Part shown: positions 1 to 64,000 of the stretch, one piece after another
How the letters are laid out: every line of letters starts with the position of its first letter
How positions within the stretch are numbered: position 1 is the first letter of the stretch
From: an uncultured Fibrobacterota bacterium
GTDB lineage: Bacteria > Fibrobacterota > CAYVZU01
Length of the DNA stretch: 64,000 bases
NCBI GenBank assembly: GCA_964455935.1
Contig: CAYVZU010000001.1
Location: 55,142 to 119,141, forward strand
Direction: 5' to 3'
The notes under the pieces: generated by a model
Seen by the model: the letters and a program-made list of their open reading frames with translations, nothing else
Told to the model about the DNA's origin: nothing
Databases searched by the model: none
Position numbers and translations under genes: made by a program

Positions 1-109
1 AAGCCAAAGAGCCCGAGAGCATCAATGCGCAAGAGGAAGGCGGAGCCGAGGATAACGACAAATACAACGAATAGAGGTTCTTCTGAAGAAATTTGGTTTT
101 GTAGCCCTG

Positions 110-1033
110 GTGGGCAGGCCTAATGCAGGAAAGTCAACGCTCCTCAATTCCCTTTTGGGGGAGGAGATCAGCATTGTCACGCCTCTGCCCCAGACAACCC
201 GCCAGGTCCTGCGGGGAATCCTGACCCGGCCCGAGGGCCAGATTGCGTTCGTCGATACGCCGGGCATGCACAGAGGTAAGCACGCCATCAACAAGGCCAT
301 GGCCAAGGCGGTGGAGGACACGCTCGAACCGGATCACATCGACGCAATTCTCTACATAGTGGACCTGTCCCGCGATTTCGGCGAGGAAGAATCGCTGATC
401 GCCGGGCTTGTCGCGCCCCAGAAGAAACGGGCCTTGATTCTGTTCAACAAAGCAGACCTCTGTTCCGAGCCCGGGAAGCGCATCGCCGGATTTTTCCGGT
501 CCTATCCGCCTCTTGGGGACACCGAGTATCGGATTGTGACAGCGACAAAACTCGAAAAAAAAGACGAAATCCTGGCCTGGGTTTTTTCAATCCTGCCGCA
601 AGGAGAGCCGCACTTTCCCGAGGAATACGCCACCGACACCCACATGCGTTTTCTGGCTGCGGAAATCATCCGGCGCCAGGTCATCCTCAATACCCACGAC
701 GAGGTGCCCCATGCCGCATGCGTCCTGGTCAACAGCTGGAACGAAGAGGAAGGCGCAATTCGCATTCAGGCCGATGTGGTTGTCGAGACCCAGAGCCAGA
801 AAGGGATTCTCATTGGCGAGGGCGCGCGCCGGGTTCGGCAGATCCGGCAATTCAGCAGAAAGGAAATCGCGAAGATGGCCGGGGCCAAGATCGAGGTGGA
901 GCTGTTCGTGAAGGTCCGTCCCAAATGGCGGGACAATCCCGGTTTCCTGCGACAGCTTGGAATCGATCCGATGAAGGCGAAAAAAGGTCCGGCCCCTTCC
1001 CGCCACAAAGGAGAGGGCAACCATGAGCGGTGA
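110..1033 (+). CDS. era: GTP-binding protein Era (GTPase plus C-terminal KH domain)
   Basis: G1 motif GRPNAGKSTLLN, G3 DTPGMH, G4 NKAD, Era-type KH tail. First canonical start is GTG at 110; the frame stays open upstream to a stop at 53-55 with no canonical start in that interval (a CTG at 83 is the only candidate), so the 5' end is approximate. Confidence 0.85.
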   Translation: MGRPNAGKSTLLNSLLGEEISIVTPLPQTTRQVLRGILTRPEGQIAFVDTPGMHRGKHAINKAMAKAVEDTLEPDHIDAILYIVDLSRDFGEEESLIAGLVAPQKKRALILFNKADLCSEPGKRIAGFFRSYPPLGDTEYRIVTATKLEKKDEILAWVFSILPQGEPHFPEEYATDTHMRFLAAEIIRRQVILNTHDEVPHAACVLVNSWNEEEGAIRIQADVVVETQSQKGILIGEGARRVRQIRQFSRKEIAKMAGAKIEVELFVKVRPKWRDNPGFLRQLGIDPMKAKKGPAPSRHKGEGNHER

Positions 1034-2219
1034 GATCGGCATTTCTTATCTGGAGAATCCGATCAGGGATTATGCATGGGGATCGCCCACGGCCATTCCC
1101 AGATTGCTGGACAGGCCCAACCCGCAACAGAAGCCCCAGGCCGAACTGTGGATGGGCGCCCACCCCGCGGCGCCATCCAGAATTGTTTTGCCGGACAAAG
1201 AAGCACCGTTGACGGAATTGATCGACCGCAGCCCTCAGCCGATCTTGGGAAAACGGATCGCGGACCGGTTTGCCAACAAGCTTCCCTTTCTCTTCAAAGT
1301 GCTTGCGGCTGCCGAACCGCTCTCGATTCAGGCCCACCCCAATTTCGAACAGGCCCGGGAAGGATTCGAGCGCGAGAACCGGGCGGGGATCCCATTGACC
1401 GCCGCAAACCGCAGCTACAAGGATCCCAACCACAAACCGGAAATCATCTGCGCGCTCACGGACTTTTGGGCCATGAAAGGGTTTCGCCCTTTGCGCGAGA
1501 TTGCCGGCTTTTTTTGCGCCATGAAGACGGACCTTCTAAAGGCCGAGGTGGCCGGCCTGGCAAACCCAAAGGGACTGGCCGGGTTTTACTCCAAGCTCAT
1601 GCGCCTTGCGGCTTCCGAGCGGGACCAGATCATTTCCGCCGGACTGGCTCTTGCCCGCGATCACCGGCAGGAAGGTCCGGCCTTGGACTGGGTCTGCCGG
1701 CTCTGCGAACGATATCCCTCGGATGTCGGGGCGCTTTCACTTCTCAACCTTATCCGGCTCAAGCCGGGCGAGGCGCTCTATCTTCCGGCCGGAGTTCTGC
1801 ATGCCTATCTGGAGGGCACGGGCATGGAGCTGATGGCAAACTCCGACAATGTGCTGCGCGGCGGACTCACACCCAAGCACATTGATGTGGATGAACTCCT
1901 CAGCATTCTGCGTTTCGAAACCGACGAAAAAAGCGCTCTGGAAGCGCATTCAATTTCCGAAACCGAGGACGAGTATCCGACGCCGGCATCGGAATTTCGG
2001 CTTTCCGTGATCCGCGTGCAGAATCACAAGCCGCACCTGGAAAAGGACAATAACGGTGTGCAGATCCTTTTTTGCTCCGAAGGCGAGGGCCGGATCTACG
2101 ATCTGGGCTCGCGCGAGGAAAAGGCCATATACCGGGGCGCAAGCCTGCTTATTCCTGCTTGCGTCAGCGCCTACGAAATCCAGGGCCAGACTGTCATCTA
2201 CAAAGCCAGCGTACCCTAA
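1023..2219 (+). CDS. manA: mannose-6-phosphate isomerase, class I
   Basis: Class I PMI signatures YAWGS and ELWMGAHP, plus a cupin C-terminus. ~400 aa. Start overlaps the era stop. Confidence 0.8.
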   Translation: MSGEIGISYLENPIRDYAWGSPTAIPRLLDRPNPQQKPQAELWMGAHPAAPSRIVLPDKEAPLTELIDRSPQPILGKRIADRFANKLPFLFKVLAAAEPLSIQAHPNFEQAREGFERENRAGIPLTAANRSYKDPNHKPEIICALTDFWAMKGFRPLREIAGFFCAMKTDLLKAEVAGLANPKGLAGFYSKLMRLAASERDQIISAGLALARDHRQEGPALDWVCRLCERYPSDVGALSLLNLIRLKPGEALYLPAGVLHAYLEGTGMELMANSDNVLRGGLTPKHIDVDELLSILRFETDEKSALEAHSISETEDEYPTPASEFRLSVIRVQNHKPHLEKDNNGVQILFCSEGEGRIYDLGSREEKAIYRGASLLIPACVSAYEIQGQTVIYKASVP

Positions 2220-2361
2220 AGTGAAGATGCTTGCCTTTTCCGATCTGCATGAGGCAAAAACGGCAGCCGTCCCGACCCTTTTCGGTATTTTATTTAGCCC
2301 AAGTCCGTCGAACTTGGGTTAGCGGTTGAGAAAGCTGCCGGGACAGGTAGAATCCACATCA

Positions 2362-2781
2362 TTACATTTTGATGAACGCGTTTTTAATGTGGTGCAGCCT
2401 GGGCGCGCCGTTCTCGTAAGCGACGGTGACCACGTCGAAGCGCGAGCGCAGGCGTTGGAGGCGATTCTGATAAATGTAGGCCTGGGCCAGCCGGTAAATG
2501 CGCTGCTGCTTGCGGCTGTTGACCCACGATTCGGGCGTGCCGAACGATCCGCAGCGCGCCTTCTTCACCTCAACAAAGACTGTGGTGCCATCCCCATCCA
2601 TGACAATCAAGTCGATCTCGCCGAACCGGCAGCGCCAATTGCGATGAAGAATCCTGTACCCCTGACAAACAAGGTGGTCCGCCGCCATCTGCTCGCCGCC
2701 TGTGCCTACCGCGCGGGTGTTTTTTGCCTGTTGCTGTGCGGGCTTTTGCGGGATTGTCAAATGCACCTCGTCCGGGACCAA
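2362..2781 (-). CDS. yraN: YraN/UPF0102 family endonuclease
   Basis: GEIDLIVMDG...VFVEVKKR core typical of the YraN PD-(D/E)xK family. ~139 aa. Confidence 0.7.
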   Translation of the reverse strand: MVPDEVHLTIPQKPAQQQAKNTRAVGTGGEQMAADHLVCQGYRILHRNWRCRFGEIDLIVMDGDGTTVFVEVKKARCGSFGTPESWVNSRKQQRIYRLAQAYIYQNRLQRLRSRFDVVTVAYENGAPRLHHIKNAFIKM

Positions 2782-2899
2782 TGGCTATCAGCTCAGGGTT
2801 CTTTAGTTCTCGGCTAAAAAGAGCCCGATTGCCCCTCATGCGAGCTTTTAATCTCTGGAACTTTGTCCTGCGTAACCGCGAACTGACAACCGCCAATGA

Positions 2900-4366
2900 T
2901 TATTCCATGCCCCAGATTTCGATCTCGCTGATGGGGGTAATGTTTCGCTCATCGCCGGGGTAGAAATCCAGAATCGTGACGCGCACCAGGCGAGTCTGCT
3001 TGACCGGGAGTACGCAACACTGGGCTCCGATTTCATCACGCAGGTCCCATTGATGCGTCGTGCCGTCCGCGAACCCCACCTCCACCGTGCGGGGCCGGTT
3101 GAAACGGCGGTCCACGCTTGAGGCGGCCTGAAGGCCGGAATATAAAACCATGCGCGTCACGGTCACCGGCTTGCGAAACGTGAAGAGCACATAATTCTTC
3201 TCGTTGCGAAGCCCGTCTGCGGCCGCCCAGGCAGTGCCGGTCTCACGATCGGTTAAATGAGGCAGGCCCCATTCCTTATCCGGCCGGGCGGTGGTGGTCG
3301 CTGACAGGCCGGTGCATTTCAGCGGTTTTTCAATTGCGGAACCCGGAATGAAGATCCATGCCAAAACTCCCGCAAGACAGGCGGCCAATGCCAGCGCGAC
3401 CCAGCCCAGCGGCGAGAACAGGTTGTGGCGGAAACCCCGGCGCTCGACTTTTCTGCGGTCGCCCATGCGTCGATCGGTAATCCGTTTATCCTCCTGGCGG
3501 CGGGCCGTGACGGCAGCCGCCACTTTAATGCCGCTCAGCTTCTGGTCCGCCGCAACCGAGTCCAGATCGGCCAGCATTTCGCTGGCCGACTTGTACCGCT
3601 GTTCCTTGTCCTTTTTCAGCGCCTTCAGCACGATCATGTTAAGCCGGACGGGGATATCCTTGTTCAGATCGATCGGCGCCCTGGGCTGCTCATTGACCTG
3701 CTTATAGGCGATCGCCAATGGGTTGTCCGCCGAAAAAGGCGGCACTCCGGTCAGCATCTCGAAGAGCACGACGCCCAGGCTGTAGAGATCGGTTTGCGCA
3801 TCCAGGGTCAGTCCTTCGGGTTGCTCGGGCGACATATATTCGGGCGTGCCCACGGTCATTCCGGTATTGGTGATCCGCGTATTGGCAAAGATCTTGGCGA
3901 TGCCGAAATCGGACACTGCGATCTTCCCGTTGCGATCGATCAGCACGTTGTGGGGTTTGATGTCGCGGTGAATGATGCGGTGTTCGTGCGCATATTTCAG
4001 TGCGCGCAGAATCTGGCGGGCGATTTGAATGGCTTCGCCGACCTTCAACCGCTTCTCGCGGTCGATTTTGCGGTCCAGGCTTTCGCCTTCCACATACTGC
4101 ATCACAAAAAACCGGTGGCCCTCGTCTTCGCCAAAGTCGTAGATCGTGACGATATTGTGATGCTGGAGCATGGAAATCACGCGCGCCTCGCTGTCGAAAC
4201 GATTCGTGAATTCCTTGTTGCGCGATAGCTCGGGCGGAAGCACCTTAAGGGCCACGATCCGGTTTAGCGAGTCCTGCCGCGCGCGGTATACGTCGCCCAT
4301 ACCGCCGCGGCCGATGCGTTCCAGGATCGCGTATCCGGCCAGACGAGCGCCTTCGGTCAATTGCAT
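2900..4366 (-). CDS. Ser/Thr protein kinase with TM segment and C-terminal discoidin (F5/8 type C)-like extracellular domain
   Basis: Hanks kinase motifs GRGGMGDVY, ALK, HRDIKPHNVLI, DFG, TPEYMSPE. One TM helix. C-terminal TAW...NEK...ISEIEIWG resembles discoidin/F5_F8-C. Start chosen at MQLTEG. Confidence 0.8.
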   Translation of the reverse strand: MQLTEGARLAGYAILERIGRGGMGDVYRARQDSLNRIVALKVLPPELSRNKEFTNRFDSEARVISMLQHHNIVTIYDFGEDEGHRFFVMQYVEGESLDRKIDREKRLKVGEAIQIARQILRALKYAHEHRIIHRDIKPHNVLIDRNGKIAVSDFGIAKIFANTRITNTGMTVGTPEYMSPEQPEGLTLDAQTDLYSLGVVLFEMLTGVPPFSADNPLAIAYKQVNEQPRAPIDLNKDIPVRLNMIVLKALKKDKEQRYKSASEMLADLDSVAADQKLSGIKVAAAVTARRQEDKRITDRRMGDRRKVERRGFRHNLFSPLGWVALALAACLAGVLAWIFIPGSAIEKPLKCTGLSATTTARPDKEWGLPHLTDRETGTAWAAADGLRNEKNYVLFTFRKPVTVTRMVLYSGLQAASSVDRRFNRPRTVEVGFADGTTHQWDLRDEIGAQCCVLPVKQTRLVRVTILDFYPGDERNITPISEIEIWGME

Positions 4367-6444
4367 GAACGACCTTTTCGGTGAAGAGCGAAAAACGCTA
4401 GGAATATACACAACACCGCCAAGGCCGACAATGCCAGCCACTCATCCCCGGGCACAAGTCCCAGCGTGACCTTTTTGGACGCGGTGAAATTCCAACGGCT
4501 TACCGTGAACCGCGAAACAAACCGGCTTACGGCCGGCATCTCGTCAAAAGGGGCGACCGCGCCGGCAAAAAGGATCTGCGGAATCAACGCCAACGGAAGT
4601 GCTGCCAGGGCCCGTTCGGTTCGTTGCGCGATCGCCGAGATCGCCAGACCCATGGCGGTTGCGGCCAAGGCAACAATGGAAAATGAGAGCAAATGAAAAC
4701 GCGCGGCTCCTTCCAGAGGAATCGCGGTGTTGACCAGAAAAACGAGAATCCCGGTCTGGACCAGCGCCAGGACCGCGAGAAAAGTAAATTTGGCCAGAAG
4801 GTAAGGGCCGGGCCGCAGGCCCATGCGCCGCTCGCGCTGGAGCAAGCCGTGCTCTTTGCAGATCTCTTTGACGGAATTAATGCAGCCAAACCAGATGCAG
4901 CTGATTCCCATGCAAAAAAGAAGGGGCCACTGGTTCGTGTTACGGCCAAATACAAGAAAGATCAATCCCCCGATAAGCGGCGCCTGGCCCAGCGTTAATA
5001 GCCAATGGGCGGCATCGCGCCGCAGAAGAATAGCTGTTCGGTGGCACAGCAAGGCAAGCTGGCCAAGACCCGAAGGGCGCCGCGATAGCCGGCATTCCGC
5101 GGCCCGGTCTTTTTCGGCGAAAAGCTCTTCACGGTTCTTGAGCCGCGATTCCACATAGTCGCGGTGCAGCGGCGAAGTCCGGAATCGTTCAGACAGGGTT
5201 GCGGAGGACTCGCCCTCGATTTGGCGATAAATGTCGGCGATTTCTCTGCAACCGAAATAGTCGCCCAGGACAGCGGGAGGGCCAAAAAAAATCAGCCGGC
5301 CCTGGTGCATGAGGCCGACCAGGTCGAATTCCTGCACATGGCTTAGCCGGTGCGTGGAAACAAGGACCGTTCGCCGGCGGTCCGAAATCCGGCGCAGAAG
5401 CTCCATTGTCTTCGCTTCCAATACCGGGTCCAGATTGGCCGTGGGCTCGTCCAGGGCAAGTACCCGGGGGTCGGCGGCCATTTCCATGGCCAGACTCACC
5501 CGCTTGCGTTGGCCGCCGCTAAGAAAACGAACCGGCCGGCCTGCGCACTCGTTGAGTTCAAGGACATCCAGCAGACTCTGCGATTTTCGCGCAATGTCGG
5601 TCTCCACCGGCAGGCGAAGCGCGTTAAGGGCAACCGCGAAGCGGACGGTCTCGCGGGGGGTGAGCAGTTCGGCCAGCATGTCGTCCTGGGGAACAAATCC
5701 CGAAAGCGCGCGATTGGGCCGCACGTCAAGGGGCACGGCATCGTAATAAACGCAACCGGCCGCGGGCGCCTCGAGACCGGCCAAAATCCGCAGGAGACTG
5801 GTTTTCCCTGCGCCACTGGGGCCCAGCAATCCCACAAATTCGCCCGGTTTTACGGCCAGGCTCACGGGGTGCAGAATGGGTCTGGTTCCCGCCCGTTTTT
5901 CGATCCCGGTCACGTCGATCCGCATCCCCGAGAAAGGGAGGCGCTGAAGATCGCCATTCCAGACGGCAAACTGTTCCGGACCAATCGAAAGCCGGTCGCC
6001 GTCGGCCAGTCTGGCTTTTCGTTTCCGTCCCGCCGGACCGGCAAACGATGTGTTGGAATGAGCCGTCTGAAGATACAGCGTAATGCCGCCGCTGTGCGGC
6101 TCCACCCGCTGTTGAAAAAGCGTGGAGGCCTGTGCAGGGCGATCCGCATCCGAGGCCTCCTGAATCAGCAGGATAAGAACGGCGTCGGCCGACGCGACCT
6201 CCAGCTCCTGGGTGCCGACTTGAATGCGGTCTCCGGCTGCAATCCGGTCCGCGGCAGCGGGGCGTCCGTTTAGAAACGTGCCGAACGTGCTGTTCTCATC
6301 CAGAAGAAAAAGGCCTGCGTCGCGGCGTTCGATGCAGGCATGACGGCGTGAGCAAAGGGGGTTGTTCAAAACGAGATCATTCTCGAGGGCCCTGCCAATG
6401 CGCAAGGGCCGCTCCTGGGTGGGAGAAAAAGTGCGGGTGATCAC
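4357..6444 (-). CDS. FHA-FHA-ABC ATPase-ABC-2 permease fusion transporter (Rv1747-like)
   Basis: Two N-terminal FHA-like segments. Walker A GPSGAGKTS, signature LSGGQRKRV, Walker B LALDEPT. C-terminal multi-TM ABC-2 domain. Overlaps the kinase start by ~10 nt. Confidence 0.8.
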   Translation of the reverse strand: MITRTFSPTQERPLRIGRALENDLVLNNPLCSRRHACIERRDAGLFLLDENSTFGTFLNGRPAAADRIAAGDRIQVGTQELEVASADAVLILLIQEASDADRPAQASTLFQQRVEPHSGGITLYLQTAHSNTSFAGPAGRKRKARLADGDRLSIGPEQFAVWNGDLQRLPFSGMRIDVTGIEKRAGTRPILHPVSLAVKPGEFVGLLGPSGAGKTSLLRILAGLEAPAAGCVYYDAVPLDVRPNRALSGFVPQDDMLAELLTPRETVRFAVALNALRLPVETDIARKSQSLLDVLELNECAGRPVRFLSGGQRKRVSLAMEMAADPRVLALDEPTANLDPVLEAKTMELLRRISDRRRTVLVSTHRLSHVQEFDLVGLMHQGRLIFFGPPAVLGDYFGCREIADIYRQIEGESSATLSERFRTSPLHRDYVESRLKNREELFAEKDRAAECRLSRRPSGLGQLALLCHRTAILLRRDAAHWLLTLGQAPLIGGLIFLVFGRNTNQWPLLFCMGISCIWFGCINSVKEICKEHGLLQRERRMGLRPGPYLLAKFTFLAVLALVQTGILVFLVNTAIPLEGAARFHLLSFSIVALAATAMGLAISAIAQRTERALAALPLALIPQILFAGAVAPFDEMPAVSRFVSRFTVSRWNFTASKKVTLGLVPGDEWLALSALAVLCIFLAFFALHRKGRSCN

Positions 6445-7022
6445 GTGTTGGGGGAGTCCGGCTTCATCCGCAGGATGGATAGAATTTGGCGCAGCGCTTC
6501 CTCGAAGTTGTCGTTGATAACCGTGTGCTCATAGCGGCCTTGGGTTTGGGCGAATTCGATTTCTTTTCGCGCGTTGTCCAAGCGAAGGGCGATGGCCTGT
6601 TCCGTCTCGGTGCCGCGTTTTCGAAGCCTGCGTTCCAGCTCTGCCAGCGAGGGCGGAAGGATCAGAATGCCGATATTCTGCGGAAAGACCTTGTCGAATT
6701 TTTTCTTGCCGTACACATCGATGTCGAGGACAATGTCATTGCCCTTCTCGATGGTTTCGCTCACCGGCCGGATTGGTGTACCATAGAAATTGGCATGCAC
6801 CTCCTGCCATTCGGCCAATTCGTTGTTTGCGATGAGAGAGGCAAACTCCTGTTTTGAAACAAAACGATAGTCCCTGCCCTCGCGCTCATTGGGCCGCGGC
6901 TTGCGCGTGGTGGCGGAAATCGAGAAAATGAGTTCGGGAATGGACTCCAACACGCGCTTGAGGAGTGTTGTCTTGCCCGCGCCCGAGGGCGCGCTGATGA
7001 CGAAGATTCGGCCTTTGTTCAT
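6441..7022 (-). CDS. gmk: guanylate kinase
   Basis: P-loop SAPSGAGKTTL and SISATTRKPRPNEREGRDYRFVS, matching the GMP-binding region of guanylate kinases. Confidence 0.9.
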   Translation of the reverse strand: MNKGRIFVISAPSGAGKTTLLKRVLESIPELIFSISATTRKPRPNEREGRDYRFVSKQEFASLIANNELAEWQEVHANFYGTPIRPVSETIEKGNDIVLDIDVYGKKKFDKVFPQNIGILILPPSLAELERRLRKRGTETEQAIALRLDNARKEIEFAQTQGRYEHTVINDNFEEALRQILSILRMKPDSPNT

Positions 7023-7050
7023 AAGGATAAAAATAACTGCTCAGGTCCCC

Positions 7051-7182
7051 ATGAAACCACAGAGAGAAATCCGAGTTGAGAATGAGAACACAGAGGGAAA
7101 TCTTTCCGGCGCAGCGCGCCGGAAAAGCTTTTTCTCCCCTCTGTGTTCTCTTCTCCGACCTCTGTGTTACTCTGTGGTTTCA
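7051..7182. repeat. ~130-nt compound imperfect palindrome with reiterated ACACAGAG/CTCTGTGT motifs and a central CCGGCGC-AGC-GCGCCGG core
   Basis: GAAACCACAGAG...GAGAACACAGAGGG...TTTCCGGCGCAGCGCGCCGGAAA...CCCTCTGTGTTCTC...CTCTGTGTTACTCTGTGGTTTC. Outer 12-bp arms and inner 14-bp arms pair. Lies immediately 5' of the gmk start on the minus strand. Confidence 0.5.
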
Positions 7183-7233
7183 AGATTCTTTTCAGGAGAC
7201 GTGAGTAGTTATGAATCAAATTGGGTTTACATT

Positions 7234-7605
7234 TCACAATTTTCCCCGGTGCGCCTGAAGCATGCCCTTGAGTACCTGCGCGATCAACTTGTAGGCGGCA
7301 TCGGAATTCCCGGCCCGGGCCGGCGCTTTGGGTTTTCGCATCGCGGTCAGTTTCTGCAGGGCGCCCGCGGTTCGAAGCAGTCGGGTCCGGGAATCGGAAG
7401 GCACCTTTTTGGGAAGGACGCTAATCGGGCCGGAGTTGGGGTTGGTCCGGTAACGGCATTGCATTTGGCAGTTTTGGTGCTCCCAGCACTTGCGCGTTGC
7501 CGCGATGCGGCCCGACCGCCTTCCTTCATAGTACATGCAGCGCAAACATACCCGGGACACATTGCCCGTGCTGTCCTGGCGGGATTCCCAGCACTCCATA
7601 AGCAC
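7234..7605 (-). CDS. hypothetical small Cys-rich protein
   Basis: ORF with six Cys (C..C...C.....C...C) and a GTG start. No recognisable family and no SD. May be non-coding. Confidence 0.2.
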   Translation of the reverse strand: MLMECWESRQDSTGNVSRVCLRCMYYEGRRSGRIAATRKCWEHQNCQMQCRYRTNPNSGPISVLPKKVPSDSRTRLLRTAGALQKLTAMRKPKAPARAGNSDAAYKLIAQVLKGMLQAHRGKL

Positions 7606-7761
7606 AAAATAAATGGTGCGACGACGGTGAGGCTTGAAGACCGATCATTTTCCGACAGAAGCGGATGCCGACTCGTGGAAAGGCCGAAGGCGTTTTGAAA
7701 GTTGGTCCCAACCCGCGAACGGGGCAACGGCAGCCCTATTCGCGGGCTCCTTCTTGAAGGA

Positions 7762-8373
7762 TCACAAACTGATCAGGTAACCGACATTTACTTTCAGGTT
7801 GCTGTTTCTCTGGTTAATATCATTGGAGCTGGAGACCTTCGTCAGACCGAATGTATAGCCTGCTCCGATTACGATTTTCTTTGCGGCTATGTAAGTCGTC
7901 CCAATGGCCAATCCAAGTTCAAAGGGGCTATAATCACTCCTTAAGTCCAGCATTTCCGCCGTCATTGCGCCGGTCACTGGATTCGTGTTTTCCGTTTTGG
8001 ATTCTGCGGCCAACAGGAGCCCTATTTCCAAACCCGCATTCAGGGCCGCCGCAGGAATCGGGGAAAACGAAAATTGTACAGGTACGGCCAGGTAGCCCAG
8101 GCTTTCAAAGCATTTCTTTGTGTAGATAGGATCGGGTTCCTGGATGATGGCGCCTTTGGTTACAAAATTTACTCCTGCCAACAAACCCATTTTGTCTTTA
8201 AATGGATATGAATAGCTGGCGCCCACATTGAAGCCAAGTTTTGGGCTGGTGTATTCGGCATCATCGCCAAGGTATGTCGACATATTCACTCCGCCTCCAA
8301 CCACCACGTCGCGGGCGGCAAATACCATTGCCGAAAGTGACAGGACGGCAAAGCACACCTTCAGACATTTCAT
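7762..8373 (-). CDS. outer-membrane beta-barrel protein (OmpA-like small barrel)
   Basis: Signal peptide MKCLKVCFAVLSLSAMVFA. Alternating amphipathic beta-strands ending in an aromatic C-terminal residue. Lies in a lower-GC patch. Confidence 0.6.
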   Translation of the reverse strand: MKCLKVCFAVLSLSAMVFAARDVVVGGGVNMSTYLGDDAEYTSPKLGFNVGASYSYPFKDKMGLLAGVNFVTKGAIIQEPDPIYTKKCFESLGYLAVPVQFSFSPIPAAALNAGLEIGLLLAAESKTENTNPVTGAMTAEMLDLRSDYSPFELGLAIGTTYIAAKKIVIGAGYTFGLTKVSSSNDINQRNSNLKVNVGYLISL

Positions 8374-8512
8374 GCAGGGCCTCCTTTAAGAATCTGTACC
8401 GCCATTTAAATGCCAACGTATCTTTGATCCTGCTTTGCTTTCCAGCGCCCTCCTCGGCAACGGGTTGGTTCCAGTGCTTGTCCAAATATCAATGGGCTTT
8501 TCGGCGCCGGCC

Positions 8513-9805
8513 TTATCCCACGCCAATCTTCGCCAGCGCCAGGTAATACGCCGCGGCAATCAGTGCGTAAAGCAAAAACGGCAGCAGCAGTCCCCGGATC
8601 GCTTTGGCCAGTGACGCATCGAAATGCTTTCGGGTCAGAAGCAGGCAGGCATGAATTGGCGAAAGCATCATGCCGATAAATCCTGCCATATAAGCGCCCA
8701 TGTACGTCAACGTCGTGGCCGAAACGGCGCTCTGCACCAGGGGAAGAATCAGAGGGAACGATGCGCCAATGGTGCCAAACATGACCCCAAAGATAAGGCC
8801 CGACAAAAAGGGCAACGCGAAAATTACCCCGCGCACCGGGAGATGGTATCGCACCAGATCTCCCCGAAGGCTCTGCACGGCTCCGCTCTGTTCCATCACT
8901 GCCTTAAACGCGATAATTCCCATGATCATGACCCAGAGATCCAGATTCTTTCTGCCGAAAACCAGGCCCAGCAAATCGCGGCCGGAATACGTATGGTTTC
9001 GCAGGCAATAAATGATCCCGGCGCCCAATCCCACGTAAATCGGCAAATAGGTTTTGAGTGGAAGTCTGATTCCAGCCGTTTTCTCAAGAACCTTCGAGAT
9101 TCCCATGTAGATGAACAGGGTCGCAAATACCAGAATCAGCGGGAAAACCTTCCTAAGGAAGATCCGCTTGTCCTTCTGTTTCAGGACAACGCGATCGAAA
9201 ATCCTGCCCCGCAGGAAGAAGAAGTATCCAATGGCCGTCATGGTTACGCTAAGAGGTATGTTGATGGCCACAACCTGCAGGATGTCAACCCGGGTCAGAG
9301 AAAGAAATATGATCATGCCAGGATACAGAGGCCACCAGAATTCCCAGATGTGGCGAAAGTAGTAGTTGATATTGGTCTTCTGCTCGGGCCTGACGCACGA
9401 GTCCGGAATCGCCGCCTCCACCATGGGGGCCGAAAAAAGCGCTCCGCCCGGCATGGGCAGAAGCCCGATCAAGGCAGGCATTGCGACCAGCTTAATCTTG
9501 GTGCTCTTGATCACATAGCCGAACGAATCAACGATCTGGCGCAGCTGGCCGGCCTTCTCCAGCATCCCGGAAAAGAAGAGAATCAGGGCCATCATCAGCA
9601 CCAACAGAAGGCTTTCCGCCGAGAATGCATTTTGCAGCGCGATCCAAATCGTTGCGGCTGCCCCCATTTTAAACCAGAGCCCGGTGCATAGGACGGCCAC
9701 AAACAAGGCGGCCCCAAAGGGCAGCCGCGTCTTGCCAAGGGCAATAATAAGAACAAAAATCGCAGCAATCTTAACAATGGCCGGCAGCGAGAACAGCATT
9801 TCCAT
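8513..9805 (-). CDS. polytopic membrane permease of uncertain family
   Basis: 430 aa with ~10-12 predicted TM helices and glycine-rich re-entrant-like segments. No ATPase motifs. Confidence 0.55.
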   Translation of the reverse strand: MEMLFSLPAIVKIAAIFVLIIALGKTRLPFGAALFVAVLCTGLWFKMGAAATIWIALQNAFSAESLLLVLMMALILFFSGMLEKAGQLRQIVDSFGYVIKSTKIKLVAMPALIGLLPMPGGALFSAPMVEAAIPDSCVRPEQKTNINYYFRHIWEFWWPLYPGMIIFLSLTRVDILQVVAINIPLSVTMTAIGYFFFLRGRIFDRVVLKQKDKRIFLRKVFPLILVFATLFIYMGISKVLEKTAGIRLPLKTYLPIYVGLGAGIIYCLRNHTYSGRDLLGLVFGRKNLDLWVMIMGIIAFKAVMEQSGAVQSLRGDLVRYHLPVRGVIFALPFLSGLIFGVMFGTIGASFPLILPLVQSAVSATTLTYMGAYMAGFIGMMLSPIHACLLLTRKHFDASLAKAIRGLLLPFLLYALIAAAYYLALAKIGVG

Positions 9806-9986
9806 AGGGAAGAATATACTTTTTCCTGGACCTGCCCAGATACGGTCTCCGGCAACGCCTCATGCAAAGCCGCGGCCCCGTGCGTTGATGAGCCGGGCCG
9901 TATTCTTTTCGTTTCAAGGAAAAGGCCTCCAAGAACGCCATTTGATATTACAACCAGTGCGGCCAGTTTGATATATTTAAAGAAAC

Positions 9987-10307
9987 ATGAAATTCGAGCA
10001 GCAGAACCTCGGCGATCGAATTCTGATCCGGGCCGAGGGCCAGATAGACCGGGTCATTAATGTCGATGCCTTTCGCCAGGGCTTGGAACAGGCGCCGGAC
10101 AACATACCGATTCATATCGACCTTGCGGAGGTCGAATTTGTGGGATCGGCTTTCATCAAATTGCTGATGGAATTCCGCGGCCAATACCCACGCAAAGCCG
10201 CCAATATCCAATTGGTCAATCCCCGGCCCAACACACGGGACCTATTGCATCTGCTCAAACTCGACCAGGTCTTTCCGGTCCTCTCCACAAAGCCGCCCTG
10301 CTCCTGA
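9987..10307 (+). CDS. STAS-domain protein (anti-sigma factor antagonist, SpoIIAA-like)
   Basis: 106 aa. The pattern ILIRAEGQIDRV...VDLAEVEFVGSAFIKLL is typical of the STAS fold. Confidence 0.65.
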   Translation: MKFEQQNLGDRILIRAEGQIDRVINVDAFRQGLEQAPDNIPIHIDLAEVEFVGSAFIKLLMEFRGQYPRKAANIQLVNPRPNTRDLLHLLKLDQVFPVLSTKPPCS

Positions 10308-10547
10308 AGGAGGGCAATGGGCAAGGGGTCAGGAATTAAGCGCCGTATCGGGCGCTCTTGCTTCCGCGGCTTTGCGGCGGCGGCCGGATGAGCCTGAAAA
10401 GTCAAATCAGGGGTTCGGCGCGAAAGCCACAAGACAGAGGAGCTTCGCTACGCCTTTCCATTCGACTTGTCCCTAATTCCTATCCCCTAATCCCTTCTTC
10501 GGGACATGGCTTGCCGCGGAGTGCCTCAATTATTACCTTATGTACCT

Positions 10548-11864
10548 ATGGAAATCTGGGATCAGACCCTCGCCCTTGTCAAAGAAACGGTAAACCCGCA
10601 AAGCTTTCATACCTGGTTTGCTCCCATCGAACCGCTTTCGTTCGAGAACAACACCCTGATTCTCCAGGTCAAGAACAGCTTTTTCTCCGACTGGATCCAG
10701 CATAACTATCTCAATCTCATCCGCAAGACCGTCAAGCGCGCGGCCGGCAGCGATGTGGAGATTGTGATCCACGCCGCCGAACCTTCCGATTCGCAGGCGG
10801 CGCCCGCGGGATTCGCCTTTCGACCTACGTCGTACCGGCCCGATTATCTCAATGACCGTTATGTCTTCGACCATTTTGTGGTTGGCAATAGTAATCAGTT
10901 TGCCTGCTCCGCGGCCCGGGCCGTCTCCGAAGCGCCCGGAAAAACAAAGTTCAACCCGCTCCTTATCTACGGCGGCGCCGGGCTGGGCAAAACGCATTTA
11001 ATTCAGGCTATTGGCCATTACGTCCTGCTTAAGAACGCCGGAGCCAAAGTCTATTACACAACCTCCGAACAGTTTACCTTCGATTTTATCGAGTCGATCA
11101 AAAACAATAAAATAGCCGAGCTCTCGAATTTTTACCGCAGCGCCGATGTTCTCCTCATGGATGATATCCAGTTCTTTATTGGCCGCGAACGCACCCAGGA
11201 GGAATTCTTCCACATCTTCAACACGCTCTATCAGAACCAGAAGCAGATTGTCCTGACCAGCGATCGCGCGCCCAAGGAACTGCAAGGCATGGAAGAGCGT
11301 CTGGTGAGCCGGTTTCAATGGGGCCTGTTCGTGGATATTCAGCCGCCCGATCAGGAGACACGCATCGCCATCATCCGCAAGAAAACCGAACATGAACGCA
11401 TCAGCATCCCCGACGATGTGGTCACGTTCATTGCCGATAATGTCTCATCCAATATCCGTGAACTCGAGGGCAGCATCATCAAGTTGATGGCCTATTCGTC
11501 GTTGACCAAGAAGGACATCTCCCTCGGGCTGGCCAAGGAAATTTTAAAAGCCAATATCCAAACCGAGAAGAAGCGCATTTCGGTTGATTCGATCATCGAA
11601 GCGGTGTGCAAGTTCTATGGCGTCCCCGAGAATGCGATCCGAGGCAAGAGCCGCAGCAAGGAAGTGGTCCTGCCGCGAATGGTCTCGATGTTTTTGGCCA
11701 AACAACTCACAAGCCAGTCCCTCAAGACCATCGGCCTTCAGTTCGGAGGCCGCGATCATTCCACCGTGATCCACGCGATTCAGACAATTGAAGGGAAAGC
11801 CGCGGCGGAAGCGCAATTTCAAAACGAACTCAAATCCATCGAGAAAAGCGTCGGCCCCAAATAG
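10548..11864 (+). CDS. dnaA: chromosomal replication initiator DnaA
   Basis: N-terminal DnaA domain, AAA+ Walker A GGAGLGKTHL, Walker B LLMDDIQF, and C-terminal DNA-binding helix RMVSMFLAKQLT...FGGRDHSTVIHA. Start chosen at MEIWDQ. Confidence 0.9.
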   Translation: MEIWDQTLALVKETVNPQSFHTWFAPIEPLSFENNTLILQVKNSFFSDWIQHNYLNLIRKTVKRAAGSDVEIVIHAAEPSDSQAAPAGFAFRPTSYRPDYLNDRYVFDHFVVGNSNQFACSAARAVSEAPGKTKFNPLLIYGGAGLGKTHLIQAIGHYVLLKNAGAKVYYTTSEQFTFDFIESIKNNKIAELSNFYRSADVLLMDDIQFFIGRERTQEEFFHIFNTLYQNQKQIVLTSDRAPKELQGMEERLVSRFQWGLFVDIQPPDQETRIAIIRKKTEHERISIPDDVVTFIADNVSSNIRELEGSIIKLMAYSSLTKKDISLGLAKEILKANIQTEKKRISVDSIIEAVCKFYGVPENAIRGKSRSKEVVLPRMVSMFLAKQLTSQSLKTIGLQFGGRDHSTVIHAIQTIEGKAAAEAQFQNELKSIEKSVGPK

Positions 11865-11950
11865 TTTCGGAGCGAAAAAAAGCGAATTCAGTTCGGTTAA
11901 AAACTGACAACCGACAACTGCGAACTGGAAACACCTGTCCTTGGAATGGA

Positions 11951-13096
11951 TCAGCCCTGAAAGACCGTTCGGCCCAGGTCTTCAATGGATTCGAAATCGA
12001 AGTCGTGATCGGTGTATTGGCTGCGGATGATGTAGGAGGGCATATAGGGCCACAGAATCCGGTCGGAATGCTTGTCGCCAACCATGAAACAGCGCGGTAG
12101 ATCAAGATTCCATTTCTCCGCGGCCAGCAGAATCATCCCCGGGTTGGGCTTGCGTAGCAGGGATTGACGCTGGAATTCCGGCCGCGATGCCTTTTCGTGG
12201 TAGGGACACACATAGAATTCGGCGATCTTAATCTCGTTGCGCTCGAATTGTTCGGCAATCCACCGGTTCAGCGCTTCGACTTCCTGCAGCGAAAAATACC
12301 CGCGCGCCACACCCGACTGGTTTGTGACCACAATCAGTTTATAGCCTTTCCTTTGGGCCAAACGACTGAAGGAGAAAATGCCGCGCGAGAACACAACCTG
12401 CTCCCGGTGGATGACATAGCCCGAATCTTCGTTGATCACGCCATCGCGGTCCAGAAAAACCGCCTTCGACTTCTTCTTGCGATTCACAACGGCCATGAGC
12501 GCCTTTTCCATGTCCTCACGGTCGTTGCGCACGGCAAGGCACGGATCAGGAAGGCCAAGACCGCAGACATCCGGACCACATCCGGGTTGCAGGGCCTCCA
12601 TCGGCGTGGCGCGCTGAAGGGTTTCACGCGAAACCACGCGGACACCGCCATCGAGGTAGCCCTCCAAACCCGGGGCCAGACGAGTTTCCCGAATCCAACC
12701 CTCGCCGTCCAGAATGGATTGCGCGGCGTTGCCGGTGTCCTTTAAAAATTTCAGGGCCACCGCATGGCCGGCGTTCCGCTTCTCGCGCAGGTCCGCCAGC
12801 AGGGAAAAATCGCAGGGGAAGTACACGTCGCCGCGGCACACCGGAACCGAGGGGTCGAGGAGCGGAAATTGGGGCGGGCAGAAATCTTGCAGTGTGCTGC
12901 TGTACCAGACTTTGCAATTCAGGCCTCCTCCATCGCCCAACACCTTTTGGAGGGCCGGCCCGCAATCCGACGCAAAGAGGATATTCTCAATTCCCTGCGA
13001 GACCAGGTAGCGGACCCAATAGACGAGGAATGGTTCTCCGCCCAGGATAGTAAGGATTGGCGCATCCTTGGGACAAACCAGGCAGGCCGATCTCAC
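11951..13096 (-). CDS. bifunctional sugar-nucleotidyltransferase-like / D,D-heptose-1,7-bisphosphate phosphatase (GmhB-type HAD) fusion
   Basis: C-terminal HAD motifs AVFLDRDGVINED, VVTNQSGV, KPNPGM and GDKHSD match GmhB. The N-terminal half resembles an NTP-transferase fold (ILTILGGEPFL...GIENILFAS) but has a degenerate G-loop. GTG start overlaps the upstream stop as GTGA. Confidence 0.65.
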   Translation of the reverse strand: MRSACLVCPKDAPILTILGGEPFLVYWVRYLVSQGIENILFASDCGPALQKVLGDGGGLNCKVWYSSTLQDFCPPQFPLLDPSVPVCRGDVYFPCDFSLLADLREKRNAGHAVALKFLKDTGNAAQSILDGEGWIRETRLAPGLEGYLDGGVRVVSRETLQRATPMEALQPGCGPDVCGLGLPDPCLAVRNDREDMEKALMAVVNRKKKSKAVFLDRDGVINEDSGYVIHREQVVFSRGIFSFSRLAQRKGYKLIVVTNQSGVARGYFSLQEVEALNRWIAEQFERNEIKIAEFYVCPYHEKASRPEFQRQSLLRKPNPGMILLAAEKWNLDLPRCFMVGDKHSDRILWPYMPSYIIRSQYTDHDFDFESIEDLGRTVFQG

Positions 13097-13914
13097 GGGG
13101 TGGCCTCCTTGGGTATTGCGAATCGCAGAATCCGATTGCCGGCCTGATCCGTAATCCAAAGGTTTCCGGATTCGGCGATCGCGCCGCCCGGCAGAACCGA
13201 TTCGGGCAAAGCTCCCAGAACAACCATTGCATTGTCGCGAAACGAATAGAGCGCCCGGTCCAGAACCAGCAGCAGGCGGTCCTCCGCGGTACACAGGAAC
13301 CCGCGCCGCACAGGACGGGGGAGATCCTGGTTGTGGTGGACACGGCCAAACAAGTCGCCTGCCAGCAATTCACGGTCGGTAAGAATCCAGAATCGGTTTT
13401 CCCATAAAACACAATGCAGGACCGGCTTTCCATTGGCCCAAGAGATCGAGACGGGCTCCATTTGCCGGGCATGGACCTTCCAGCGAAACGCCCGCGCCTG
13501 GGACAGGCTCCAGACCAGAAAGTTGCCGCCCTTTTCATAACACAGGATTCCGCCCGGCAAAGCGTGTTGCGCCACTGGGAGAAGTTCGGCATCGAACTGC
13601 GCGATTCCCGAGTCCCGGATTCCCGCCGCATAAATCATCCCCGCAAGATCCGCCGAGAGCGCCGCGATCTCATGCCACCGGCCTCCCCCGTCATCGGTTT
13701 GCGAACGAAATTCGCCGCGCGTCGAAATTTTCTGGATCCGGCCGTTGCCCTGGTCGGCGATATAAAGGAATCCCGCGGATGCGGCCATGGCTCCCGGGCG
13801 GCGGAATTGAAGCGGCTTGCGGCCCGGCCCGCCCAAAGACAGCTCGGGCGCAAGAACGGTCGGCGCTGCCATTGCGCCGCAGACAATCAGAAAAAAAAGG
13901 CAGAAGCATTTCAT
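13093..13914 (-). CDS. secreted NHL-repeat beta-propeller protein
   Basis: Signal peptide, then repeated FLYIADQGNGRI and NLWITDQAGNRILRF NHL motifs. Confidence 0.6.
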   Translation of the reverse strand: MKCFCLFFLIVCGAMAAPTVLAPELSLGGPGRKPLQFRRPGAMAASAGFLYIADQGNGRIQKISTRGEFRSQTDDGGGRWHEIAALSADLAGMIYAAGIRDSGIAQFDAELLPVAQHALPGGILCYEKGGNFLVWSLSQARAFRWKVHARQMEPVSISWANGKPVLHCVLWENRFWILTDRELLAGDLFGRVHHNQDLPRPVRRGFLCTAEDRLLLVLDRALYSFRDNAMVVLGALPESVLPGGAIAESGNLWITDQAGNRILRFAIPKEATP

Positions 13915-14336
13915 TGCAAAACCTCGATCTTCACTTTCGCGATTCCCGAAACATCCAGTCCAATCTGCCGTCCGGCTTCTTCCGAAAGATCGATGATGCG
14001 GCCTTTCGCATACGGGCCGCGGTCATTGACGCGCACGGTCACCGTGCGGCCGTTTCCCAGATTCGTCACCCGCAGCCGGGTGTTGAAATCCAGTGTCCGG
14101 TGGGCCGCGGTCAGATCGTTTCGATTGTAGATTTCCCCGTTGGCTGTCTTTCGGCCGTGAAAATCGGCGCCATAGTAACTGGCAACCCCGGTCTGAAGAA
14201 ACCGGCCGTGGCTAAACGAGCCTCTGTCCAGCGATGCCGCGCGAATCGAGCGCTTGCGTGCCGTGGAGCGCGGTGCGGTGCTTGAGCAAAACGAAAGCAG
14301 CAACTGCGCGGCCAATACCCACGCGCCGCATCGCAT
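13911..14336 (-). CDS. rlpA: RlpA-family lytic transglycosylase (double-psi beta-barrel domain), no SPOR domain
   Basis: GVASYYGADFHGRKTANGEIY...LTAAHRTL...TVRVNDRGPY matches the RlpA double-psi beta-barrel domain. Start chosen at MRCGAWVLAAQLLL, a signal or lipoprotein-like peptide. Confidence 0.7.
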   Translation of the reverse strand: MRCGAWVLAAQLLLSFCSSTAPRSTARKRSIRAASLDRGSFSHGRFLQTGVASYYGADFHGRKTANGEIYNRNDLTAAHRTLDFNTRLRVTNLGNGRTVTVRVNDRGPYAKGRIIDLSEEAGRQIGLDVSGIAKVKIEVLQ

Positions 14337-14451
14337 TAGAATGCGGGGCCCAAGTTTGGAGATCCGACGGAATTGGGTGCCCATCAGTTTCAAGCGTTCG
14401 AAATTCAGGGTTTTAACGAAGAACAACCGGCCTAACCGCAGAATGCCGGCG

Positions 14452-14667
14452 CTATTCCTGTTTCCGCTCGGAATCCGCTCTCGACGATTTGGACTGGTCG
14501 GCATCGAGATGATCCGCGCCAAAACAGCGCGCGTGGTAATATTGACGCTTCAAATTCTTGACGGTAGAAATGGACGATTCGCCTCGCTCGATCGGTCTCC
14601 CGCACTTGACGCAGGCATAGCTGTCGGCCACAATCGGTCCTTTCGCGCCATGTTCGACTATACCCAT
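14452..14667 (-). CDS. small zinc-ribbon protein (CxxC...HxxC)
   Basis: 71 aa with CVKCG...(~25 aa)...HARC. Sits between trmH-like and rlpA on the same strand. Confidence 0.35.
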   Translation of the reverse strand: MGIVEHGAKGPIVADSYACVKCGRPIERGESSISTVKNLKRQYYHARCFGADHLDADQSKSSRADSERKQE

Positions 14668-14743
14668 CTAGTATATAAAGCGCCTTGGATGTTGTCAACA
14701 ACGCCGCGAGACGAGTGGTCTTGGAAAAAAGGCGGGGTTTCGT

Positions 14744-15517
14744 TCAGGTCTTGATCCGGGTTCCGGGATGTGTTCCCTGCGAAAACCCGTATAGGGCTAT
14801 CGAGCCGGCAATTGCCGCGTTCAGGGATTCGACATTCTGAATATGGATCTTGAGTATGGAGTCGGCCTGCGACAGAATGCCCGGCGAAACGCCGTTGCCT
14901 TCGGAGCCGATCACCAGAAGATACGGCTCATGAAAAATCGCGGAGCTCAGGTCGTCAGTGCCGGCGGCCGAAAGCCCGTAGAGAGTGAATCCGCTTTTCC
15001 GGAGTTCGGCAACGTCCAGGCACAAATTGGCGCTCCGATGAAAAGCGCAATGGATAAACGCGCCGGCGCTGGCACGAATCACTTTGGGAGAGAAGGGGTC
15101 GGCTGTTTGGGAATCGTAAAGAATCTGAGTCACGGAAAAGGCCGCGGCCGTTCGAATCAACGTGCCCGCATTGCCCGGGTCCTGTATGCCGTTGAGCACA
15201 AGAGTATTGATCTTTTTCAGCTTGGACGGCGCCGGAATCTGTGCAACGCCAACAACACCCTGGCTGGTAAGCGTGTCCGAAATTTTGGAGAACGCGCGCG
15301 ATTCAAGAAGTCGGCGGTGTGGAAAATCGCCCAGTTTCGGGAAGTGATGGACCAGATCCTCGTACTTGGACTGATCAAGAAGAATTTCGCGGACGGAATA
15401 GCCCGAACCCAGCAGGTCCGAAAGAATTTTGGGGCCCTCGACCAGAAAGCAGCCATGCTCCCTGCGGCCTTTGGCCTGCTTCAGCGATGTATAGAAAGAA
15501 ACAGGGTGTAAATCCAT
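14744..15517 (-). CDS. TrmH/SpoU-family RNA 2'-O-methyltransferase (RlmB-like)
   Basis: SPOUT motifs LVLNGIQDPGNAGTLIRTAAAF, LLVIGSEGNGVS and ESLNAAIAGSIALY, plus an N-terminal substrate-binding domain. Confidence 0.8.
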   Translation of the reverse strand: MDLHPVSFYTSLKQAKGRREHGCFLVEGPKILSDLLGSGYSVREILLDQSKYEDLVHHFPKLGDFPHRRLLESRAFSKISDTLTSQGVVGVAQIPAPSKLKKINTLVLNGIQDPGNAGTLIRTAAAFSVTQILYDSQTADPFSPKVIRASAGAFIHCAFHRSANLCLDVAELRKSGFTLYGLSAAGTDDLSSAIFHEPYLLVIGSEGNGVSPGILSQADSILKIHIQNVESLNAAIAGSIALYGFSQGTHPGTRIKT

Positions 15518-15651
15518 GGGGAAAAGTCAGACCGTTATAAAACCTGAATTGGAGGACATCACTGAATATTCGTTTGGCCGTAAAGACACCCCACCCGTCC
15601 TCCGTAGCGGTCTGCCGCGGAGGGCGGATACCGTGTCCGGTCCCTTTTTAA

Positions 15652-16689
15652 TCAGAACACCACGTCTTCCTTAAATAGAGGAATCAAGGCGCAGAGCATC
15701 AACACGCGCTGCAGCTTGCTGTCCTCGAAGCAGACCGCTCCCTTGTTCGTGGACCCGCCCATGGCGGAAGCCGCGGCAACCTTGTCGACCGCCTTGGCCG
15801 CAATTAGTTCATCAAGCGTGTTGGGATCCACAAATCGGCCCTTGCCCTCGCGTTGCATCTGAAGTTCGAGCTGCGAAATACTGAGCATGATCTTGCCATC
15901 CGCCTGCTTTTTGCCGCTGTGCTCGGCGCTCGATAAAAGGAGCTTGGCAAGGTCAAGGGCCGCCGGTGAAAGTTCCTCGCCCACCATCTTGCCGCCGCGC
16001 AACTTCACCCGAAGATAGGTCAGGTACATTTGCAATGCCGGGGCATTCAGAATCCGCGCATATTCCTTGCCGTTGTGATCCGCCGTGATCACCGCCAGCT
16101 CTTTCAAAATCAGAATGGTCAGGATCTTTTCAGTGTCGCCCGAGCTGACGCCCGTGATGGAGTAGACTTCTTCCTTCAGGCGAGCGAGCGGCACCACAAT
16201 GTGGCCCTCAACCATGGCCAGCTTCTTGCTCTGCAAAAGAAGGAGAATATTAATGACACCGGCCATGTTATTTCTGACCACATCGTCGCCGTTGCGCTTG
16301 TTTGTTTCCCGCAACCGGGAGACAACAATTTTGATCACACTCACAAGCCAGGCGGGAATCTTGGCCATCGTGGCCTCGAGAATGGTCTCGTCGATCACCG
16401 TGGCAATGACTTCTTCAATGACCTGCCCGGTCGCGCCCCGGGGCTGGTTGTCCAGCAACGAAAGCTCGCCCAGCACGCTGCCGGCCCCCAGCACCGCCAG
16501 CTCCACGGTGCGGTCGCCTTCCTGTTTGAGAATTTTCACTTTCCCGGTACGCAGGATATACATCTCGCGGCCGCTCTCGCCCTCGATGAACATCAGCGTG
16601 CCGCGCTTGAAAACCCGGTCACTGCGATTCGCCACGCCCGCGCCGGTTTTAAGCCCGGCGGGGCCCGGAGACGAGGTGGGAGCGTTCAT
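15652..16689 (-). CDS. cNMP-binding domain protein, paralog B (cNMP domain plus ~200-aa uncharacterised C-terminal domain)
   Basis: FKRGTLMFIEGESGREMYILRTGKVKI...GELSLLDNQPRGATGQVIEE is a CAP-effector fold with a phosphate-binding cassette. The linker AKIPAWLVSVIKIVVSRLRETNKR is conserved with paralog A. No evident HTH. Start chosen at MNAPTSS, overlapping the upstream stop. Confidence 0.7.
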   Translation of the reverse strand: MNAPTSSPGPAGLKTGAGVANRSDRVFKRGTLMFIEGESGREMYILRTGKVKILKQEGDRTVELAVLGAGSVLGELSLLDNQPRGATGQVIEEVIATVIDETILEATMAKIPAWLVSVIKIVVSRLRETNKRNGDDVVRNNMAGVINILLLLQSKKLAMVEGHIVVPLARLKEEVYSITGVSSGDTEKILTILILKELAVITADHNGKEYARILNAPALQMYLTYLRVKLRGGKMVGEELSPAALDLAKLLLSSAEHSGKKQADGKIMLSISQLELQMQREGKGRFVDPNTLDELIAAKAVDKVAAASAMGGSTNKGAVCFEDSKLQRVLMLCALIPLFKEDVVF

Positions 16690-17726
16690 TTGACTTTGGC
16701 ATCCTTTTTGTCGGGGGGCTTGGGCGCGGGCGGATGCAAATCCTTGCGGAATCGTTCGATCCATTCTTTAATTTTGCGAATTCGCGCGAGGCTGTCCTTT
16801 TGGAAAAGGATCAGGTTGTCGCTGCCGTCAGCCGTGGGAAACAGGGAAAGCACATCGCGGCGCTGCAAGCTCGAAAGCATGCTCTGGATCCCGGGTACGT
16901 TCTTCTGCGCCATGTCCTCAAGCAGCGCGCGCATAGGAAGCTCGGTCCCCTGCTTGGTCTCCTTGCCCGACTTTTGCGAAACGTAAATGACATTGTTGAG
17001 AAGATCCACTTCGGGATCGGATATCTGCAGTTCGATGAATTCGCGGCCGCGCTCCTTCAAGCGGGTGTATTCAATAAAAAGCGAAAACGCACCCGGGTCC
17101 CGGAACAGGAGAAATTGCCGGCCGGCCGTGTCCTTCCCTATCTCCAGCAGTTCGCGCGCCGTTAGATCGGCGAGAACGGCCTCGGTGGCGGCCCGGCCAA
17201 GACGGCACGTGTAGAAGCTCTCGGTAATGACCAGTTCGTAATCGAGCGAGACCACGCCGCTCACCACGCGCTGATGCCCCTCCAGCAAAAGACCGATCAG
17301 AGACGCGATTCCGGCTTCGCGATTGCGCAAAACACTTTGCCCCACGCGCTTGTTGGCGTCGCGAATGCGGGAGGTAATGATTCGCACTATGCTGGTAAGC
17401 CAGGGCGGGACCTTGGCCAGGATCGAGTTGAAAACAAGTTCATTGATGATGCTGACTTTGGTCGGACGCACGGCCGTCCCGCTCGCCGAGCGGGGCAAAT
17501 TGTCGAGCAGCGACATCTCACCGAGAATGCTTCCATTTCCCAGGCGCGCCAGCTCGACCGGGCCGTCTTTGCTGTCGCGCGTGATGCGAATTTCGCCGTC
17601 CTGGACAACAAACATCTCACGGCCCTTGTCGCCTTCCTTAAAGAGGACTTCCCCTTCCTTGAAGGTGCGGACGTTGGGCTGGGCGGGTCGCTGCCCGGTT
17701 TTTAGCTGCGTGCTGATGAGTGCCAT
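16686..17726 (-). CDS. cNMP-binding domain protein, paralog A
   Basis: FKEGEVLFKEGDKGREMFVVQDGEIRI...GEMSLLDNLPRSASGTAVRP. Linker AKVPPWLTSIVRIITSRIRDANKR matches paralog B. Divergent C-terminal ~200 aa. Confidence 0.7.
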   Translation of the reverse strand: MALISTQLKTGQRPAQPNVRTFKEGEVLFKEGDKGREMFVVQDGEIRITRDSKDGPVELARLGNGSILGEMSLLDNLPRSASGTAVRPTKVSIINELVFNSILAKVPPWLTSIVRIITSRIRDANKRVGQSVLRNREAGIASLIGLLLEGHQRVVSGVVSLDYELVITESFYTCRLGRAATEAVLADLTARELLEIGKDTAGRQFLLFRDPGAFSLFIEYTRLKERGREFIELQISDPEVDLLNNVIYVSQKSGKETKQGTELPMRALLEDMAQKNVPGIQSMLSSLQRRDVLSLFPTADGSDNLILFQKDSLARIRKIKEWIERFRKDLHPPAPKPPDKKDAKVK

Positions 17727-17737
17727 AGGCGATCTTT

Positions 17738-17763
17738 GGAAGTAGCGCGGGGCAAGCCATTGC
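17738..17763. promoter_or_regulatory. perfect 9-bp inverted repeat GCGGGGCAA-N4-TTGCCCCGC in the divergent promoter region between the cNMP operon and fba
   Basis: Sequence gcgcggggcaagccattgccccgcgc. Read directly from the sequence. Confidence 0.3.
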
Positions 17764-18024
17764 CCCGCGCCTCCTGCCTGGATAGAATTAAGTACATAAT
17801 CGCTTTTACAGCGGCATTAGATCAAGAGGACAGGAAGAACCGGACCAGCCGGCCTTGATCAGATTTATGGTTCCTTAAAGGGGAAGACACCATGCGGAAT
17901 TGAGGCCGCCACTCACGCTGACCGCGCCCATCTCGGGATTAATGCCAACACCTTTGAAAGCCTTCCGTGCAGGTGTTATTTTAGATGGCGCAAAACACAA
18001 AACAGCAAACACAAGGAGGCTTGT

Positions 18025-19029
18025 ATGCCAATGGTTCCCATGCGACAGATCCTCGACGAAGCCGTAAAGAAGGGCTATGGTGTCGGCGCCTACAACGTCA
18101 ACAACATGGAGCAAATCCAGGCCATTATGGCCGCGGCCAAGGAGACGCAGAGCCCGGTGATCATCCAGGCCAGCCGTGGCGCGCTCAAATACAGCAACCT
18201 GATCTATCTTAAAAAACTGATGGAAGCCGCGGTCGAGGAAAACCCCAGTCTGCCCATCTGCTTGCATCTGGATCATGGAAACAGCCTTGAATCCTGCAAA
18301 CAGGCCATTGAGCTGGGATTCACATCGGTCATGATCGACGGCTCCCTGATGGAAGACGGCAAAACGGCCAGCGATTTCGACTACAATGTGAAGGTCACGA
18401 AGTCGGTGGTGGAATACGCCCACGACCGCGGCGTGAGCGTCGAAGGCGAACTGGGAACATTGGGCGGCATCGAAGACGGTGTAGGTTCGGGCAAGGTGAA
18501 ACTGACCGACCCCGATCAGGCAGCCGAGTGGATTCAAAAGACCGGTGCCGACGCGCTGGCCCTAGCCTACGGAACCAGCCATGGTGCATACAAATTCAAA
18601 GACAAGCCGACCCTCGCCTTCGATGTGATCTCGGAGGTCCGCAAGCGCGCCCCTGGGTACCCGCTGGTCAGCCACGGCTCATCGAGCGTCCCCAAGGAAC
18701 TGGTGGACGAGGTTAACAAGTACGGTGGCAAAATGCCCAATGCCATGGGTGTGCCCATTGAGGACCTGCAGAAGGCCATCAAGCTGGGCATCACAAAGAT
18801 CAACGTGGACACCGACGGCCGAATGGTGATTACCGCCGCGATCCGCAAAGTCTTTTCCGAGACGCCCGAGAAATTCGATCCGCGCGATTACCTCAAGCCC
18901 GCGCGCGATGCCCTGCAAAAGCTGATTGCCAAGCGCATGCTCGATTTCGGGACCAACGGTCATGCGTCGGACTACAAGCCAATGACCCTGGCCCAGATGC
19001 GCGATTTCTACAAAAGCAAAAAGAAATAG
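18025..19029 (+). CDS. fba: fructose-bisphosphate aldolase, class II
   Basis: MPMVPMRQILDEAVKKGYGVGAYNVNN, CLHLDHG and SHGSSSVP match class II FBA of the FbaA/TagBP family. Confidence 0.9.
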   Translation: MPMVPMRQILDEAVKKGYGVGAYNVNNMEQIQAIMAAAKETQSPVIIQASRGALKYSNLIYLKKLMEAAVEENPSLPICLHLDHGNSLESCKQAIELGFTSVMIDGSLMEDGKTASDFDYNVKVTKSVVEYAHDRGVSVEGELGTLGGIEDGVGSGKVKLTDPDQAAEWIQKTGADALALAYGTSHGAYKFKDKPTLAFDVISEVRKRAPGYPLVSHGSSSVPKELVDEVNKYGGKMPNAMGVPIEDLQKAIKLGITKINVDTDGRMVITAAIRKVFSETPEKFDPRDYLKPARDALQKLIAKRMLDFGTNGHASDYKPMTLAQMRDFYKSKKK

Positions 19030-19050
19030 CGCTCCGGGCATTTGTCTATC

Positions 19051-19090
19051 CGAGCAGAGACGTTGCGCCCAACGTCTCTGCCTTTGTTTT
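19051..19090 (+). terminator. rho-independent terminator after fba
   Basis: Hairpin CAGAGACGTT-gcgccc-AACGTCTCTG (10-bp stem) followed by CCTTTGTTTTAG. Confidence 0.55.
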
Positions 19091-19115
19091 AGGGAGAAAT
19101 TAGGGAGAAATTTGG

Positions 19116-20282
19116 ATGCGAACCATCGCCGCAAATGCTGCCTCCGCTTTCAAGCGGCAATTTGACGCGAACCCCGAAGCTGTTGCCGTTGCCCCCGGGC
19201 GGCTGGAACTTCTGGGCAACCATACCGATTACAACGAAGGCCTGGTGCTGGGACTGGCAATTGACCGCTATGTAGCCGTCGCCGGCCGGCGCAGTGGCCG
19301 GCCAGGGGTTCGAATCTTTTCATCCTCCTATGATCAGAGCGTCGAGTTCACTCCAAAAGCAATCGCGCGCGACAAGGAATTTCGCTGGGCCAATTACCCG
19401 AAGGGTGTGATCGGCCAGTTTGTTGCGGCCGGTCACGGGCTTGGCGGCTTCGATCTGTGTATCGAAAGCAATGTCCCGCTGGGGGCCGGGGTCTCCAGCT
19501 CCGCGGCGCTCCTGGTCGCCACGGCTCTCTGTGTGAAGGCCCTCTTTTCTATTGAAATGGATCCGATGCGCACGGCACGGCTTTGTCATGCGGCGGAGCG
19601 GGATTTTGCGGGCGCCAACAACGGTTTGCTGGATCATTTCTGTTCCCTGTTTGGAAAAGCGAATCACGTTTTGTACCTCGACTGCCGCAGCCTGGAATAT
19701 GAAATCGCGCCGGTGCATGCAACAGGATTCGCTCTTGTTGTAAGCCAGACGAACGTGCGACACTCGATTGTTGAGGGCGAGTATCAGGTGCGACGCCGCC
19801 AGTGCACGGACGCCACGGCCTGGTTTTCCGCCAGAAAGCCCGGGATAAAGGCTTTGCGCGATGTGAGCCTGGCGGACTTGGACGAGTTTGGGGCAGCTAT
19901 GGATGGGGATCTTCTAAAACGCGCCCGTCACATTGTCGGCGAAAACGATCGTGTGGCGCGTGGCAAGGCTTTGCTGGCCAAAGGAGATCTTGCCTCTTTC
20001 GGACAGTTGCTTTATGAATCGCACGAGTCGTCGCGCATTAATTTTGAAAACTCCTGTCCCGAGCTGGACGCAATGGTTGAGATTGCGAAGTCGGTTCCCG
20101 GGGTTTTCGGCTCCCGGCTCACCGGCGGGGGCTTTGGCGGATGCACGCTCACGCTGCTCCAGCAGGGCAGCGTTTCTGGTTTTGAGGAGTCGGTTCGCGA
20201 AGAGTATCCGGCTCGCGCCGGAAAGATTCCGGATGTCTTCGTCTGCAACATCGCTGACGGCGGTAGAATCATCTCGATCTAA
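19116..20282 (+). CDS. galK: galactokinase (GHMP kinase)
   Basis: GalK signature PGRLELLGNHTDYNEG, GHMP motif PLGAGVSSSAAL, and C-terminal GSRLTGGGFGGC. Confidence 0.85.
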   Translation: MRTIAANAASAFKRQFDANPEAVAVAPGRLELLGNHTDYNEGLVLGLAIDRYVAVAGRRSGRPGVRIFSSSYDQSVEFTPKAIARDKEFRWANYPKGVIGQFVAAGHGLGGFDLCIESNVPLGAGVSSSAALLVATALCVKALFSIEMDPMRTARLCHAAERDFAGANNGLLDHFCSLFGKANHVLYLDCRSLEYEIAPVHATGFALVVSQTNVRHSIVEGEYQVRRRQCTDATAWFSARKPGIKALRDVSLADLDEFGAAMDGDLLKRARHIVGENDRVARGKALLAKGDLASFGQLLYESHESSRINFENSCPELDAMVEIAKSVPGVFGSRLTGGGFGGCTLTLLQQGSVSGFEESVREEYPARAGKIPDVFVCNIADGGRIISI

Positions 20283-20396
20283 AATTATATCCGGAGTAAT
20301 AGGATTTGCCCCTGCCCAGGCCTTTGAGGGCCGAATCACGCCGTCGGGACGGCGCGTCCGTTTCTCTCTTGGGCCGGTCAGGGGCAAGTTCTGTGC

Positions 20397-20954
20397 TCAG
20401 GCCGGCGCGAATCTCCAGAGGCTCCTCGATCTGATAAAGCAGGTTCGCGGGAATGTGCGGATGCCATCATTAATTCCTGGAATTCTGGAATCCATCTGCA
20501 TTTGATCCAAATGGCAACGGGCGTCAATCATGTATACCGCCTTCCGCTCCGCAACATAGGAATTTCCCCCATCGCCCCGCCGCATTTCCTCGAAATTTCG
20601 AAGGTGCTTCTCCAAAATCTCCAAACGAACGGGTTTGGCAATAATTGTGCAGGGCTCAAGAACCGGGTCCCTGGTTTCAAATGACCTGCCGCTAATCACC
20701 AGGGCGGGGCAGGTTATTCCAAGGTTTCGAAACCGGCGCAACATTTCAATCCCATCCATTTCCGGCATATTGACATCCGTGATAATCATGTCCAACTTCA
20801 GGCAAGATGTCTTCTCAAGGGCCTCCTTTCCATTTTCGGCCTCAATAACCATGGAATTCGGCCAGACAGACTCGCAGATCTCATGATACAGCGATCGCAG
20901 GATTGTCTCGTCATCAACAATTAAAATTGTAGATAAGTGTAAAGCAGATTGCAT
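20397..20954 (-). CDS. stand-alone CheY-like response-regulator receiver protein
   Basis: ILIVDDE, phospho-acceptor region LDMIITDVNMPEMDG, and conserved K in IAKP. No output domain. Lower-GC region. Confidence 0.7.
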   Translation of the reverse strand: MQSALHLSTILIVDDETILRSLYHEICESVWPNSMVIEAENGKEALEKTSCLKLDMIITDVNMPEMDGIEMLRRFRNLGITCPALVISGRSFETRDPVLEPCTIIAKPVRLEILEKHLRNFEEMRRGDGGNSYVAERKAVYMIDARCHLDQMQMDSRIPGINDGIRTFPRTCFIRSRSLWRFAPA

Positions 20955-21078
20955 AATAGTAAAGTCTCCTTATCATTTCAACCAATAAAGTAAATAAAAC
21001 TTAACCATATGTCAAGTACGCTGAGAATCGTGAAGACTCCGTTTGCTATTGCAAAAGGCGATTACTTGTTTTAATGGA

Positions 21079-21564
21079 ATGATTTCAAAGAACTTATCCA
21101 AGGTGCTTGAGGAACGCGGCCTTTCCGCCCGCACCCTCGCCAAGCGCGCAAAAATTAATGAGTCGTCGATTTCACTCTATCTTTCGGGCAAGCGAACCCC
21201 AAGCCTAAAAGTGCTGACGCGCCTAGCCAAGGTCCTTGAGGTGAGTTTAGACCGACTGGCACTTGGTCGCATTGATGAATCGGACATGGGAATAGATTTC
21301 GAACGGGTGATTCGAAAGTACCAGGATTTGCTTATTCGGGATAAAAGCGGCTCTTACAGCCTTGAAAAAGACCTTAAAGCGCGGCTTTCCGGCGCCAAAG
21401 GAAGTGCATACCAACAAGAAATTGCACGATTGCATCAGATTTTGACGCCGGAAGTGATTGCGGACCTCTATTTTCTGGACAATCCCAAATCGTTTCAATT
21501 GATCTGCGAAAAGTTACGGGAAAACCAGTCTCTTTCAGCGACGATTCTCTCCCAGCTACCCTAA
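21079..21564 (+). CDS. XRE-family HTH transcriptional regulator with ~100-aa C-terminal domain
   Basis: LSARTLAKRAKINESSISLYLSGKRTPSLKVLTRLAKVLEVSLDRL is a Cro/C1-type HTH. Divergent from the response regulator. Confidence 0.6.
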   Translation: MISKNLSKVLEERGLSARTLAKRAKINESSISLYLSGKRTPSLKVLTRLAKVLEVSLDRLALGRIDESDMGIDFERVIRKYQDLLIRDKSGSYSLEKDLKARLSGAKGSAYQQEIARLHQILTPEVIADLYFLDNPKSFQLICEKLRENQSLSATILSQLP

Positions 21565-21597
21565 ATCGGTTCGCAAATTTAAACAGATCGGAAAGCC

Positions 21598-22578
21598 GTG
21601 AGTGCTGCACCAAAATCGCGGGTTGGCTTCATTTCCTGCGAAATCTGCCTGACCCATAATACCGGCCAGGATCACCCGGAATCATCGCAGCGGCTTCAAG
21701 CTCTTGGGTTCCACTTTTGCCAAACCGGTTTGCTGGAACAACTGGTTGCGATCCCTCCCCGGTGCGCCACCCTTGAAGAAATTGCACTGATCCATAGCCG
21801 AGACTACATCAAGGCGGCTGAGCGCGACATTAAGTCCGGAGCAGCAATGCTATCCACCGGCGACACAAACATCTCGCCGCAATCTTGGAACGCCGCTTTG
21901 TGGGCGGTTGGCGGATGCCTGGCCGGAGTCGATGCAGTCATGACCGGAGCAGCCCAAAACATTTTCTGCGCGGTCCGGCCTCCGGGCCATCATGCCACTC
22001 CCACCGCGGGAATGGGATTCTGCATTTTCAATAATGCCGCAATCGCGGCGCGTTACGCCCAGCGGAAATACGGAATTGGGAAGGTTCTGATCGTGGATTG
22101 GGATCTCCACCACGGCAACGGGACCCAGGATGCCTTCTACGCAGATTCGACCGTGTTCTACATGAGCACGCACCAGAATGGCATTTACCCGATGGATCTG
22201 ACAGGCCAGGGAACCCGCGAGGAGACCGGCGCCGGGCCTGCCCGGGGGACCAACATGAACCGCCCCCTTGCCCCTGGTTGTGGCGATGGCGAATTCATCG
22301 CGGTCTTCGAGAACGATCTCTTGCCCGCCGCAATTGACTTCTCGCCCGATCTGGTGATCATTTCCGCTGGATTCGATTCGCGGCAAGGTGACCCGTTGGG
22401 CCTGCTGTGCCTCACGGACCAGGGCTATAAACGACTGACCACAATTCTCAGGCGGATCGCCGGGAAAACCGCACAAGGCCGCGTCGTCTCGATCCTCGAA
22501 GGCGGATATAATCTTGCGGGAATGTCGGCCGGCGCCGCCGCGCACGTCCAGGCGCTGCTGGACAACTCTATTGCATGA
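21598..22578 (+). CDS. histone-deacetylase-superfamily amidohydrolase (AcuC/HDAC-like)
   Basis: RPPGHHA and VDWDLHHGNGTQDAFY are the Zn-binding motifs of class I/II HDAC-like enzymes. Confidence 0.8.
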   Translation: MSAAPKSRVGFISCEICLTHNTGQDHPESSQRLQALGFHFCQTGLLEQLVAIPPRCATLEEIALIHSRDYIKAAERDIKSGAAMLSTGDTNISPQSWNAALWAVGGCLAGVDAVMTGAAQNIFCAVRPPGHHATPTAGMGFCIFNNAAIAARYAQRKYGIGKVLIVDWDLHHGNGTQDAFYADSTVFYMSTHQNGIYPMDLTGQGTREETGAGPARGTNMNRPLAPGCGDGEFIAVFENDLLPAAIDFSPDLVIISAGFDSRQGDPLGLLCLTDQGYKRLTTILRRIAGKTAQGRVVSILEGGYNLAGMSAGAAAHVQALLDNSIA

Positions 22579-23467
22579 ACAGCAATGCGCTGGCCCCAAA
22601 GAAAAGACCAAGGCAAAGGACCACCAGCGTGGCGGTCAACAGCCGGTTCCGGTGTTTCTCCGGAGGTGGAGAACGCAAGGTCGCGGCAGGCACCGGTGCG
22701 GCCGGCGTCTCGTCCTCAATCAGCGTTTCCGTGGCCGCATCGGCCACATCGCGGGCCAGCGCGCGAACCGTACTGCGAATCACATCCTCCTGATTGCACG
22801 GCAGGCAGTCCAAAAAAAACGAGTTGGAAATCGAGCCGGTTCTGGTATTCAAAAGCAACAGCTTGAAGGTGTAGAGCCGTTCCTTTCCCTCGATCTGGCC
22901 GAGTATGACATAGGGCACCCGCAGTACCCTGGCAATGGCCCGACCGCATGCCGTGTCGCTGCATTCAAGACCATACAAATCCGATTTGCGAAGCAGGGCG
23001 TTCATTTCGCCGCGGTTCATCACGTAAAAGGCATTGCGCTCTTTCAAATCATCACGGATGCGCTCGGAAAGTGCCGAAAGGTCTTCCTGCGGCACATCCT
23101 GCCCCTGAAAATCCAGAACGGCAATGTAACGCCAAAGGAAATCGTTGGACGAATCGCTTCCCGAAACCCAGGGCTGAACCTGGGCGTCCCGGATGTAACT
23201 CCAGGGCAGCTGGTGATAGGGATAGACCTTGCCGTAAATCCGCACCATCAGCACATCGCGGACGGCAAGCAGCTTGCGTTCCACGCCCTTCTGCGGCAGG
23301 TCGACGTCGAAAGTGATGATGCCGTTGGCTGAATCCAACGCCACGACGCTGCCCGTAAGAATGGTGTTGTTGCGCAGCGAAACCGCGTCCTGGGCAGCCC
23401 AGGCCGACTGCGCGAGATAGACTAGGGCCAAAACCAGAAGAGCGGTAGTCCGCTTTGCTTTGGACAT
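22568..23467 (-). CDS. secreted protein with CsgG/LpoB-like fold and C-terminal TM anchor
   Basis: Signal peptide. IAVLDFQGQ...GRAIARVLRVPYVILGQI resembles the CsgG/LpoB/FlgO fold. Pro-rich linker and C-terminal hydrophobic helix. Confidence 0.45.
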   Translation of the reverse strand: MSKAKRTTALLVLALVYLAQSAWAAQDAVSLRNNTILTGSVVALDSANGIITFDVDLPQKGVERKLLAVRDVLMVRIYGKVYPYHQLPWSYIRDAQVQPWVSGSDSSNDFLWRYIAVLDFQGQDVPQEDLSALSERIRDDLKERNAFYVMNRGEMNALLRKSDLYGLECSDTACGRAIARVLRVPYVILGQIEGKERLYTFKLLLLNTRTGSISNSFFLDCLPCNQEDVIRSTVRALARDVADAATETLIEDETPAAPVPAATLRSPPPEKHRNRLLTATLVVLCLGLFFGASALLFMQ

Positions 23468-23529
23468 AAAAAAAAAGTAACTACTTGGCACTTTCACCAC
23501 CCTCACTTTAGTCATCTCCCATCGAAGAA

Positions 23530-23582
23530 AGAGGAAAAAACCCCTCGCCCCTCCGCGGGAGAGGGTTGGGGGAGGGGACCTG
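23530..23582 (-). terminator. possible minus-strand intrinsic terminator (GC hairpin followed by T6)
   Basis: Minus-strand read ...CCCTCTCCCGCGGAGGGGCGAGGGGTTTTTTCC. Its target transcript is unclear. Confidence 0.25.
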
Positions 23583-23751
23583 AGCAGTTACAAAAGAAAA
23601 TAGCTATTTCCGGTTTGGCCCAGCACAGCGTCCTGTCCATGGCCGGCAAGGAGTGCGGCGCCCATCGATTTTCGCCGCGGTTGGCCCCTCCCCGCGGAAC
23701 CGGTTGCGGCCGCAATTCCACTTCTGGATTTTTCCTCCTGAATTGTCTATA

Positions 23752-23771
23752 TTGCGTTAACGTTAACGCAA
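23752..23771. promoter_or_regulatory. perfect 20-bp palindrome TTGCGTTAACGTTAACGCAA, putative LacI-family operator
   Basis: Read directly from the sequence, 12 nt upstream of the LacI-family gene ATG. Central CG typical of LacI/GalR-type operators. Confidence 0.55.
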
Positions 23772-23782
23772 CAACACCAATT

Positions 23783-24829
23783 ATGATAACCATCAAGGAA
23801 ATCGCCCGGCGGGCCGGCGTATCCATTGGAACCGTGGACCGGGTCCTGCACAAGCGCGGCCGTGTTTCGGACGAGACAGCGCGCACGATCGAATCCATTG
23901 TCGGGCAGTCCGGATATCAGACCAACATCTTCGCCCGCACCCTCTCCTACAGCCGTTCGTACCGCCTTGGCGTGATCATGCCCAGGCCGAACCAGGACAG
24001 CGGATACTGGGAGCTCCCGCTTGCCGGCGCCCAAAAGGCCGCCGGCGAGATCGCGGCTTACGGGGTGCAAACCCGTTTCTTCTTTTACGATCGGTTCAGC
24101 GTTGATTCATTCAAGAAAGCGCAGGGAGATGTGGCCGGATTTAAGCCCGACGGCTTGCTGGCCGCCCTGGTCATTCCTATCCTGGCCGAAGAATTTCTGG
24201 CCCAAACCGCGCCGCGGATTTCGGTTGTGCTGTTCGACTCGGATTTCCCCCTTTCCAACCGGCTTTCTTATATCGGGCAGGATTCGTTTCAGAGCGGGCT
24301 TCTTTCGGGCAAACTGGTTCACCTGCTTCTTGCGGGGAAGGGCGGGGTTGCAATCATCCAGCCCCGGCTTGACGACTTTCATCTGAGCCAGCGAAGAGAC
24401 GGATTTCTGCATTATTTCACCACCGTACGCCACCGGTGCTCGTTCGAGGTCTGTGAAATGACCAGCACCCATGACCGGGCCGCGTATTGGCGGGCCATTC
24501 AGCGCGCATCAAAAAGGCTTTCAGGCTTGGCCGGTATCTTCGTGACCGATGCGTCCGCCCATATTGCCGCCGCTTATCTGGAGCACTATCGCCTGGAAGG
24601 AAAAGTGGGGCTGGTGGGCCATGACATGATCGAACCCAACGCACAATACCTGCGAAACGGAACCATCGGCTTTCTTATCAGCCAAAAGCCCGAGGTCCAG
24701 GGCTACGAAGGCCTGTTCGATCTCTATCGGGGAATCGTTTTGCGCAAGCAAATGCCTAAAAAACGGCTTGCACCCCTGGAAATTTTTACAAAGGAAAACG
24801 CGAATTTCAACCCGGGGGAGTCTTTATGA
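23783..24829 (+). CDS. LacI-family transcriptional regulator
   Basis: N-terminal HTH MITIKEIARRAGVSIGTVDRVLHKRGRVSDETARTI and a periplasmic-binding-protein-like sugar-binding domain. Confidence 0.8.
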   Translation: MITIKEIARRAGVSIGTVDRVLHKRGRVSDETARTIESIVGQSGYQTNIFARTLSYSRSYRLGVIMPRPNQDSGYWELPLAGAQKAAGEIAAYGVQTRFFFYDRFSVDSFKKAQGDVAGFKPDGLLAALVIPILAEEFLAQTAPRISVVLFDSDFPLSNRLSYIGQDSFQSGLLSGKLVHLLLAGKGGVAIIQPRLDDFHLSQRRDGFLHYFTTVRHRCSFEVCEMTSTHDRAAYWRAIQRASKRLSGLAGIFVTDASAHIAAAYLEHYRLEGKVGLVGHDMIEPNAQYLRNGTIGFLISQKPEVQGYEGLFDLYRGIVLRKQMPKKRLAPLEIFTKENANFNPGESL

Positions 24830-25068
24830 GCAAACGATTTGTAATTGGGACGGACTTTGCCACCGATTCGGTGCGCTCCGTTGTGGTTGATGCCGATTCG
24901 GGCAAAACACCGGTTTGGGACGTGCAGGATGATCCGCGCTGGAAAGTTTGCAATGCGATAAAGCACCAGTTATGCCAACATCGGCTGGATTATGTGGAAA
25001 AACCTGGAAAAATCCATTCGCGGAACCATTTGGATTTTAGCCATCGAACATCCATGGAGGATCCATGA
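24826..25068 (+). CDS. 80-aa ORF whose N-terminus resembles an FGGY carbohydrate kinase (possible remnant)
   Basis: MSKRFVIGTDFATDSVRSVVVDADSGK matches the FGGY N-terminal beta-hairpin and the remainder is unrelated. ATGA overlaps with both neighbours. Confidence 0.3.
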   Translation: MSKRFVIGTDFATDSVRSVVVDADSGKTPVWDVQDDPRWKVCNAIKHQLCQHRLDYVEKPGKIHSRNHLDFSHRTSMEDP

Positions 25069-26543
25069 ATAACTTGCCAGTGCTCAAAATCGGCTTGGTC
25101 GCGGTGAGCCGCGACTGCTTTCCCATCCAGCTCTCGAAGAAGCGGCGCGACGCCGTCATGGCCGAGTGCAAAAACAGCGGACTGCCGGTCGTAGCGGTTT
25201 CGACCATCATCGAGAATGAACAAGACACTCTTAAGGCACTCGAAGAACTCCGGAGCAAAAAGGCCAATGCCCTTGTGGTCTATTTGGGGAATTTTGGGCC
25301 CGAGGGTCCCGAAACTCTCCTGGCGCAAAAGTTCAACGGACCCGCCATGGTCTGCGCCGCGGCGGAGGAGACCGGCAAGGATTTGCTCAACGGCCGCGGT
25401 GATGCCTATTGCGGGATGCTGAATGCCTCTTACAATCTCACACTCCGTCATCTTCGTCCCCATATCCCGGGATACCCGGTGGGCACTGCGTTGGAAGTGG
25501 CGAAGATGATCGCGGATTTCGTTCCCATTGCGCGGATCATGGCGGGACTGCAAAAACTGAAGATCTTTGCCTTCGGCCCCCGACCGCAGGATTTCCTGGC
25601 CTGCAATGCGCCCATCAAGCCGCTCTACGATATTGGCGTGGAGATCATGGAGAACAGCGAGCTTGACCTTTATGACATTTACAAGTCCGCTGAGGGCGAC
25701 CTAAATATCAAGAAGATCGCCAAAGAAATGGAACGTGAGCTTGGCAAAGACAAGGTGTATCCGGATCTTTTGCCCAAGCTGGCCCAGTATGAAACCGCTC
25801 TGCTGAAGTTTATGGAAAAGAACCTGGGCGCGTCCGAATATGGAATCTTCGCCAATAAGTGCTGGCCGTCATTTGAGAAATATTTTGAGTTCGTGCCGTG
25901 CTATGTGAATTCCCGAATGGCCGCCCGGGGAATTCCCGTTTCTTGCGAAGTGGACATTTATGGGGCGCTGAGCGAATATATGGCCGGCGCGGCAACCGAT
26001 TCCCCCGCCACGCTCCTGGACATCAACAACACGGTCCCGGCCGACATGGTGGAAGAGAACAGATCGAAGCTCAAGGGCCTCAGCGCGACGGACCTGTTTA
26101 TGGGATTTCATTGTGGCAATACCACCTCGGGGTGCCTTTCCGGATGCGCGATGAAATACCAGCTGATCATGCACCGGCTTATGGAACCGGGCAAGAATCC
26201 GAACATTACACGGGGCACGCTGGAAGGCACGATCCGACCGGGAAACATCACGCTTTTCCGCCTGCAATCGACGGCGGACGCCCAGCTCAAATCGTATGTG
26301 GCGCAAGGCGAGGTGTTGGACATCGACCCAAAATCGTTCGGTGGTATTGGGGTCTTCGGGATCAAGGAAATGGGCCGATTCTACAGGCATGCCCTGATTG
26401 GCAATGGTTTTCCGCACCATGCAGCCGTGGCTTTTAACCATGTGGGCAAGGCCCTGTTTGGCGCGGTTAAGATGCTGGGCGTGAAGGATGTCTCGTACAA
26501 CCAGCCGGCGGGCCTACCATACCCGGACGAGAATCCGTTTTGA
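25065..26543 (+). CDS. L-fucose/L-arabinose isomerase-family protein
   Basis: 492 aa. The N-terminal LKIGLVAVSRDCFP...ALVVYLGNFG architecture and overall length fit the FucI/AraA-like isomerase family. Confidence 0.7.
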   Translation: MNNLPVLKIGLVAVSRDCFPIQLSKKRRDAVMAECKNSGLPVVAVSTIIENEQDTLKALEELRSKKANALVVYLGNFGPEGPETLLAQKFNGPAMVCAAAEETGKDLLNGRGDAYCGMLNASYNLTLRHLRPHIPGYPVGTALEVAKMIADFVPIARIMAGLQKLKIFAFGPRPQDFLACNAPIKPLYDIGVEIMENSELDLYDIYKSAEGDLNIKKIAKEMERELGKDKVYPDLLPKLAQYETALLKFMEKNLGASEYGIFANKCWPSFEKYFEFVPCYVNSRMAARGIPVSCEVDIYGALSEYMAGAATDSPATLLDINNTVPADMVEENRSKLKGLSATDLFMGFHCGNTTSGCLSGCAMKYQLIMHRLMEPGKNPNITRGTLEGTIRPGNITLFRLQSTADAQLKSYVAQGEVLDIDPKSFGGIGVFGIKEMGRFYRHALIGNGFPHHAAVAFNHVGKALFGAVKMLGVKDVSYNQPAGLPYPDENPF

Positions 26544-26580
26544 TAAAGGAAAGCCGGGGAAAAGGCGTTTTGCCAGGATT

Positions 26581-26619
26581 AACAGGATATAGACGGATAG
26601 GAGTGATTGATATCCTGTT
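26581..26619. promoter_or_regulatory. 10-bp perfect inverted repeat AACAGGATAT-N19-ATATCCTGTT between the isomerase and the downstream gene
   Basis: Read directly from the sequence. Could be a hairpin or an operator. Confidence 0.35.
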
Positions 26620-26648
26620 TTCCTAACCATTTCGGAAGGAGATGGAAA

Positions 26649-27509
26649 ATGAAAATTAAAAAGATCGCATTTTTCAGAATTCCCAATTGCTACGAGCTCT
26701 CAATAGGCAAGCAGAAGCTCGTGGTCACCACAGAGTTCGGGCCGCGGATCCTCCACCTGAGCATCGGCAAGAGCGGCAATATTCTGTTTGTCGACGAGAA
26801 GCGGGAGTGCAAATACAAAGACTGGTTTCTCTATGGCGGACATCGGTTGTGGACTTCGCCCGAGACCGGTGCGACCTACAACCCCGACAATGAACGCTGT
26901 CTTATCGCGGAAAAAGAGGGCGCTCTTTCCGTGACCCACTTTGACAGAAAACTGGAGTTTAGCCGCACGATGAACTTTTCCGAACAAAACGGCCGGTTCT
27001 GTGTGGAGCATGTGATCGAGAACAAGAGCGAGGTTCTCTTTCCCGGCGCAATCTGGGCTCTCACCTGTGTTGTACCGAAGGGAATTGCCTTTTTTCCCTG
27101 GGGCACGCCGGACGAATGGAAGATAAAAAAGGCCGTGTATTGGCAGAAGTGGATGACGCACGGAAGCGATCCTGCGAGCAAGCAGTGGGTCCAGGGCCCG
27201 GACCTATTTATGGTCAAGCCCACGGGCGAAGAGGGCAAGGTGGGCACAGCCGGCTGGGAGGGCTTCATTGGAATTACCAATTCGAATTACACATTCATCA
27301 AGAAGTTCGACCGCCTTCCAACCAACGACTACCCCGACGACAACTGCGCGATCCAATGCTACACGTGCAACAAGTTTATCGAGCTGGAAACCCTAAGTCC
27401 AAACACAGTGTTTCGGCCCAACGTTCCTGTCCGGCATAAAGAGGAATGGATCCTGGTGGACAAGCAGACGAATCCTGAAAACGGCGCGGAAATCCGAAGG
27501 CTTCTATAG
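26649..27509 (+). CDS. hypothetical protein in the sugar operon
   Basis: 287 aa with a strong SD (AGGAG 8 nt upstream). No recognised motifs. Confidence 0.5.
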   Translation: MKIKKIAFFRIPNCYELSIGKQKLVVTTEFGPRILHLSIGKSGNILFVDEKRECKYKDWFLYGGHRLWTSPETGATYNPDNERCLIAEKEGALSVTHFDRKLEFSRTMNFSEQNGRFCVEHVIENKSEVLFPGAIWALTCVVPKGIAFFPWGTPDEWKIKKAVYWQKWMTHGSDPASKQWVQGPDLFMVKPTGEEGKVGTAGWEGFIGITNSNYTFIKKFDRLPTNDYPDDNCAIQCYTCNKFIELETLSPNTVFRPNVPVRHKEEWILVDKQTNPENGAEIRRLL

Positions 27510-28005
27510 GACAGCCGGCCGCCTTGGCAATCTGCGGCACCATAATTTGCCGGTCGCTTCTCTCGCGGATGAACGCAAGGGCTTTTCGGATTAATTCCTC
27601 AGGTCCGGCCATGGGGTGTGCCATACCACAAAGAATACAAATTGTTAAATCCCCAAACGCCAATATCCTCAAGCAATTCGCCTATTTGGGGATGTTTTCT
27701 TTATTTTATTTCATTATATGGGGCGTGGGGCAACCGTTCTCCTTTGTCTGGAAAAAGTTTCGGATCGCTCTCGTACTTTAATTATATTTGAGGCAGCCGG
27801 TTTCCCCATCCGGTTTCCCGCGATTCGGCGCGCAAGCATAAAATGGCCTATAGAGATTCTCAGAAGTAAGCGCCTTGATGGGGCCGTTCTCCTGATAAAA
27901 GCGAGCGGTCCATTACTGAATCTTTCATTGGGAATCGCTATATGCCGAATGCGGCGCAACATAAGATTCAGGATCATTGAATCGAAGAAGCCATCAGAGG
28001 TTTGC

Positions 28006-28407
28006 ATGCGTGGATTTGACAGTCGGGGATCCGTTCTAGTCGAATCGGCCCTCTGCTTCCCCATTCTCCTTCTTGTCGTCTTCACATGTATTCAATTGGG
28101 TCCACTATTCGTTCAGGACTTGGTGGGCGAGTATGCCCTTTACGAAATGGTTCGCCTCGGTTCCCGGGGCGAATACGGCAGCAGGAATAGCCACGACAAT
28201 CTTAACGCGGCCGAAGCCCGGGCCCGGGAAGTCTGCGGCTGGGTCCTTCCCAAACTTTCCAGCACCGAATCCCGAGCCGACCCGTTGGCAATGCATCTGG
28301 AGATGGAAATGCCCATTCAGATTCCATTTGCGCAAATTCTATTGGGGAAAAAGCGATCTGCCAGAGACGATAATCTATTGATTGAAAAAGAACTGAAGAT
28401 GCGGTAG
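28006..28407 (+). CDS. TadE-like pseudopilin
   Basis: N-terminal RGSVLVESALCFPILLLVVF is the TadE-like motif. Confidence 0.6.
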   Translation: MRGFDSRGSVLVESALCFPILLLVVFTCIQLGPLFVQDLVGEYALYEMVRLGSRGEYGSRNSHDNLNAAEARAREVCGWVLPKLSSTESRADPLAMHLEMEMPIQIPFAQILLGKKRSARDDNLLIEKELKMR

Positions 28408-28410
28408 GTC

Positions 28411-28818
28411 ATGGACCAGAACGGACAATCGTTGGTGGAAATGACAATGGTTTCTGGGCTGTTTCTGTTTGTGGTGTTTGTGACTGCGGCCATTCACGAT
28501 TTCCATCGGACACGCTATAAAACGATCGTTTGCGCCTACCGGGCCGCAACCATTGCCTCGGAGGACTGCAACGCGTCTGCCGGCTCCAACTACATTGGCG
28601 ATTTTCCACTGAAGACAATCGATCAACAGTCGGAAGTCGATGAGGATTCTAGGGGTTTTTACCGCGCTAATCTGTATACCACGGATCCCCTCTCGAAAGT
28701 CCTGCTTGGATTGGACCGCTGGATCTCTTCGGCGCGGAAGTATCCCAAAGTGAAGCGAACCTATACATTTTGGATGCTTGGCAACGACACCGGATATGAG
28801 CATGTGCTCTGGGAATAG
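28411..28818 (+). CDS. TadE-like pseudopilin
   Basis: N-terminal GQSLVEMTMVSGLFLFVVFV is the TadE-like motif. Confidence 0.6.
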   Translation: MDQNGQSLVEMTMVSGLFLFVVFVTAAIHDFHRTRYKTIVCAYRAATIASEDCNASAGSNYIGDFPLKTIDQQSEVDEDSRGFYRANLYTTDPLSKVLLGLDRWISSARKYPKVKRTYTFWMLGNDTGYEHVLWE

Positions 28819-29677
28819 GTCTTCGGAGAGCGGACAGATCCTGCTTGCCGCGGTGGCCTTGCTGCCGTTGTTATTGACTGTCGCGCTCTACGTCTACCAC
28901 CATGGCATTGTCGGGGCCAACCGGATGGACCTGGAAAACATTGCCGATGCGGCGGCCATGGTGGGTGCAATCGAGCAGGCCCGCCACTTCAACGCGGTGG
29001 CCGAGGTGAATCGGCGCATCATGAAGGCGATTGAAGAGGTCCCCAAAAGCTACAAATGGCCCCTGGGTTGCTGGCAATGTTCAAAATGGAACCTTCCCTT
29101 GCAGATCCAGAGGGATTGGCAGGAGCTTCAGGAAGAAATCGAGACTCTGGCGCGCCAACAGGACCAGGTGATCTCGCAGGCCTCCCAGGCCTGCTCCACC
29201 GCGGTGCTTGACTACATTGAATCCGTGAACAAACAGCGCGGATACGACTCCAATCCCGTCGTGATCGATTCCCTGTCGAGTTTCTACTTCTCCAATATCG
29301 GCTACAATCGCCTCGACACCTTCTACACGGTTGTGTATTGGTATACAAAAGCAAATGGGGCAAAATGCGACTGCTGCCGGCCCAAATATTGCGGCCCGGC
29401 AAGCCTTGAACTGCCCGGTGCCATGATCTATCATTTCGATAACGAGAACGAGCCGGTGGTACGGGTGAGCCTGCGCCACGAGATTACCGATGACATTGCC
29501 TTGCGCTTTTTTGGCATACGGAACCGGCAAATCAAGTTCCGCGACATCGTGGCCTGCGCAACCTCCCGGGCCAGGGTTTCAGGACAAGAGGGGACGTTTT
29601 TCAATTATGGATGGAATTACAAAGCCAATTCCTTTAAGGCGGCATTGATCAATGTTGCGCAAGAGAAGCAAAGCTGA
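28778..29677 (+). CDS. TadG/Tad_N-like pilus assembly protein
   Basis: N-terminal SGQILLAAVALLPLLLTVALYV, then a ~270-aa variable domain. Confidence 0.5.
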   Translation: MATTPDMSMCSGNRSSESGQILLAAVALLPLLLTVALYVYHHGIVGANRMDLENIADAAAMVGAIEQARHFNAVAEVNRRIMKAIEEVPKSYKWPLGCWQCSKWNLPLQIQRDWQELQEEIETLARQQDQVISQASQACSTAVLDYIESVNKQRGYDSNPVVIDSLSSFYFSNIGYNRLDTFYTVVYWYTKANGAKCDCCRPKYCGPASLELPGAMIYHFDNENEPVVRVSLRHEITDDIALRFFGIRNRQIKFRDIVACATSRARVSGQEGTFFNYGWNYKANSFKAALINVAQEKQS

Positions 29678-29888
29678 TCGCGGCGAACTGCTGGTCGAAT
29701 ACGTCCTGATCTCGGCCATTGTTGTGGCCGGCATCGCCGGCGCGATCAAACTGCTTCAGCGGCAATTCATATCGAATTCCCTGTATATGTCGGAGTGCGT
29801 GGCCAAAGGGAAAAAAGCGCGTGTGCAAGTCGTGGATACGGATCTGTATCTACGGGGCCACAAGGACATGTCGGACTTTTATCGCTGA
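29652..29888 (+). CDS. flp: Flp-family type IVb pilin
   Basis: Leader plus G|ELLVEYVLISAIVVAGIAG matches the Flp G/xxxxEY processing motif. Confidence 0.6.
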   Translation: MLRKRSKADRGELLVEYVLISAIVVAGIAGAIKLLQRQFISNSLYMSECVAKGKKARVQVVDTDLYLRGHKDMSDFYR

Positions 29889-29920
29889 GAATAGCAGGAC
29901 ACAACCAAGAAGGAGGTCCT

Positions 29921-30184
29921 ATGCGGACGAAAATGGGGCGATGTTTGCGGACTCTGCGCAACCAGAAGGGCGTTTCGGACCTGGTGACCATGGTATTAAT
30001 CATTTCGCTGGTGGCTATTGCATCGGTAGCCACGCTTACTCTTTTCTCAGATACAATCAAAGACGCATTCACGGGGATCATCAAGGTCATGACCGGTCAG
30101 AGTCACGACATGAAGGACCGGTCCTCGGAAATCAAAATGGGAAACCAGATGGATGATGTCTTCCATCAGGAATCAGGCAATTAA
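29921..30184 (+). CDS. Flp-like pilin paralog with non-canonical processing motif
   Basis: KG|VSDLVTMVLIISLVAIASVA is Flp-like but has TM in place of EY. Strong SD AAGGAGG upstream. Confidence 0.5.
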   Translation: MRTKMGRCLRTLRNQKGVSDLVTMVLIISLVAIASVATLTLFSDTIKDAFTGIIKVMTGQSHDMKDRSSEIKMGNQMDDVFHQESGN

Positions 30185-30312
30185 TAAATTCCCGGACAGC
30201 GGCCTTTCCATGAGTTCCTGCGGGTGGAAGGATGCCGCATCCATATTAGAAAAAAAGCGGAAAGTATAATGCCTTTACCTGAGCGCATCAACCGCGAAAG
30301 GCCCGGTGTTCC

Positions 30313-33300
30313 ATGGTAGCCAGGGGAATTCGGCCGTGGCTGGCCGGCGCGGCCATTTCGGCATGGGCCGTTTGCGCCGCCGCCTACGATGTGGCGTCGT
30401 CATGCTGGAATCCCATATGCAGCGGATCAAGCTGCCTGCTGGATGGAATTACGGTCAACGACATCGAGGTTCTTACCGATAGGATTCTTTTCGTGGCAGG
30501 CGGCGATCAGTTGTCCACGACCGATGGAGGAATTTACCACACCGGCGACGGCGGAGTGTCCTGGAACCGGGTCATCCTGGGAAGCGAAGAGGCCCGCGTC
30601 AACTGCATCCGGCGAATTAATGGGAGTTGGTATGCGGGCGTGGATGCGGCGCCGGCCAAGAATTTTTCCGGGCTCTGGAAAAGCAACGACGGATTGACCT
30701 GGACCGAGTATATGCAAGGCGCGTTTTTGAACACGGAAGTGTACGATGTTGCCGCCGGTCCAGACGGTATTTATGTCGGTTTGGGATTGGCGGGCAACGC
30801 GCTTTTCCGGATTGCAGGCGATTCCGCCAAGGCCGTAGTGGGCCTGCCTTCTCAGCCGGTCTATGCGCTGTGCCGGGTGAGCGGGACCCTGTATGCGGGA
30901 ATCGGCAACGCCGTCTGGTCGATTGGGGCCGCTCCCGCCAAGGTGAGCCAGGATATGGCGGGCAACGTCCGCATGATCGCCGCCGACCCGGCGGCCACCG
31001 GCGCCTTCTATTTCGGAGTCATCGGGCCCGACCGGGCTGCAAGCCTGGCGGGGTTGTTCCGTTACAGCCCTTCGCAGGCGGGCCAGGGATCGATCCGCCG
31101 GATCGGGGCAAACGGTATCACCTCGCAGCAGGTCTGGGGGATTGGGTTCAACGGGCAGGACAAGTCGGAAGTGTACGTGGCCACCTTCCCGGACGCAATT
31201 ACCGGGTCCGACGGCGGCTTCTTCTATTCGAGGGACAGCGGCGCTACATGGGCCTCGAACAACTACGGATTGCGCAATTACTGCGCGGTTCGGGACATCG
31301 GAGTCGCCGACTCGACCATCTATATCGGCCTTGGATTTCAGGGCGGGCTGTATCGCCTTGTTCCCGGCCGCGCGAGCCCCTTTGTGACCAAAAGCTGGGA
31401 AACGCTGATCCGGGGCACGGCCGGGACCGACAAACTCCTCCAAAACCTCGCCCTGCGCGATTTGGGCGGAAGCACCACGCTGAAGATCCGCAAGAACATG
31501 GAAACGGGCGAGGTGAATCCGGTTTCGATCAAGGGCAAGGTGCAGGGCGGCATGGATTACCGGCTCTCGGTTTCCGCCGGAACCTCGCTCAAGCGCAGCT
31601 TGCCGCTGGAGGCGGCGGCCGAAGCCAATGCATCTGCCAGTGCGACATTTTACGCCGTGCCGTTCCTCAACGGGGAACTGAAAGTGGACATGGCGCAGCT
31701 CGCGGCCAAAGCCGAAGCGCCCCTGCAAATGACGGGTCTGGCAATGCTCGAAATGATCGCCAGCTATTCCAACAATTCATTTCTGATTTACGCGTCCAGC
31801 AAGCTGGAAACCTGGATTGCGGGGCCCAATTCCAATGTCTGGCAATCGCTGGGCTCGGTCATGCTGGGCCAGGGTTGCGAGGCGGGCATTGAGGCCGGCG
31901 CATCAGCCGCGGCCCAGGTCAGGATGCCGGATTTCAAGGATATCTCCGACGCGCTGGGCACCGTGGGGCTCGGCCGCATTGATGTGGCCAGCGCCAAGGC
32001 CTCCGGCGACGTCAGCTTTCGGTATTGGATCGAACGGTGCCGCCAGATTGTGCCGGCCTCCACCGCCGGGTGCACGACAAACTACCATTTCGAGCAGTCG
32101 TTCCAGTTCAGCGGGGTCCAGACCGCCCTCAACATTCCTCTGCGTCTCCCCATGAACCTGTCCTTCGACCGGCTTAACAAAACGCTCACAGCGCGAAATT
32201 ACCACCGGATGGCGGATGTAAAATGCGTGGGCACCGGAACCGGAGCGCAACAGGTCATCTCCGCCTCCCTTGAATTCGACGAGGCCCCCTATTGGACCTA
32301 CAATTATCAGGCCGCCACAGGGGACTCCAGAGGAAAAACCGAGTCCGGAATTTCCCGCACCCAATACGAAATCATGGGCCCCTCATCGAAGGATTTGATG
32401 GCAGCCCTCACGGCCGATTCCCGGATTTTTGCGATGATGGTCCCTCTGGGCCCATTTTTCGACAATTCGCCGGAGCGTGCCGTGGTTACCGGAAATTTCG
32501 GCAGCGAGAAGTCGGCGGTCGAGGCTTTTGCGCGGTCCATGGACAGCCTGCTTACGGCCTTCCCGACCTGCACGCTGCGCACGCGCGTCTGGGTGGAGAA
32601 CCGGGGCGAGGAAAGCAAGAATTTTTCCACGGACGACCTGGGAATTCCCATGCTCCGGGTCGCAGGCAAGGTGGGCTTGCGCACGGTGGTTTCACACGAC
32701 AAATATGTGATCAAACGCTACTACGACACGGGCCTGGGAAAAATGGCCGAGTACGGGCAGGCCTTTTCGGATCCTGGGACCAACAGCCTCGATTTTGTCA
32801 GCATGGTTCGTTCCACACTGGGCGAAACATGGGCGGGCTTCATGCAGAAACTGCAGGATTTGGGAGGAACCATCACCGGAATTCTGCGCGCGACCGGTAC
32901 CCCCAAAGTAGCCCGGGCTGCCGCGGCTCTGGATACTTCGTTCGTCCTGGTGACGGGGCCGGACACCAATGGAACGCTCCGGTTCTCGCTCAGCAGCGCG
33001 CCCGACTCGCTACATTTTGCCTACTTCTACGACAGCACCTTCATTCGGAGCCAATCTGTCGGTTTCGGCGGCATCTTCGAAATCCTTGCGGCCGCTGATT
33101 CGCTGCCGGCTACAGGAACGATCCGGATGCGTTACTCCCGCCCCGACGCGGCCGGCCTGGACGAAACGAAGATCGCGTTTTACCGGGAACTCCGGATTGC
33201 GGGGACGGACCAGTGGCGCTTCTGGGGCGGCCGGTGCGACACGTCCGCAAATCGGTGTTCCCTGACCGTTTCTTCGCTTTACAGTTTTACCCTGGGCTAT

Positions 33301-33927
33301 GACTCCGCCCCGCCGATCCTTCAGGGCTACAGGGAAGGAACCGCGCCCGCCGGGGACACGGTGAATCGCCGGATCGACCTTTGCCTTTATGACGCAATGA
33401 GCGGAATCGAACCATCCTCCATTTCGGTAACCCTCGACGGCGCGCCGCTGAGCGCGACATTTCGCGCCTTGCGCGATTCGGTTCTTCCCCTCGACAGCAG
33501 TGCAACATACGGGCACGACTCTGTATTCGTGACCTGCTCGCGCCAGACCGCGGAAGGGAAAAAGATCGTGCTTACGGTCTTGGACCGCAGCGGCAACCGC
33601 CTTGTAGACTCGATTTCCTTGCCCAGCACAGGCTCACTCACGTTGAGCGACATTGCCTGCTATCCGAATCCTTCCAAGGCGGATGTTTTCTTCTCCTTCC
33701 GGGCATCGGCGACCTGCAAGGTCAGGCTGTATATCCTCACATTGAGCGGGGAACGGGTGCGGGATTTTGATCTCAATGCAGCCTGGGGTGCCAACGAAAT
33801 CCATTGGGATGGGCGAAACGGCGCGGGTCGAAAGGTAAGCCCGGGCGTCTACTACTACAGGTTGAAAGCGTCCAGCGAGCAGGGCGGCTCCTTCGAGGCC
33901 CTGAAAAGATTGGCGATTACGCGATGA
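30313..33927 (+). CDS. 1204-aa secreted BNR/Asp-box-repeat surface protein with T9SS-type (Por_Secre_tail / FlgD-Ig-like) C-terminal sorting domain
   Basis: Signal peptide. Asp-box repeats STTDGGIYHTGDGGVSW, SNDGLTW and SRDSGATW. C-terminus YPNPSKADVFFSF...VRLYILTLSGERV...WDGRNGAGRKVSPGVYYYRLKA fits the T9SS CTD consensus. Confidence 0.7.
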   Translation: MVARGIRPWLAGAAISAWAVCAAAYDVASSCWNPICSGSSCLLDGITVNDIEVLTDRILFVAGGDQLSTTDGGIYHTGDGGVSWNRVILGSEEARVNCIRRINGSWYAGVDAAPAKNFSGLWKSNDGLTWTEYMQGAFLNTEVYDVAAGPDGIYVGLGLAGNALFRIAGDSAKAVVGLPSQPVYALCRVSGTLYAGIGNAVWSIGAAPAKVSQDMAGNVRMIAADPAATGAFYFGVIGPDRAASLAGLFRYSPSQAGQGSIRRIGANGITSQQVWGIGFNGQDKSEVYVATFPDAITGSDGGFFYSRDSGATWASNNYGLRNYCAVRDIGVADSTIYIGLGFQGGLYRLVPGRASPFVTKSWETLIRGTAGTDKLLQNLALRDLGGSTTLKIRKNMETGEVNPVSIKGKVQGGMDYRLSVSAGTSLKRSLPLEAAAEANASASATFYAVPFLNGELKVDMAQLAAKAEAPLQMTGLAMLEMIASYSNNSFLIYASSKLETWIAGPNSNVWQSLGSVMLGQGCEAGIEAGASAAAQVRMPDFKDISDALGTVGLGRIDVASAKASGDVSFRYWIERCRQIVPASTAGCTTNYHFEQSFQFSGVQTALNIPLRLPMNLSFDRLNKTLTARNYHRMADVKCVGTGTGAQQVISASLEFDEAPYWTYNYQAATGDSRGKTESGISRTQYEIMGPSSKDLMAALTADSRIFAMMVPLGPFFDNSPERAVVTGNFGSEKSAVEAFARSMDSLLTAFPTCTLRTRVWVENRGEESKNFSTDDLGIPMLRVAGKVGLRTVVSHDKYVIKRYYDTGLGKMAEYGQAFSDPGTNSLDFVSMVRSTLGETWAGFMQKLQDLGGTITGILRATGTPKVARAAAALDTSFVLVTGPDTNGTLRFSLSSAPDSLHFAYFYDSTFIRSQSVGFGGIFEILAAADSLPATGTIRMRYSRPDAAGLDETKIAFYRELRIAGTDQWRFWGGRCDTSANRCSLTVSSLYSFTLGYDSAPPILQGYREGTAPAGDTVNRRIDLCLYDAMSGIEPSSISVTLDGAPLSATFRALRDSVLPLDSSATYGHDSVFVTCSRQTAEGKKIVLTVLDRSGNRLVDSISLPSTGSLTLSDIACYPNPSKADVFFSFRASATCKVRLYILTLSGERVRDFDLNAAWGANEIHWDGRNGAGRKVSPGVYYYRLKASSEQGGSFEALKRLAITR

Positions 33928-35111
33928 CAAAAACAGCATGGATGATCCTCTTTGCCGCGGGGCTTGGGCTCGCCCTGGATTCGCCCACGGACTACACGGG
34001 CGCAACCGCCTGCAATTTCCTGAAAATACCGCCCACCGCAGCGGGGGCCGGCCTGGCCGGCGCCGTCGTGGCGGAAAAGGGCAGCCTGGCAAATTTGTAT
34101 TCCAATCCGGCCGCATTATCCACCATCGATGTCCACACCTTCACGGCCTCACATGTTTGGTACCACGATTCCGTCTCTCTGGAATATGCCGCCGTGGCCC
34201 TGCCCGTCCCCCACCGCGGCACGCTGGCCGTTTCGGGCGGAGGCCTTTTCATGAAACCCATGGCGCGGACGGTTCAAAATCCGGCGGGCGGATACCTTCA
34301 GGACGGAGAATTCACCGCCCACAGCGGATTTGGCGCCCTCAGCTATGCGTATGCAATGAACCGCAATTCGCACCTGGGCGTTACCACGAAATTCCTGATC
34401 GAATCCATCGACGAGAACTCGGCCTATACCTTTGCCTGGGATTTCGGATACGAGGTCCTGGCCGGGGATTTTAGCGCCGGCCTCAGCCTTAGCCACCTGG
34501 GCCTGGCTATGAAGTACGGCGACGAGAATTTCGCGCTGCCGGTCAGCCTGCAGGCGGGCGGCGCGCTTTCCCTTTTGGGTAACAAGCTCCGCAACTACGC
34601 ATCTGTGGAAATTCAGAGCGACAACATCCCTGTTGTTCGCCTGGGTGTTGCCTACAGGATGCATTCAGCCTTGCGGGTGCGGGCTGGCTACCGGTTCGGG
34701 CAGAACGAGAGCGCGTGGGACGGGATTTCGGCCGGATTGGGTCTGGTCTGGAACAACGCAGCCCTGGACTATTCGCTTGCCCCCGCCGCCCTGCTTGGAG
34801 TGAGTCACCGCATATCGCTGTCCCTGCGTTTCGGGGCCAAAACGGACAATTTTTTTGACGCGTCCAAGGCGGCGGATTTCGGCCGCGCAGAATTAAAACC
34901 GATTGTCTCCGCCCCGGAGCCAAAGGACGATGCCCAGGCAACCGAGGCCTACGAACTGGGCGTGCGCTATGAACAAGACCTCAACGACATTCCTTCGGCG
35001 ATCGCAAAATGGAAACAGGCCCAGGCGCTTTCGACCTCGGTCCAGACCGAAACCTACAAAAAGGCAGCCCGGAAGCTGCAAAAATATCAGACCAGCGGCA
35101 AATCGCAATAG
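33924..35111 (+). CDS. PorV/UPF0164-like outer-membrane beta-barrel
   Basis: Signal peptide. N-terminal FLKIPPTAAGAGLAGAVVA...NPAAL resembles the PorV/LptO family motif. ~395 aa barrel. ATGA-coupled to the upstream CTD protein. Confidence 0.5.
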   Translation: MTKTAWMILFAAGLGLALDSPTDYTGATACNFLKIPPTAAGAGLAGAVVAEKGSLANLYSNPAALSTIDVHTFTASHVWYHDSVSLEYAAVALPVPHRGTLAVSGGGLFMKPMARTVQNPAGGYLQDGEFTAHSGFGALSYAYAMNRNSHLGVTTKFLIESIDENSAYTFAWDFGYEVLAGDFSAGLSLSHLGLAMKYGDENFALPVSLQAGGALSLLGNKLRNYASVEIQSDNIPVVRLGVAYRMHSALRVRAGYRFGQNESAWDGISAGLGLVWNNAALDYSLAPAALLGVSHRISLSLRFGAKTDNFFDASKAADFGRAELKPIVSAPEPKDDAQATEAYELGVRYEQDLNDIPSAIAKWKQAQALSTSVQTETYKKAARKLQKYQTSGKSQ

Positions 35112-35138
35112 GCTCCGGGGCCATCACAGGGGGGGATT

Positions 35139-35966
35139 ATGGCCGGAAATTCCATGCTGACCGAAGCCGCGGGCGTCTGGTCCGGCCTTCGAGAGAAGGT
35201 GGAACGCCTTGGCGACCAGAAATCGCTGCTCTTGGCCGCGGCCGTCGGGATCGGGGGCATTCTGCTGGTCCAATTCTATTTCATCGCCCGTGAGCGGGAA
35301 ATCGGAGGCTTCTCCAAAGTTGTCGTAGCCTCGCGGGACCTGAAGGCCGGCACCCGGCTTTCGCGCGATATGCTGACCGTGGGGTCCTTCCCCGAACGAT
35401 ACCTGGAGTCCAAGAACATCCGGCCCAATTCACTCCCGCTCCTGCTTGGCCAGAAAACCATTGTCCCCATCCGCACCGGCCGGCCGTTTCTGTGGGACTA
35501 TGTTCTCACCCAGGAATCCACAAACTTTTCCGACAAGTTGGCTGAGGGCGAGCGCGCCTACACCATCGCGGTCGACAAGACCAGCGGTGTGGGTGGGTTC
35601 ATCCAGCCCAACGACCGAGTCGACATTGTAGGTACATTCCAAATCCCGGGTGACGGCGAGGTCCTGAATGAAGTCAATCTCGTGCTGATGCAGAGCGTGA
35701 CGGTCCTGGCCGTGGGCGAGAAGACCAACAGCTTCGGCGTGAATTCGCACTACGGCAGCCTGACTTTGAAACTGGCCTCGGTCAAAGAGGCCCAGATCCT
35801 TTCCTTCGCCATGCGCAAGGGCAAAATCGAGTTTCTGCTTCGCAACAGCCGCGACGTTGCCATTGAAGACACGACGCAGCAGGTCAAGCTTAACTCCATT
35901 CTAACGGATGTCATGTATGCGCGCAAAATCCGCGGGATCCGGTCGCTGATCCGGTACGATAAATAG
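35139..35966 (+). CDS. cpaB: Flp pilus assembly protein CpaB/RcpC
   Basis: N-terminal TM helix, SAF-like VVVASRDLKAGTRL, and RcpC C-terminal domain. Confidence 0.75.
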   Translation: MAGNSMLTEAAGVWSGLREKVERLGDQKSLLLAAAVGIGGILLVQFYFIAREREIGGFSKVVVASRDLKAGTRLSRDMLTVGSFPERYLESKNIRPNSLPLLLGQKTIVPIRTGRPFLWDYVLTQESTNFSDKLAEGERAYTIAVDKTSGVGGFIQPNDRVDIVGTFQIPGDGEVLNEVNLVLMQSVTVLAVGEKTNSFGVNSHYGSLTLKLASVKEAQILSFAMRKGKIEFLLRNSRDVAIEDTTQQVKLNSILTDVMYARKIRGIRSLIRYDK

Positions 35967-35977
35967 AGGGAGCCATT

Positions 35978-37201
35978 GTGAAACGAATTTGCCTCATCCC
36001 GGAAATTGCGCTGCTTCTGTTTGTGTCGACCTGGGCAGCTGCCTACAGCTCGTACGATGTTATTGTGGGCGGCCGCATCACGATTTCCGAAAGCGACGTC
36101 GCGGAGGTGAACGTATCGGACCAGAATATAGTCCGGGTGAATATGGCCCAGAATGGACTGCTGGTCACCGGGGTCGCCGAAGGGACCGGCGCAATTAGCA
36201 TCACCCGTTCCAACGGCACCATCCGAACCATCCGGGTGAACGTATATTCCGAGAAGGCGCCCAAAGAGGTACAGGCCGAGGTCACATCGCTGCTGAAGGG
36301 CCGGGTTGATGAAATCAAGACGGACATTTTGGGCGGCGATGTCGTTCTCATGGGTACGGTGAATTCCTGGCGTGGCAAGGTGCTCCTGGACCGGATCAAG
36401 GAAATGTACCCGCAGATACAGGACCTGATCGACTACAAGGTTCCCAGGCCTTCGGTCCAGATCGACGTGCGCGTATACGAGATCGACGTGGATGGCGCCA
36501 GCAAAATCGGCATCGACTGGCAGGCTCTGACTGAGCACACGATCTCCTTCTTGGAGGACATGACCCGCCAATCAGACATCAATCAGGTCATGAAAGCGGG
36601 CCCCCTGGTGCGCCAGAACCCGTTTGACGCCACGATTCACACCATGATCAGCGACGGGGTGGCCCGGGAACTGGCCAAGCCCAAGCTGGTCACATCCAAC
36701 GGCGGCCAGGCCCGTTTCCGTGTTGGCGGAAAGGTACCCTACCGGATCCTCGACAAGGAAGGGAACGCTTCGGTCCAATTTCAGGATTACGGCATCGCCA
36801 TGGAGATCGAGCCCAGAATCGAGGCAATGGGGGGCCGCTACATCGATCTCAAGATGGGCCTGGAAATCAGCCATCTCGACTATACGGTGATGATCAGCGA
36901 CAATCCCGGACTCATCGTGCGCAGCAACGAAACGGATATCACGCTCCGCCATGGCGCCACCATGGCCATTGCCGGGCTTTTATTCACCCGCCGTGAGGAA
37001 CACCATGGGCGGCTGCCCATCCTGGGCCGGCTCCCCTGGCTGGGAAACTGGCTGTTCGGCTATACAAGCACAAAGGAGACAAGAGTGGAGACGCTGGTGC
37101 TTGTGACTCCGTATATCCTCATTGAAGGCAGCCAAATCGGGCTCGAAAGCCCCGGCGAATTCAAAGGCCAGCTTGAAGATGAATTCCGAACCCGTAAATG
37201 A
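35978..37201 (+). CDS. cpaC: Flp pilus secretin CpaC/RcpA
   Basis: Signal peptide, BON-like N domains, and secretin core with LVTSNGGQARF and ETLVLVTPYIL. Confidence 0.8.
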   Translation: MKRICLIPEIALLLFVSTWAAAYSSYDVIVGGRITISESDVAEVNVSDQNIVRVNMAQNGLLVTGVAEGTGAISITRSNGTIRTIRVNVYSEKAPKEVQAEVTSLLKGRVDEIKTDILGGDVVLMGTVNSWRGKVLLDRIKEMYPQIQDLIDYKVPRPSVQIDVRVYEIDVDGASKIGIDWQALTEHTISFLEDMTRQSDINQVMKAGPLVRQNPFDATIHTMISDGVARELAKPKLVTSNGGQARFRVGGKVPYRILDKEGNASVQFQDYGIAMEIEPRIEAMGGRYIDLKMGLEISHLDYTVMISDNPGLIVRSNETDITLRHGATMAIAGLLFTRREEHHGRLPILGRLPWLGNWLFGYTSTKETRVETLVLVTPYILIEGSQIGLESPGEFKGQLEDEFRTRK

Positions 37202-38909
37202 CTCCGGCCCGGGAGCCGTGCTCCGGGAACAGCACCTGCACATCTCCGTGCAGACCGCGCACGGAGAGACCCTGCAGCAGGCGGAGTTTCCCATTCCCGG
37301 CGAACGCGTTCGCATTGGCTCGGGGGGAGACAGCGATCTATTGGTGGAGGGTCTCGAGCCTTCTTGGGGTGTTCTTCATACGCAGCGCTGTCCCTGCCGC
37401 CTTGCGTGCTGCTCCGCCGGCGGCAGGCCCGGAGGCCGCATGTTCGAGATCACCGATTGCAGTTTTGTGGAAGCCGGCGGGGTTTATCTGGTTTTCGAAT
37501 TCCAGACGCGCGAAACACCCATGCTGGAATTTCGCCCCGGAGAGATGCTGCAGGCGGTTCTACGCCGGTACAGTCCGAAGCTTGCAGCCATAAAGGGCGT
37601 GGACCAATACGAGCAACTTGGGCCCGCCGCGCAGATTCAGCTGATCAAAATCCTGCTCAACACCGCCCTCCTGGACTCCCTGAATCTCCGCAAGATCAGC
37701 ATCGATGAGATGGGCACGGAGAAGCTCAACGAACTGGTCCAGCGCAAGATCGAGGCCCTTCTCCGCGATTTCCGGCCCGTCGTGAACGGCCGCATCGGGC
37801 AGGATGAGCTTAGAAAGGAGCTGCTTCACGATGTGCTGGGGTACGGGCCTATCACCGACTTTCTCCAAGACCCGGGCATCGACGAGGTCATGGTCAATCG
37901 CTACAACCAAATCTTCATCGAGCGCAACGGCCGCCTTGTCCTTACCCCGAACAGCTTTCTATCCGACGAACACGTGATCTTCGTGATTCAGCGCATGGTG
38001 CACAAGGTCGGCCGGACCCTCAATGAGAGCCGCCCCATTGTAGATGCGCGGCTCGCGGACGGCTCGCGCGTCAATGCAATCATCCCTCCGCTTTCCCTCA
38101 GCGGTCCCACGCTGACCATTCGGAAATTCAGCCGGCGCTTTCGCTTGGACGACCTGGTCGCCCGGGGTGCGCTGCCCAAAGCAATTGGCCGGTTTCTATC
38201 TCTGGCGGTCGGCTCGCGCCAGAACATGATCATTGCCGGGGGGACCGGATCCGGAAAGACTACCCTCCTCAATGTGGTGTCTTCCTTCATCCCTTGCAAC
38301 GAACGGATCGTCACCATTGAGGATTCGGCCGAGTTGAAGCTCGATCAGCCCCACGTGATCACACTGGAAACGCGCAATGCCAACATCGAAGGCCGGGGCC
38401 AGGTCGCCATTCGCGACCTGGTGCGGAATGCGTTGCGCATGCGGCCCGACCGGATCATTGTCGGCGAATGCCGGGGGGGCGAGGCGCTTGATATGCTGCA
38501 GGCCATGAACACCGGGCACGATGGCTCGCTGACGACCATTCATGCCAATTCCCCGTACGACACCATTTCGCGCTTGGAAACAATCGCCATGATGTCCGAC
38601 GTCGAACTTCCGGCCGCCACCATCCGCCGCCAGATCTGCTCGGCCATCAACCTGATCGTGCAAACTGAACGCTTTGCCGACGGCTCGCGCAAGCTGGTTT
38701 CCATCGCAGAAATCGCCGGAATGGAAGGCGATGCCCCGGTTCTGAAGGAGATTTTCTTTTTCAAACCGCAGGGCTATGATGCCGACCAGCGGATCCGGGG
38801 GACTTTCCAAGCCACGGGCTACGACCCATGCTTCATCCGCCAGCTTCGCGAAATCGGCCTGGAAACGGATGCCTCGCTGTTCCGCCAAGGGGAACTGAAT
38901 GAGGAATAA
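37179..38909 (+). CDS. cpaF: CpaF/TadA secretion ATPase with N-terminal FHA domain
   Basis: FHA-like N-terminus. Walker [10 protein letters not shown], Asp box, Walker [10 protein letters not shown], His box. Confidence 0.8.
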
Positions 38910-39843
38910 AACAATAGCCGTTTTGGTGGCCGGCTCCGCCCTGGCGTTCGTTTTTCTGCTCGCGCGAATCCCATCGTTGACTTTGCCGGGGGCGCTTGTC
39001 CTCTTCTGCGGGTCGTTGTGCGTTTTTCTTTTTTGCTTCGCGGCGGCCGAATGGGGGCTTCATCTTCTGCGCATCGGCTCGCAACGCTACAGCCGCAAAT
39101 TCCTGGCCGATCACGCGCAGGCCGTGGAGCAGGTATTCGGTCAGATTACAGCCCTGCAGCTTCTTTACTTGCGCGTAATCGGCATGACCTTCATTCCACT
39201 TATGGTTTATCTTTTCTCGCACCGGTTCGTGTTGGGACTGCTTTGCGCGATTCCCTGCTATTTTCTCCCTGGCGCTGTGATGCGGCTTCTTTGGCGCCGC
39301 CGGCGTGCGCGGTTCGCTCGGCAATTCGTGGAGGCCCTGACCATGATGTCCTCCGCCCTTAAGGCTGGTATGGCGTTGCCGCGGGCCGTGGAGGAGGTGG
39401 TGGACGAGATGCCTCCCCCGATCTCGCAGGAGTTCGGCTTTGTGCTAAGCGAGATGCACGTGGGCCGCAGGCTGGACGAGGCGCTTTCGGCCATGGCCCG
39501 GCGCCTTCAGCTGAAGGAACTGGATTTGACGGTGACCGCGATCAATGTCGCCTTACGCATGGGAGGCAATCTCAACCAGATCTTTGAAAGCATAACGCAC
39601 ACCATCCGAAACCGGGACGCCGTGCTGGAAAAAGTGAAGACCTACACATCCTCCAGCAAACTTTCCGGATATTTTATCGGCTGCATCCCGGTGTTCTTTC
39701 TTCTGGTACTTAATCTTCTGCGTCCGGATTTCGTCTCGATCCTGTTTCATTCCCCCCAGGGGAATTTCGTGCTTGGCGTGGCGCTGATACTTGAGGCGAT
39801 GGGATTTGTAATGCTCATTAAACTGGCGAAGGTGAGGATTTAG
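38899..39843 (+). CDS. tadB: Flp pilus assembly inner-membrane protein TadB (T2SS-F family)
   Basis: GspF-like domain with 3-4 TM helices. Overlaps the cpaF stop. Confidence 0.7.
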   Translation: MRNKTIAVLVAGSALAFVFLLARIPSLTLPGALVLFCGSLCVFLFCFAAAEWGLHLLRIGSQRYSRKFLADHAQAVEQVFGQITALQLLYLRVIGMTFIPLMVYLFSHRFVLGLLCAIPCYFLPGAVMRLLWRRRRARFARQFVEALTMMSSALKAGMALPRAVEEVVDEMPPPISQEFGFVLSEMHVGRRLDEALSAMARRLQLKELDLTVTAINVALRMGGNLNQIFESITHTIRNRDAVLEKVKTYTSSSKLSGYFIGCIPVFFLLVLNLLRPDFVSILFHSPQGNFVLGVALILEAMGFVMLIKLAKVRI

Positions 39844-40698
39844 ATGGGAATGGCGATTCATTGCGTTTCCCTTCTTGCAGTGGGAATCTCATCTTTCCTC
39901 ATCGCGCGCAGCCTGCTTGCCTGGTGGAGTGGTGTCTCCAACAATCGCAATGCCAGCCGCGAGGCCTTGCTCTTTTTGGCCCGGCTTCTGGTTTGGTGGA
40001 AAGAAGAGGACTACCTCGACATGCAAAGCAAAATGGAAATGGCCGGGGACGCGGAGCAGATCAGCGCCAGGGAGTTCGCGGGCCTCAAGGTCGCCTTTGG
40101 CGCCGGCGCAGCGCTGCTTTTCGTGCTGCTGGTCTCGCTGGCGCAGGTTCCATCCAGTGGGGCGCATCGCCTGCTGTTGACATGCGGCATTGCCTGCCTG
40201 GGATATTGGGCCCCCGATTTATGGATTGCTCGGAAGGTCAAGGAACGCCGCCAGCTGATTCTTCTGGAGCTTCCCGATTTCATAGACCTTCTCACCCTTC
40301 TGGCCGAAGCCGGATTGGATTTCGGCACAAGCATCATGACCATTCTGGAAAACAGCAAGAAGACACCCCTGATCGAAGAATTATCGCTGTTCTATGCCGA
40401 AACGAATGTCGGGAAAAGCCGGATTCAGGCTTTGCGCGATTTTGGCGCCCGGGTGGGTCTTGGCGAACTCAACCTTTTTCTGGGTTCGTTGCTGCAATCG
40501 GAAAAACTGGGTGTAGACATGGCGGCCTATCTGCGGAGTCAGTCCAACGATTTCCGCGAGAAACGAATCCGGCGGGCGGAGCGGGCCGCCCTGCAGGCGC
40601 CCATTAAAATGACGGTTCCGCTTGTATTTTTCATTTTTCCGGCCCTGATTCTGATCATGCTGGGCCCGGTGGTCATCAGCGCGATTCAATCGTTTTAG
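39844..40698 (+). CDS. tadC: Flp pilus assembly inner-membrane protein TadC (T2SS-F family)
   Basis: GspF-like domain with TM helices. Starts immediately after the tadB stop. Confidence 0.7.
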   Translation: MGMAIHCVSLLAVGISSFLIARSLLAWWSGVSNNRNASREALLFLARLLVWWKEEDYLDMQSKMEMAGDAEQISAREFAGLKVAFGAGAALLFVLLVSLAQVPSSGAHRLLLTCGIACLGYWAPDLWIARKVKERRQLILLELPDFIDLLTLLAEAGLDFGTSIMTILENSKKTPLIEELSLFYAETNVGKSRIQALRDFGARVGLGELNLFLGSLLQSEKLGVDMAAYLRSQSNDFREKRIRRAERAALQAPIKMTVPLVFFIFPALILIMLGPVVISAIQSF

Positions 40699-40710
40699 GA
40701 TGGAATTCGA

Positions 40711-41358
40711 ATGAACACGGGCACGCGCATCGTCATCAAGGCCGGCAAGACACCGGAGTGGATTCCGCATCCACGGGATCCGCAGCGCAAGGTGTTCCGG
40801 GCCCGCGAAGTGCGGCGCTCTTCCCGAAAGCGGCGGCTTTTTCTTGCCGCAATTCCTGCTGCCTTCGTTTTCAGTATCGCCTTCATGGGGTTACTCCGGC
40901 CTGAGCCGGAAGAAGGAGCGTCCTTTCACGCCGTCACCGGGCCCAAGCTGCCGCGGGCCAGCCGCCGCGGACCGCCTCCGGACTCCGTTCTTGTGGAAGC
41001 GGGCAAGCGCGCCAAGGCCGGGGACAAGTATTACGCGGAACGGCATATCGACCCAACGCGTCGGCTGAACGCAATGTCCTCCTACGAGCAGGTCCTGCAG
41101 ATGCTTGCCATCTACGGCATGCGGCCGCCGCTCTACGGCAAAACGCTTCGACAATACCATCAAGTGGATTCGGAAAATGATTCCATCGTTAAAGCCCTGT
41201 ATGCGAAGTCGCGAGTGGAGATGGAAAAGGAAAACTATGCCCTGGCGTTCCATTATCTTTCGAGGATTCTGAGGATTTGGCCTGCCCACAAGCCACAATA
41301 CGTGGCCATTAAAAACCAGCGCGAAACCGTAGGTGCCTTGATTCGTGAAGAGGACTAG
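40711..41358 (+). CDS. membrane-anchored hypothetical protein with helical-repeat C-terminus (possibly TadD-like)
   Basis: N-terminal TM helix. C-terminal YAKSRVEMEKENYALAFHYLSRILRIWP is TPR-like. Last gene of the tad operon. Confidence 0.4.
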   Translation: MNTGTRIVIKAGKTPEWIPHPRDPQRKVFRAREVRRSSRKRRLFLAAIPAAFVFSIAFMGLLRPEPEEGASFHAVTGPKLPRASRRGPPPDSVLVEAGKRAKAGDKYYAERHIDPTRRLNAMSSYEQVLQMLAIYGMRPPLYGKTLRQYHQVDSENDSIVKALYAKSRVEMEKENYALAFHYLSRILRIWPAHKPQYVAIKNQRETVGALIREED

Positions 41359-41849
41359 CCCTCCCGTTGCACGTGGAGTACAACTTGGCTACAAGCAGTT
41401 ACGGAGCAAACGGGGAGACAGCGTTCACGACGCACAGGGAAGTCGCTGCAGAATCTACATTTGAAGAAAGGCCGTGGCCGGGGCGGTTTCGGTGATGCAC
41501 ATCCCGTCCTTGTGAGAATGGATCATCGGATCCTCTACCTGCCTGCACGCAGGAAACAATATGCGCCAGAGAATGGCCTTCCCAGGCTTCCCAAAAGCCC
41601 GCGCGCGGGTGTGGCATTATCTTGTCGCAGATAAGGCAATTTGGGGCTTTGGTTTGAGTTGACTCCATACCCTCTGCAGCCCCTGGGGTGGCTGCTAAAT
41701 CCATTCACAAAATATGCTTTGCTCTGTTTTTATCCACCAGCGAGGCACACACGAAAGCTGGATTGTGCCGGTGGGCCGTTTATATTGGACGGGAAAAGGT
41801 GAAGAATTCGTTCCAACTTCCCGGTCATGCTTTTGAGCAGCGGTGAATT

Positions 41850-44800
41850 TTACGCGGGATTGGCAGTCTTCCGGCCTTTCCGTCCCAGGTAGGCCGTTAC
41901 CATCGCGGGAATCACAAACAGGGTCATCAACGTCGAGACCGCGACACCACCGATGGCCGTGATCGCAAACGGCGCCTGGATGCTCGCGGACTGAAGGGCC
42001 GCGGGGATCGACGAAGTTACAATCGCCAGGTTCATCATCAGGATCGCGTGGAACTTCGTTTTGCATGCATCCATCATGGCGTCATGAGAGCTAAGGCCGT
42101 CCTTCATCCGCATCATTGAATAATCAATCACCAGAATAGCGTTGTTGACCACCACGCCAATGAGCATGATCATTGACATGAGTGAAATCATGGAAATCGA
42201 CTTGCCTGTGATAAGCAAAGCCGAAATAACGCCGATGAATCCCAGGGGAATGGTAATCATAATGAACAGGGGGAGAACTAGTGATTCGAGCGTGCCCGCC
42301 AGAACCATGAAGGTGAGCAGAATCGCCAGCAGCGTCGCCTTGCCCAACGCGCCGAAGGACTCGGCCATCATCTCCTGCTGGCCTCCAAAATAGATCCGGT
42401 AGCCCGATGGCACCTGGATCCGCTTCGTCAGTTTCTGCAGCTCGGCCGCCTTGGTTCCCGAAGCGCCCTTGGTTACGTTGGCGGTCACCGTGACCAGGCG
42501 CTGCCGGTTCTTGCGGTCGATGTTGGCCGCGCCGCCGCGATAAACCACCTTGGCCAGGGCTTTGACCGGAACAATCCCCCGCATGGTCGGGATGGAAATA
42601 TTTTCGATCGCGTCCAAAGAATTCCGGTCGCTTTCGCCGTATTGGACGCGCATCGTAATCTCGTCGTTGGTTTCGCGGTAGACCGCGGCTTCACTTCCTG
42701 TGAGCGCGTTGCGCACAAAGAAGCCGAGCATGGCCACGTTCATTCCGTATTCGTCCATGCGCATGCGGTCGGGCACGAACTGAATTTCCGGTTTGGCCTC
42801 TTTCCATGAGCGCTGGATGTCGGCCACGCCGGGAATTGTGCGGGCCAGCGCCATGACCGAATCCGTGAGCCGCAGGATTTTATCCATATCGTCACCGGTC
42901 ACCTCAACCTGAATATCGGCCTGGTTTCCCCCGCCGCCCATGGTGGACATCTCCTTTGCCGTAAATCGCGCGTCGGGAATATCGGCCAGCATGGGACGAA
43001 TGTCCCCAATCACTTCCTTCGTCGATCGCTTGCGCTGCTTGGCATCCTTCAGGCGCAATGTCACGGCGCCGAAATTGACGCCGCTCGAGGTTCCGCTGCC
43101 GCCCAGGCTTGAATAAACATCCACCAGTTCGGGGATTTTTGAAACCCGCGTCTCAACGGTCTGAAGCACACGATCGGTCGCCGACAGGGATGTGCCGGAG
43201 GGCATTTCCACTGAGATATCAACAAGGCCGGCATCGGTGGACGGGAAGAATTCGGATCCCACAAACCGGGCCGCGAAGAAACTGGTAAACAGAAGCAGGA
43301 CCGTCGAAACGATAACCCGCACTTTGTGAGCGAGCGCCGTTTGAAGCAAGTAAACATAGCGGCGTTCGAGCCAGGACAGAAACACTTCGAACCAGGCGAA
43401 CTTGAATTGCAGGCCCGTTCGGCCCAGCAACTTGGAGGCCATCAGAGGAGCCAGCGTGAAGGAAAGGGCCAGCGAAATAATTGTTGCGGCGGTTATTGTG
43501 AGTCCCAATGCTTTGAAGATCTGGCCGGTGATTCCCTGCATGGTGGCGATGGGCACGAACACAGCCACATTGGTGAGGGCCGAAGCGATCACCGCCACGG
43601 CGATCTCCGTTGTCCCTTTAAGCGATGCCTCGTTGATCGCATTCCCCATCCGCCTGTGGCGGACGATGTTCTCAAGGACAAGGATCGCATTGGTAACCAG
43701 TGTCCCCACGGAGATGGCCAGCGACATGAGCGTGATCACGTTGATCGTGAAACCGAGCATCTGCATGAACATGAAGGTTACGATCAGCGAGGCCGGAATC
43801 GTGATGGCGGCAATCAGCGTGAGTCGAACGTCGTGCAGAAAAAGAAGTAGCAAAATGGAGGTGAGCAGAATTCCAATCGCGACATTCGAATACATGTCAT
43901 TGACCGAGGTTCGAATGAAATCCGATCGGTCGCGCACAATGCTTAGCTTTGACCCGACCGGAAGCTTGGCCTCAATCTCCCGCAGGGCTTTGGCGCAACG
44001 GTCCGCCACTTCGACCGTGTTGGCATCGGGCCGCTTCTGGATCGAGATTCCCACTGAGTTGCGGCCGTTGAAGCGGGCGCCCTGTCGAACCTCTTTGTAA
44101 GCATCCTCCACCGCACCCAGAGCCGAAAGCGGAACGCTCATGGACGGCCCTCCGGGCCGGGAGACCGGGATGCGGAGATCGGAAATCTGGTGGAGCGATT
44201 CGAACTGGCCCTTGATTCGCACTGTGTATTCTTTCCGGTCGCCGGTCACCTGGCCCCCGGGAATGTCAACGGTCTGCGCGCCGATCATGGAGGCGACCGC
44301 GGTCACCGAGAGTCCAAGCGCATCCAGCTTCTCTTTGCGCAGGTTAATTCGAATCTCTCGCTCGCGACCGCCCGTAATGGCAACGGCCGCGACGCCGGGA
44401 ATGCGCACCAGATCCTCTTTGATCTGCTTGTCCGCAATATGGCGAAGCTCCAGCGGAGGCATGCTGGCGGTCATGGCCACATCCAGAATCGGCTGGGAAT
44501 TCATGTCGAACTTGGATACCACCGGCTTTTGAAGGTCGCGGGGCAGCTTAAAGAGAATGGCGTCGATTTTATCCTTCACATCGATGGAGGCAATGTCGGG
44601 ATTGACGCCCAGGTTGAATTCGACGAAAAGAAAGCCAAGCCCTTCGGCGCAAAAGGCGGTGATGTTTTTGATTCCACTGACCGTGGTTAATTGCTCCTCG
44701 ATGGGCTTGACCACGGCGGTCTCAATTTCCTCGGGACCGGCACCAGGGTAGATGGCCTGCACCGAAACAAAGGGAAGCTCGATATTGGGCATCAGGTCGA

Positions 44801-44900
44801 TGGGCAGACCAAGAAACGCGACAAGGCCAAAGGTGACAAAGGCCAGAATCACCATGATGGCCAGGACGGGCTGATGAATACTGATTTGCGTAATTTTCAT
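41850..44900 (-). CDS. RND multidrug efflux permease (AcrB/HAE1 family)
   Basis: 1016 aa and 12 TM helices. AcrB N-terminus MKITQISIHQPVLAIMVILAFVTFGLVAF...NIELPFVSVQAIYPGAGPEEIE. Confidence 0.9.
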   Translation of the reverse strand: MKITQISIHQPVLAIMVILAFVTFGLVAFLGLPIDLMPNIELPFVSVQAIYPGAGPEEIETAVVKPIEEQLTTVSGIKNITAFCAEGLGFLFVEFNLGVNPDIASIDVKDKIDAILFKLPRDLQKPVVSKFDMNSQPILDVAMTASMPPLELRHIADKQIKEDLVRIPGVAAVAITGGREREIRINLRKEKLDALGLSVTAVASMIGAQTVDIPGGQVTGDRKEYTVRIKGQFESLHQISDLRIPVSRPGGPSMSVPLSALGAVEDAYKEVRQGARFNGRNSVGISIQKRPDANTVEVADRCAKALREIEAKLPVGSKLSIVRDRSDFIRTSVNDMYSNVAIGILLTSILLLLFLHDVRLTLIAAITIPASLIVTFMFMQMLGFTINVITLMSLAISVGTLVTNAILVLENIVRHRRMGNAINEASLKGTTEIAVAVIASALTNVAVFVPIATMQGITGQIFKALGLTITAATIISLALSFTLAPLMASKLLGRTGLQFKFAWFEVFLSWLERRYVYLLQTALAHKVRVIVSTVLLLFTSFFAARFVGSEFFPSTDAGLVDISVEMPSGTSLSATDRVLQTVETRVSKIPELVDVYSSLGGSGTSSGVNFGAVTLRLKDAKQRKRSTKEVIGDIRPMLADIPDARFTAKEMSTMGGGGNQADIQVEVTGDDMDKILRLTDSVMALARTIPGVADIQRSWKEAKPEIQFVPDRMRMDEYGMNVAMLGFFVRNALTGSEAAVYRETNDEITMRVQYGESDRNSLDAIENISIPTMRGIVPVKALAKVVYRGGAANIDRKNRQRLVTVTANVTKGASGTKAAELQKLTKRIQVPSGYRIYFGGQQEMMAESFGALGKATLLAILLTFMVLAGTLESLVLPLFIMITIPLGFIGVISALLITGKSISMISLMSMIMLIGVVVNNAILVIDYSMMRMKDGLSSHDAMMDACKTKFHAILMMNLAIVTSSIPAALQSASIQAPFAITAIGGVAVSTLMTLFVIPAMVTAYLGRKGRKTANPA

Positions 44901-44922
44901 GATGTGCTCGAAGCGCCCCGGC

Positions 44923-45981
44923 TTATTGGGCCGTCACGGTTTCGGTGACCAGCTTCACTTTGACGCCGTCGACCAGGTTGCCCATTCCGGCCTTCACAAA
45001 GAGCTGTCCTTCGTCGATTCCCTGCAGGATCTCATACATGCTTCCGCCGCGAATCCCGGTCTGCACCGCGATTTTGCGCGCCTGATCATTTTCGACCAGA
45101 AAGAGGAAATTCCGATCGCCTTCCTGCACCAGCGATTCCATGGGAACGGTGATTGCGTTTTTCCTCTCCTCCACCACAATCGAGGCGGTCACAAACATGC
45201 CTGGCCGCAAACGGCGTCCCGGATTGGCAAACAGCGCCTCGATGGAGAACGAATGGCTCGCGGCCCCGCCCGAAAGTGAAACCAACGTGACGCGGCCCTC
45301 GATTGTGTCGGACCCAAGCGCAATGCGGGCGGGCTGGCCCACGGCGAAGCGGTGAATCACGGCTTCGCTCACCTGCGCTTTGAGGCGTACGCGGTCGAGC
45401 GTTGCCAGATCCACCAGCGGCCGCCCGCGGTCAACCGTGCTGCCCAGGGATTGATAGATCTGGGTCACGGTACCGCTATAGGGCGCTGTAAGAATTTCCG
45501 TTTTGGCCGCATATTTGTAGCTGGCGCGGGCGGCCACCAGCCCGCTCTCGACCTGGTCTACGATCTCCTGGGACACCCCGCCTTCCTGGGCCAGAGCGTC
45601 AAGACGTTCCTTGGATTTTTCGGCGTTCTTGTATTGAGCCTCGGACATTTCCAACGGCGAAGGCATATCGGGATCCATCCGCAGCAGGCGTCCGCCTTTT
45701 GCGACGCCCTCCCCAACCCGGGCATATATCTCCTGCACCTGGCCCGGCACATTGCAGACCAGTGTCGTCTGGCGCTCGCCCTCCAACGTTCCGCCCACCA
45801 GTTCAATATCACGAAGAGTCCCGCGCTGCACATTGAGTGTGGTCACGGGAATGCCCTCGCGCTTCTGAATCTCCTCGATCGTCTCCGCTTTCATCTTGGC
45901 CTTCTTCTGACACGAGGCTGAGGCCACGGCCAGTGCCGCCATTGCGATCAAAATCAGAAGCGCCCGAACGTTGGATTTCAT
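44923..45981 (-). CDS. RND efflux periplasmic adaptor (membrane fusion protein, lipoprotein)
   Basis: Lipobox LAVASASC, then biotinyl/lipoyl, beta-barrel and MP domains typical of AcrA/HlyD. Confidence 0.85.
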   Translation of the reverse strand: MKSNVRALLILIAMAALAVASASCQKKAKMKAETIEEIQKREGIPVTTLNVQRGTLRDIELVGGTLEGERQTTLVCNVPGQVQEIYARVGEGVAKGGRLLRMDPDMPSPLEMSEAQYKNAEKSKERLDALAQEGGVSQEIVDQVESGLVAARASYKYAAKTEILTAPYSGTVTQIYQSLGSTVDRGRPLVDLATLDRVRLKAQVSEAVIHRFAVGQPARIALGSDTIEGRVTLVSLSGGAASHSFSIEALFANPGRRLRPGMFVTASIVVEERKNAITVPMESLVQEGDRNFLFLVENDQARKIAVQTGIRGGSMYEILQGIDEGQLFVKAGMGNLVDGVKVKLVTETVTAQ

Positions 45982-46114
45982 AGTCTCTCCTTCAACTCAC
46001 AAGAGTAATTCGTTTTCTCTCCCCGGAGCCTGTCCGCCCTGGCGGAATGGGAGAGAACCCAGGTGAGGGTGTTGGTCACCCGGCTTTTCCACTTTTCCAT
46101 GCTTCGAATATTTT

Positions 46115-47644
46115 CTATTCCAATTCTCCCAGCAGCATTTTCAGATCAATCACGGCCGCATAGAATCCAAACTGGGCCGCGCTTTGGCCAAGCCGGGCCG
46201 ATTTCAATTCAATTTCGGCATTTTGCAGATCCAGCAGAGTCGAGGAGCCGACCTCGTAAGATTTCTTCCGGATGGAGTATCCCTTTTCCGCAAGGCGGAC
46301 CACCGCGTCCATTGAGCGGAGGCGATTTCGGCCGGCCTGGATCTGGTCGAAGCTCTTCTGGAGACCGATCTCCAGCCCTTTTTCCGCCTGCTTCTTACTC
46401 TGTTCAAATGAGCGCTGGTCCGAACGCGCCTGCTTTACTTTCTGCACGTTGCGAAACCCGCTGAACAGGTTGAGCGTCGCGCCGGCAAATACTCTTTTGT
46501 CATCAATCCATTCCGGGGTCTCACCATTATCAAACTGGGAGATTTTGCTGTACGAGGCGCCGCAGTAGATCATCGGGTAGAAGTCCGATTTGGCCAGATT
46601 GACCAGCTGCTCTTGCACGCGCCCGGCGCTTTCAAGCTGTTTGCGCGAGAGATTATTTGCCTCCAATTTGACCATCGCTTGTTCCCTGGAGATACTGTAG
46701 TCATCCTTCGGGAAGTCGCCTGCGATCTCAAGGCTTTCCGGCGCATCCGGCAACCCGGCTTGTTTGATCAGGACAAGATAGGCGAGTTTCTGTTCATCGG
46801 AGGATGTCTGCAGGCTGATGAGTGCCTTCTCGTGACTGAGTTGCGTGAGAAGGGTATCGAGCTCGCTTCCCTTGCCGACAACATACCGGGCTTTGGAAAG
46901 CCGGTGTGTCTCCGCGGATAGCCGTACGCTTTCTTTCTGAATTTCGAGATTCTTTTTGGCCAGAAGAGCGCCATAAAACATCTTGCGAAGATTTCCTTTG
47001 GTCGTTTGCTCGACTTCGCTCTTCTTTGTGCGAAGGCTCTGGTTATACGCTTTCGCGATTTTGAGGCCAATACCTACCTTGCCCTGCGCGAACAGAGGCT
47101 GCGACAGGGAAAGCGAAAGCGAGAGCGACTGCGGCTTGGGCATCATGGCGCCCAACACTCCATCAAGCACATTGCTGAGGGCGTATGCCCCGGGCTCATC
47201 GGTGGAAAATGGCTGCATGATGCTGCTGATCGTGGTGGAGGTGATGTCGTTGAAGGAATGCTGATAATTGGCCGAAGCATCAAGTTTCGGCGTGGCCGAG
47301 CCATAGGCTTCATAGATCTGATAGCGGGTTTTGTTGATCTCCTCTTCGACTTTCTTGAGTTCTTCGGAATTGCGCAGGCCCGATTCAACCACCTGTTCCA
47401 CCGTATAAACCGCGGCCGGAGCCATCGCAAAAAGCAGAAGGCATAGGAAAGCAGCAATTGAGATTGTTGTCCGAGCGCATCTCAAGGAGGATTGCGCGGG
47501 CCAAAGCCTGTGTGAAAATGGTTCCGGCAAGGCGCGCGAAAAAGACGCATCAAGAGAAGATGCGCCGATGGAGCGCAACGTGGCTGGGACCGTTTGGAGC
47601 TTGGCGACGCCGGAAAGCCTCCTTGAGATGCGCTGGCAGGTCAT
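46115..47644 (-). CDS. TolC-family outer-membrane efflux protein
   Basis: Two repeats of the OEP coiled-coil/barrel motif. ATG at 47644 overlaps the tetR stop as ATGA. The hydrophobic signal-like segment starts only ~65 aa in, so the true start may be an internal non-ATG codon. Confidence 0.7.
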   Translation of the reverse strand: MTCQRISRRLSGVAKLQTVPATLRSIGASSLDASFSRALPEPFSHRLWPAQSSLRCARTTISIAAFLCLLLFAMAPAAVYTVEQVVESGLRNSEELKKVEEEINKTRYQIYEAYGSATPKLDASANYQHSFNDITSTTISSIMQPFSTDEPGAYALSNVLDGVLGAMMPKPQSLSLSLSLSQPLFAQGKVGIGLKIAKAYNQSLRTKKSEVEQTTKGNLRKMFYGALLAKKNLEIQKESVRLSAETHRLSKARYVVGKGSELDTLLTQLSHEKALISLQTSSDEQKLAYLVLIKQAGLPDAPESLEIAGDFPKDDYSISREQAMVKLEANNLSRKQLESAGRVQEQLVNLAKSDFYPMIYCGASYSKISQFDNGETPEWIDDKRVFAGATLNLFSGFRNVQKVKQARSDQRSFEQSKKQAEKGLEIGLQKSFDQIQAGRNRLRSMDAVVRLAEKGYSIRKKSYEVGSSTLLDLQNAEIELKSARLGQSAAQFGFYAAVIDLKMLLGELE

Positions 47645-48285
47645 TTGGTCCCTTTCACGCCCAGGCCGGCGAAGAGGAATTTCATAATGCGCTGGAGGTC
47701 TTCTTCCCGGTTCCCCATTTTTCGATTGCGTTTCCACTCCATAACGGTGCCCCGAATGAGAGCGCCGATATAGCGCGCCACCCACGAATCTTCCACCGGA
47801 GACGCAAACTCATGGTTTTTGCGGCCTTCATCCAGCACGCGGCAGAACACACGGTTCACTTTCTCGGTCCATTTTTGCAAATCCGGGATGGACTGGCCAT
47901 CGGGTTTGCGCAGGTTTTGATGCAACAGACAGACCGTCTGAAAATCAGAAACGGCCAGAAGAAAGGCAAAATGCTCGCCCAGAACATCAAATATGGTTCG
48001 GATTATGCGCTCCAACCGGACCAGGGCGCTTCCGTCTGTGTTGGCGGATCGTTCCATTTGAACCAGGGTGCGCTCGTGTTCGCGAACGGCCAGGTTTACG
48101 AAGATGGTTTCTTTGTCTGGGTAGTAGTTGTAGAGCGAAGCTTTGGAAAACCCGGCGGCCTCGCCAATGTCCTCAAGCCGCGCCTGGTGAAAACCCTTAT
48201 CGGCAAACACTCTGCGCGCAGCATCCAAAATCAGCCCGCGCTTGGCATCCCTAACGGCCTGGTCTTTTGTTTCCCGTGGTTCCAT
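47641..48285 (-). CDS. TetR/AcrR-family repressor
   Basis: HTH ILDAARRVFADKGFHQARLEDIGEAAGFSKASLYNYY. First gene of the efflux operon. Confidence 0.8.
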   Translation of the reverse strand: MEPRETKDQAVRDAKRGLILDAARRVFADKGFHQARLEDIGEAAGFSKASLYNYYPDKETIFVNLAVREHERTLVQMERSANTDGSALVRLERIIRTIFDVLGEHFAFLLAVSDFQTVCLLHQNLRKPDGQSIPDLQKWTEKVNRVFCRVLDEGRKNHEFASPVEDSWVARYIGALIRGTVMEWKRNRKMGNREEDLQRIMKFLFAGLGVKGTK

Positions 48286-48304
48286 AACATTCGAGTTGGT
48301 TCTC

Positions 48305-48318
48305 TGACTCGTAAGTCA
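48305..48318. promoter_or_regulatory. inverted repeat TGACTcgtaAGTCA, putative TetR operator
   Basis: Read directly from the sequence, 20 nt upstream of the tetR start. Confidence 0.4.
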
Positions 48319-48458
48319 AAATAATGTACTTGCGATCCAAACGTCAAGAAACCAGTGACAAGCAAAAAAATGGCTCTCAACTTTATTCAGCGATTTCGCA
48401 AGCGCCCTCGCCTCTCGGTGGGCGAGAGTGGGGTGAGGGGGCGCGCCGCAGGGGTCGT

Positions 48459-48887
48459 TTACGGCGTCACAAGAAACTGGTATGCGACCGTATCGCCAAG
48501 AAAGTGGTTGGCAATTACGGTGTATGTAGCGGGCAAAAAAGTTCCGGGAAGCTCAAGCACACGAGTTTCACGGACCTTTGTATCAAGGCAGACCCGACCA
48601 ATGCGCGCGTTTTCCCAGATCCGGACAAAGAACGTGTCGGCGGATCGAACAACAGCCGATGTGTCGTATTCGAAACAGTCGGAAGCACCCGTATGATAGA
48701 TCGCAACCAAGCGATTACCCCAAGCGCTGTCCGTGACCGAAACCGTGTCTTTGGACCAGGAGATCCGCACCGTATCAATGCGAACCTCGCGGCGCTCGAC
48801 AGTTACATTATTGGTGGAATCCGGGATGCACGAGAAGATCCCCAGCAAGAAAGCCGGAATAAGAAGAAGAAAAGGTCTATTGCACAT
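48459..48887 (-). CDS. hypothetical lipoprotein
   Basis: Signal peptide with lipobox-like FSC. No recognised family. Confidence 0.4.
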   Translation of the reverse strand: MCNRPFLLLIPAFLLGIFSCIPDSTNNVTVERREVRIDTVRISWSKDTVSVTDSAWGNRLVAIYHTGASDCFEYDTSAVVRSADTFFVRIWENARIGRVCLDTKVRETRVLELPGTFLPATYTVIANHFLGDTVAYQFLVTP

Positions 48888-50151
48888 AGGACATTTTTGC
48901 GCCGCAGCCGTTCATGAGTTCGACGAAGTTGGGGAATGTTATGCCCACGGCTTCGGCCGTGTCGATCGTTGTCCGACCCTCAACATTAAGCCCGGCGATG
49001 GCCAAAGCCATGACCACGCGATGGTCGCTATGACCGCGGACCTCGGCCGCATGCAATGAACTTCTTTGGATAATAAGCCCATCGCTGAGTTCACGGATGT
49101 TGGCGCCCATTTTCCGGAGTTCCTCGCACATTACATGAATGCGGTCGGTCTCCTTAAGCCGCGCCTGCGGCACATTTTTTAAAACCGTCTCGCCTTCGGC
49201 AAAGCATCCGGCCACAGCCATTGCCGGCAAGGCATCGGGCGTGGCATTCATGTCGATTTCTTTGCCCACAAGCCGGCCGCCGGTCACTGTGATTGCGCTT
49301 TTGGCCGCATCGACCCGGGCTCCCATATCTTTCAAGTATTGAAGTACGGCCTTGTCGCCCTGGGAATCGTCCATGTCCAGGTTTTCAAGAACAAACGGCC
49401 GCCCCGAAATTGCCGCCTGGACCATGAAGAACGTGGCCGAGGAGAAATCAGCCGGGATGGTGCGCATAAGCCGCCGGTATTTCTGCCCGCCATAGACTTT
49501 AATGCTCTTGATGTCTCCTTCGACCCGGTACTTGATTCCCTGGTCGTTAAGCCAGCGAAGCGTCATTTCGACATAGGGCTTCTCGTTGAGTTTCGTCAGA
49601 AGGATTTCAGAGTCCTGCGCGCAGAGCGGACACGCCACAAGCAGCGCTGTGAGAAATTGCGAACTGATTGCCTCCAGTTCGGTGCGTCCGCCCCGGAGCG
49701 GCCCCTTCACCCAAAGCGGCGCCATGTCGTTGTTGCGCTCGCAAACCACTTCGGCGCCCAGTTCCCGCAGCGAGCGGATAAGCGGCCCCATGGGCCGGCT
49801 TTGGATCTGGTGGTCGCCGGTGAATGAAATGCGCTGATCCGCCAGCGCGGCGACAGCCACGCCTATTCGAAGCGAGGTCCCGGAGTTGCCCACATCGATA
49901 GTGCCGGCGGGAACTGCCGGTTTTCCGCCAAAGCCGGTGACGCGAAATTTCTGCGGCGATTCCAGAACCTGGGCGCCAAGCGCCGTGCACACGGCAATGG
50001 CCGAGCGCGTGTCGGCGGAATCGAGCGGGTCAATGATTTCCGAGGGGCCCTCGGCCAGGGAGGCGAAATAAAGCGCGCGGATGGTATGAGACTTTGATCC
50101 CGGAATCTTCACCGATCCGGTGACTTCGGATTTTTCCACAGTGAGAAGCAT
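48877..50151 (-). CDS. aroA: 3-phosphoshikimate 1-carboxyvinyltransferase (EPSP synthase)
   Basis: PGSKSHTIRAL, LGAQV, DHRVVMALAIAGL and overall EPSPS architecture. Confidence 0.9.
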   Translation of the reverse strand: MLLTVEKSEVTGSVKIPGSKSHTIRALYFASLAEGPSEIIDPLDSADTRSAIAVCTALGAQVLESPQKFRVTGFGGKPAVPAGTIDVGNSGTSLRIGVAVAALADQRISFTGDHQIQSRPMGPLIRSLRELGAEVVCERNNDMAPLWVKGPLRGGRTELEAISSQFLTALLVACPLCAQDSEILLTKLNEKPYVEMTLRWLNDQGIKYRVEGDIKSIKVYGGQKYRRLMRTIPADFSSATFFMVQAAISGRPFVLENLDMDDSQGDKAVLQYLKDMGARVDAAKSAITVTGGRLVGKEIDMNATPDALPAMAVAGCFAEGETVLKNVPQARLKETDRIHVMCEELRKMGANIRELSDGLIIQRSSLHAAEVRGHSDHRVVMALAIAGLNVEGRTTIDTAEAVGITFPNFVELMNGCGAKMSYVQ

Positions 50152-50186
50152 TGATGTTTAATCCTGTTGTTTGTGACCGATCCAAT

Positions 50187-51278
50187 CTATAGGACGCTGT
50201 TCCAAGCTTTCTTGATCTTGTCTCCGCGTATGCCACAAGCCAACTCCACCTCGCCAACGCCGCTGGAAAGCACGAGTCGCACTGACGCATTCTGGACCTT
50301 CTTGTCGTGCAACATCGATTCCATCAGGTCCCTAATCTTGAGTGGGGGCAGGGCATGCGGTTCGAGCAGGCTGCAAAGGCGCTGCTGTTCTTCTGCGTAT
50401 TCCGCATCGATATTACCCAGAATTCGGCCCAGTTCCGCGGCCGCACGTATTCCGTAATTGACCGCTTCGCCGTGAACGAGCTTGCCGTAACCTGCGCAAG
50501 CTTCAATGGCATGGCCAAACGTGTGACCGTAGTTTAAAATGGCGCGCAGCCCGGTCTCACGTTCGTCCTGCTCGACGATTTTGGCTTTGAAGCGGCAGCA
50601 GCGCTCGATGCACTCGATAAGTGCTTCGGAGTCGCGAGAGAGAAGCGCGCCAATTTGGGTCCGGGTCCATTCAAAGAATTCGCGGCCGCCGATGAATGCA
50701 TATTTAATGACCTCGGCCAGCCCGGCCCGAAATTCCCTTTCGGGAAGCGTGGCAAGCACATCCAGATCGATCCATACTTCCGCCGGTTGCCAGAACGCGC
50801 CGATCATGTTTTTGCCCAGCGGGTGGTTAACCGCTGTCTTTCCGCCCACCGAAGAATCGACCATGGCTAAAAGCGTGGTCGGCACCTGCACATAGGCAAT
50901 GCCGCGGCGGTAAGCGGAAGCCGCAAACCCGGCAATGTCGCCAACAACTCCGCCGCCAAAAGCAATCAGCACGGCCTTGCGGTCCAACCTCTTACGCAAA
51001 AGAAAGCGGAGAATATTTTCCCAGATCCGAAGATTCTTGCTTCGCTCGCCGGCGGGAATACGGTAATTGTGCAATCGTTGCTGAAATGCCAGCTTGCGGA
51101 TGCACTTCTTGAGGTTTTTCTGGATGATATCATCCGTGACAAGGCAAAAAGCGCTGGGGTCCACGCGCAAGGCGAACTCCAGGGACCACCGCTCCAAGGC
51201 GGATTGCCCTATACGGATCGCATAACTGCGCGCGCCCAAATTTACACGAACCGTTTTCTCCGTTGACTTATTCATCAA
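50187..51278 (-). CDS. aroB: 3-dehydroquinate synthase
   Basis: NAD-binding GGGVVGDIAGFAASAY, metal site VPTTLLAMVDSSVGGKTAVN and HTFGHAIE. Confidence 0.9.
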   Translation of the reverse strand: MMNKSTEKTVRVNLGARSYAIRIGQSALERWSLEFALRVDPSAFCLVTDDIIQKNLKKCIRKLAFQQRLHNYRIPAGERSKNLRIWENILRFLLRKRLDRKAVLIAFGGGVVGDIAGFAASAYRRGIAYVQVPTTLLAMVDSSVGGKTAVNHPLGKNMIGAFWQPAEVWIDLDVLATLPEREFRAGLAEVIKYAFIGGREFFEWTRTQIGALLSRDSEALIECIERCCRFKAKIVEQDERETGLRAILNYGHTFGHAIEACAGYGKLVHGEAVNYGIRAAAELGRILGNIDAEYAEEQQRLCSLLEPHALPPLKIRDLMESMLHDKKVQNASVRLVLSSGVGEVELACGIRGDKIKKAWNSVL

Positions 51279-51598
51279 TCGGGCTTTGGCTCGCCGCCCT
51301 CGGGAGCCGGGGTCTCGCCATTGTCAGGCCCGGGCTCGTCCTCGCCCACTTCGCCCTCGCCTTCCTCGCCCTGCTCACGATTCTGAAATTCGTCCAATGT
51401 ATCACGGATTATATCCTTGTAATTGTCTTCGACAAATTCATAAATGTCCTCATCGTCCAAATCGGCATTCTCTTCCAGCAGATCCTTGATGCAATACGCC
51501 GTGGCGAGCATAATGTTCTGTACCAGGCTCTCTTCGTATAGGCGGCGGTGCTTGCCATCCATCATTTCATCGTTTTCGTTCTCCTGTGATCCCATCAT
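51275..51598 (-). CDS. small highly acidic hypothetical protein
   Basis: 107 aa, roughly 35% Asp/Glu with an EEGEGEVGEDEPGPDNGE tail. Stop overlaps the aroB start. Confidence 0.35.
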   Translation of the reverse strand: MMGSQENENDEMMDGKHRRLYEESLVQNIMLATAYCIKDLLEENADLDDEDIYEFVEDNYKDIIRDTLDEFQNREQGEEGEGEVGEDEPGPDNGETPAPEGGEPKPD

Positions 51599-51725
51599 TG
51601 CGTTCCTTTGACTGACGCCGGCAAACGAAACTCGTTTACCCGCTTCGATTCTGTCAAGAAGCTCTCATTGACCTGCAGCGTACGATAGTGGAGTGTAGGA
51701 TTATAGCAGAAAATGTTTGGGGATG

Positions 51726-52280
51726 TCAAGCACTCAGAAGGTAAAGAAACTCGCGATTTCCGCCTTTCTCGCCCTGAATTGGAGATTCGGTCTTTCCAAG
51801 AATTCGAAATCCGGCAAACGCCTCCTCTTCGACTCGCCGGAGCACCTCGTCAATGAACTCGGGTTGCACTTTCCCCTGGTTGCGCTCCTTGGGTGAGGAC
51901 TCGTAATGGGGTTTGACCAGGGTAATAGTGGATCCGCCGGGCCTCAACAGCGTCGCGGCGGGGCGGATGATCAGTTTCTGCCGTGTCCATCCGGCGTCGA
52001 TCGTCACAAGATCAACGGCCTCGGGCAGGATTACGTGGAGCGCATTGGTTCGCTCCATCACTTTCACCCGGGGATCCTTGCGGAGTTTCCATTCCAGTGC
52101 GCCATAGGCCGTATCCACCGCATAAACACGCCGGGCTCCATGCTGTAGGAGGCAATCGACAAACCCGCCGGTGCTCGATCCCAGATCGGCCGCGGTCTTG
52201 TCCTGCGCGCTGATCTTGAATTCCCGCAGCGCATGTTCCAGCTTCTGTCCAGCCCGAGATGCGTATTTGGAATCGGGCAT
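51726..52280 (-). CDS. TlyA/FtsJ-like SAM-dependent RNA methyltransferase (no S4 domain)
   Basis: AADLGSSTGGFVDCLLQHGARRVYAVD SAM-binding motif, VTIDAG, and FtsJ-like fold. Confidence 0.65.
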   Translation of the reverse strand: MPDSKYASRAGQKLEHALREFKISAQDKTAADLGSSTGGFVDCLLQHGARRVYAVDTAYGALEWKLRKDPRVKVMERTNALHVILPEAVDLVTIDAGWTRQKLIIRPAATLLRPGGSTITLVKPHYESSPKERNQGKVQPEFIDEVLRRVEEEAFAGFRILGKTESPIQGEKGGNREFLYLLSA

Positions 52281-52310
52281 ATTTTTTTATGAAAGGAGAT
52301 GGTTTCCGGC

Positions 52311-52823
52311 CTACCTACCGGCCAGAAAGGCTTGAATTGAGTCCCGCATATACGAATTCGGGTCCAGTTCGAGATATCTCTTCCAATAATCCGCGGTTTG
52401 TTGAGTTTCGCCCAAAACGCGATGGAGGTCGCCCAGATAGTAATGGCTCCGCTTCTCGTTGGGCGATGCCGCAAGCACCTTTTCGAAGCTGGCAATGGCG
52501 GGCCGGATCTGGCCGTATTTTACATAGGTTTCACCCATCGCAATCAGGAGCCGGACCTGGATGGGGCTGCCCGCCGGCGCCTGATCATACAGGTTTTGCA
52601 GCTTCGAAATTTCATCCTGAAGGCTCGTGCTTTGGCCCGCGGGGTTGATCACGATCTGCCGCTCCCCGGCCGGGGGCTGCGATGCGGGGGCAACATTGAT
52701 TCGCGTCTTGGCAGGAGCGGTCCAGGGATGATATATCAGGAGAACAAATCCAAGCAGGAATAGCACTAAACCCAAAGCGGCCAGTCCGGCCTTGTGATTG
52801 TGCAGGATTTGTTTCAATGGCAT
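52311..52823 (-). CDS. membrane-anchored TPR-repeat protein
   Basis: TM helix, then TPR-like helices (GETYVKYGQIRPAIASFEKVLAASPNEKRSHYYLGDL). Start chosen at MPLKQIL. Confidence 0.5.
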   Translation of the reverse strand: MPLKQILHNHKAGLAALGLVLFLLGFVLLIYHPWTAPAKTRINVAPASQPPAGERQIVINPAGQSTSLQDEISKLQNLYDQAPAGSPIQVRLLIAMGETYVKYGQIRPAIASFEKVLAASPNEKRSHYYLGDLHRVLGETQQTADYWKRYLELDPNSYMRDSIQAFLAGR

Positions 52824-52964
52824 CTTTAAAAAATAATATAAGGCTTTCCAGGAACGGAGTTTGGAAAGGAACGGCCTCAAAGGGCGGCTCCCGGCATGGC
52901 GCGGAGTGGAAGCAGGAACGCTCCAGGAACAAATACGTATTTTTCTTAAGGGAGCGAGCCAGCC

Positions 52965-53459
52965 ATGAATATCGATCACATTATCGAGACTCTCAACCAA
53001 CATGCGGTAAAATACCTACTGATTGGGGGGGTCCACTTTCTCTTGCGCCACAAACCGCAACTGACCTTTGATGTTGATGTCTGGGTGGACGACAAGCCGG
53101 ACAACTTGTTGCACTGCGAGAAGGCGCTGATTTCCTTGAAAGCTGAATGGGGCTCAACCGACCAGAATTGGGGCCCTGTTTCTGGGAAAAATCCGGGCTG
53201 GTTAGGGTCGCAATCCGTGTTCTGCCTTACAAGTCCATTTGGCGCAATTGATATTTTTCTCAGCGTGGCGGGTCTGAAAAGTTGGGCCGAATGCAATAAA
53301 CATGCGGTCGCCGGCAAGACGGCGAGTGGAGTTCCCTATAGGGGAATCTCCGATGAGGATTTGCTTCAAAGCCAATACGCGCTGGACAAGAAGGACCAAC
53401 ACCCCGAACGCATCTCCACCCTGGAATCCATTTTGAAAGATAAGAGCAGGAAGAAATAG
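52965..53459 (+). CDS. minimal nucleotidyltransferase (MNT/Pol-beta superfamily)-like protein
   Basis: YLLIGGVHFLLRHKPQLTFDVDVWVD fits the G[GS]-x(9-13)-DxD nucleotidyltransferase signature. AGGGAG SD upstream. Confidence 0.45.
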   Translation: MNIDHIIETLNQHAVKYLLIGGVHFLLRHKPQLTFDVDVWVDDKPDNLLHCEKALISLKAEWGSTDQNWGPVSGKNPGWLGSQSVFCLTSPFGAIDIFLSVAGLKSWAECNKHAVAGKTASGVPYRGISDEDLLQSQYALDKKDQHPERISTLESILKDKSRKK

Positions 53460-53463
53460 GACA

Positions 53464-53661
53464 ATGGCCAACCTAAAGGAAAAAGAAGAAGCCAAGCGAG
53501 ATTCGCATTGGGATCCATTGACGAAATGGAATCTGTTGCAGGAAACCATAGCTTGGGCGGAAGCGCAATCAACCGTCAAACGCAATACCCGCGAAAACCG
53601 CCTGGCCGAGCAGGCCAGAAAAAGATCTTCCGGCCGAACTTCTTTATCGCCTCACAATTGA
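53464..53661 (+). CDS. 65-aa charged helical protein cotranscribed with the nucleotidyltransferase
   Basis: Lies 4 nt downstream of the nucleotidyltransferase stop. No recognised motif. Confidence 0.3.
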   Translation: MANLKEKEEAKRDSHWDPLTKWNLLQETIAWAEAQSTVKRNTRENRLAEQARKRSSGRTSLSPHN

Positions 53662-53717
53662 CGGCCGGACTGTTTTTGAATTCGCAAAACCATCATCCCA
53701 AATTCAAAACAGGTCAG

Positions 53718-54074
53718 CTATTTCTGGTTTTTTGATTTTCTGGGGACACCCAGAATGACAACCGAAACCGTATCGGTATTCTTGTATATGACCGCAATAT
53801 GGATGGTATCCTTTTCATTCACGCGCAGGTTCAAGCTCTCGAAAGGAGTTATGAAGCTGCAGATGTTCCCCTTCCATCCGCATTCAACCGGCAATTGGTA
53901 GTCTTTCCCGCCGGGTTTGAAGAACATCTTTTCGTATTCCCCAGTGGCATTCACCTGAACATATCCGTCTGCATGGGAATGGATTATGATTGGCTCGTTT
54001 TTATTTGTGGGAGCGCCCAGTGCCGTGCCCGATATCTGCAACAAGGCAAAAAGGAGAAAAGTCGTCGATTTCAT
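53718..54074 (-). CDS. small secreted hypothetical protein
   Basis: Signal peptide MKSTTFLLFALLQISGTALGA. Low-GC island. Confidence 0.4.
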   Translation of the reverse strand: MKSTTFLLFALLQISGTALGAPTNKNEPIIIHSHADGYVQVNATGEYEKMFFKPGGKDYQLPVECGWKGNICSFITPFESLNLRVNEKDTIHIAVIYKNTDTVSVVILGVPRKSKNQK

Positions 54075-54321
54075 GAAAACCACCTTCCAGGGAATCTCAA
54101 TTCTGCCCGGTATTGACAAAGCATTCCTTCACGCCAGTCCTGGCCAATGCAAGCGGCAAATAGTATCCCATACGGGAAAATAGAAAAGAGCGCATGGGCT
54201 CATCCCCAACAAACGCATTTTCCGTGTCAATCAATCGAATAAATCTTCATTGGTTTGGCAGGTTCAGAAGGCCAAATTCCGCAAGGAGCCGCCGCGCTTC
54301 CTTTCCAAATAATGAATGGGA

Positions 54322-55092
54322 CTAATAGAACATCGCCATAGACGGAAACCGGGAAATGACGTGACTGTTCTTGGCTGGTTCGTATTCGCATACAATTCTG
54401 CCATTATGACGGACCCGAAAAACAATCGGGGTTTTCAGGACTTGGGTCAGATGATAAAAAGTCAAGAGTTCCGCCAAATCATCGGCCCAATTCAGGCTTG
54501 CATAAAGGGAAGGAAAGCAGGTTTTCCGGAGTTCGTCATAAACACTTGGAGCATCCGCGATATTCAGCTTGGGACCGCCCCCGAGGCCGTAGAAGGTGAT
54601 TCTGGACCGTCCGGCAAAATCGTACCGATCCACTGGTCGGTTGTAGGATTTCCAGATCCGCATCGTCGCTTCGGAAGAACCGCTACGACCCAGTCCGGCT
54701 TTCTCGCATGCGGGTTCCACATATGGAGTAATTGGCGCCACAAAGTCCACCACATGAGTCATTTCATGGAGGAGAATGTAGAGAAATCCGGAAAAGGATG
54801 AATTGCAGTAAACTGCAAGCTGGAAACTGGAGTCGCTGTGGGCAAAGCAGGATTGCTCTTTTCTGGTAAGTACGTCGGACAAGCTGCCCTTTAAGACAGA
54901 AGGATTAAAGAGCAGATAGCAATAGACCTGGTGCGTGCTATCCAGAACGAAATCCGTAAGCCCGCTTCCCATGAAGTTATAAAAATATGCCAACAATTCT
55001 CTTCTCCAATATTTCCCGGTGCACTTTGGGCAGATAAGCCATGCAGTCAGCAAACAGATCCATGTCCGCTCGTGTGGGCCGATACGGGGCAT
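54322..55092 (-). CDS. HExxH zinc-metallopeptidase-like hypothetical protein
   Basis: LLHEMTHVVDF motif. Low-GC island. The N-terminus may continue in another frame (see the next feature). Confidence 0.45.
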   Translation of the reverse strand: MPRIGPHERTWICLLTAWLICPKCTGKYWRRELLAYFYNFMGSGLTDFVLDSTHQVYCYLLFNPSVLKGSLSDVLTRKEQSCFAHSDSSFQLAVYCNSSFSGFLYILLHEMTHVVDFVAPITPYVEPACEKAGLGRSGSSEATMRIWKSYNRPVDRYDFAGRSRITFYGLGGGPKLNIADAPSVYDELRKTCFPSLYASLNWADDLAELLTFYHLTQVLKTPIVFRVRHNGRIVCEYEPAKNSHVISRFPSMAMFY

Positions 55093-55279
55093 AATCCGGC
55101 CGGCTGTCCATGGCGCGGGTCTCGCTTAAGAGAAAGCCGGGAGCCTCCCTGATCCGGGAAAGCACAGAAGAATCCGGCTGGAAATCATAGCTTTCCAGCC
55201 TCCTGACCGGCGACTGGCGCAGGCGGTCCAGCGGGCCAATAGATGGGCTGCAGGCGCTTTGGACGAGGGCAACAAGCAT
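54977..55279 (-). CDS. lipoprotein-signal ORF overlapping the HExxH protein out of frame (possible frameshifted N-terminus)
   Basis: MLVALVQSAC is lipobox-like. The 3' 115 nt overlap the 54322..55092 ORF in a different frame. Confidence 0.25.
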   Translation of the reverse strand: MLVALVQSACSPSIGPLDRLRQSPVRRLESYDFQPDSSVLSRIREAPGFLLSETRAMDSRPDYAPYRPTRADMDLFADCMAYLPKVHREILEKRIVGIFL

Positions 55280-55598
55280 GCAACCAAAAAGAAACCGAAT
55301 GATGGAAGGGGAACCTTGTCGGGCCTTGTTCTGCCATTTCGGGTACCTATTGCAGTAAGATCACTCCCATTTGGATCAGCCGAAAAAAAGATACAGCTCA
55401 ATCCATTCAAATAGCCTGCATAATATTCCCTATTCAAGCCGTATTTGCGTGCGATTGCTATTCCTGCGCACTTTGCAAAAGATGAATATGCCGCGAATAC
55501 CGTTCATGAAAACGTGAAGCGTTTTGTATCCTGGCGCTCGGAGCCAAACCAAGCCGCGGTTTTTGATAAAGCTAGGCCGTGGGAATCGCCGGGACGGA

Positions 55599-55901
55599 TC
55601 AGTTCCTATAAAAAAGCGGGTAGCCCTTTGGGTTTTCAATACTATCGGTGTGCAGGTCTATATCCAACTGAGGCCAATGCAGATGTGAATGGCCAAGGAG
55701 TTTCACATCCAGAATAGAGGAAACCGTGGCATCCTTGAACCAGGGGAACTCATCATAGGGCAGAAAGTGCTCATGCGCGCGCACCACGAAATTGCAGTCC
55801 CCCAAAAGCCTTCGTATTTTAATAGACTTCCTTTTTGCAGCAACTTGATCCAAAGGAGTTGGCCAATGCCGCCGTCGACTAAACCCATCCGGAAGCGCCA
55901 A
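55599..55901 (-). CDS. DUF2442-family small protein
   Basis: C-terminal PWFKDATVSSILDVKLLGHSHLHWPQLDIDLHTDSI matches the DUF2442 core. The 5' end is uncertain. Confidence 0.5.
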   Translation of the reverse strand: MALPDGFSRRRHWPTPLDQVAAKRKSIKIRRLLGDCNFVVRAHEHFLPYDEFPWFKDATVSSILDVKLLGHSHLHWPQLDIDLHTDSIENPKGYPLFYRN

Positions 55902-56255
55902 GTGAAGCTTGCCAAGGCAACCCTATCGCACACTCGCAAACCTGAAGAAATTCCTGCTGGCCAAATTTCAGGAAGAAGCACCGGTCTGCGTTGGCGCAGG
56001 GCCATGTTCCATCCTAATGGGCCGCTCTTTGAGGCGGGCGCCGCCTTCTTGCGCGAGCTGGGTGTGCTTGCGCATACGGACCAACAGTCCGGTTCCTTGC
56101 CGGCCCGATCATTCATCGAGAAAGACCCCAAAACCGGTGGCACGTATTTGAAAATTCCCATGCCAAAGCCTGACGTTCTGGCAAACCTATTTCGAACAGC
56201 CGTTTTTCTGCCGGAAGGATTGCGGCAAGCGTTTGGATCCGGCGCCGCCCGATGA
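55866..56255 (+). CDS. 129-aa basic hypothetical protein translationally coupled to jetA
   Basis: Perfect SD AAAGGAG 7 nt before the ATG at 55866. Stop overlaps the jetA start as ATGA, and jetA has no SD of its own. No recognised motif. Confidence 0.5.
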   Translation: MPPSTKPIRKRQVKLAKATLSHTRKPEEIPAGQISGRSTGLRWRRAMFHPNGPLFEAGAAFLRELGVLAHTDQQSGSLPARSFIEKDPKTGGTYLKIPMPKPDVLANLFRTAVFLPEGLRQAFGSGAAR

Positions 56256-57694
56256 ATCTCGACTTTGCCGCTCTCAGCGCCTTGCGAAAGAATCATCCGG
56301 CCTGGCGGCTGTTGATGGCGGATCATGCGCCGCTGATTGCCAGTTTCTTACACCGGGTATTCATCGCGCCCAATGTGCGAACAATGGCGCAGGGCGAGTT
56401 GGTATCGAAGCTGGAAGACGAACTGTTTCAATTGCGCGCAAGCCATGGCGCGGAAGCGTTCCCGCGGGATGCCGTCAAATACCTGGACGAATGGGCACAG
56501 AACGACAAAGGCTGGCTGCGCAAATTCTATCCGCCCAATTCGGACGAGGCCCATTTCGACCTTACCCCGGCAACGGAAAAGGCAATTGCCTGGATCGAGA
56601 CTCTCACGGCCCGCGCCTTTGTGGGGACGGAATCCCGTCTCATGACGGTGTTTGTTCTGTTGCGCCAGATGGTGGAAGGCGCGGAGACCAACGCGGAAGT
56701 CCGCCTGGCCGAGCTACAGAAGCACAAGACCGAAATTGAACTCGAAATAGAGCGGGTTCGCGCCGGCGACTTGAACTTGCTGGATGAAACCGGTCTTCGC
56801 GACCGTTTTCAGCAAATTGCCGGCACGGCGCGGGAACTGCTGGCCGATTTCCGCGAGGTGGAGCATAATTTCCATCTTCTGGATCAAAGGGTGCGTGAAC
56901 AAATTGCCGTGTGGGAGGGGAAAAAGGGCGAGCTTCTGGAAAATGTATTTGGCGAACGGGACGTAATCGCCGATTCCGACCAAGGGAAAAGTTTTCGCGC
57001 ATTCTGGGATTTTTTAATGTCGCCGTCGCGACAAGAAGAATTGTCGGGCTTACTGGAGCGTGTTTTTGAGTTTGCGGCAATACGGGCCATGACCCCGGAC
57101 ACGCGGTTGAAACGTATTCATTATGACTGGTTGGAGGCAGGCGAACAGACGCAGCGCACGGTGGCCAGGCTTTCGCAACAATTGCGGCGCTATCTTGATG
57201 ATCAGGTTTGGCTTGAAAACCGGCGAATCATGCAGGTGCTGAGGACCATCGAGAGCAAGGCCATTGCCGCGCGCGAAGCCGTGCCCGCCGGACCCTTCAT
57301 GGAAATCGATGAGCCGGCCCCGGCTTTCAATCTGCCCATGGAACGGCCGCTCTTCTCGCCGGCCTTGAAGCCGGTGATCGCGAGTCAGGTTCTCGAGGGA
57401 GGCGGCGAGAGCGTCTTGACGGACGCCCTTTTTAATCAAGTCATGATCGACAAGGCGGAATTGGCTGGCCGGATTCGGAAGGCCCTGCAAAACCGCCGGC
57501 AAATTACCTTGGCGGAATTACTGGCGGAACACCCGCTCGCATTGGGCCTGTCGGAATTAATCGCGTATTTGTCATTGGCCGGAGAGGACAGGAAGGCTGT
57601 GTTCGATGAAAGCCGGATTGAAGTGGTAGGGTGGAATGACGAAAACGGCAATCCCCGACAGGCCCGGTTGCCCCGGATTATATTCAACAGGTAG
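56252..57694 (+). CDS. jetA: Wadjet JetA (DUF3375, MukF/kleisin-like)
   Basis: 480 aa. Position and size fit the four-gene Wadjet arrangement. Coiled-coil-rich with a winged-helix-like terminus. Confidence 0.75.
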   Translation: MNLDFAALSALRKNHPAWRLLMADHAPLIASFLHRVFIAPNVRTMAQGELVSKLEDELFQLRASHGAEAFPRDAVKYLDEWAQNDKGWLRKFYPPNSDEAHFDLTPATEKAIAWIETLTARAFVGTESRLMTVFVLLRQMVEGAETNAEVRLAELQKHKTEIELEIERVRAGDLNLLDETGLRDRFQQIAGTARELLADFREVEHNFHLLDQRVREQIAVWEGKKGELLENVFGERDVIADSDQGKSFRAFWDFLMSPSRQEELSGLLERVFEFAAIRAMTPDTRLKRIHYDWLEAGEQTQRTVARLSQQLRRYLDDQVWLENRRIMQVLRTIESKAIAAREAVPAGPFMEIDEPAPAFNLPMERPLFSPALKPVIASQVLEGGGESVLTDALFNQVMIDKAELAGRIRKALQNRRQITLAELLAEHPLALGLSELIAYLSLAGEDRKAVFDESRIEVVGWNDENGNPRQARLPRIIFNR

Positions 57695-57698
57695 TCCC

Positions 57699-58307
57699 AT
57701 GGAACAGCCAAACGCCGCAACCGATGCTTTTCCATGCGTGATGATCGCTCTTATGAAAGGCGTTGTGTATGGAGAGGCGGACGCGGGTCTTTGGCAGAAT
57801 CTGCTGAACCTGCAAAGCCGGGTGCGCGACTATGTTTCGGTCCTGGGATTGGAGCTGATGCTCGACGAGCCCGAGGGATATGCCTGGCTGCGCTCAAGGC
57901 CGGTCGCCGAAGGCAAAGATCCGCTGCCGCGGCTGATTCCCCGAAGACAGCTCTCATACCCGGTGAGCCTTCTGATCGCCCTGCTTCGCAAAAAGCTGGC
58001 CGAATCCGATGCGGGAGGCGGAGAGACGCGGCTGATTCTTAGCCGCGATGCGGTGGTGGAAATGCTCCGGGTGTTTTTTCCGGCCGGAACCAACGAAGCC
58101 CGCCTTGTGGATCAGATCGATGCGCACCTCAATAAGATCGCGGAACTTGGATTCATTCGCCGCTTGCGCGGCCGCGAGGACCTCATCGAGGTACGCCGGA
58201 TTCTTAAAGCCTTCGTGGATGCCCAGTGGCTGGCCGATTTCGATGTGCGCCTGCAAACCTATTGCGAAAAAACTGGCGACTTCGATGAAAAGGGGAAGCA
58301 GGACTAA
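57699..58307 (+). CDS. jetB: Wadjet JetB (DUF4194, MukE-like)
   Basis: ~200 aa acidic protein placed between JetA and the SMC-like JetC. Confidence 0.7.
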
Positions 58308-61300
58308 TGCAGGAGCAGCTCGATTTCACCACAAGCGACCACCAGGCGGGTTTCCGCCTGCATCGGTTGGAGGTGTACAACTGGGGGACGTTCCACCACC
58401 GGGTCTGGTCTCTTTGCCTTGATGGCGCGAACTGCCTTCTTACCGGTGATATCGGGTCCGGAAAGTCCACCCTGGTGGACGCAATCACGACGCTGCTGGT
58501 CCCAGCCCACCGAGTGGCTTACAACAAGGCGGCCGGGGCCGAGGCAAAAGAACGGACCCTGCGATCCTATGTTCTGGGCTATTATAAAACAGAGCGCAGC
58601 GAAACCGGACAAGCGGCCAAACCGGTGGCCTTGCGCGACCATAACAGCTATTCGGTGATCCTTGGCGTTTTCCGCAACATTGGATACGATCAGGAAATAA
58701 CCCTGGCCCAGGTTTTCTGGTGTAAGGACCTACAGGGCCAGCCGGCCCGCTTCTTCCTGGTATCGGATGCGGCCCTGACAATCGCAAAGGACTTCGCCGA
58801 TTTCGGCAATGACATCAACCACCTCCGCAAAAAATTGCGCGTAAATCGTTCGATCGAAATCTTCGATGGTTTTTCGCCCTATGCCGCAGCGTTTCGCCGG
58901 CGTTTTGGTATCGTGAACGATCAGGCCCTGGATCTGTTCCATCAAACCGTGTCCCTGAAATCGGTGGGCAATCTTACGGATTTTGTTCGCCAGCATATGC
59001 TTGAAGCCTTTGAGATCGAGCCGCGCATCGAGGCATTGATTGCCCATTTCGATGATTTAAGCCGGGCACATGAAGCCGTTCTCAAAGCAAAGAATCAGAT
59101 TTCCCTGCTCTTGCCCCTGGTGGAGAACTGCGAGAAGCACCGCGACATTGGGCGACAACGGGAGATATGGCGCAATTGCCGCGATGGATTGCGCGCCTAT
59201 TTCGCTTCGCTAAAGGCCGGATTGCTGGAAAAGCGGATGGATCATTTGGAACAAGAGCAGATCCGCCGGTCCTCCAAGATCGAAGCGCTTACAGAGGTCC
59301 ATCGTGCACTGAATGCAGACCGGGACAGTTTGAAACAGGCCATTGCGGAAAATGGCGGGGACCGCCTGGAGCGGATTAAGGCGGAGATCGAGGCCAGGAC
59401 CGGGGAGAAGGAGAAGCGCCGGAAGCGGGCCGAGCGGTATGACGAACTGGCGGGGCAGCTTGAAATGCTCTCCGCCCAAAACCTGGAAGCATTTGCCTCA
59501 AACCAAGCAGCCTTACGGGCAAATCTCCGCGTGAGTGAAACAGCGGAAACCAATTTGCAAAACGCCTTAACCGAGCTTTCGGCGGACATGAAAAACCTCC
59601 GGCAGCAACACGCGAACCTGACCGCGGAAATTGAATCGCTGCGGCAGCGCCAAAGCAACATCAGCGATGCGCAAATTCGAATTCGCCGCCTTCTTTGCCG
59701 GGACCTGAATCTGACGGAAGAGACCATGCCGTTTGTCGGCGAGTTGATCAAGGTGCGCGAGGAAGAGGTTGCTTGGGAAGGCGCAACCGAGCGGCTATTG
59801 CATAATTTTGGACTTTCTCTTCTGGTCCCGGACAGCCACTACTCCAAAGTCGCCGAATGGGTTGAACACACCCATTTGAATGCGCGGCTCGTGTATTACC
59901 GGGTGCGGCGGGAATCAATGGGCGATCAGCCTGAATTGCATCCCGATTCCCTGGTTCGCAAGCTGGCCATTAAGCCGGATTCCGAATTCTACGGCTGGCT
60001 CGAACGGGAGCTGGCGCGGCGCTTTGATTATGCCTGCTGCGAAAGTATCGAGCGATTCCGCCGGGAAAAGGAGGCCGTTACGCGTGCCGGACAGATTAAA
60101 TCCGGCGGCCAGAGACACGAGAAAGACGACCGTCATCGCATCGAAGACCGCAGCCGGTTCGTGCTGGGCTGGAACAATCAGGCCAAGATCGCCGCTCTGG
60201 CCGGGCAGGCCGGACATCAGGAAAAACGAATCCAGGATTTCGCCGGGGAGATCGTCGTCCGCCAAACCGAACTGGAACGAGTAAAAGAACGTCGAATTCA
60301 AATGGCGCGATTGGGCGAGTTCCCCGATTTTGGCGAATTGGAGTGGCAGCCTCTTGCCGTAATAATTGCCGATCTGGAACGGGAAAGGCAGGCATTAGAA
60401 GCGGCCTCGGACATATTAATGACCCTTTCGACGAAGCTGCAGGCCGTCGAGGAAAAAATCGGGGTCGCACAACAGGAGCTTGATGCCGAGAAAGAGGCTC
60501 GGGCCAAAAACGAGGTGAAGCAGGAACAGGCCCGGCAGATGCTGCAATCCTGTCGGACCGTAATCGAATCCATGCCAATCGCGGATCGTGAGTCCTTGTT
60601 TGCCATGCTCGAACCTCTGAGAACGGAGGCGTTGGAGGAGCATACGCTTGGCGTGGAATCCTGCGACAACCGTGAACGGGACATGCGGGACTGGCTGCAA
60701 AGAAAGATCGATAACGAGGACAGGCGGATTCGCGAGCTGGAAGAGCGCATTGTCAAAGCCATGGAGGATTACCGGCATCAGTATCCGCTGGAGACGCAGG
60801 AGGTGGATGCCGCTCTTGGCTCGGCAACCGAGTTCATGGCCATGCTTCAGCGCCTGCGGGCCGACGATCTCCCCCGTTTCGAGCAGCGATTTAAGGAATT
60901 GCTCAACGAGAATACAATCCGGGAAGTGGCGAACTTTCAGTCGCAGCTTGCGCGGGAGCGCCAGACCATCCGTGAACGCATCGAACGGATCAACAAATCT
61001 CTCAAGGCGATCGAATACAATCCCAGGCGGTTCATTGCCCTCGAAGCCCAGGCCAACCAGGATCCCGAGGTGCGGGATTTTCAGGAAAATCTGCGCGCTT
61101 GCACCGAGGGAGCGCTCACCGGCTCCGAAGATGAGCAATATTCCGAGACAAAGTTCCTGCGGGTAAAGTCTATGATCGAACGCTTTCGGGGCCGCGGCGG
61201 CAGCAGTGAACTGGACAAACGATGGACCGCCAAAGTAACGGATGTACGAAACTGGTTCGTATTCGCCGCCTCGGAACGATGGATCGAGGACGGGACCGAA

Positions 61301-61672
61301 TACGAGCATTACACGGATTCCAGTGGCAAGTCCGGCGGTCAAAAAGAGAAGCTGGCCTACACGGTCCTGGCCGCCAGCCTGGCCTACCAATTCGGGCTTG
61401 AATGGGGCGAAACCCGGTCCCGCACTTTCCGTTTCGTGGCTATTGACGAGGCCTTTGGCCGCGGGTCCGATGAATCGGCCCGTTTTGGCCTCAACCTCTT
61501 CCAGCGTCTTAACCTGCAATTGCTGATCGTCACCCCTCTACAAAAAATCCATATCATCGAGCCTTTTGTGGCCGGCGTGGGATTTGTTCACAGCGAATTG
61601 GGCCGTGAATCCATGCTGCGCAATCTCACCATCGAACAATACCGGGCCGAGCGCGAAGCCCGGCGCGCATGA
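58307..61672 (+). CDS. jetC: Wadjet JetC (SMC/MukB-like ABC ATPase)
   Basis: N-terminal Walker [10 protein letters not shown]...[17 protein letters not shown], long coiled coils, and C-terminal signature/Walker [15 protein letters not shown]...QLLIVTPLQ. 1121 aa. Confidence 0.85.
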
Positions 61673-62847
61673 ACATGTGGACGCGCGTTATGGATATCCG
61701 CCTTCGCCTGCGCAGGATGTGGGACAAAGGCGTCTTCCTGCGAACGCGGATATCAGGGGAGGAATTGTTTCCCCTTCGCCTGATCTTAAAACACCCAACC
61801 CCGCGTGAACTGGCGGAACGCTTCGCGCAAGCACAAGAATGGATTGCCGCCATTGGCGTTGGCGATAAATCCGAAACCGGAAGCGGCTATGAAGTGGAAT
61901 GGCGGGAAATCAACCATCGACAATTGGGCCGAAACCGGCTTGCCGTGGCTGTACAATTCGAATCCGAGAGCGATGTTCTGGCATTTTTGGGCAAACAAAA
62001 GCAGGCCGATGCTTTCTCACGTCTCGTGGAAAATGCCAGCCGTTCATGTCCGGAGATAATGCCCTGGCTAGCCCGCTATCCCCTGCGCGCCTTGGAGCAT
62101 CTTTCCCAATGGCCACAGCATATGGCGGTATTGGATTGGTTGCGCCGAAACCCACGACCCGGGATTTATATCCGCCAAATGGAAATTCCGGACGTGGATA
62201 CAAAATTCATCGAAACCAACAGAAAGCTACTCTGTGAGTTGCTGGACATGGTTTTGCCGGAATCCTCCATCGACCGCAATGCGGAGGCCGGAGCGTTTGA
62301 GCGGCGTTATGGGTTCAAAGAGAAACCGGCTTTAATCCGTTTTCGTCTTCTGGATCCGGATCTCTATTTAAAGGGCCTTTCGGATCTGGCCATCCCGGCC
62401 GAACAATTTGCGCGATTACATCTCCCTGTCCAGCAGGTATTTATCATGGAAAATGAGATCAACGGTCTGGCTTTTCCCGGCCGCAAAAAGAGCTTGGTGA
62501 TTTTCGGGCTTGGCTACGGCCTCGACCGCCTGGCCGCCGCGGAATGGCTGCGCGCGAAGCAAATTTGGTACTGGGGCGACATCGACACTCATGGTTTTGC
62601 CATGCTGGACCAGGTCCGCCACTATTTTCCGGCCACACAATCCTTATTGATGGATCGAGAGACTCTGTTAAAGCACCGGGCTCTCTGGGTAACGGAAAGC
62701 AGCCCAACGCAACGCGAACTGTCCGGATTAACCGAGGCGGAATTGGCGCTCTATAACGACCTGCGGCGGGACCGGCTTGGGCCTCGAATCCGGCTGGAGC
62801 AGGAAAGAATCGATTTCCGCCGGGTAAAATCCGCGCTTGGCGCGTGA
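61669..62847 (+). CDS. jetD: Wadjet JetD (DUF2220, Toprim/topo-VI-like nuclease)
   Basis: C-terminal toprim-like acidic motifs FIMENE and [10 protein letters not shown]. 392 aa. ATGA-coupled to jetC. Confidence 0.85.
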
Positions 62848-62908
62848 TCCCGTCGCATTGAACCCGTTATTCGTCGGTGCGCCTAATACAAGCTCTGTCC
62901 ACCGATAA

Positions 62909-63145
62909 TCACCTCTTCCCATTTCTGGTGGGCAGATGCCTGCGCGCCACGACACGGAAACCGGATTTACGCACTTCGGCTACACACTCCTCCGTGGTCG
63001 ACCAGAAGTATTGTACATCCTCACCAACCACGATATAGGGATCAATACCTTCCAATCTCGAATTCACGCCGGTCAGAAACACTCCGGGACTGCTTTGGGA
63101 CATGGCAAAATTGCAATTAGACTGGAGGACAGTGGCCAAAGGCAT
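62909..63145 (-). CDS. hypothetical small ORF (possible gene remnant)
   Basis: 78 aa with no start context or recognisable family. Lies between jetD and the toxin-antitoxin pair. Confidence 0.2.
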   Translation of the reverse strand: MPLATVLQSNCNFAMSQSSPGVFLTGVNSRLEGIDPYIVVGEDVQYFWSTTEECVAEVRKSGFRVVARRHLPTRNGKR

Positions 63146-63226
63146 AGAGGCGTTAAAGCGCTGAGTTGCGAAGAAGGTGATTAGAAAATGTGGGGGGGGG
63201 CAAAATGCCAGGCGTAATCAGGTAGA

Positions 63227-63589
63227 CTACCTGCGAATTCTTAGCTTTCTGTTTTGGTATGTGCAAAAACATCCTGCAAGCTTGGCGGAATATTTGTTTA
63301 TTATTTTCGAAACCACAGCCACCTTCTCTACCCCGGTTGCCTCATCAAGTCGCAGGAGCAAAACGCCAGCGTGCGTCCGGCCGGAATTATAAACGAGCTC
63401 ACCGAAATCCTTGTCCATTGTGACAACCATCCTGTTTTCCAGGACGGCCAGCCTCAAGATTTCCTCATCGGACATCTTTGCATTAAGTTCCCGGACGGAT
63501 TTTACATCGTATCCCGCCCTTACGAGATACTGCTCGACCCTCAGGCCAACGCCGAGATCCACGAGGAATTTAGCAGGCGAACCATTCAT
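63227..63589 (-). CDS. DUF5615 (PIN-like) putative toxin
   Basis: MNGSPAKFLVDLGVGLRV...LAVLENRMVVTMDKDFGEL is the DUF5615 fold, paired with DUF433. Confidence 0.7.
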   Translation of the reverse strand: MNGSPAKFLVDLGVGLRVEQYLVRAGYDVKSVRELNAKMSDEEILRLAVLENRMVVTMDKDFGELVYNSGRTHAGVLLLRLDEATGVEKVAVVSKIINKYSAKLAGCFCTYQNRKLRIRR

Positions 63590-63590
63590 T

Positions 63591-63824
63591 CTACTTGGCC
63601 ACTTCGAAGACCTGCTCCTCGCTCACCAACTCGGCAGCGTATTGCAGCACGGCCTGGATATCCTCTTTTTCGAGTTCCGGATAATCTTCGAGCAAATCCG
63701 GAACTGGTACGCCATTGGCCAAAGCTTTCAAAATCTGCTCTACGGTGATCCGCAAACCGCGGATGGTGGGTTTGCCAACCATAACCTTCGGGTCGACTGT
63801 GATGCGAGAAAGGAGATCTACCAT
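63591..63824 (-). CDS. DUF433 putative antitoxin
   Basis: VMVGKPTIRGLRITVEQILKALANGVPVPDLLEDYPELEKEDIQAVLQYAAE is the DUF433 core. Its stop is adjacent to the DUF5615 start. Confidence 0.7.
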   Translation of the reverse strand: MVDLLSRITVDPKVMVGKPTIRGLRITVEQILKALANGVPVPDLLEDYPELEKEDIQAVLQYAAELVSEEQVFEVAK

Positions 63825-64000
63825 TTTTTGCCTCCGCTTACGCCTGGTTCCACTCAGGGTAGCATTCTAAATATACCGAAAATTCGCCGGGTCTACCAAT
63901 TGTCGGAAACATTGGGGAAACCGTTATCAAAAAGCAGAACGGCCAATTCACCGGAACCAATTCGCTCCAGCCAGCAGGATATCCGGGGCTATCCGGTGCC

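Follow-up and report, generated by a model that had tools for sequence, protein, structure and literature searches.

Gene content of the locus

The locus lies within a 64-kb window, the whole stretch of DNA that was analysed, from an uncultured groundwater bacterium, no relative of which was found in the searches for related loci. It comprises 13 ORFs, all on the + strand, and the gene order and coordinates of the original prediction were confirmed for each of them. The ORF products are exact sequences already in public annotation, and two starts are to be refined, that of tadG to 28802 and that of cpaF to 37179. The genes are as follows.

28006..28407, + strand: TadE-like pseudopilin 1 (133 aa; N-terminus G/SVLVES...P; PF07811 TadE 28.3 bits, GA 22.9)
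28411..28818, + strand: putative second pseudopilin (135 aa; G/QSLVEM, then a hydrophobic helix)
28802..29677, + strand: TadG-like protein (291 aa from ATG 28802; PF13400 Tad 21.2 bits, GA 22.3)
29652..29888, + strand: Flp-like prepilin 1 (78 aa; ...DRG/ELLVEYVLISAIVVAG...; canonical G/XXXXEY processing motif)
29921..30184, + strand: Flp-like prepilin 2, atypical (87 aa; ...QKG/VSDLVTMVLI...; without Glu5)
30313..33927, + strand: 1204-aa secreted protein (signal peptide; propeller-like, middle, Ig-like and CTD regions)
33924..35111, + strand: PorV/PorQ-family outer-membrane beta-barrel (residues 1-304 barrel; NF033709 PorV_fam 112.5 bits, cut-off 90)
35139..35966, + strand: CpaB/RcpC (TIGR03177 130.4 bits, cut-off 71; RcpC and SAF domains)
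35978..37201, + strand: CpaC/RcpA-type secretin (PF00263 Secretin 108 bits; PF13629 22.7 bits, GA 23)
37179..38909, + strand: CpaF/TadA ATPase (T2SSE 204 bits; TIGR03819 321 bits; annotated start 37179)
38899..39843, + strand: TadB (PF00482 T2SSF 64.7 bits)
39844..40698, + strand: TadC (PF00482 T2SSF 48.7 bits)
40711..41358, + strand: 215-aa membrane-anchored protein, the last gene of the + strand run

The assignment as a Tad-type locus was borne out by HMM matches to TadE, CpaB, Secretin, T2SSE and T2SSF (both TadB and TadC), while several of the smaller genes were less clear. Two tadE-like genes had been proposed. The first exceeds the TadE gathering threshold and has an identical product in the NCBI annotation, whereas the second, a gene also called in public annotation, gave no Pfam or NCBIfam match even at lenient thresholds and is a putative pseudopilin by its N-terminal G/QSLVE motif and position only. 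The TadG-like protein, whose start at 28802 agrees with the annotated product, matches the Tad domain just under its threshold and showed weak tblastn matches to ORFs upstream of cpaF in two Acidithiobacillus loci (L002 and L004). As for the two flp genes, Flp-like prepilin 1 was called by four public sources and carries the processing motif but had no match in the Pfam search, and Flp-like prepilin 2, preceded by an AGGAGG ribosome-binding site 7 nt 5' of its ATG, reached only E 0.088 (13.1 bits) against PF04964 Flp_Fap. The gene described as FHA-cpaF is cpaF. Its N-terminal extension of ~200 aa is degenerate and FHA-like, since it has no Pfam match to FHA and has lost the Ser-Arg motif but aligns to the N-termini of FHA-bearing CpaF proteins (L021, E 5e-6; L037, E 3e-4). 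The TPR-like label of the 215-aa protein was unsupported, with no Pfam match even at E 5. Pfam and NCBIfam HMM searches of the locus returned no homologue of TadD or RcpB.

The locus shares CpaB/RcpC, the secretin, CpaF/TadA, TadB, TadC, TadE- and TadG-like proteins and a G/XXXXEY prepilin with known Tad/Flp (type IVc) loci, where the order is flp-tadV-rcpCAB-tadZABCDEFG in Aggregatibacter and pilA-cpaA-F in Caulobacter. In contrast with these two, the pseudopilins come first, tadV, tadZ, tadD and rcpB are missing from the locus or window, and CpaF carries the degenerate FHA-like N-terminus, yet each of these features was common among 80 diverse Tad loci. The order described as inverted is therefore real but not unusual, TadE/G-like ORFs lying only upstream of cpaF in 27 comparison loci and only downstream in 9. 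Similarly, the reported lack of tadV and tadZ holds for the locus and for the window, as A24 peptidase and ParA/TadZ motifs were absent from every frame of the whole 64 kb and the A24 peptidase, ParA and TadZ Pfam domains were found on none of the scanned ORFs of at least 200 aa, but 18 of 45 comparison loci with full flanks lacked both the tadV and the tadZ motif. What sets the locus apart is the foreign-type cassette between flp and cpaB, which occurred in none of the 80 Tad loci; neither the barrel nor the 1204-aa protein was present in any of them.

The 1204-aa protein and its PorV-family barrel

The 1204-aa protein consists of an N-terminal Asp-box beta-propeller-like region (about residues 50-350), an orphan middle (residues 350-910), an Ig-like domain (residues 910-1060) and a FlgD_ig/type-A-like CTD (residues 1110-1204, nt 33640-33924). 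Its BNR label is less firm than proposed, being based on three Asp-box-like motifs and a weak propeller homology (best E 8e-11). A full-length homologue was found among neither 5.8 G nor 1.84 G proteins, and an identical product is present in an independent ENA assembly. The presence of a T9SS-like CTD on this large protein was upheld. When the proposed check of Por_Secre_tail against FlgD-Ig was carried out, the CTD passed the threshold only as FlgD_ig (30.9 bits, above the GA of 27) and stayed below that of TIGR04183 (20.1 bits, cut-off 23). It also matched the PorU C-terminal domain, its best local NCBIfam match (local 41.9 bits, E 2.6e-11), and, at 65.6 bits (E 7e-20), a profile built only from CTDs at other loci that adjoin PorV-like barrels.

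The prediction of a PorV-like barrel, not FadL, was likewise correct, as the barrel exceeds the PorV_fam cut-off and both the PDB profile comparison and Foldseek ranked PorV at the top. The barrel-family profile matched PorV (6h3i_F) at E 2.9e-23 and TodX at 2e-3, in favour of the PorV family over a plain FadL. The AF2 model had a pLDDT of 85 overall and about 95 within the barrel part; its best Foldseek matches were PorV structures 8gl6_F and 6h3i_F, followed by FadL and TodX (E 1e-11 to 1e-9). The match to Toluene_X was weak (17 bits). The barrel shares the 14-stranded fold class with FadL/TodX channels, but its profile similarity to PorV is greater than that to TodX by about 20 orders of magnitude, and in the genome it is paired with a CTD protein instead of a catabolic operon. 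The protein stays below the equivalog cut-offs of PorV (23 against 250) and of PorQ (68 against 220 bits). It ends in a helical C-terminal tail of ~90 aa (nt 34836-35108), in which neither a TPR nor another family match was detected. Named members of the barrel family come from Aerophobetes, WOR-3, Poribacteria, Elusimicrobia and Latescibacterota.

The two genes form a coupled pair between the pilin genes and cpaB, as had been proposed, and the overlap that suggested translational coupling is real: the start of the barrel gene overlaps the stop codon of the 1204-aa gene in ATGA at 33924-33927. The barrel stop lies 27 nt before the ATG of cpaB, which has a G-rich Shine-Dalgarno-like run just 5' of it, and a 128-nt gap holding a lone TATAAT hexamer (30265-30270) separates flp2 from the cassette. 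No promoter or terminator signal delimiting transcription units was found. The codon composition of the cassette is native, with a GC3 of 0.71-0.76 (0.71-0.76 throughout the 1204-aa gene) compared with 0.74-0.77 from cpaB to cpaF, and neither flanking repeats nor mobile-element traces were found around it.

Recurrence of the pair and comparison with known systems

Among relatives of the barrel, a CTD protein was located just upstream of a PorV-family barrel in seven of seven distinct contexts, either immediately 5' of the queried barrel or one gene off. The queried barrel comes right after the large CTD protein, often with overlap, in L083, L086, L087/L088 (two copies, counted as one context), L090 and L091. 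In L085 and L089, a first PorV-family barrel immediately follows the CTD protein, with the queried barrel as the second in tandem. None of the seven contexts contained Tad genes. When an unselected metagenome sample was analyzed, 31 of 57 testable PorV-family barrels had an upstream CTD ORF ending at -24 to +138 nt relative to the barrel start, and 31 of the 45 CTD ORFs in the sampled barrel loci were at this just-upstream position. PorU itself accounted for only 2 of the 16 upstream partner proteins tested, and porU-porV adjacency turned up in the metagenome sample at L098 and L102. Furthermore, cpaB, cpaC, tadB and tadC occurred in none of 129 screened barrel-relative and motif-scan loci, and similar cassettes elsewhere adjoin genes for M50 peptidase, ExbBD-TonB, RND efflux and glycosyltransferases. 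The pair is common elsewhere without pilus genes.

The cassette shares with PorU-PorV and PorZ-PorQ, where PorZ is a beta-propeller protein, the combination of a large surface protein bearing a type-A-like CTD and a PorV/PorQ-family barrel. The 1204-aa protein is nevertheless neither PorU nor PorZ, the match being confined to its tail, and unlike in the T9SS of Porphyromonas and Flavobacterium, no other T9SS component (translocon, motor or sortase) is encoded within the 64-kb window. PorU and PorZ retain their CTDs and remain bound to PorV and PorQ (PMC10202324). Genes for type B cargo are linked with those of their cognate PorP/SprF shuttles, and in the studied cases the linked PorP/SprF-type barrel is required for cargo secretion and anchorage (PMC12618676; PMC9143113). 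The cassette has the logic of these SprB-SprF/Fjoh pairs, a cargo gene followed by the gene of its own PorV-like barrel, but its CTD is FlgD_ig/type-A-like, not type B, and its barrel is of the PorV/PorQ family, not PorP/SprF. According to the literature, type A CTDs all rely on one general PorV (PMC12618676), so that a type-A-like CTD with a PorV-like partner of its own would be a variation.

Relation of the cassette to the pilus operon

The original prediction had raised the possibility of a hybrid Tad/T9SS apparatus, in which the 1204-aa protein would be exported or displayed by the Tad secretin and pseudopilus and the barrel would be its dedicated sorting partner. Although the genes are tightly packed on one strand, the cassette ends 27 nt before cpaB and occupies the slot usual for tadV, and the window holds no T9SS core gene, this proposal was not supported. 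The pair recurs without Tad (7/7 contexts, 31/57 barrels), the cassette is in 0/80 Tad loci, the four pilus genes are in 0/129 barrel-relative and motif-scan loci, and the same cassette type has unrelated neighbours. Since the cassette is common elsewhere without pilus genes, we consider a hybrid pilus/type-IX machine extremely unlikely. It is also very improbable that the barrel and its periplasmic tail replace RcpB/TadD as a secretin pilotin or anchor, with the propeller protein as a PilY1-like pilus adhesin. The undetected TadD/RcpB homologue, the helical tail and the position of the barrel directly 5' of cpaB and cpaC would fit such a role, as would the TPR or OmpA fusions in other barrel-family members, one member adjoining a FliF/FliG-like gene, and related TraF_2 barrels that adjoin PilB/MshE ATPases. 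However, the dominant and statistically strong partner of the family is the CTD protein, not pilus genes, no such barrel occurs in the 80 Tad loci, and the tail matches neither TPR nor any other family.

Another reading, rather improbable in our judgement, is that outside Bacteroidota the barrel, Sec and BAM suffice to export and/or anchor the CTD protein without SprA or PorKLMN. The cassette is widespread and mostly translationally coupled, PorU is seldom the upstream partner, the barrel family extends to the five phyla named above, and the literature consulted places T9SS in Bacteroidota or FCB (Fibrobacteres-Chlorobi-Bacteroidetes), with no link to those phyla found. On the other hand, the passage of large proteins is not known for a 14-stranded FadL-like barrel, and in the systems studied PorV serves as a shuttle and does not form a channel (PMC5562754). 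Unlikely but credible is that the cassette landed in the Tad operon or drifted beside it, is driven by a separate promoter within the 128-nt gap and has no functional or regulatory tie to the pilus. In agreement with this, a cassette within Tad was seen at this locus only among all sampled loci, and the gap contains the TATAAT hexamer. Against it, the 27-nt gap is too short for a promoter of cpaB itself, so cpaB to tadC would need read-through from the cassette; the codon composition is native, and no traces of mobility were found.

Taken together, we regard it as probable that the locus combines an ordinary Tad operon with a self-contained cassette of a CTD surface protein and its cognate PorV-like shuttle-anchor, linked through expression. 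The pilus genes make up a Tad (type IVc) operon of the usual kind, and an independent two-gene cassette is set between its pilin genes and cpaB. The 1204-aa protein would be exported via Sec, and we infer that its CTD would be recognised by the PorV/PorQ-family barrel from the overlapping gene. Judging from the PorU-PorV, PorZ-PorQ and type-B-CTD/PorP-SprF pairs, the barrel would serve as a cognate shuttle and/or non-covalent outer-membrane anchor that keeps the propeller protein at the cell surface. Passage across the outer membrane would presumably rely on a translocon of the SprA/Sov type, encoded elsewhere, instead of the Tad secretin. Because the gap to cpaB is only 27 nt, the cassette and the genes for pilus assembly probably share a transcript, and two surface-adhesion functions would therefore appear together. 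The tight spacing to cpaB and the periplasmic helical tail would also fit a more direct involvement of the barrel in the envelope complex of the Tad system.

Genes and gene order of the Tad locus

The locus consists of 13 closely packed ORFs, and each product exactly matches a protein that public annotation of this contig already lists. Its main features are as follows.

28006-41358, + strand: Tad locus, running from the pseudopilins and the pilins flp1 and flp2 through a two-gene cassette to cpaB, cpaC, cpaF, tadB, tadC and a 215-aa gene
28802, + strand: annotated start of the tadG-like gene (public annotation look-up)
30313-33927, + strand: gene for the 1204-aa protein, first gene of the cassette
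33924-35111, + strand: gene for the PorV/PorQ-family barrel, second gene of the cassette
37179, + strand: annotated start of cpaF (public annotation look-up)

Most of the gene labels in the original prediction were supported by profile searches. Pseudopilin 1 is TadE-like (TadE, 28.3 bits; Pfam gathering cut-off, GA, 22.9), CpaB/RcpC matched TIGR03177 at 130 bits (cut-off 71) along with the RcpC and SAF domains, and the CpaC/RcpA-type secretin scored 108 bits with Secretin and 22.7 bits with PF13629 (GA 23). The CpaF/TadA-type ATPase matched PF00437 (T2SSE) at 204 bits and TIGR03819 at 321 bits, the latter under the equivalog cut-off of 373, and is 45-58% identical to the CpaF of 80 genomes among the matches listed. 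Two single-domain T2SSF platform proteins follow as TadB and TadC (PF00482, 64.7 and 48.7 bits, respectively). The small proteins gave weaker results: the second 'tadE' was recognized solely by its G/QSLVEM N-terminal motif, with zero HMM matches, and the tadG-like protein was slightly under threshold (21.2 vs 22.3 bits). Likewise, flp1 carries a canonical G/ELLVEY (processing motif G/XXXXEY) without a Pfam match, and flp2 lacks Glu5 and matched Flp_Fap at E 0.088. Two more labels were weaker, as the CpaF N-terminus had no Pfam FHA match at a lenient E of 5 and the 215-aa last gene matched neither TPR nor any other family, lenient Pfam scan included. The CpaF N-terminus aligned with those of two other CpaF proteins that are FHA-positive (E 5e-6 and 3e-4), and the Ser-Arg that binds phosphothreonine is replaced in it. 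Judged by these profile matches, the CpaF/TadA, TadB, TadC, CpaB/RcpC and CpaC/RcpA components by which a Tad/Flp type IVc pilus system is recognized are all predicted here, and the Tad part is a fresh example of a known system, ordinary for Tad biology.

The inverted gene order had been considered notable. Using a home-made iterative TadE/G profile, we counted same-strand pseudopilin-like ORFs relative to cpaF; among the matches listed, they were upstream only in 27 loci, downstream only in 9 and on both sides in 5, so the order is not a distinguishing trait. The lack of tadV and tadZ was confirmed: a six-frame search of the 64 kb found neither an A24 peptidase (TadV/CpaA) motif nor a ParA/TadZ-type motif. 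That lack is not unusual: by the same crude test, 18 of the 45 full-flank comparison Tad loci among the matches listed had neither motif, and considering this, the lack of both from the window does not exclude Tad membership. Two FHA-CpaF comparison loci were also without a TadZ motif. As such, the pseudopilins-first order and the absent tadV and tadZ are normal variation and no sign of a new apparatus.

The 1204-aa protein and the PorV/PorQ-family barrel

The value of the locus lies in the cassette rather than in the Tad genes. The 1204-aa protein begins with MVARGIRPWLAGAAISAWAVCAAA/YDV, a plausible Sec signal peptide read by eye, and includes a region with weak similarity to Sortilin/BNR propellers (best E 8e-11), where three Asp-box-like motifs are located, and an Ig-like domain at about 910-1060. 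The 560 residues from 351 to 910 (window 31363-33042) matched no Pfam family, and a search of 1.84 billion representative proteins found no relative of them. GC3 is 0.71-0.76 over the full length of the gene, as in its neighbors, and the codon composition is clearly that of coding sequence, orphan middle included; an identical product is present in an independent assembly. In homologue searches of the whole protein, the word index returned the protein itself alone, full HMMER gave domain-level matches only, and the PDB gave nothing significant.

The last 95 residues form the C-terminal domain (CTD), which the original prediction had called T9SS-type (T9SS, type IX secretion system), with a comparison of Por_Secre_tail and FlgD-Ig as its check. 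The outcome was mixed: FlgD_ig matched above its cut-off (30.9 bits; GA 27) and Por_Secre_tail (TIGR04183) stayed under its own (20.1 bits; cut-off 23), while the PorU C-terminal domain was also matched (41.9 bits local, E 2.6e-11). With a CTD profile rebuilt from other barrel-adjacent loci, the protein scored 65.6 bits (E 7e-20) and was the sole match in the 64 kb. Modeling residues 881-1204 with AlphaFold from the single sequence gave an unusable result (pLDDT 35). Three named identities were tried and rejected. Only residues 1084-1202 match the PorU model, at positions 967-1094; there was no PorZ match in NCBIfam; and for the FlgD hook cap the Ig-like part alone matches (NF005176, 22.5 bits vs a cut-off of 230). 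The scanned window ORFs included no flagellar genes.

The barrel protein (395 aa) matched NF033709 at 112.5 bits (cut-off 90) and was under the equivalog cut-offs of both PorV (NF033710, 23 vs 250 bits) and PorQ (NF033711, 68 vs 220 bits). By these scores, the protein is a member of the PorV/PorQ family and an orthologue of neither PorV nor PorQ. A profile of the barrel and five relatives retrieved Flavobacterium PorV from the PDB (6h3i_F, E 2.9e-23), with TodX at 2e-3. The AlphaFold (AF2) model from 46 sequences had a pLDDT of about 95 throughout the barrel, and its best Foldseek matches were PorV structures (8gl6_F, E 6.8e-15; 6h3i_F, 4.7e-13; TM 0.60-0.68), FadL (3e-11) and TodX ranking lower. 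Plain FadL identity was ruled out by PorV ranking over TodX in the sequence profile and over FadL in Foldseek, and the PorV-like assignment of the original prediction was upheld.

The roughly 90 residues past the last barrel strand were modeled, with lower confidence, as a helical tail, which had no family match, TPR included, in a lenient Pfam scan. Many PorV/PorQ-family barrels among the comparison proteins (P0140, P0143, P0151, P0153, P0154, P0167, P0169, P0171, P0175-P0196) are fused to TPR, OmpA_C or FlgD_ig. These fusions recall PorP-PorE-type anchoring, and the unclassified helical tail of the window barrel is in the same position.

The cassette outside Tad loci

To place the pair among its relatives, we compared the gene neighborhoods of related barrels. 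In 7/7 distinct contexts, all of them free of Tad genes, the gene just upstream of a PorV-family barrel encoded a protein with this kind of CTD; the direct pairs often overlap.

Contexts of barrel relatives (L numbers denote comparison loci)
L083, Aerophobetes contig: Y_Y_Y protein, direct pair with barrel
L086: 1244-aa fn3/TIG protein, direct pair with barrel, 4-nt overlap
L087 and duplicate copy L088: 360-aa protein, direct pair with barrel
L090: 1073-aa Kelch propeller, direct pair with barrel
L091: 2172-aa protein, direct pair with barrel
L085 (1479-4918) and L089 (5414-8918): BNR propeller protein with CTD, then two tandem PorV-family barrels, the second being the queried barrel

Synteny is kept between L085 and L089, with PHP upstream and M50 peptidase, TGT and YajC downstream.

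For an unselected sample, metagenome contigs were scanned for DNA that would encode WNPAGLA, a motif of the family. The barrel reached 90 bits or more with the family HMM in 64 loci, and 57 of these had at least 300 nt upstream. In 31 of these 57 testable loci (54%), there is an ORF with a CTD at its C-terminus whose end lies at -24 to +138 nt relative to the start of the barrel; of the 45 CTD ORFs detected there, 31 are in this pre-barrel position. Among 16 complete upstream partners scanned with NCBIfam, 2 were true PorU (about 975 bits), while the remainder were diverse, their tails alone matching PorU or PorZ C-terminal domains or TIGR04183. Such CTD/PorV-family cassettes appear to be common.

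The cassette and Tad genes were not found together again. Homologues of the barrel and of the 1204-aa protein occurred in 0 of 80 Tad loci from many phyla (CpaF search, among the matches listed), and cpaB, cpaC, tadB and tadC in 0 of 129 barrel-relative and motif-scan loci screened; a secretin search of metagenome contigs gave no relatives. Two weak 'cpaF' matches in barrel loci were PilB/MshE-type ATPases beside TraF_2-family barrels, a different system. Considering that neither set of loci shows both, cassette and Tad loci are statistically independent, and the cassette inside a Tad locus is a one-off among everything sampled.

Other arrangements were seen as well. In the metagenome loci L184 (361-3107, - strand) and L205 (351-3935, - strand), a TraF_2 (PF13729) FadL/PorV-like barrel with WNPAGLA is immediately upstream of the PilB/MshE-type ATPase (MshEN and T2SSE). 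In L212 (175-3606, + strand), the very next gene after a PorV-like barrel-TPR fusion (P0151, 573 aa) encodes a FliF-C/FliG-like fusion of 547 aa, on a contig that carries a protein named by NCBI from a Rifle Elusimicrobia bin.

No description of type-A-like CTD/PorV-like gene pairs was found in the open-access literature. Three close models come from established T9SS biology. PorU and PorZ keep their CTDs and stay bound on the surface to the PorV and PorQ barrels (PMC10202324; PMC5562754), and type-B CTD cargo shows genetic linkage to, and dependence on, cognate PorP/SprF barrels (PMC12618676; PMC9143113). The cassette is a variant of these known cargo/shuttle pairs, in which a type-A-like CTD comes with its own PorV/PorQ-family barrel. 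From these models, we infer that the 1204-aa protein would be exported by Sec and its CTD captured by the co-translated PorV-like barrel, which may then shuttle the protein and/or retain it on the cell surface. Outer-membrane crossing would proceed via a putative SprA/Sov-type translocon encoded elsewhere; no SprA/Sov, PorK/L/M/N or PorU was found among the scanned window ORFs.

So far, the 'cognate shuttle' principle has been demonstrated in the pairing of type-B CTDs with PorP/SprF, and it is implied by PorU-PorV and PorZ-PorQ. In the unselected metagenome sample, roughly half of the PorV-family barrels that could be tested are encoded directly behind a type-A-like-CTD gene, and PorU makes up a minority of the partners; a principle widened in this way would take in type-A-like CTDs and lineages well outside the cultured Bacteroidota. 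If the pairs require a full T9SS, they would be a handy genomic marker for cargo-specific shuttles, and if they function without one, they would constitute a new minimal surface-display route in diderm bacteria.

Placement of the cassette and its surroundings

The overlap behind the proposed translational coupling was verified, the stop of the 1204-aa gene overlapping the barrel start as ATGA at 33924-33927. The barrel stop is separated from the start of cpaB by 27 nt; a G-rich ribosome-binding site is present in this gap, a promoter would not fit, and the arrangement suggests that the cassette is co-transcribed with the pilus assembly genes. The native codon composition of the cassette is consistent with this, as is the lack of flanking repeats in a repeat search. 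The most economical Tad link is therefore co-expression of two adhesion functions, and the placement within the Tad operon is most likely regulatory or incidental. Pure juxtaposition, with no co-regulation with the pilus, seems unlikely. The 128-nt gap between flp2 and the 1204-aa gene (30185-30312) contains a perfect TATAAT at 30265-30270 and an A-rich run with no recognizable -35; if this lone TATAAT is the cassette promoter, juxtaposition would be possible, but in that case, too, expression of cpaB to tadC would rely on read-through. A consensus scan found no + strand promoter in the gap, and a promoter/terminator scan gave nothing exceeding shuffled controls.

The hybrid Tad/T9SS apparatus of the original prediction, in which the Tad secretin would export the 1204-aa protein, is contradicted by the lack of co-occurrence elsewhere in the samples (0/80 and 0/129), and tight operon packing by itself is weak evidence of a composite machine; we consider this reading highly improbable. 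That the barrel is a Tad accessory, substituting for TadD/RcpB through its helical tail, is very unlikely, what speaks for it being purely circumstantial. An autonomous two-gene display system that does not need the T9SS core is unlikely. In its favor, family members are named from phyla without a T9SS description in the searchable literature; for WOR-3, Aerophobetes, Latescibacteria and Zixibacteria, no report of a T9SS was found in the open-access literature. In a broader form, which we hold to be rather improbable, CTD/PorV-family pairs would be a widespread two-component display that, in many candidate phyla, works independently of the Bacteroidota T9SS core, and its wiring into a Tad operon here would let the pilus be deployed at the same time as a giant orphan propeller adhesin.

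Since dnaA (10506-11864, + strand) is about 16 kb upstream of the locus, the region is probably near the replication origin; the cumulative GC skew of the window is flat and uninformative on this point. At 2900-6444 (- strand), a Ser/Thr kinase whose C-terminal domain is of the F5/8 type adjoins a 695-aa FHA-ABC transporter fusion. Taken with the degenerate FHA-like N-terminus of CpaF, this pair is a hint that envelope systems may be under phospho-signalling control. At 41850-47785 (- strand), an RND efflux set (OEP, MFP, AcrB) is convergent on the end of the Tad locus; RND MFP and AcrB also follow PorV-like barrels in the Kelch propeller locus L090 (11987-16948), possibly by coincidence. Finally, 56252-62847 (+ strand) holds a complete Wadjet/JetABCD-type operon encoding DUF3375 (JetA), DUF4194/MksE (JetB), a 1121-aa SbcC-like ATPase (JetC) and DUF3322 with JetD_C (JetD).

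What the first reader, a model, noticed from the sequence alone, without database searches (positions are those of the whole stretch)
52965..55901. Low-GC defense-island segment: nucleotidyltransferase cassette, HExxH lipoprotein, DUF2442
Between housekeeping aroA/aroB/tlyA-like genes and Wadjet, GC falls visibly from ~60% to ~45% over roughly 53.7-55.5 kb. The segment carries a Pol-beta/MNT-like nucleotidyltransferase followed 4 nt later by a 65-aa partner (not an obvious HEPN), a small secreted protein, an HExxH protein with a possible frameshifted lipoprotein N-terminus, and a DUF2442 protein. MNT-type nucleotidyltransferases with small partners and DUF2442 are recurrent defense and toxin-antitoxin-island components. 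The NTase plus 65-aa pair does not match the classic MntA-HepT layout and may be an uncharacterised two-gene module.
Basis: partly seen in the sequence, partly recalled or inferred. Interest (0 to 1): 0.6.

Follow-up and report, generated by a model that had tools for sequence, protein, structure and literature searches.

The report
Unannotated nucleotidyltransferase and small-partner gene pair
A 3-kb lower-GC patch beside a Wadjet defence system carries a two-gene cassette with no family annotation, found only in Planctomycetes/Verrucomicrobia-type bacteria: an enzyme shaped like the tuberculosis tRNA-poisoning toxin MenT1, plus a 65-residue partner that probably controls it; the other genes in the patch are ordinary or broken.

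Summary
The segment is 49.5% GC against 56.1% for the window, and it is the lowest 2.9-kb stretch of the 64 kb. The drop is not 60 to 45%.

**The NTase pair (the interesting part)**
- G21-G22, T34-x-D36-x-D38 and D96 are conserved. More distant relatives are DUF6036/DUF2204 proteins, which sit behind overlapping Xre-HTH genes.
- The 65-aa partner (53464-53661) lies directly downstream in 78 of 80 PVC-group genomes, usually overlapping the NTase gene by 4-8 nt. In at least three protein clusters the two are fused. The partner is a basic two-helix hairpin, not a HEPN domain.
- Neighbouring genes differ from genome to genome and are mostly housekeeping, so the pair is a free-standing cassette rather than a defence-island marker.

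**Best reading (about 0.4):** a MenAT1-like toxin-antitoxin module with reversed gene order and a new antitoxin.

**The rest of the segment**
- The HExxH gene is a frameshifted copy of an uncharacterised ~335-aa family.
- The DUF2442 gene has no DUF4160 partner.
- No integrase, tRNA gene or flanking repeats mark the patch.

The parts
52965..53459 (+). 164-aa nucleotidyltransferase-fold protein. It belongs to an unannotated, PVC-restricted family distantly related to DUF6036/DUF2204 and is the probable effector (toxin) of the cassette.
53464..53661 (+). 65-aa basic helical-hairpin partner. It is probably translationally coupled to the NTase and is its probable cognate regulator (antitoxin).
   Evidence: It starts 4 nt after the NTase stop, and an AGGAAG lies inside the NTase 3' end. 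A homologue is directly downstream in 78/80 genomes, mostly with -4 or -8 nt overlaps. It forms 228 protein clusters, all 60-99 aa, with no Pfam or PDB sequence match. R12, W22 and R40 are invariant. It is fused to the NTase in P0046, P0116 and P0113/L080. It models as two helices at pLDDT 61-83. Median pI is 9.6, against 5.7 for the NTase.
53718..54074 (-). 118-aa (133 aa from the upstream TTG at 54119) small protein with a signal-peptide-like N-terminus (MKSTTFLLFALLQISGTALGAP). Function unknown.
   Evidence: ORF list. No Pfam, NCBIfam, PADLOC or PHROG hit. It has the lowest gene GC of the segment, 46.2%, z = -3.2. The signal peptide was judged by eye; no predictor was run.
54322..54972 (-). 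C-terminal piece of a frameshifted HExxH (putative zinc metallopeptidase) lipoprotein gene. Gene callers give 216 aa; the open frame extends to 55092.
   Evidence: Homologues are 320-357 aa with no Pfam domain. They come from Spirochaetes, KSB1 and unclassified MAGs at up to 49% identity. ILLHExTHxVDY and WAEDLAE are conserved.
54977..55279 (-). N-terminal piece (100 aa) of the same HExxH gene, with a short lipobox-like start (MLVALVQSAC).
   Evidence: It aligns to residues ~30-130 of the full-length homologues and stops at ...RIVGIFL*, where they read ...GIYFIxNFLGSG. The same split is called in L002 and L003. No start codon lies further upstream in this frame, so the usual signal-peptide n-region is missing.
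54981..54985 (-). Frameshift site. A T5 run on the coding strand shifts the downstream frame by +1, which fits a 1-nt insertion.
   Evidence: Three-frame translation of 54961-55020 and the homologue alignment.
55599..55853 (-). DUF2442 protein. Gene callers give 84 aa; the open frame runs to 55901 (100 aa). It has no DUF4160 partner.
   Evidence: Pfam PF10387 at 43.5 bits against a cut-off of 23.9. Three-frame translation and Pfam scans of 55590-56330 show no DUF4160 remnant upstream.
56252..62847 (+). Context only: complete type I Wadjet (JetA 56252-57694, JetB 57636-58307, JetC 58307-61672, JetD 61669-62847) at host-like GC (56.5%).
   Evidence: PADLOC JetA1 E = 3.9e-220, JetB1 7.5e-88, JetC1 E = 0, JetD1 1.6e-143. 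GC.

Best explanation
The segment is a small patch of accessory DNA with lower GC than its surroundings. It has no detectable mobility genes and lies between a housekeeping block and Wadjet. It holds four unrelated items.

**The functional item** is a self-contained two-gene cassette. Gene 1 encodes a 164-aa Pol-beta-superfamily nucleotidyltransferase whose fold is closest to the tRNA-modifying toxin MenT1. Gene 2, probably translationally coupled to it, encodes a ~60-aa basic two-helix protein.

**Most likely mechanism (inferred by analogy, not shown):**
- The NTase is a growth-arresting effector that adds nucleotides to an RNA, probably tRNA 3' ends.
- The small protein binds it and keeps it off, either by blocking the active site or by inducing auto-phosphorylation of the invariant Thr34, which sits two residues before the catalytic Asp36.
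- This would make it a MenAT1-like toxin-antitoxin pair, but with the small gene downstream and with a new, unrelated antitoxin.

**The other three items** are a small exported protein of unknown function, a frameshifted (probably dead) HExxH lipoprotein gene, and a DUF2442 gene without a DUF4160 partner.

**Shown:** the genes, the GC dip, the fold, the conserved catalytic motifs, the strict pairing, the fusions and the variable genomic context. **Inferred:** toxicity, the substrate and the mode of neutralisation.
For: **Fold**
- The AF2 model is confident, pLDDT 93.4.
- Foldseek's top hit is MenT1 in the MenAT1 complex, E = 3.6e-5.

**Active site**
- G21, G22, D36, D38 and D96 are conserved in 78-81 of 81 sequences.
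- T34 is invariant at the [S/T]-x-D position. This position corresponds to the MenT1 T39 / MenT3 S78 phosphoacceptor described in PMC11375011.

**Pairing**
- The partner is directly downstream in 78/80 genomes, with -4/-8 nt overlaps.
- Three of three partners sampled from the partner side have an NTase-sized gene (164-184 aa, no Pfam hit) directly upstream. Homology of those genes was not tested.
- Pairwise identities of the two proteins are correlated, r = 0.62.

**TA-like habits**
- No neighbour is conserved and the contexts are housekeeping.
- Distribution looks sporadic: relatives in 139 of the 185,579 species genomes scanned. This is a lower bound, because the scan used only two peptide patterns. 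The 80 loci kept are almost all PVC; the exceptions are one Nanopelagicales MAG and a few unclassified bins.
- More distant relatives (profile E 1e-11 to 1e-18) are DUF6036/DUF2204 proteins. In three of the four relatives looked up, an overlapping Xre-HTH gene lies just upstream, which is the classic antitoxin-toxin layout.
- A distant relative sits between IS6 elements on an Acidisarcina plasmid.

**Other points**
- The two partner-less loci (L031, L046) both carry D96N at the third carboxylate.
- MenA1 is likewise a 68-aa antitoxin with no DNA-binding domain (PMC10435456).
- Adding the partner helices does not extend the structural match to MenT1. The aligned length is 141 residues in both searches, so the partner is an add-on and not a missing piece of the fold.
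Against: - Nothing here tests toxicity.
- The family fails the sequence definition of MenT/AbiEii. PF08843 is not hit by the window protein or by any of 24 family members at E <= 1.
- No invariant lysine equivalent to MenT1 K137 was found.
- Gene order is the reverse of menA1-menT1.
- The NTase is acidic (median pI 5.7) and the partner basic (9.6). This is the opposite of many toxin/antitoxin pairs, and it would suit a nucleic-acid-binding subunit.
- Both proteins are unusually well conserved for a TA pair: 56% and 45% mean identity across phyla, with invariant R12, W22 and R40 in the partner.
- Domain fusions are more typical of enzyme subunits, although fused TA systems are known.
- LnuA and ANT(2''), which are small-molecule NTases, are nearly as close in fold as MenT1.
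- The D96N observation probably reflects a single evolutionary event.
- The partner's position in the fusion model has only moderate confidence (pLDDT 61-83), and I could not inspect the coordinates.
Confidence: 0.4

Rival explanations
1. A non-toxic two-subunit enzyme. The NTase modifies a small molecule (as LnuA and ANT(2'') modify antibiotics) or a cellular RNA. The basic hairpin protein is an obligate substrate-binding or activating subunit rather than an inhibitor.
Against: Known LnuA/ANT(2'')-type enzymes work alone (established knowledge). The cassette moves between unrelated contexts and has a patchy distribution. More distant relatives pair with Xre-HTH genes in the TA manner. The partner helices do not overlay any element of the related solved enzymes. 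The two partner-less copies carry D96N, so they do not look like free-standing active enzymes.
Confidence: 0.25
2. A type VII-like system with the roles reversed, as in MntA-HepT. The small basic protein is the toxin. The upstream NTase is the antitoxin and neutralises it by binding or by nucleotidylating it.
For: The gene order (NTase first, partner second, overlapping) matches mntA-hepT and the usual antitoxin-then-toxin order (established knowledge of MntA-HepT). The acidic NTase and basic partner fit the usual charge pattern of antitoxin and toxin.
Confidence: 0.15
3. The whole segment is a functional defence island acting with Wadjet. On this view the NTase pair, the HExxH protein and DUF2442 are accessory defence genes.
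For: The segment adjoins a complete JetABCD. Its GC is lower than the surroundings. DUF2442/DUF4160 pairs and NTase TA modules are reported in TA and defence contexts (papers listed; PMC11375011).
Against: No segment protein hits PADLOC. In 80 other genomes the cassette is not next to Wadjet, and it is rarely next to any defence model. The HExxH gene is frameshifted. DUF2442 lacks its usual partner. The genes lie on both strands with separate homologue distributions.
Confidence: 0.05

Closest known systems
MenAT1 (Rv0078B-Rv0078A) of Mycobacterium tuberculosis; MenT / AbiEii (DUF1814) NTase toxins
   Different: There is no significant sequence similarity to DUF1814 or to any solved structure (best is TM1012 at E = 0.39). 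The protein is shorter (164 against 197 aa). No invariant lysine matches K137. The small gene lies downstream, not upstream. The partner is unrelated to MenA1. The family is essentially confined to PVC bacteria. Toxicity is untested.
Pfam DUF6036 / DUF2204 (nucleotidyltransferases of unknown function); TM1012 of Thermotoga maritima
   Different: The window protein and its close family stay below the Pfam cut-offs (11.9 bits against 23.6). The DUF6036 relatives examined have a small overlapping gene upstream instead of the downstream hairpin protein, and in three of four it is an Xre-HTH. None of these families has a demonstrated function.
MntA-HepT (MNT-HEPN) type VII toxin-antitoxin
   Same: A minimal NTase gene is followed by an overlapping second gene, and the NTase catalytic motifs are intact.
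   Different: The partner is not a HEPN domain. The NTase fold is of the MenT1/LnuA/ANT(2'') type and no MNT structure is among the listed matches. There is no conserved acceptor residue in the partner.
LnuA and ANT(2'')-Ia antibiotic nucleotidyltransferases
   Different: Those enzymes are single-gene resistance determinants. This family is tied to a coupled partner gene, and there is no significant sequence similarity.
DUF2442 / DUF4160 putative TA pair
   Same: The 55599-55853 gene is a bona fide DUF2442 member (43.5 bits).
   Different: No DUF4160 gene or remnant is adjacent, so this copy is an orphan.

Membership tests
MenT / AbiEii (DUF1814) NTase toxins | Sequence match to Pfam PF08843 (DUF1814/AbiEii) | tested here: not met
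   There is no hit at E <= 1 for the window protein or for any of 24 family members. Only faint hits (E ~0.005) appear in more distant DUF6036-type relatives.
MenT / AbiEii (DUF1814) NTase toxins | Pol-beta motifs I and II (hG[GS] ... [DE]h[DE]h) plus a third carboxylate | tested here: met
   LLIGG (G21, G22), TFDVDVW (D36, D38) and AIDIF (D96) are conserved in 78-81 of 81 sequences.
MenT / AbiEii (DUF1814) NTase toxins | Ser/Thr phosphoacceptor two residues before the first catalytic Asp (MenT1 T39, MenT3 S78) | tested here: met
   T34 is invariant in 81/81 sequences. The feature is described in PMC11375011. The equivalence rests on motif position and was not checked by residue-level superposition.
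MenT / AbiEii (DUF1814) NTase toxins | C-terminal motifs III and IV (MenT1 K137, D152) | tested here: inconclusive
   There is no invariant lysine. The invariant C-terminal residues are D130, Q137 and R149.
MenT / AbiEii (DUF1814) NTase toxins | MenT-like three-dimensional fold | tested here: met
MenT / AbiEii (DUF1814) NTase toxins | Growth inhibition by nucleotide addition to tRNA 3' ends, neutralised by the adjacent gene | not testable with these tools
   This needs toxicity-rescue assays and tRNA 3'-end sequencing.
MntA-HepT (MNT-HEPN, type VII TA) | Partner is a HEPN domain with the Rx4-6H motif | tested here: not met
   The partner is a ~55-residue two-helix hairpin with no conserved His and no Pfam or PDB match.
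MntA-HepT (MNT-HEPN, type VII TA) | NTase of the minimal MNT type | tested here: not met
Pfam DUF6036 / DUF2204 NTases | Score above the Pfam gathering cut-off | tested here: not met
   DUF6036 scores 11.9 bits against a cut-off of 23.6. Among the 24 family members, 5 hit DUF6036 and 3 hit DUF2204, all below threshold.
Pfam DUF6036 / DUF2204 NTases | Transitive homology through intermediate sequences | tested here: met
   The family profile finds P0229, P0230, P0232, P0242 and P0251 at E <= 1e-11. These pass the DUF6036 cut-off, and P0229, P0230, P0251 and P0198 pass the DUF2204 cut-off.
DUF2442 | Pfam PF10387 above cut-off | tested here: met
   43.5 bits against 23.9, E = 3.7e-11.
DUF2442 / DUF4160 two-gene pair | Adjacent DUF4160 gene | tested here: not met
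   Adjacent ORFs on both strands give no Pfam hit, and the three-frame translation shows no remnant.
DUF4344 / known HExxH peptidase families (for the 54322-55279 gene) | Pfam match | tested here: not met
   No Pfam hit at E <= 1 for the window pieces or for full-length P0052. P0063 gives only two irrelevant sub-threshold hits, E 0.16 and 0.2. The HExxH motif itself is nearly invariant (H189, E190 and H193).
Genomic island | Deviant base composition | tested here: met
   49.5% GC against 56.1% for the window. It is the lowest 2.9-kb stretch of the window, and its genes have GC z-scores of -2 to -3.
Genomic island | Integrase, tRNA target or flanking direct repeats | tested here: not met
   No tRNA gene, no repeat of 20 nt or more bracketing the segment, and no recombinase among the ORFs.
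Genomic island | Absence from the same locus in close relatives | tested here: inconclusive
   The metagenome scan with the TlyA-like protein found only relatives at 62% identity or less, with no shared synteny.
Defence island / known defence system (segment genes) | Match to a PADLOC model, or recurrent defence neighbours | tested here: not met
   There are no PADLOC hits for the six segment ORFs scanned (five genes, the HExxH gene as two pieces). Nearest neighbours in 80 genomes are housekeeping, and at most about 11 of 129 hit any defence model.
Wadjet type I (context) | JetA, JetB, JetC and JetD in order | tested here: met
   PADLOC JetA1-JetD1, E from 7.5e-88 down to 0.

The most novel reading that the evidence does not exclude
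The cassette is not a classical toxin-antitoxin pair. It is a new kind of two-component nucleotidyltransferase. In this reading a conserved basic helical hairpin (invariant R12, W22 and R40, near-invariant N41) is an obligate specificity or activating subunit, or is itself the nucleotidylated target. That would define a regulatory or RNA-modifying system found almost only in PVC bacteria, with no characterised counterpart.
Probability: 0.25. Interest if true: 0.6.

Novelty: new variant of a known kind. Interest (0 to 1): 0.45.

Why it matters
NTase toxins of the MenT/AbiEii type block translation by extending tRNA 3' ends, and each known example is held in check by a different kind of antitoxin. 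This cassette would add several things:
- a compact 164-aa branch that falls outside the DUF1814 sequence definition;
- a new ~60-aa partner family (228 clusters, no annotation);
- reversed gene order and natural toxin-partner fusions;
- a distribution almost entirely within Planctomycetes, Verrucomicrobia, Kiritimatiellia and Lentisphaerae, where experimentally characterised TA systems are, to my knowledge, scarce (not checked here).

The invariant Thr34 gives a direct test of whether antitoxin-induced auto-phosphorylation extends beyond DUF1814.

On the practical side, both proteins are now labelled 'hypothetical' in every source, so they could be given family-level annotation. The rest of the finding (GC dip, pseudogene, orphan DUF2442) is routine accessory-genome content.

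Tried and rejected
1. **Direct family assignment.** Pfam, NCBIfam, PADLOC and PHROGs give nothing above threshold for the NTase, the partner, the 133-aa protein or the HExxH gene.
2. **PDB sequence searches.** Searches with the single protein and with profiles gave no significant hit. The best was TM1012 at E = 0.39 for the NTase; the partner gave none.
3. **A conserved third gene or defence neighbourhood.** Clustering the flanking ORFs of 78 loci found no neighbour shared beyond a handful of loci (at most 6), including one clade of five closely related genomes.
4. **Comparative test of island insertion.** A metagenome scan with the TlyA-like neighbour returned only distant relatives with no synteny.
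5. **Block-diagonal alignment for modelling the fusion.** Placing partner sequences under the C-terminus of the fusion protein failed, because MAFFT misaligned them onto the NTase. I used the fusion plus NTase rows instead.
7. **Mobile-element links.** There are no phage hits. Only 25%-identity relatives occur on three plasmids.
8. **ncRNA, tRNA, repeats, promoters and terminators in the segment.** Nothing stood out above chance.
9. **DUF4160 remnant next to DUF2442.** None found.
10. **Programmed +1 frameshifting at UUU-UUA for the HExxH gene.** I considered this but did not favour it. The N-terminal signal peptide also looks truncated, and no homologue shows a split.


Full report
**1. What is in the sequence**

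- a 164-aa ORF at 52965-53459 (+);
- a 65-aa ORF at 53464-53661 (+), starting 4 nt after the first ORF's stop codon;
- a 118/133-aa ORF at 53718-54074/54119 (-) with a signal-peptide-like start;
- an HExxH ORF at 54322-55092 (-), overlapped by a 100-aa ORF at 54977-55279 (-);
- a DUF2442 ORF at 55599-55901 (-), Pfam E = 3.7e-11.

The flanks are also as described. To the left lie EPSP synthase, DHQ synthase, an FtsJ/TlyA-like methyltransferase and a TPR protein. To the right lies a complete type I Wadjet, JetA-D at 56252-62847. The DNA comes from a groundwater metagenome. Identical copies of the segment occur in four contigs from four samples, in the ENA, JGI and Logan collections.

**2. Base composition**

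- The segment is 49.5% GC against 56.1% for the whole window.
- It is essentially the lowest 2.9-kb stretch in the 64 kb. Only 0.27% of same-length windows are as low, and the next-lowest non-overlapping window is 51.9%.
- Segment genes lie at 46-50% GC against 56.2 +/- 3.2% for the window's other ORFs (z = -2 to -3). GC3 is 1-2 sd low.
- So the dip is real, but it is about 7-9 points rather than '60 to 45'. It rebounds to 55% at 55.0-55.4 kb.
- Smaller low-GC genes occur elsewhere in the window.
- No tRNA gene, integrase or bracketing repeats mark the patch.
- I could not test whether relatives lack the patch. The only relatives found through the neighbouring TlyA-like gene are at most 62% identical and share no synteny.

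**3. The NTase**

*Sequence family.*
- No Pfam or NCBIfam family reaches threshold; DUF6036 scores E = 0.2.
- The word-indexed search found 50 homologues of ~160 aa at 48-70% identity, none annotated.
- An exhaustive profile search of 1.84 billion cluster representatives found 46 at E <= 1e-30, 149 at 1e-10 and 1,837 at 1e-3.
- The weaker full-length hits are DUF6036/DUF2204 proteins that pass the Pfam cut-offs. The family is therefore a divergent branch of that poorly known NTase cluster.

*Fold.*
- AlphaFold2 with a 24-sequence alignment gives pLDDT 93.4.
- Foldseek ranks MenT1 in the MenAT1 complex first, E = 3.6e-5.

*Conserved residues across 81 sequences.*
- Invariant: G21, G22, H29, T34, D36, W40, N47, D130, Q137 and R149.
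- D38 is present in 80 of 81 and D96 in 78 of 81.
- The T34-x-D36 arrangement mirrors T39-x-D41 of MenT1. There T39 is the site of antitoxin-induced auto-phosphorylation, and D41 binds Mg2+ (PMC11375011).
- No invariant lysine equivalent to MenT1 K137 exists.
- PF08843 (DUF1814) is not hit. I therefore do not file the protein as a MenT family member, only as MenT1-like in fold and active-site layout.

**4. The partner and the pairing**

- A scan of one genome per species found relatives in 139 genomes. This is a lower bound, because only two peptide patterns were used. Of the 80 loci kept, almost all are Planctomycetota, Verrucomicrobiota, Kiritimatiellia or Lentisphaerota. The exceptions are one Nanopelagicales MAG and a few unclassified bins.
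- In 78 of the 80 loci, a homologue of the 65-aa protein lies directly downstream, typically overlapping by 4 or 8 nt.
- From the partner side, 228 clusters of 60-99 aa were found. Three of three sampled on long contigs have a 164-184-aa gene with no Pfam hit just upstream. Those genes were not tested for homology to the NTase.
- Pairwise identities of the two proteins are correlated (r = 0.62; means 56% and 45%).
- Fused NTase-partner proteins occur in at least three clusters: P0046, P0116 and P0113/L080.
- The partner has invariant R12, W22 and R40, and near-invariant E8, I29, W31, Q35 and N41. It has no Pfam or PDB sequence match.
- It is basic (median pI 9.6), whereas the NTase is acidic (5.7).
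- In a model of the natural fusion it forms two helices at moderate confidence, pLDDT 61-83.
- It is not a HEPN domain.

**5. Genomic habits of the cassette**

- No flanking gene is conserved beyond a handful of loci (at most 6), including one clade of five closely related genomes.
- The nearest neighbours are a miscellany of housekeeping functions: oxidoreductases, aminotransferases, tRNA synthetases, ClpX, transporters.
- At most about 11 of 129 neighbours hit any PADLOC model, and the multi-member IetA hits may be ClpX-type AAA ATPases.
- There are no phage hits. Only 25%-identity relatives occur on plasmids, one of them between IS6 copies.
- The cassette is thus a free-standing, patchily distributed module of the kind seen for chromosomal toxin-antitoxin loci. 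Its position next to Wadjet here looks incidental.
- The four DUF6036-type distant relatives I looked up each have a small overlapping upstream gene. In three of them it is an Xre-type HTH. This is the classic antitoxin-toxin layout.
- The two loci that lack the partner (L031, L046) both carry D96N at the third catalytic carboxylate. This fits the idea that an active NTase is not tolerated alone. It is probably a single event, though, and it also fits decay after loss of either gene.

**6. Mechanism**

My best-supported reading is a MenAT1-like toxin-antitoxin pair. The NTase would be the effector, probably nucleotidylating RNA or tRNA 3' ends. The small protein would be its direct protein inhibitor, acting by occlusion, by T34 auto-phosphorylation, or both. 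MenA1 is a precedent for a 68-aa antitoxin with no DNA-binding domain (PMC10435456). I put this at about 0.4.

Points against it:
- the gene order is reversed;
- the charge pattern is the opposite of many TA pairs;
- both proteins are unusually well conserved;
- natural fusions exist;
- LnuA and ANT(2'') are nearly as close in fold as MenT1.

The rivals are:
- a non-toxic two-subunit enzyme (0.25);
- an MntA-HepT-like arrangement in which the NTase is the antitoxin (0.15);
- a functional link to Wadjet (0.05).

None of these can be settled without expression experiments or a model of the complex.

**7. The other genes**

*HExxH gene.*
- It belongs to an uncharacterised family of 320-357-aa proteins with no Pfam domain. 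Named sources are Spirochaetes, KSB1 and unclassified MAGs, at up to 49% identity.
- Nearly invariant ILLHExTHxVDY and WAEDLAE motifs suggest a zinc peptidase.
- In the window the gene is split by a +1 shift at a T5 run, 54981-85. The same split appears in two other assemblies. Its signal peptide also lacks the usual n-region. It is most likely a pseudogene.
- Its homologues sit in ordinary chromosomal contexts.

*133-aa exported protein.* It has no detectable relatives in the family libraries.

*DUF2442 gene.* It is intact but has no DUF4160 neighbour or remnant.

**8. Verdict**

The 'uncharacterised two-gene module' idea is right and is the valuable part. The 'defence island' framing is not supported.

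Novelty: a new variant of a known kind. It is an NTase toxin-like module with a new partner family, reversed gene order and natural fusions, almost entirely confined to PVC bacteria.

Interest is moderate (0.45). The case rests on strong comparative evidence for the module, but only on analogy for its function.

Noticed in passing
window 52768-52823; L002 1-591: Contig L002 (JGI 3300009296) is 99.9% identical to window 52768-58374. To the left of 52768 it carries a DedA/VTT-domain ORF that shares only its first 18 codons (MPLKQILHNHKAGLAALG) with the window's TPR gene. This is either an assembly chimera or a real rearrangement at the left edge of the segment.
   Followed up: partly
window 55866-56255 (+): A 129-aa ORF ends in an ATGA overlap with the jetA start codon and has host-like GC (57%). 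It has no Pfam, PADLOC, PHROG or plasmid match. Gene callers also call it in L002 and L003. It may be an unrecognised gene riding with Wadjet, or a spurious ORF.
   Followed up: partly
L031 6001-6495; L046 3719-4246: These are the only two of 80 genome loci without the partner gene. Both carry D96N (and G93C) in the otherwise conserved AIDIF strand of the NTase, and they share a conserved minus-strand gene downstream instead.
   Followed up: partly
L085 2679-3486; L087 3-990; L088 502-1283; L089 2310-2974: Distant DUF6036/DUF2204-type relatives of the NTase are each preceded by a small overlapping gene. In three of four it is an Xre-type HTH_3. This suggests that the wider, functionally uncharacterised DUF6036 cluster consists of TA-like pairs.
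   Followed up: partly
window 51275-51598 (-): A 107-aa, extremely acidic ORF (rich in D and E) overlaps the aroB start by 4 nt and has no family match. Gene callers call it in L001.
   Followed up: no
window 7762-8373, 20397-21564, 27718-28803: These are other short low-GC genes (47-51% GC) in the same window, so small compositionally deviant patches are not unique to the flagged segment.
   Followed up: no
window 54322-55279; P0052-P0108: The HExxH gene belongs to a ~335-aa lipoprotein-like family with nearly invariant ILLHExTHxVDY and NWAEDLAE motifs. It has no Pfam model; named sources are Spirochaetes, KSB1 and unclassified MAGs. It looks like an undescribed putative metallopeptidase family.
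   Followed up: partly

Follow-up and report, generated by a model that had tools for sequence, protein, structure and literature searches.

A small open reading frame upstream of a type I Wadjet operon is probably the remnant of an internally deleted SWIM/SNF2 helicase gene

The 129-aa open reading frame (ORF) that precedes jetA in this 64-kb stretch of DNA (the whole of which is referred to as the window) very probably represents the fused ends of an internally deleted SWIM/SNF2 helicase gene, lying ahead of a canonical jetABCD operon, rather than a subunit of the Wadjet system. The features discussed below are as follows.

55852-55858, + strand: AAAGGAG Shine-Dalgarno (SD) sequence, read directly, 7 nt before the ATG at 55866
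55866-56255, + strand: small ORF, 129 aa; ATG at 55866, TGA overlapping the jetA ATG as ATGA (56252-56255)
55866-56006, + strand: probable N-terminal helicase remnant, about residues 1-47; basic leader and LSHTRKPEEI, predicted to be disordered
56007-56255, + strand: probable C-terminal helicase tail remnant, about residues 48-129; GAAFLxxLG and [FW]IExDxxTGxxYLK[IL]PxPxP motifs
56252-57694, + strand: jetA, 480 aa, kleisin-like, DUF3375; 4-nt spacer to jetB
57699-58307, + strand: jetB, 202 aa, KITE/MukE-like, DUF4194; TAATG overlap with jetC
58307-61672, + strand: jetC, 1121 aa, SMC/MukB-like ATPase; ATGA overlap with jetD
61669-62847, + strand: jetD, 392 aa, CAP and Toprim nuclease (DUF3322, JetD_C)

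In Wadjet anti-plasmid systems, small circular DNA is sensed by JetABC, an SMC-like complex that extrudes loops, and is cut by the Toprim nuclease JetD. The coordinates and junction sequences show that jetA, jetB, jetC and jetD form a complete and compact set at 56252-62847 on the + strand, with all four genes co-linear in the order A-B-C-D. All four proteins give full-length profile matches, with E-values from 1e-88 to 0. JetA matches Pfam DUF3375 (E 2e-155, across 468 of its 480 residues) and PADLOC JetA1 (E 3.9e-220), and is 60-68% identical to its nearest relatives in the genome collection; JetB matches DUF4194 (E 5.9e-46), MksE (E 2.3e-19) and JetB1 (E 7.5e-88); and JetD matches DUF3322 (E 5.3e-57), JetD_C (E 1e-59) and JetD1 (E 1.6e-143). 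JetC has an N-terminal Walker A head, a long coiled coil and a C-terminal Walker B head: Pfam identifies AAA_29 at residues 18-78 (E 7.4e-24) and SbcC_Walker_B at residues 976-1066 (E 5e-23), PADLOC JetC1 covers the full length (residues 2-1120, 1606 bits), and the Walker motif, the signature SGGQKEKL and the Walker B sequence FVAIDEAF are all visible in the translation. The preliminary description of this DNA had proposed a complete JetABCD system and had suggested profile searches against DUF3375, DUF4194 and JetC; JetA, JetB and JetC all matched accordingly, and with Pfam and PADLOC profiles matching all four proteins the proposal is fully supported. As judged by sequence, the identification of the locus as a canonical type I Wadjet system is decisive.

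The same description had regarded the small ORF as an obligatorily co-translated fifth component. Its coordinates, its length of 129 aa, the AAAGGAG sequence and the ATGA overlap with jetA were all borne out by direct reading. It was also described as unannotated, but the gene callers of NCBI, JGI and ENA already predict the 129-aa protein. The ORF occurs in one population, represented by three assemblies with 100% identical copies. Its codon log-odds score is 0.003 per codon, far below the 0.238 +/- 0.09 of 129-codon segments of real genes in the window, yet this frame is the best of the six; a lower score is seen for only 2% of these segments, and a higher one for 15% of wrong-frame segments. 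An antisense ORF of 207 codons covers the same region, and only 12 nt separate the start of the small ORF from the start of a divergent DUF2442 gene. Scanning 55200-56400 for promoters and terminators gave no site, and tRNA and repeat scans found neither an integration-site nor a deletion signature. In the AlphaFold model (pTM 0.32), residues 1-51 lack secondary structure, so that the N-terminal half is predicted to be disordered, while the tail forms a helix, a beta-hairpin and two helices with pLDDT of about 80; the model predicts no autonomous fold for the product.

The 129-aa product matched nothing in Pfam, PADLOC or NCBIfam, and a word-indexed search of 5.8 billion clustered proteins retrieved only the ORF itself; neither this search nor exhaustive phmmer found a homologue of similar size and context. 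In addition, none of 80 related loci has a comparable small ORF upstream of jetA, where the upstream ORFs are heterogeneous and vary from locus to locus. The preliminary description had itself named such a lack of conservation, coupled with the lack of a coding signature, as evidence against its proposal. The absence of an orthologue, together with the helicase origin of both ends described below, leaves the new fifth subunit unsupported.

Relatives of the ORF's tail, missed by the word-indexed search, became visible only by exhaustive phmmer. Against 1.84 billion representatives, phmmer found 17 tail relatives, and each of the 16 that were read is the C-terminal end, or a fragment, of an SNF2 helicase. 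For the tail module, the tail HMM gives 91.8 bits and tblastn gives E-values down to 6e-15. In all 120 sampled full-length relatives the tail lies at the extreme C-terminus, at a median distance of 2 residues from the end. The family to which these helicases belong is large: at a threshold of E <= 1e-50 it takes in at least 7992 clusters of proteins, annotated as "DEAD/DEAH box helicase" or "SNF2-related protein". Searching with a profile of the tail alignment gave short proteins only (65 matches of 48-154 aa), and those examined in context are frameshifted, split, fragmented or deleted helicase genes. A dedicated small-protein family was considered for the tail and rejected, as every context examined was a broken helicase gene.

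The other end of the ORF resembles the other end of the same family. Its first 45 or so residues match the basic N-terminus of the helicases (M-PST...LSxTRKPEE), the start MPPSTKP..RKR..AKA aligning with the N-termini of full-length members, for example P0158 MMPSTAPRKPRSKSKAKA; the N-terminal motif is common to 119 of 120 sampled full-length relatives. The family motif RLSRTRKPxxM..WQxxLRRQFG is partly kept: KATLSHTRKPEEI is present, and GLRWRRAMF stands as a degenerate form of WQ..LRRQFG. When an HMM built from the N-termini of 101 helicases was run over 1221 six-frame segments of the window, this ORF was the top match (E 0.015), and in a Smith-Waterman comparison of the ORF with helicase N-termini none of 2000 shuffles reached the observed score. 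Note that the similarity is short and reaches significance only when tested for specifically, with E 0.015-0.05 window-wide. A comparable chance match of the same test lies at 54600-54728.

What is missing between the two ends is the enzyme itself. The helicase-family HMM (823 positions) aligns to the ORF at positions 740-813 only (E 1.3e-8 within the window), and no Pfam domain is matched. Roughly 690 residues, comprising the SWIM finger and the entire ATPase core, are lacking. No further helicase fragments were found in 54000-56400 or in the rest of the window, nor does the 64-kb window contain a second helicase copy. Core deletions have precedents in metagenomes. In L083, HMM positions 6-49 are joined to 637-820, on 9 contigs, and in L088 positions 15-183 are followed by 750-814; these are independent deletions in two unrelated loci of the same helicase family.

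Intact members of the family occur next to jetA in other genomes. Four loci (L076 of Ramlibacter sp. WS9, L062, L074 and L095) have one upstream of jetA on the same strand, with a spacer of 7-20 nt, L047 has a more distant relative in the same position, and in L016, L027 and L009/L017 a SWIM/SNF2 helicase lies within 4 kb of jetA. SNF2 helicases are the commonest recurring upstream neighbour, found in 9 of about 75 loci and in several JetA lineages. The family is also widespread without Wadjet, and no synteny was found around the helicase in other genomes; it is not a fixed chromosomal landmark.

These observations suggest the following history. Directly before jetA there would once have stood a SWIM/SNF2 helicase gene of about 800 codons. 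Its interior, some 2.1 kb that encoded the SWIM zinc finger and both the SNF2 ATPase and Helicase_C lobes, would have been deleted, fusing the first 45 or so codons in frame with the last 80 or so. For such a deletion, an in-frame outcome has a one-in-three chance. The remnant would have kept the ribosome-binding site (RBS) and start codon of the helicase and would now end in the TGA that overlaps the jetA ATG; its translation may at most incidentally bring ribosomes to the jetA start. The strong SD sequence and the nearness to jetA are then most simply explained, since an RBS of the helicase and a helicase stop close to jetA would both be inherited. The sequence comparisons establish that both ends are homologous to a single helicase family, that the core is absent and that orthologous small ORFs are lacking; we infer from this that the deletion occurred in place, that the RBS came from the helicase and that the remnant itself is functionless.

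Several points speak against this interpretation. An in-frame fusion, a strong SD sequence and an ATGA overlap are also expected under selection for a product or for coupling, and the frame of the ORF is still the best-scoring of the six. The N-terminal similarity is weak when taken across the window, with its equal elsewhere by chance, and the deletion end points are not mappable in DNA because no close full-length relative of this remnant was found.

The alternative that survives best is that the remnant has been kept as a leader, its strong RBS and ATGA overlap coupling the translation of an SD-less jetA, with the peptide itself irrelevant. We consider this possible, though rather unlikely. 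It accords with the arrangement AAAGGAG, 7 nt, ATG, and with the 30 nt that precede jetA, which contain no SD-like motif; the preliminary description had correctly noticed that jetA has no SD sequence. The remnant is also 7-10 residues longer than the aligned tail ends in three intact jetA-adjacent loci, and seems to read through the region that forms the 7-20 nt spacer there. However, an SD-like motif is absent upstream of 51 of 79 related jetA genes (the other 28 have a loose SD-like 4-mer), mostly without coupling, which indicates that coupling is not generally needed. Transcription of such a leader is moreover putative, given the 12 nt to the divergent DUF2442 gene and the lack of a promoter-like site. 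Obligate coupling deduced from the missing SD sequence was rejected, since that absence is the norm in the family, and obligatory co-translation of the ORF with jetA is likewise unsupported, most related jetA genes having no coupled upstream ORF.

Doubtful, and less probable than a leader role, is the idea that the SWIM/SNF2 helicase is a facultative fifth gene in a sub-clade of type I Wadjet. The recurrent jetA-adjacent copies are what raises it. In that case the helicase could modulate Wadjet, for instance through the removal of obstacles or the remodelling of target DNA, and the remnant in the window could be what is left of the partnership after decay, or a minimal form of it. Nothing relevant was found in the literature on a link between Wadjet and SNF2 helicases or on the bacterial SWIM/SNF2 family.

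The Wadjet architecture has been described as four subunits, each of which is needed for plasmid restriction (PMC10586767). The 129-aa protein is highly unlikely to be a real additional subunit with an accessory or regulatory role, even though its in-frame ORF, strong SD sequence and stop-start overlap with jetA fit one, and the retained tail, conserved in the helicase family and modelled with pLDDT of about 80, could in principle serve as a docking element. No orthologue exists among the 5.8 billion proteins searched and no related locus conserves the ORF; the same tail is found on helicases unrelated to Wadjet, the codon score is poor, though in the best of six frames, and half of the protein is predicted to be disordered. 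Slightly less probable still is a free tail protein, unconnected with Wadjet, that acts as a dominant-negative form or competitor of a full-length SWIM/SNF2 helicase whose gene lies elsewhere in the genome: the many tail-only short proteins in metagenomes would suit it, but each case seen in context is a broken helicase gene, and the window holds no second copy. A chance ORF in GC-rich intergenic DNA, which the low codon score and the antisense ORF might suggest, is refuted by the significant homology that each end shows, as protein, to the same helicase family, and retains a negligible probability.

As it stands, little is at stake: a groundwater bacterium has supplied one further operon of type I Wadjet. 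The case nevertheless calls for caution in scans that flag extra coupled ORFs near defence systems, as a gene remnant can have a well-formed reading frame, a strong SD sequence and a stop-start junction with the next gene. Should the recurrent SNF2-helicase neighbour of jetA be functional, Wadjet would gain its first described accessory factor, one that could bear on how a loop-extruding complex deals with DNA-bound obstacles.

Compared with known systems, the intact jetA-adjacent relatives match the helicase cores of the PADLOC models for the defence-associated SNF2 helicases ZorD, DrmD, DpdE and BrxHI (E 1e-40 to 1e-68) without reaching an NCBIfam equivalog cut-off; this likeness is confined to the generic SNF2 core, and the SWIM N-terminus and tail of the family lie outside the matched regions. 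With the SWIM/SNF2 helicases of about 800 aa the ORF has in common the basic N-terminus with its LSRTRKP motif and the C-terminal tail module, whereas the CxC...CxH SWIM finger, the SNF2 ATPase lobe and Helicase_C of those proteins are all lacking from it, in keeping with a gene remnant. From type I Wadjet (MksBEFG/EptABCD-like) the operon does not differ in any essential respect: it has the same four proteins, the same gene order and the same overlapping or abutting genes, and its sole oddity is the probable helicase remnant fused to its 5' side.

When the sequence was re-read, the coordinates and sequence details of the operon and of the small ORF in the preliminary description all proved correct. 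The start signals and junctions are the following:

55852-55858, plus strand: AAAGGAG Shine-Dalgarno (SD) sequence, 7 nt upstream of the small-ORF ATG
55866, plus strand: ATG of the small ORF (129 codons), whose TGA overlaps the jetA ATG as ATGA at 56252-56255
57694-57699, plus strand: jetA/jetB junction, with the jetA TAG ending at 57694 and jetB starting 4 nt on, at 57699
58307, plus strand: jetB/jetC overlap, TAATG
61669, plus strand: jetC/jetD overlap, ATGA

The frame of the small ORF is open back to 55689, and 55866 is its only start with an SD sequence. It is true that jetA itself has none, but this is not special, since of 79 related jetA genes, only 28 are preceded by even a loose SD-like 4-mer.

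The small ORF had no match in Pfam, PADLOC or NCBIfam, and a search of a collection of 5.8 billion proteins returned only the ORF itself; an exact copy is present on each of two short groundwater-metagenome contigs belonging to the same population. As a survey set, we used 80 loci encoding JetA relatives (60-68% identity) and inspected the ORFs ending near each jetA start. These were varied (peroxiredoxin-like proteins, PIN toxins, GNAT, HTH antitoxin and SEC-C proteins, and spurious GC-rich frames), and none of the 80 loci had a protein resembling the 129-aa one. The ORF is therefore not conserved upstream of jetA, and the earlier proposal that it is a new fifth component of Wadjet is left unsupported.

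Instead, the small ORF is very probably an internally deleted gene of the SWIM/SNF2 helicase family in which the start signals and the proximity to jetA survive. When the 80 loci were searched with tblastn, it weakly matched sequence close before jetA in L076 (Ramlibacter), L062 (Piscinibacter) and L074 (Rhodocyclaceae). There the match falls at the C-terminus of long ORFs (814-942 codons from stop to stop) that encode SNF2-family helicases (SNF2-rel_dom and Helicase_C). Among 1.84 billion representatives, exhaustive phmmer searching gave 17 relatives; the 16 that were read are all C-terminal helicase ends or pieces of them, and helicase motif VI is still visible in several. In a reference set of 120 relatives, all full-length and about 800 aa long (a profile of 823 positions), this tail module lies at the extreme C-terminus in all 120, and a basic N-terminus with RLSRTRKPxxM..WQxxLRRQFG is present in 119.

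Both ends of this profile are found in the small ORF. Positions 740-813 match it (E 1.3e-8 when every six-frame segment of the window is searched), and its N-terminus, MPPSTKPIRKRQVKLAKATLSHTRKPEEI, aligns to helicase N-termini such as that of protein P0158, MMPSTAPRKPRSKSKAKASQPPEPRLSRTRRPPEL. The N-terminal profile has its best match in the window in the small ORF (E 0.015 over 1221 segments; per-target probability about 1e-5), and none of 2000 composition-preserving shuffles reached the Smith-Waterman score of this N-terminus against the helicases. Positions ~46-739, comprising the SWIM finger, the SNF2 lobe and Helicase_C, are absent from the small ORF, from any frame of 54000-56400 and from the rest of the window. 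Since both ends are homologous and the core is missing, the small ORF reads as a helicase gene whose start and end were brought together in frame when about 690 codons were lost. As a separate observation, the second-best match among the representatives is a large repetitive protein, P0002 (3046 aa), which matches residues 63-94 of the small ORF in 15 separate stretches; its repeat resembles part of the tail.

Because the first residues of the small ORF align with the helicase start, its textbook SD sequence is most simply taken to be the helicase gene's own ribosome-binding site. Its closeness to jetA would likewise be inherited from the intact arrangement, in which a same-strand helicase ends 7-20 nt before the jetA ATG in five loci (L076 and L074, 9 nt; L062, 20 nt; L047, 8 nt; L095, 7 nt). 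The small ORF runs 7-10 residues past the aligned tail ends of L076, L062 and L074, approximately the length of the spacer; the original helicase stop was presumably lost, so that the frame now continues to the TGA of the ATGA.

In a codon log-odds model built on 35 long ORFs from the window, the small ORF scores 0.003 per codon, compared with 0.238 +/- 0.09 in 129-codon stretches taken from real genes. Lower scores occur in only 2% of these real stretches and higher ones in 15% of wrong-frame stretches, although the frame still scores highest of its six. GC3 is 0.58 versus 0.69 in genes of the window. An AlphaFold model from a 44-sequence alignment (pTM 0.32) leaves residues 1-51 without secondary structure and folds the tail into a small helix, a beta-hairpin and two helices (pLDDT about 80); as modelled, the tail is not an autonomous fold but an element of the sort that packs against a partner. 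The upstream neighbour is divergent to the remnant:

55599-55853, minus strand: orphan DUF2442 gene (E 3.7e-11)

Its called start at 55853 is 12 nt from the small-ORF ATG, and its TTG start codon overlaps the AAAGGAG on the opposite strand. No promoter-like site was detected, which, together with the 12-nt spacing of the divergent starts, suggests a rearranged junction; the DUF2442 gene has no visible DUF4160-type partner on its upstream side. The codon score, GC3, the AlphaFold model and this junction are signs of decay rather than of function, and it is rather doubtful that translation of the remnant now aids jetA initiation.

Elsewhere in the family, too, genes have lost the ATPase core while both ends were kept. 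In L083 (6001-6684; protein P0006, 9 contigs), profile positions 6-49 are joined in frame to 637-820, and in L088, from an Acidobacteriota MAG (5483-6216), positions 15-183 run straight into 750-814, which lie in another frame. These are independent events, and no Wadjet lies near either remnant. L089 and L090 carry frameshifted copies. Given such deletions and frameshifts, the short tail-only proteins in metagenomes (65 matches) are best interpreted as helicase genes that have been split or deleted.

The neighbourhood of the helicase and Wadjet is the sole part of the analysis with some novelty, and is a modest lead. In favour of a link, family-profile relatives are adjacent upstream of jetA in L062, L074, L076 and L047, with L095 as a further case, and non-adjacent in L016 (540 nt away) and L009/L017 (divergent); the upstream gene of L027 matches in the SNF2 core only. 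SNF2-family helicases lie within 4 kb upstream of jetA in L016, L027, L009, L017 and L044. When the upstream ORFs of the 80 loci were clustered, SNF2 helicases were the most recurrent cluster (9 of about 75 loci, versus 4 for the next), spread over several JetA lineages. Between L076 and L062, DNA homology extends from the helicase start into jetABCD, so in this clade the helicase and jetABCD are, by DNA homology, five genes inherited as a block.

Evidence against a link comes from close Wadjet relatives lacking the helicase, with which homology stops exactly at the jetA ATG (L074 vs L057, 90-92% DNA identity; L062 vs L072). Between L016 and L011, it begins about 40 nt before the jetA start codon. 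In all three pairs the upstream contexts are unrelated, as though jetABCD moved between loci as a cassette that is sharply bounded on its 5' side. Also against a link, the helicase family comprises at least 7992 clusters at E <= 1e-50, a very large number, and occurs without Wadjet in unrelated, non-syntenic contexts (L083, L088, L089, L090, L092, L093, L094, L096), several of which look like mobile or defence islands, with an integrase, toxin-antitoxin genes, caspase-like and AAA proteins, or a UvrD-like protein with a methyltransferase. In L094:1-6670, an intact helicase lies beside a caspase-like peptidase, an AAA_5 ATPase and a 1450-aa DUF7379 protein, and in L096:683-9696 beside an rve integrase, DUF2293, a UvrD-like/ankyrin protein and a D12 methyltransferase. 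Such neighbours hint at a possible role of the helicase as an island or defence gene in its own right. A literature search found no link between Wadjet and SNF2 helicases. We read the two as co-located in variable islands and occasionally co-inherited; that they are functional partners is quite improbable.

Further genes flank the operon in the window:

54322-54972, minus strand: 216-aa protein with a HEMTH (HExxH) motif
63227-63824, minus strand: toxin-antitoxin-type pair, DUF433 (77 aa) and DUF5615 PIN-like (120 aa), about 380 nt downstream of jetD

With DUF2442 on one side and DUF433/DUF5615 on the other, small toxin-antitoxin-like genes flank Wadjet on both sides. The 216-aa gene is one of four called genes, none with a Pfam match, in 53200-55750, where GC is 47-51% against 55-60% in jetABCD; this may be a separate island segment. 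The helicase N-terminal profile has a second weak match at 54600-54728 (plus strand; RLSRMRVPH, E 0.035-0.044), in a wrong frame of the 216-aa gene and probably due to chance.

In a different JetA clade, a conserved gene of about 384 aa without a Pfam match ends 8 nt before jetA and is a second candidate clade-specific Wadjet neighbour:

L055:2841-3989, L056:2838-3989 and L010:2762-3637: upstream gene of about 384 aa
L032:3601-3996: truncated copy, which seems to retain only the C-terminal part

In the metagenomic locus L095 (4812-7545), about 2.7 kb between jetB and jetC is an insertion within the Wadjet operon, with four small genes (49, 109, 298 and 50 aa) without Pfam matches.

JetABC is the SMC-like part of Wadjet that senses small circular DNA, with JetD as the Toprim effector. 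The assignment of the four large genes to Wadjet is borne out by Pfam, where JetA matches DUF3375 (E 2e-155), JetB matches DUF4194 and MksE, JetC matches AAA_29 on its N-terminal head and SbcC_Walker_B on its C-terminal head, and JetD matches DUF3322 and JetD_C, and by end-to-end matches to the PADLOC type I models (JetA1, E 3.9e-220; JetB1, 7.5e-88; JetC1, 0 with 1606 bits; JetD1, 1.6e-143). Judged from these profiles, they are a canonical, ordinary type I system. The literature describes Wadjet as a four-gene system with three types, in which every one of the four subunits is required (PMC10586767), and jetABCD of the window shows no departure from this description in these four genes.
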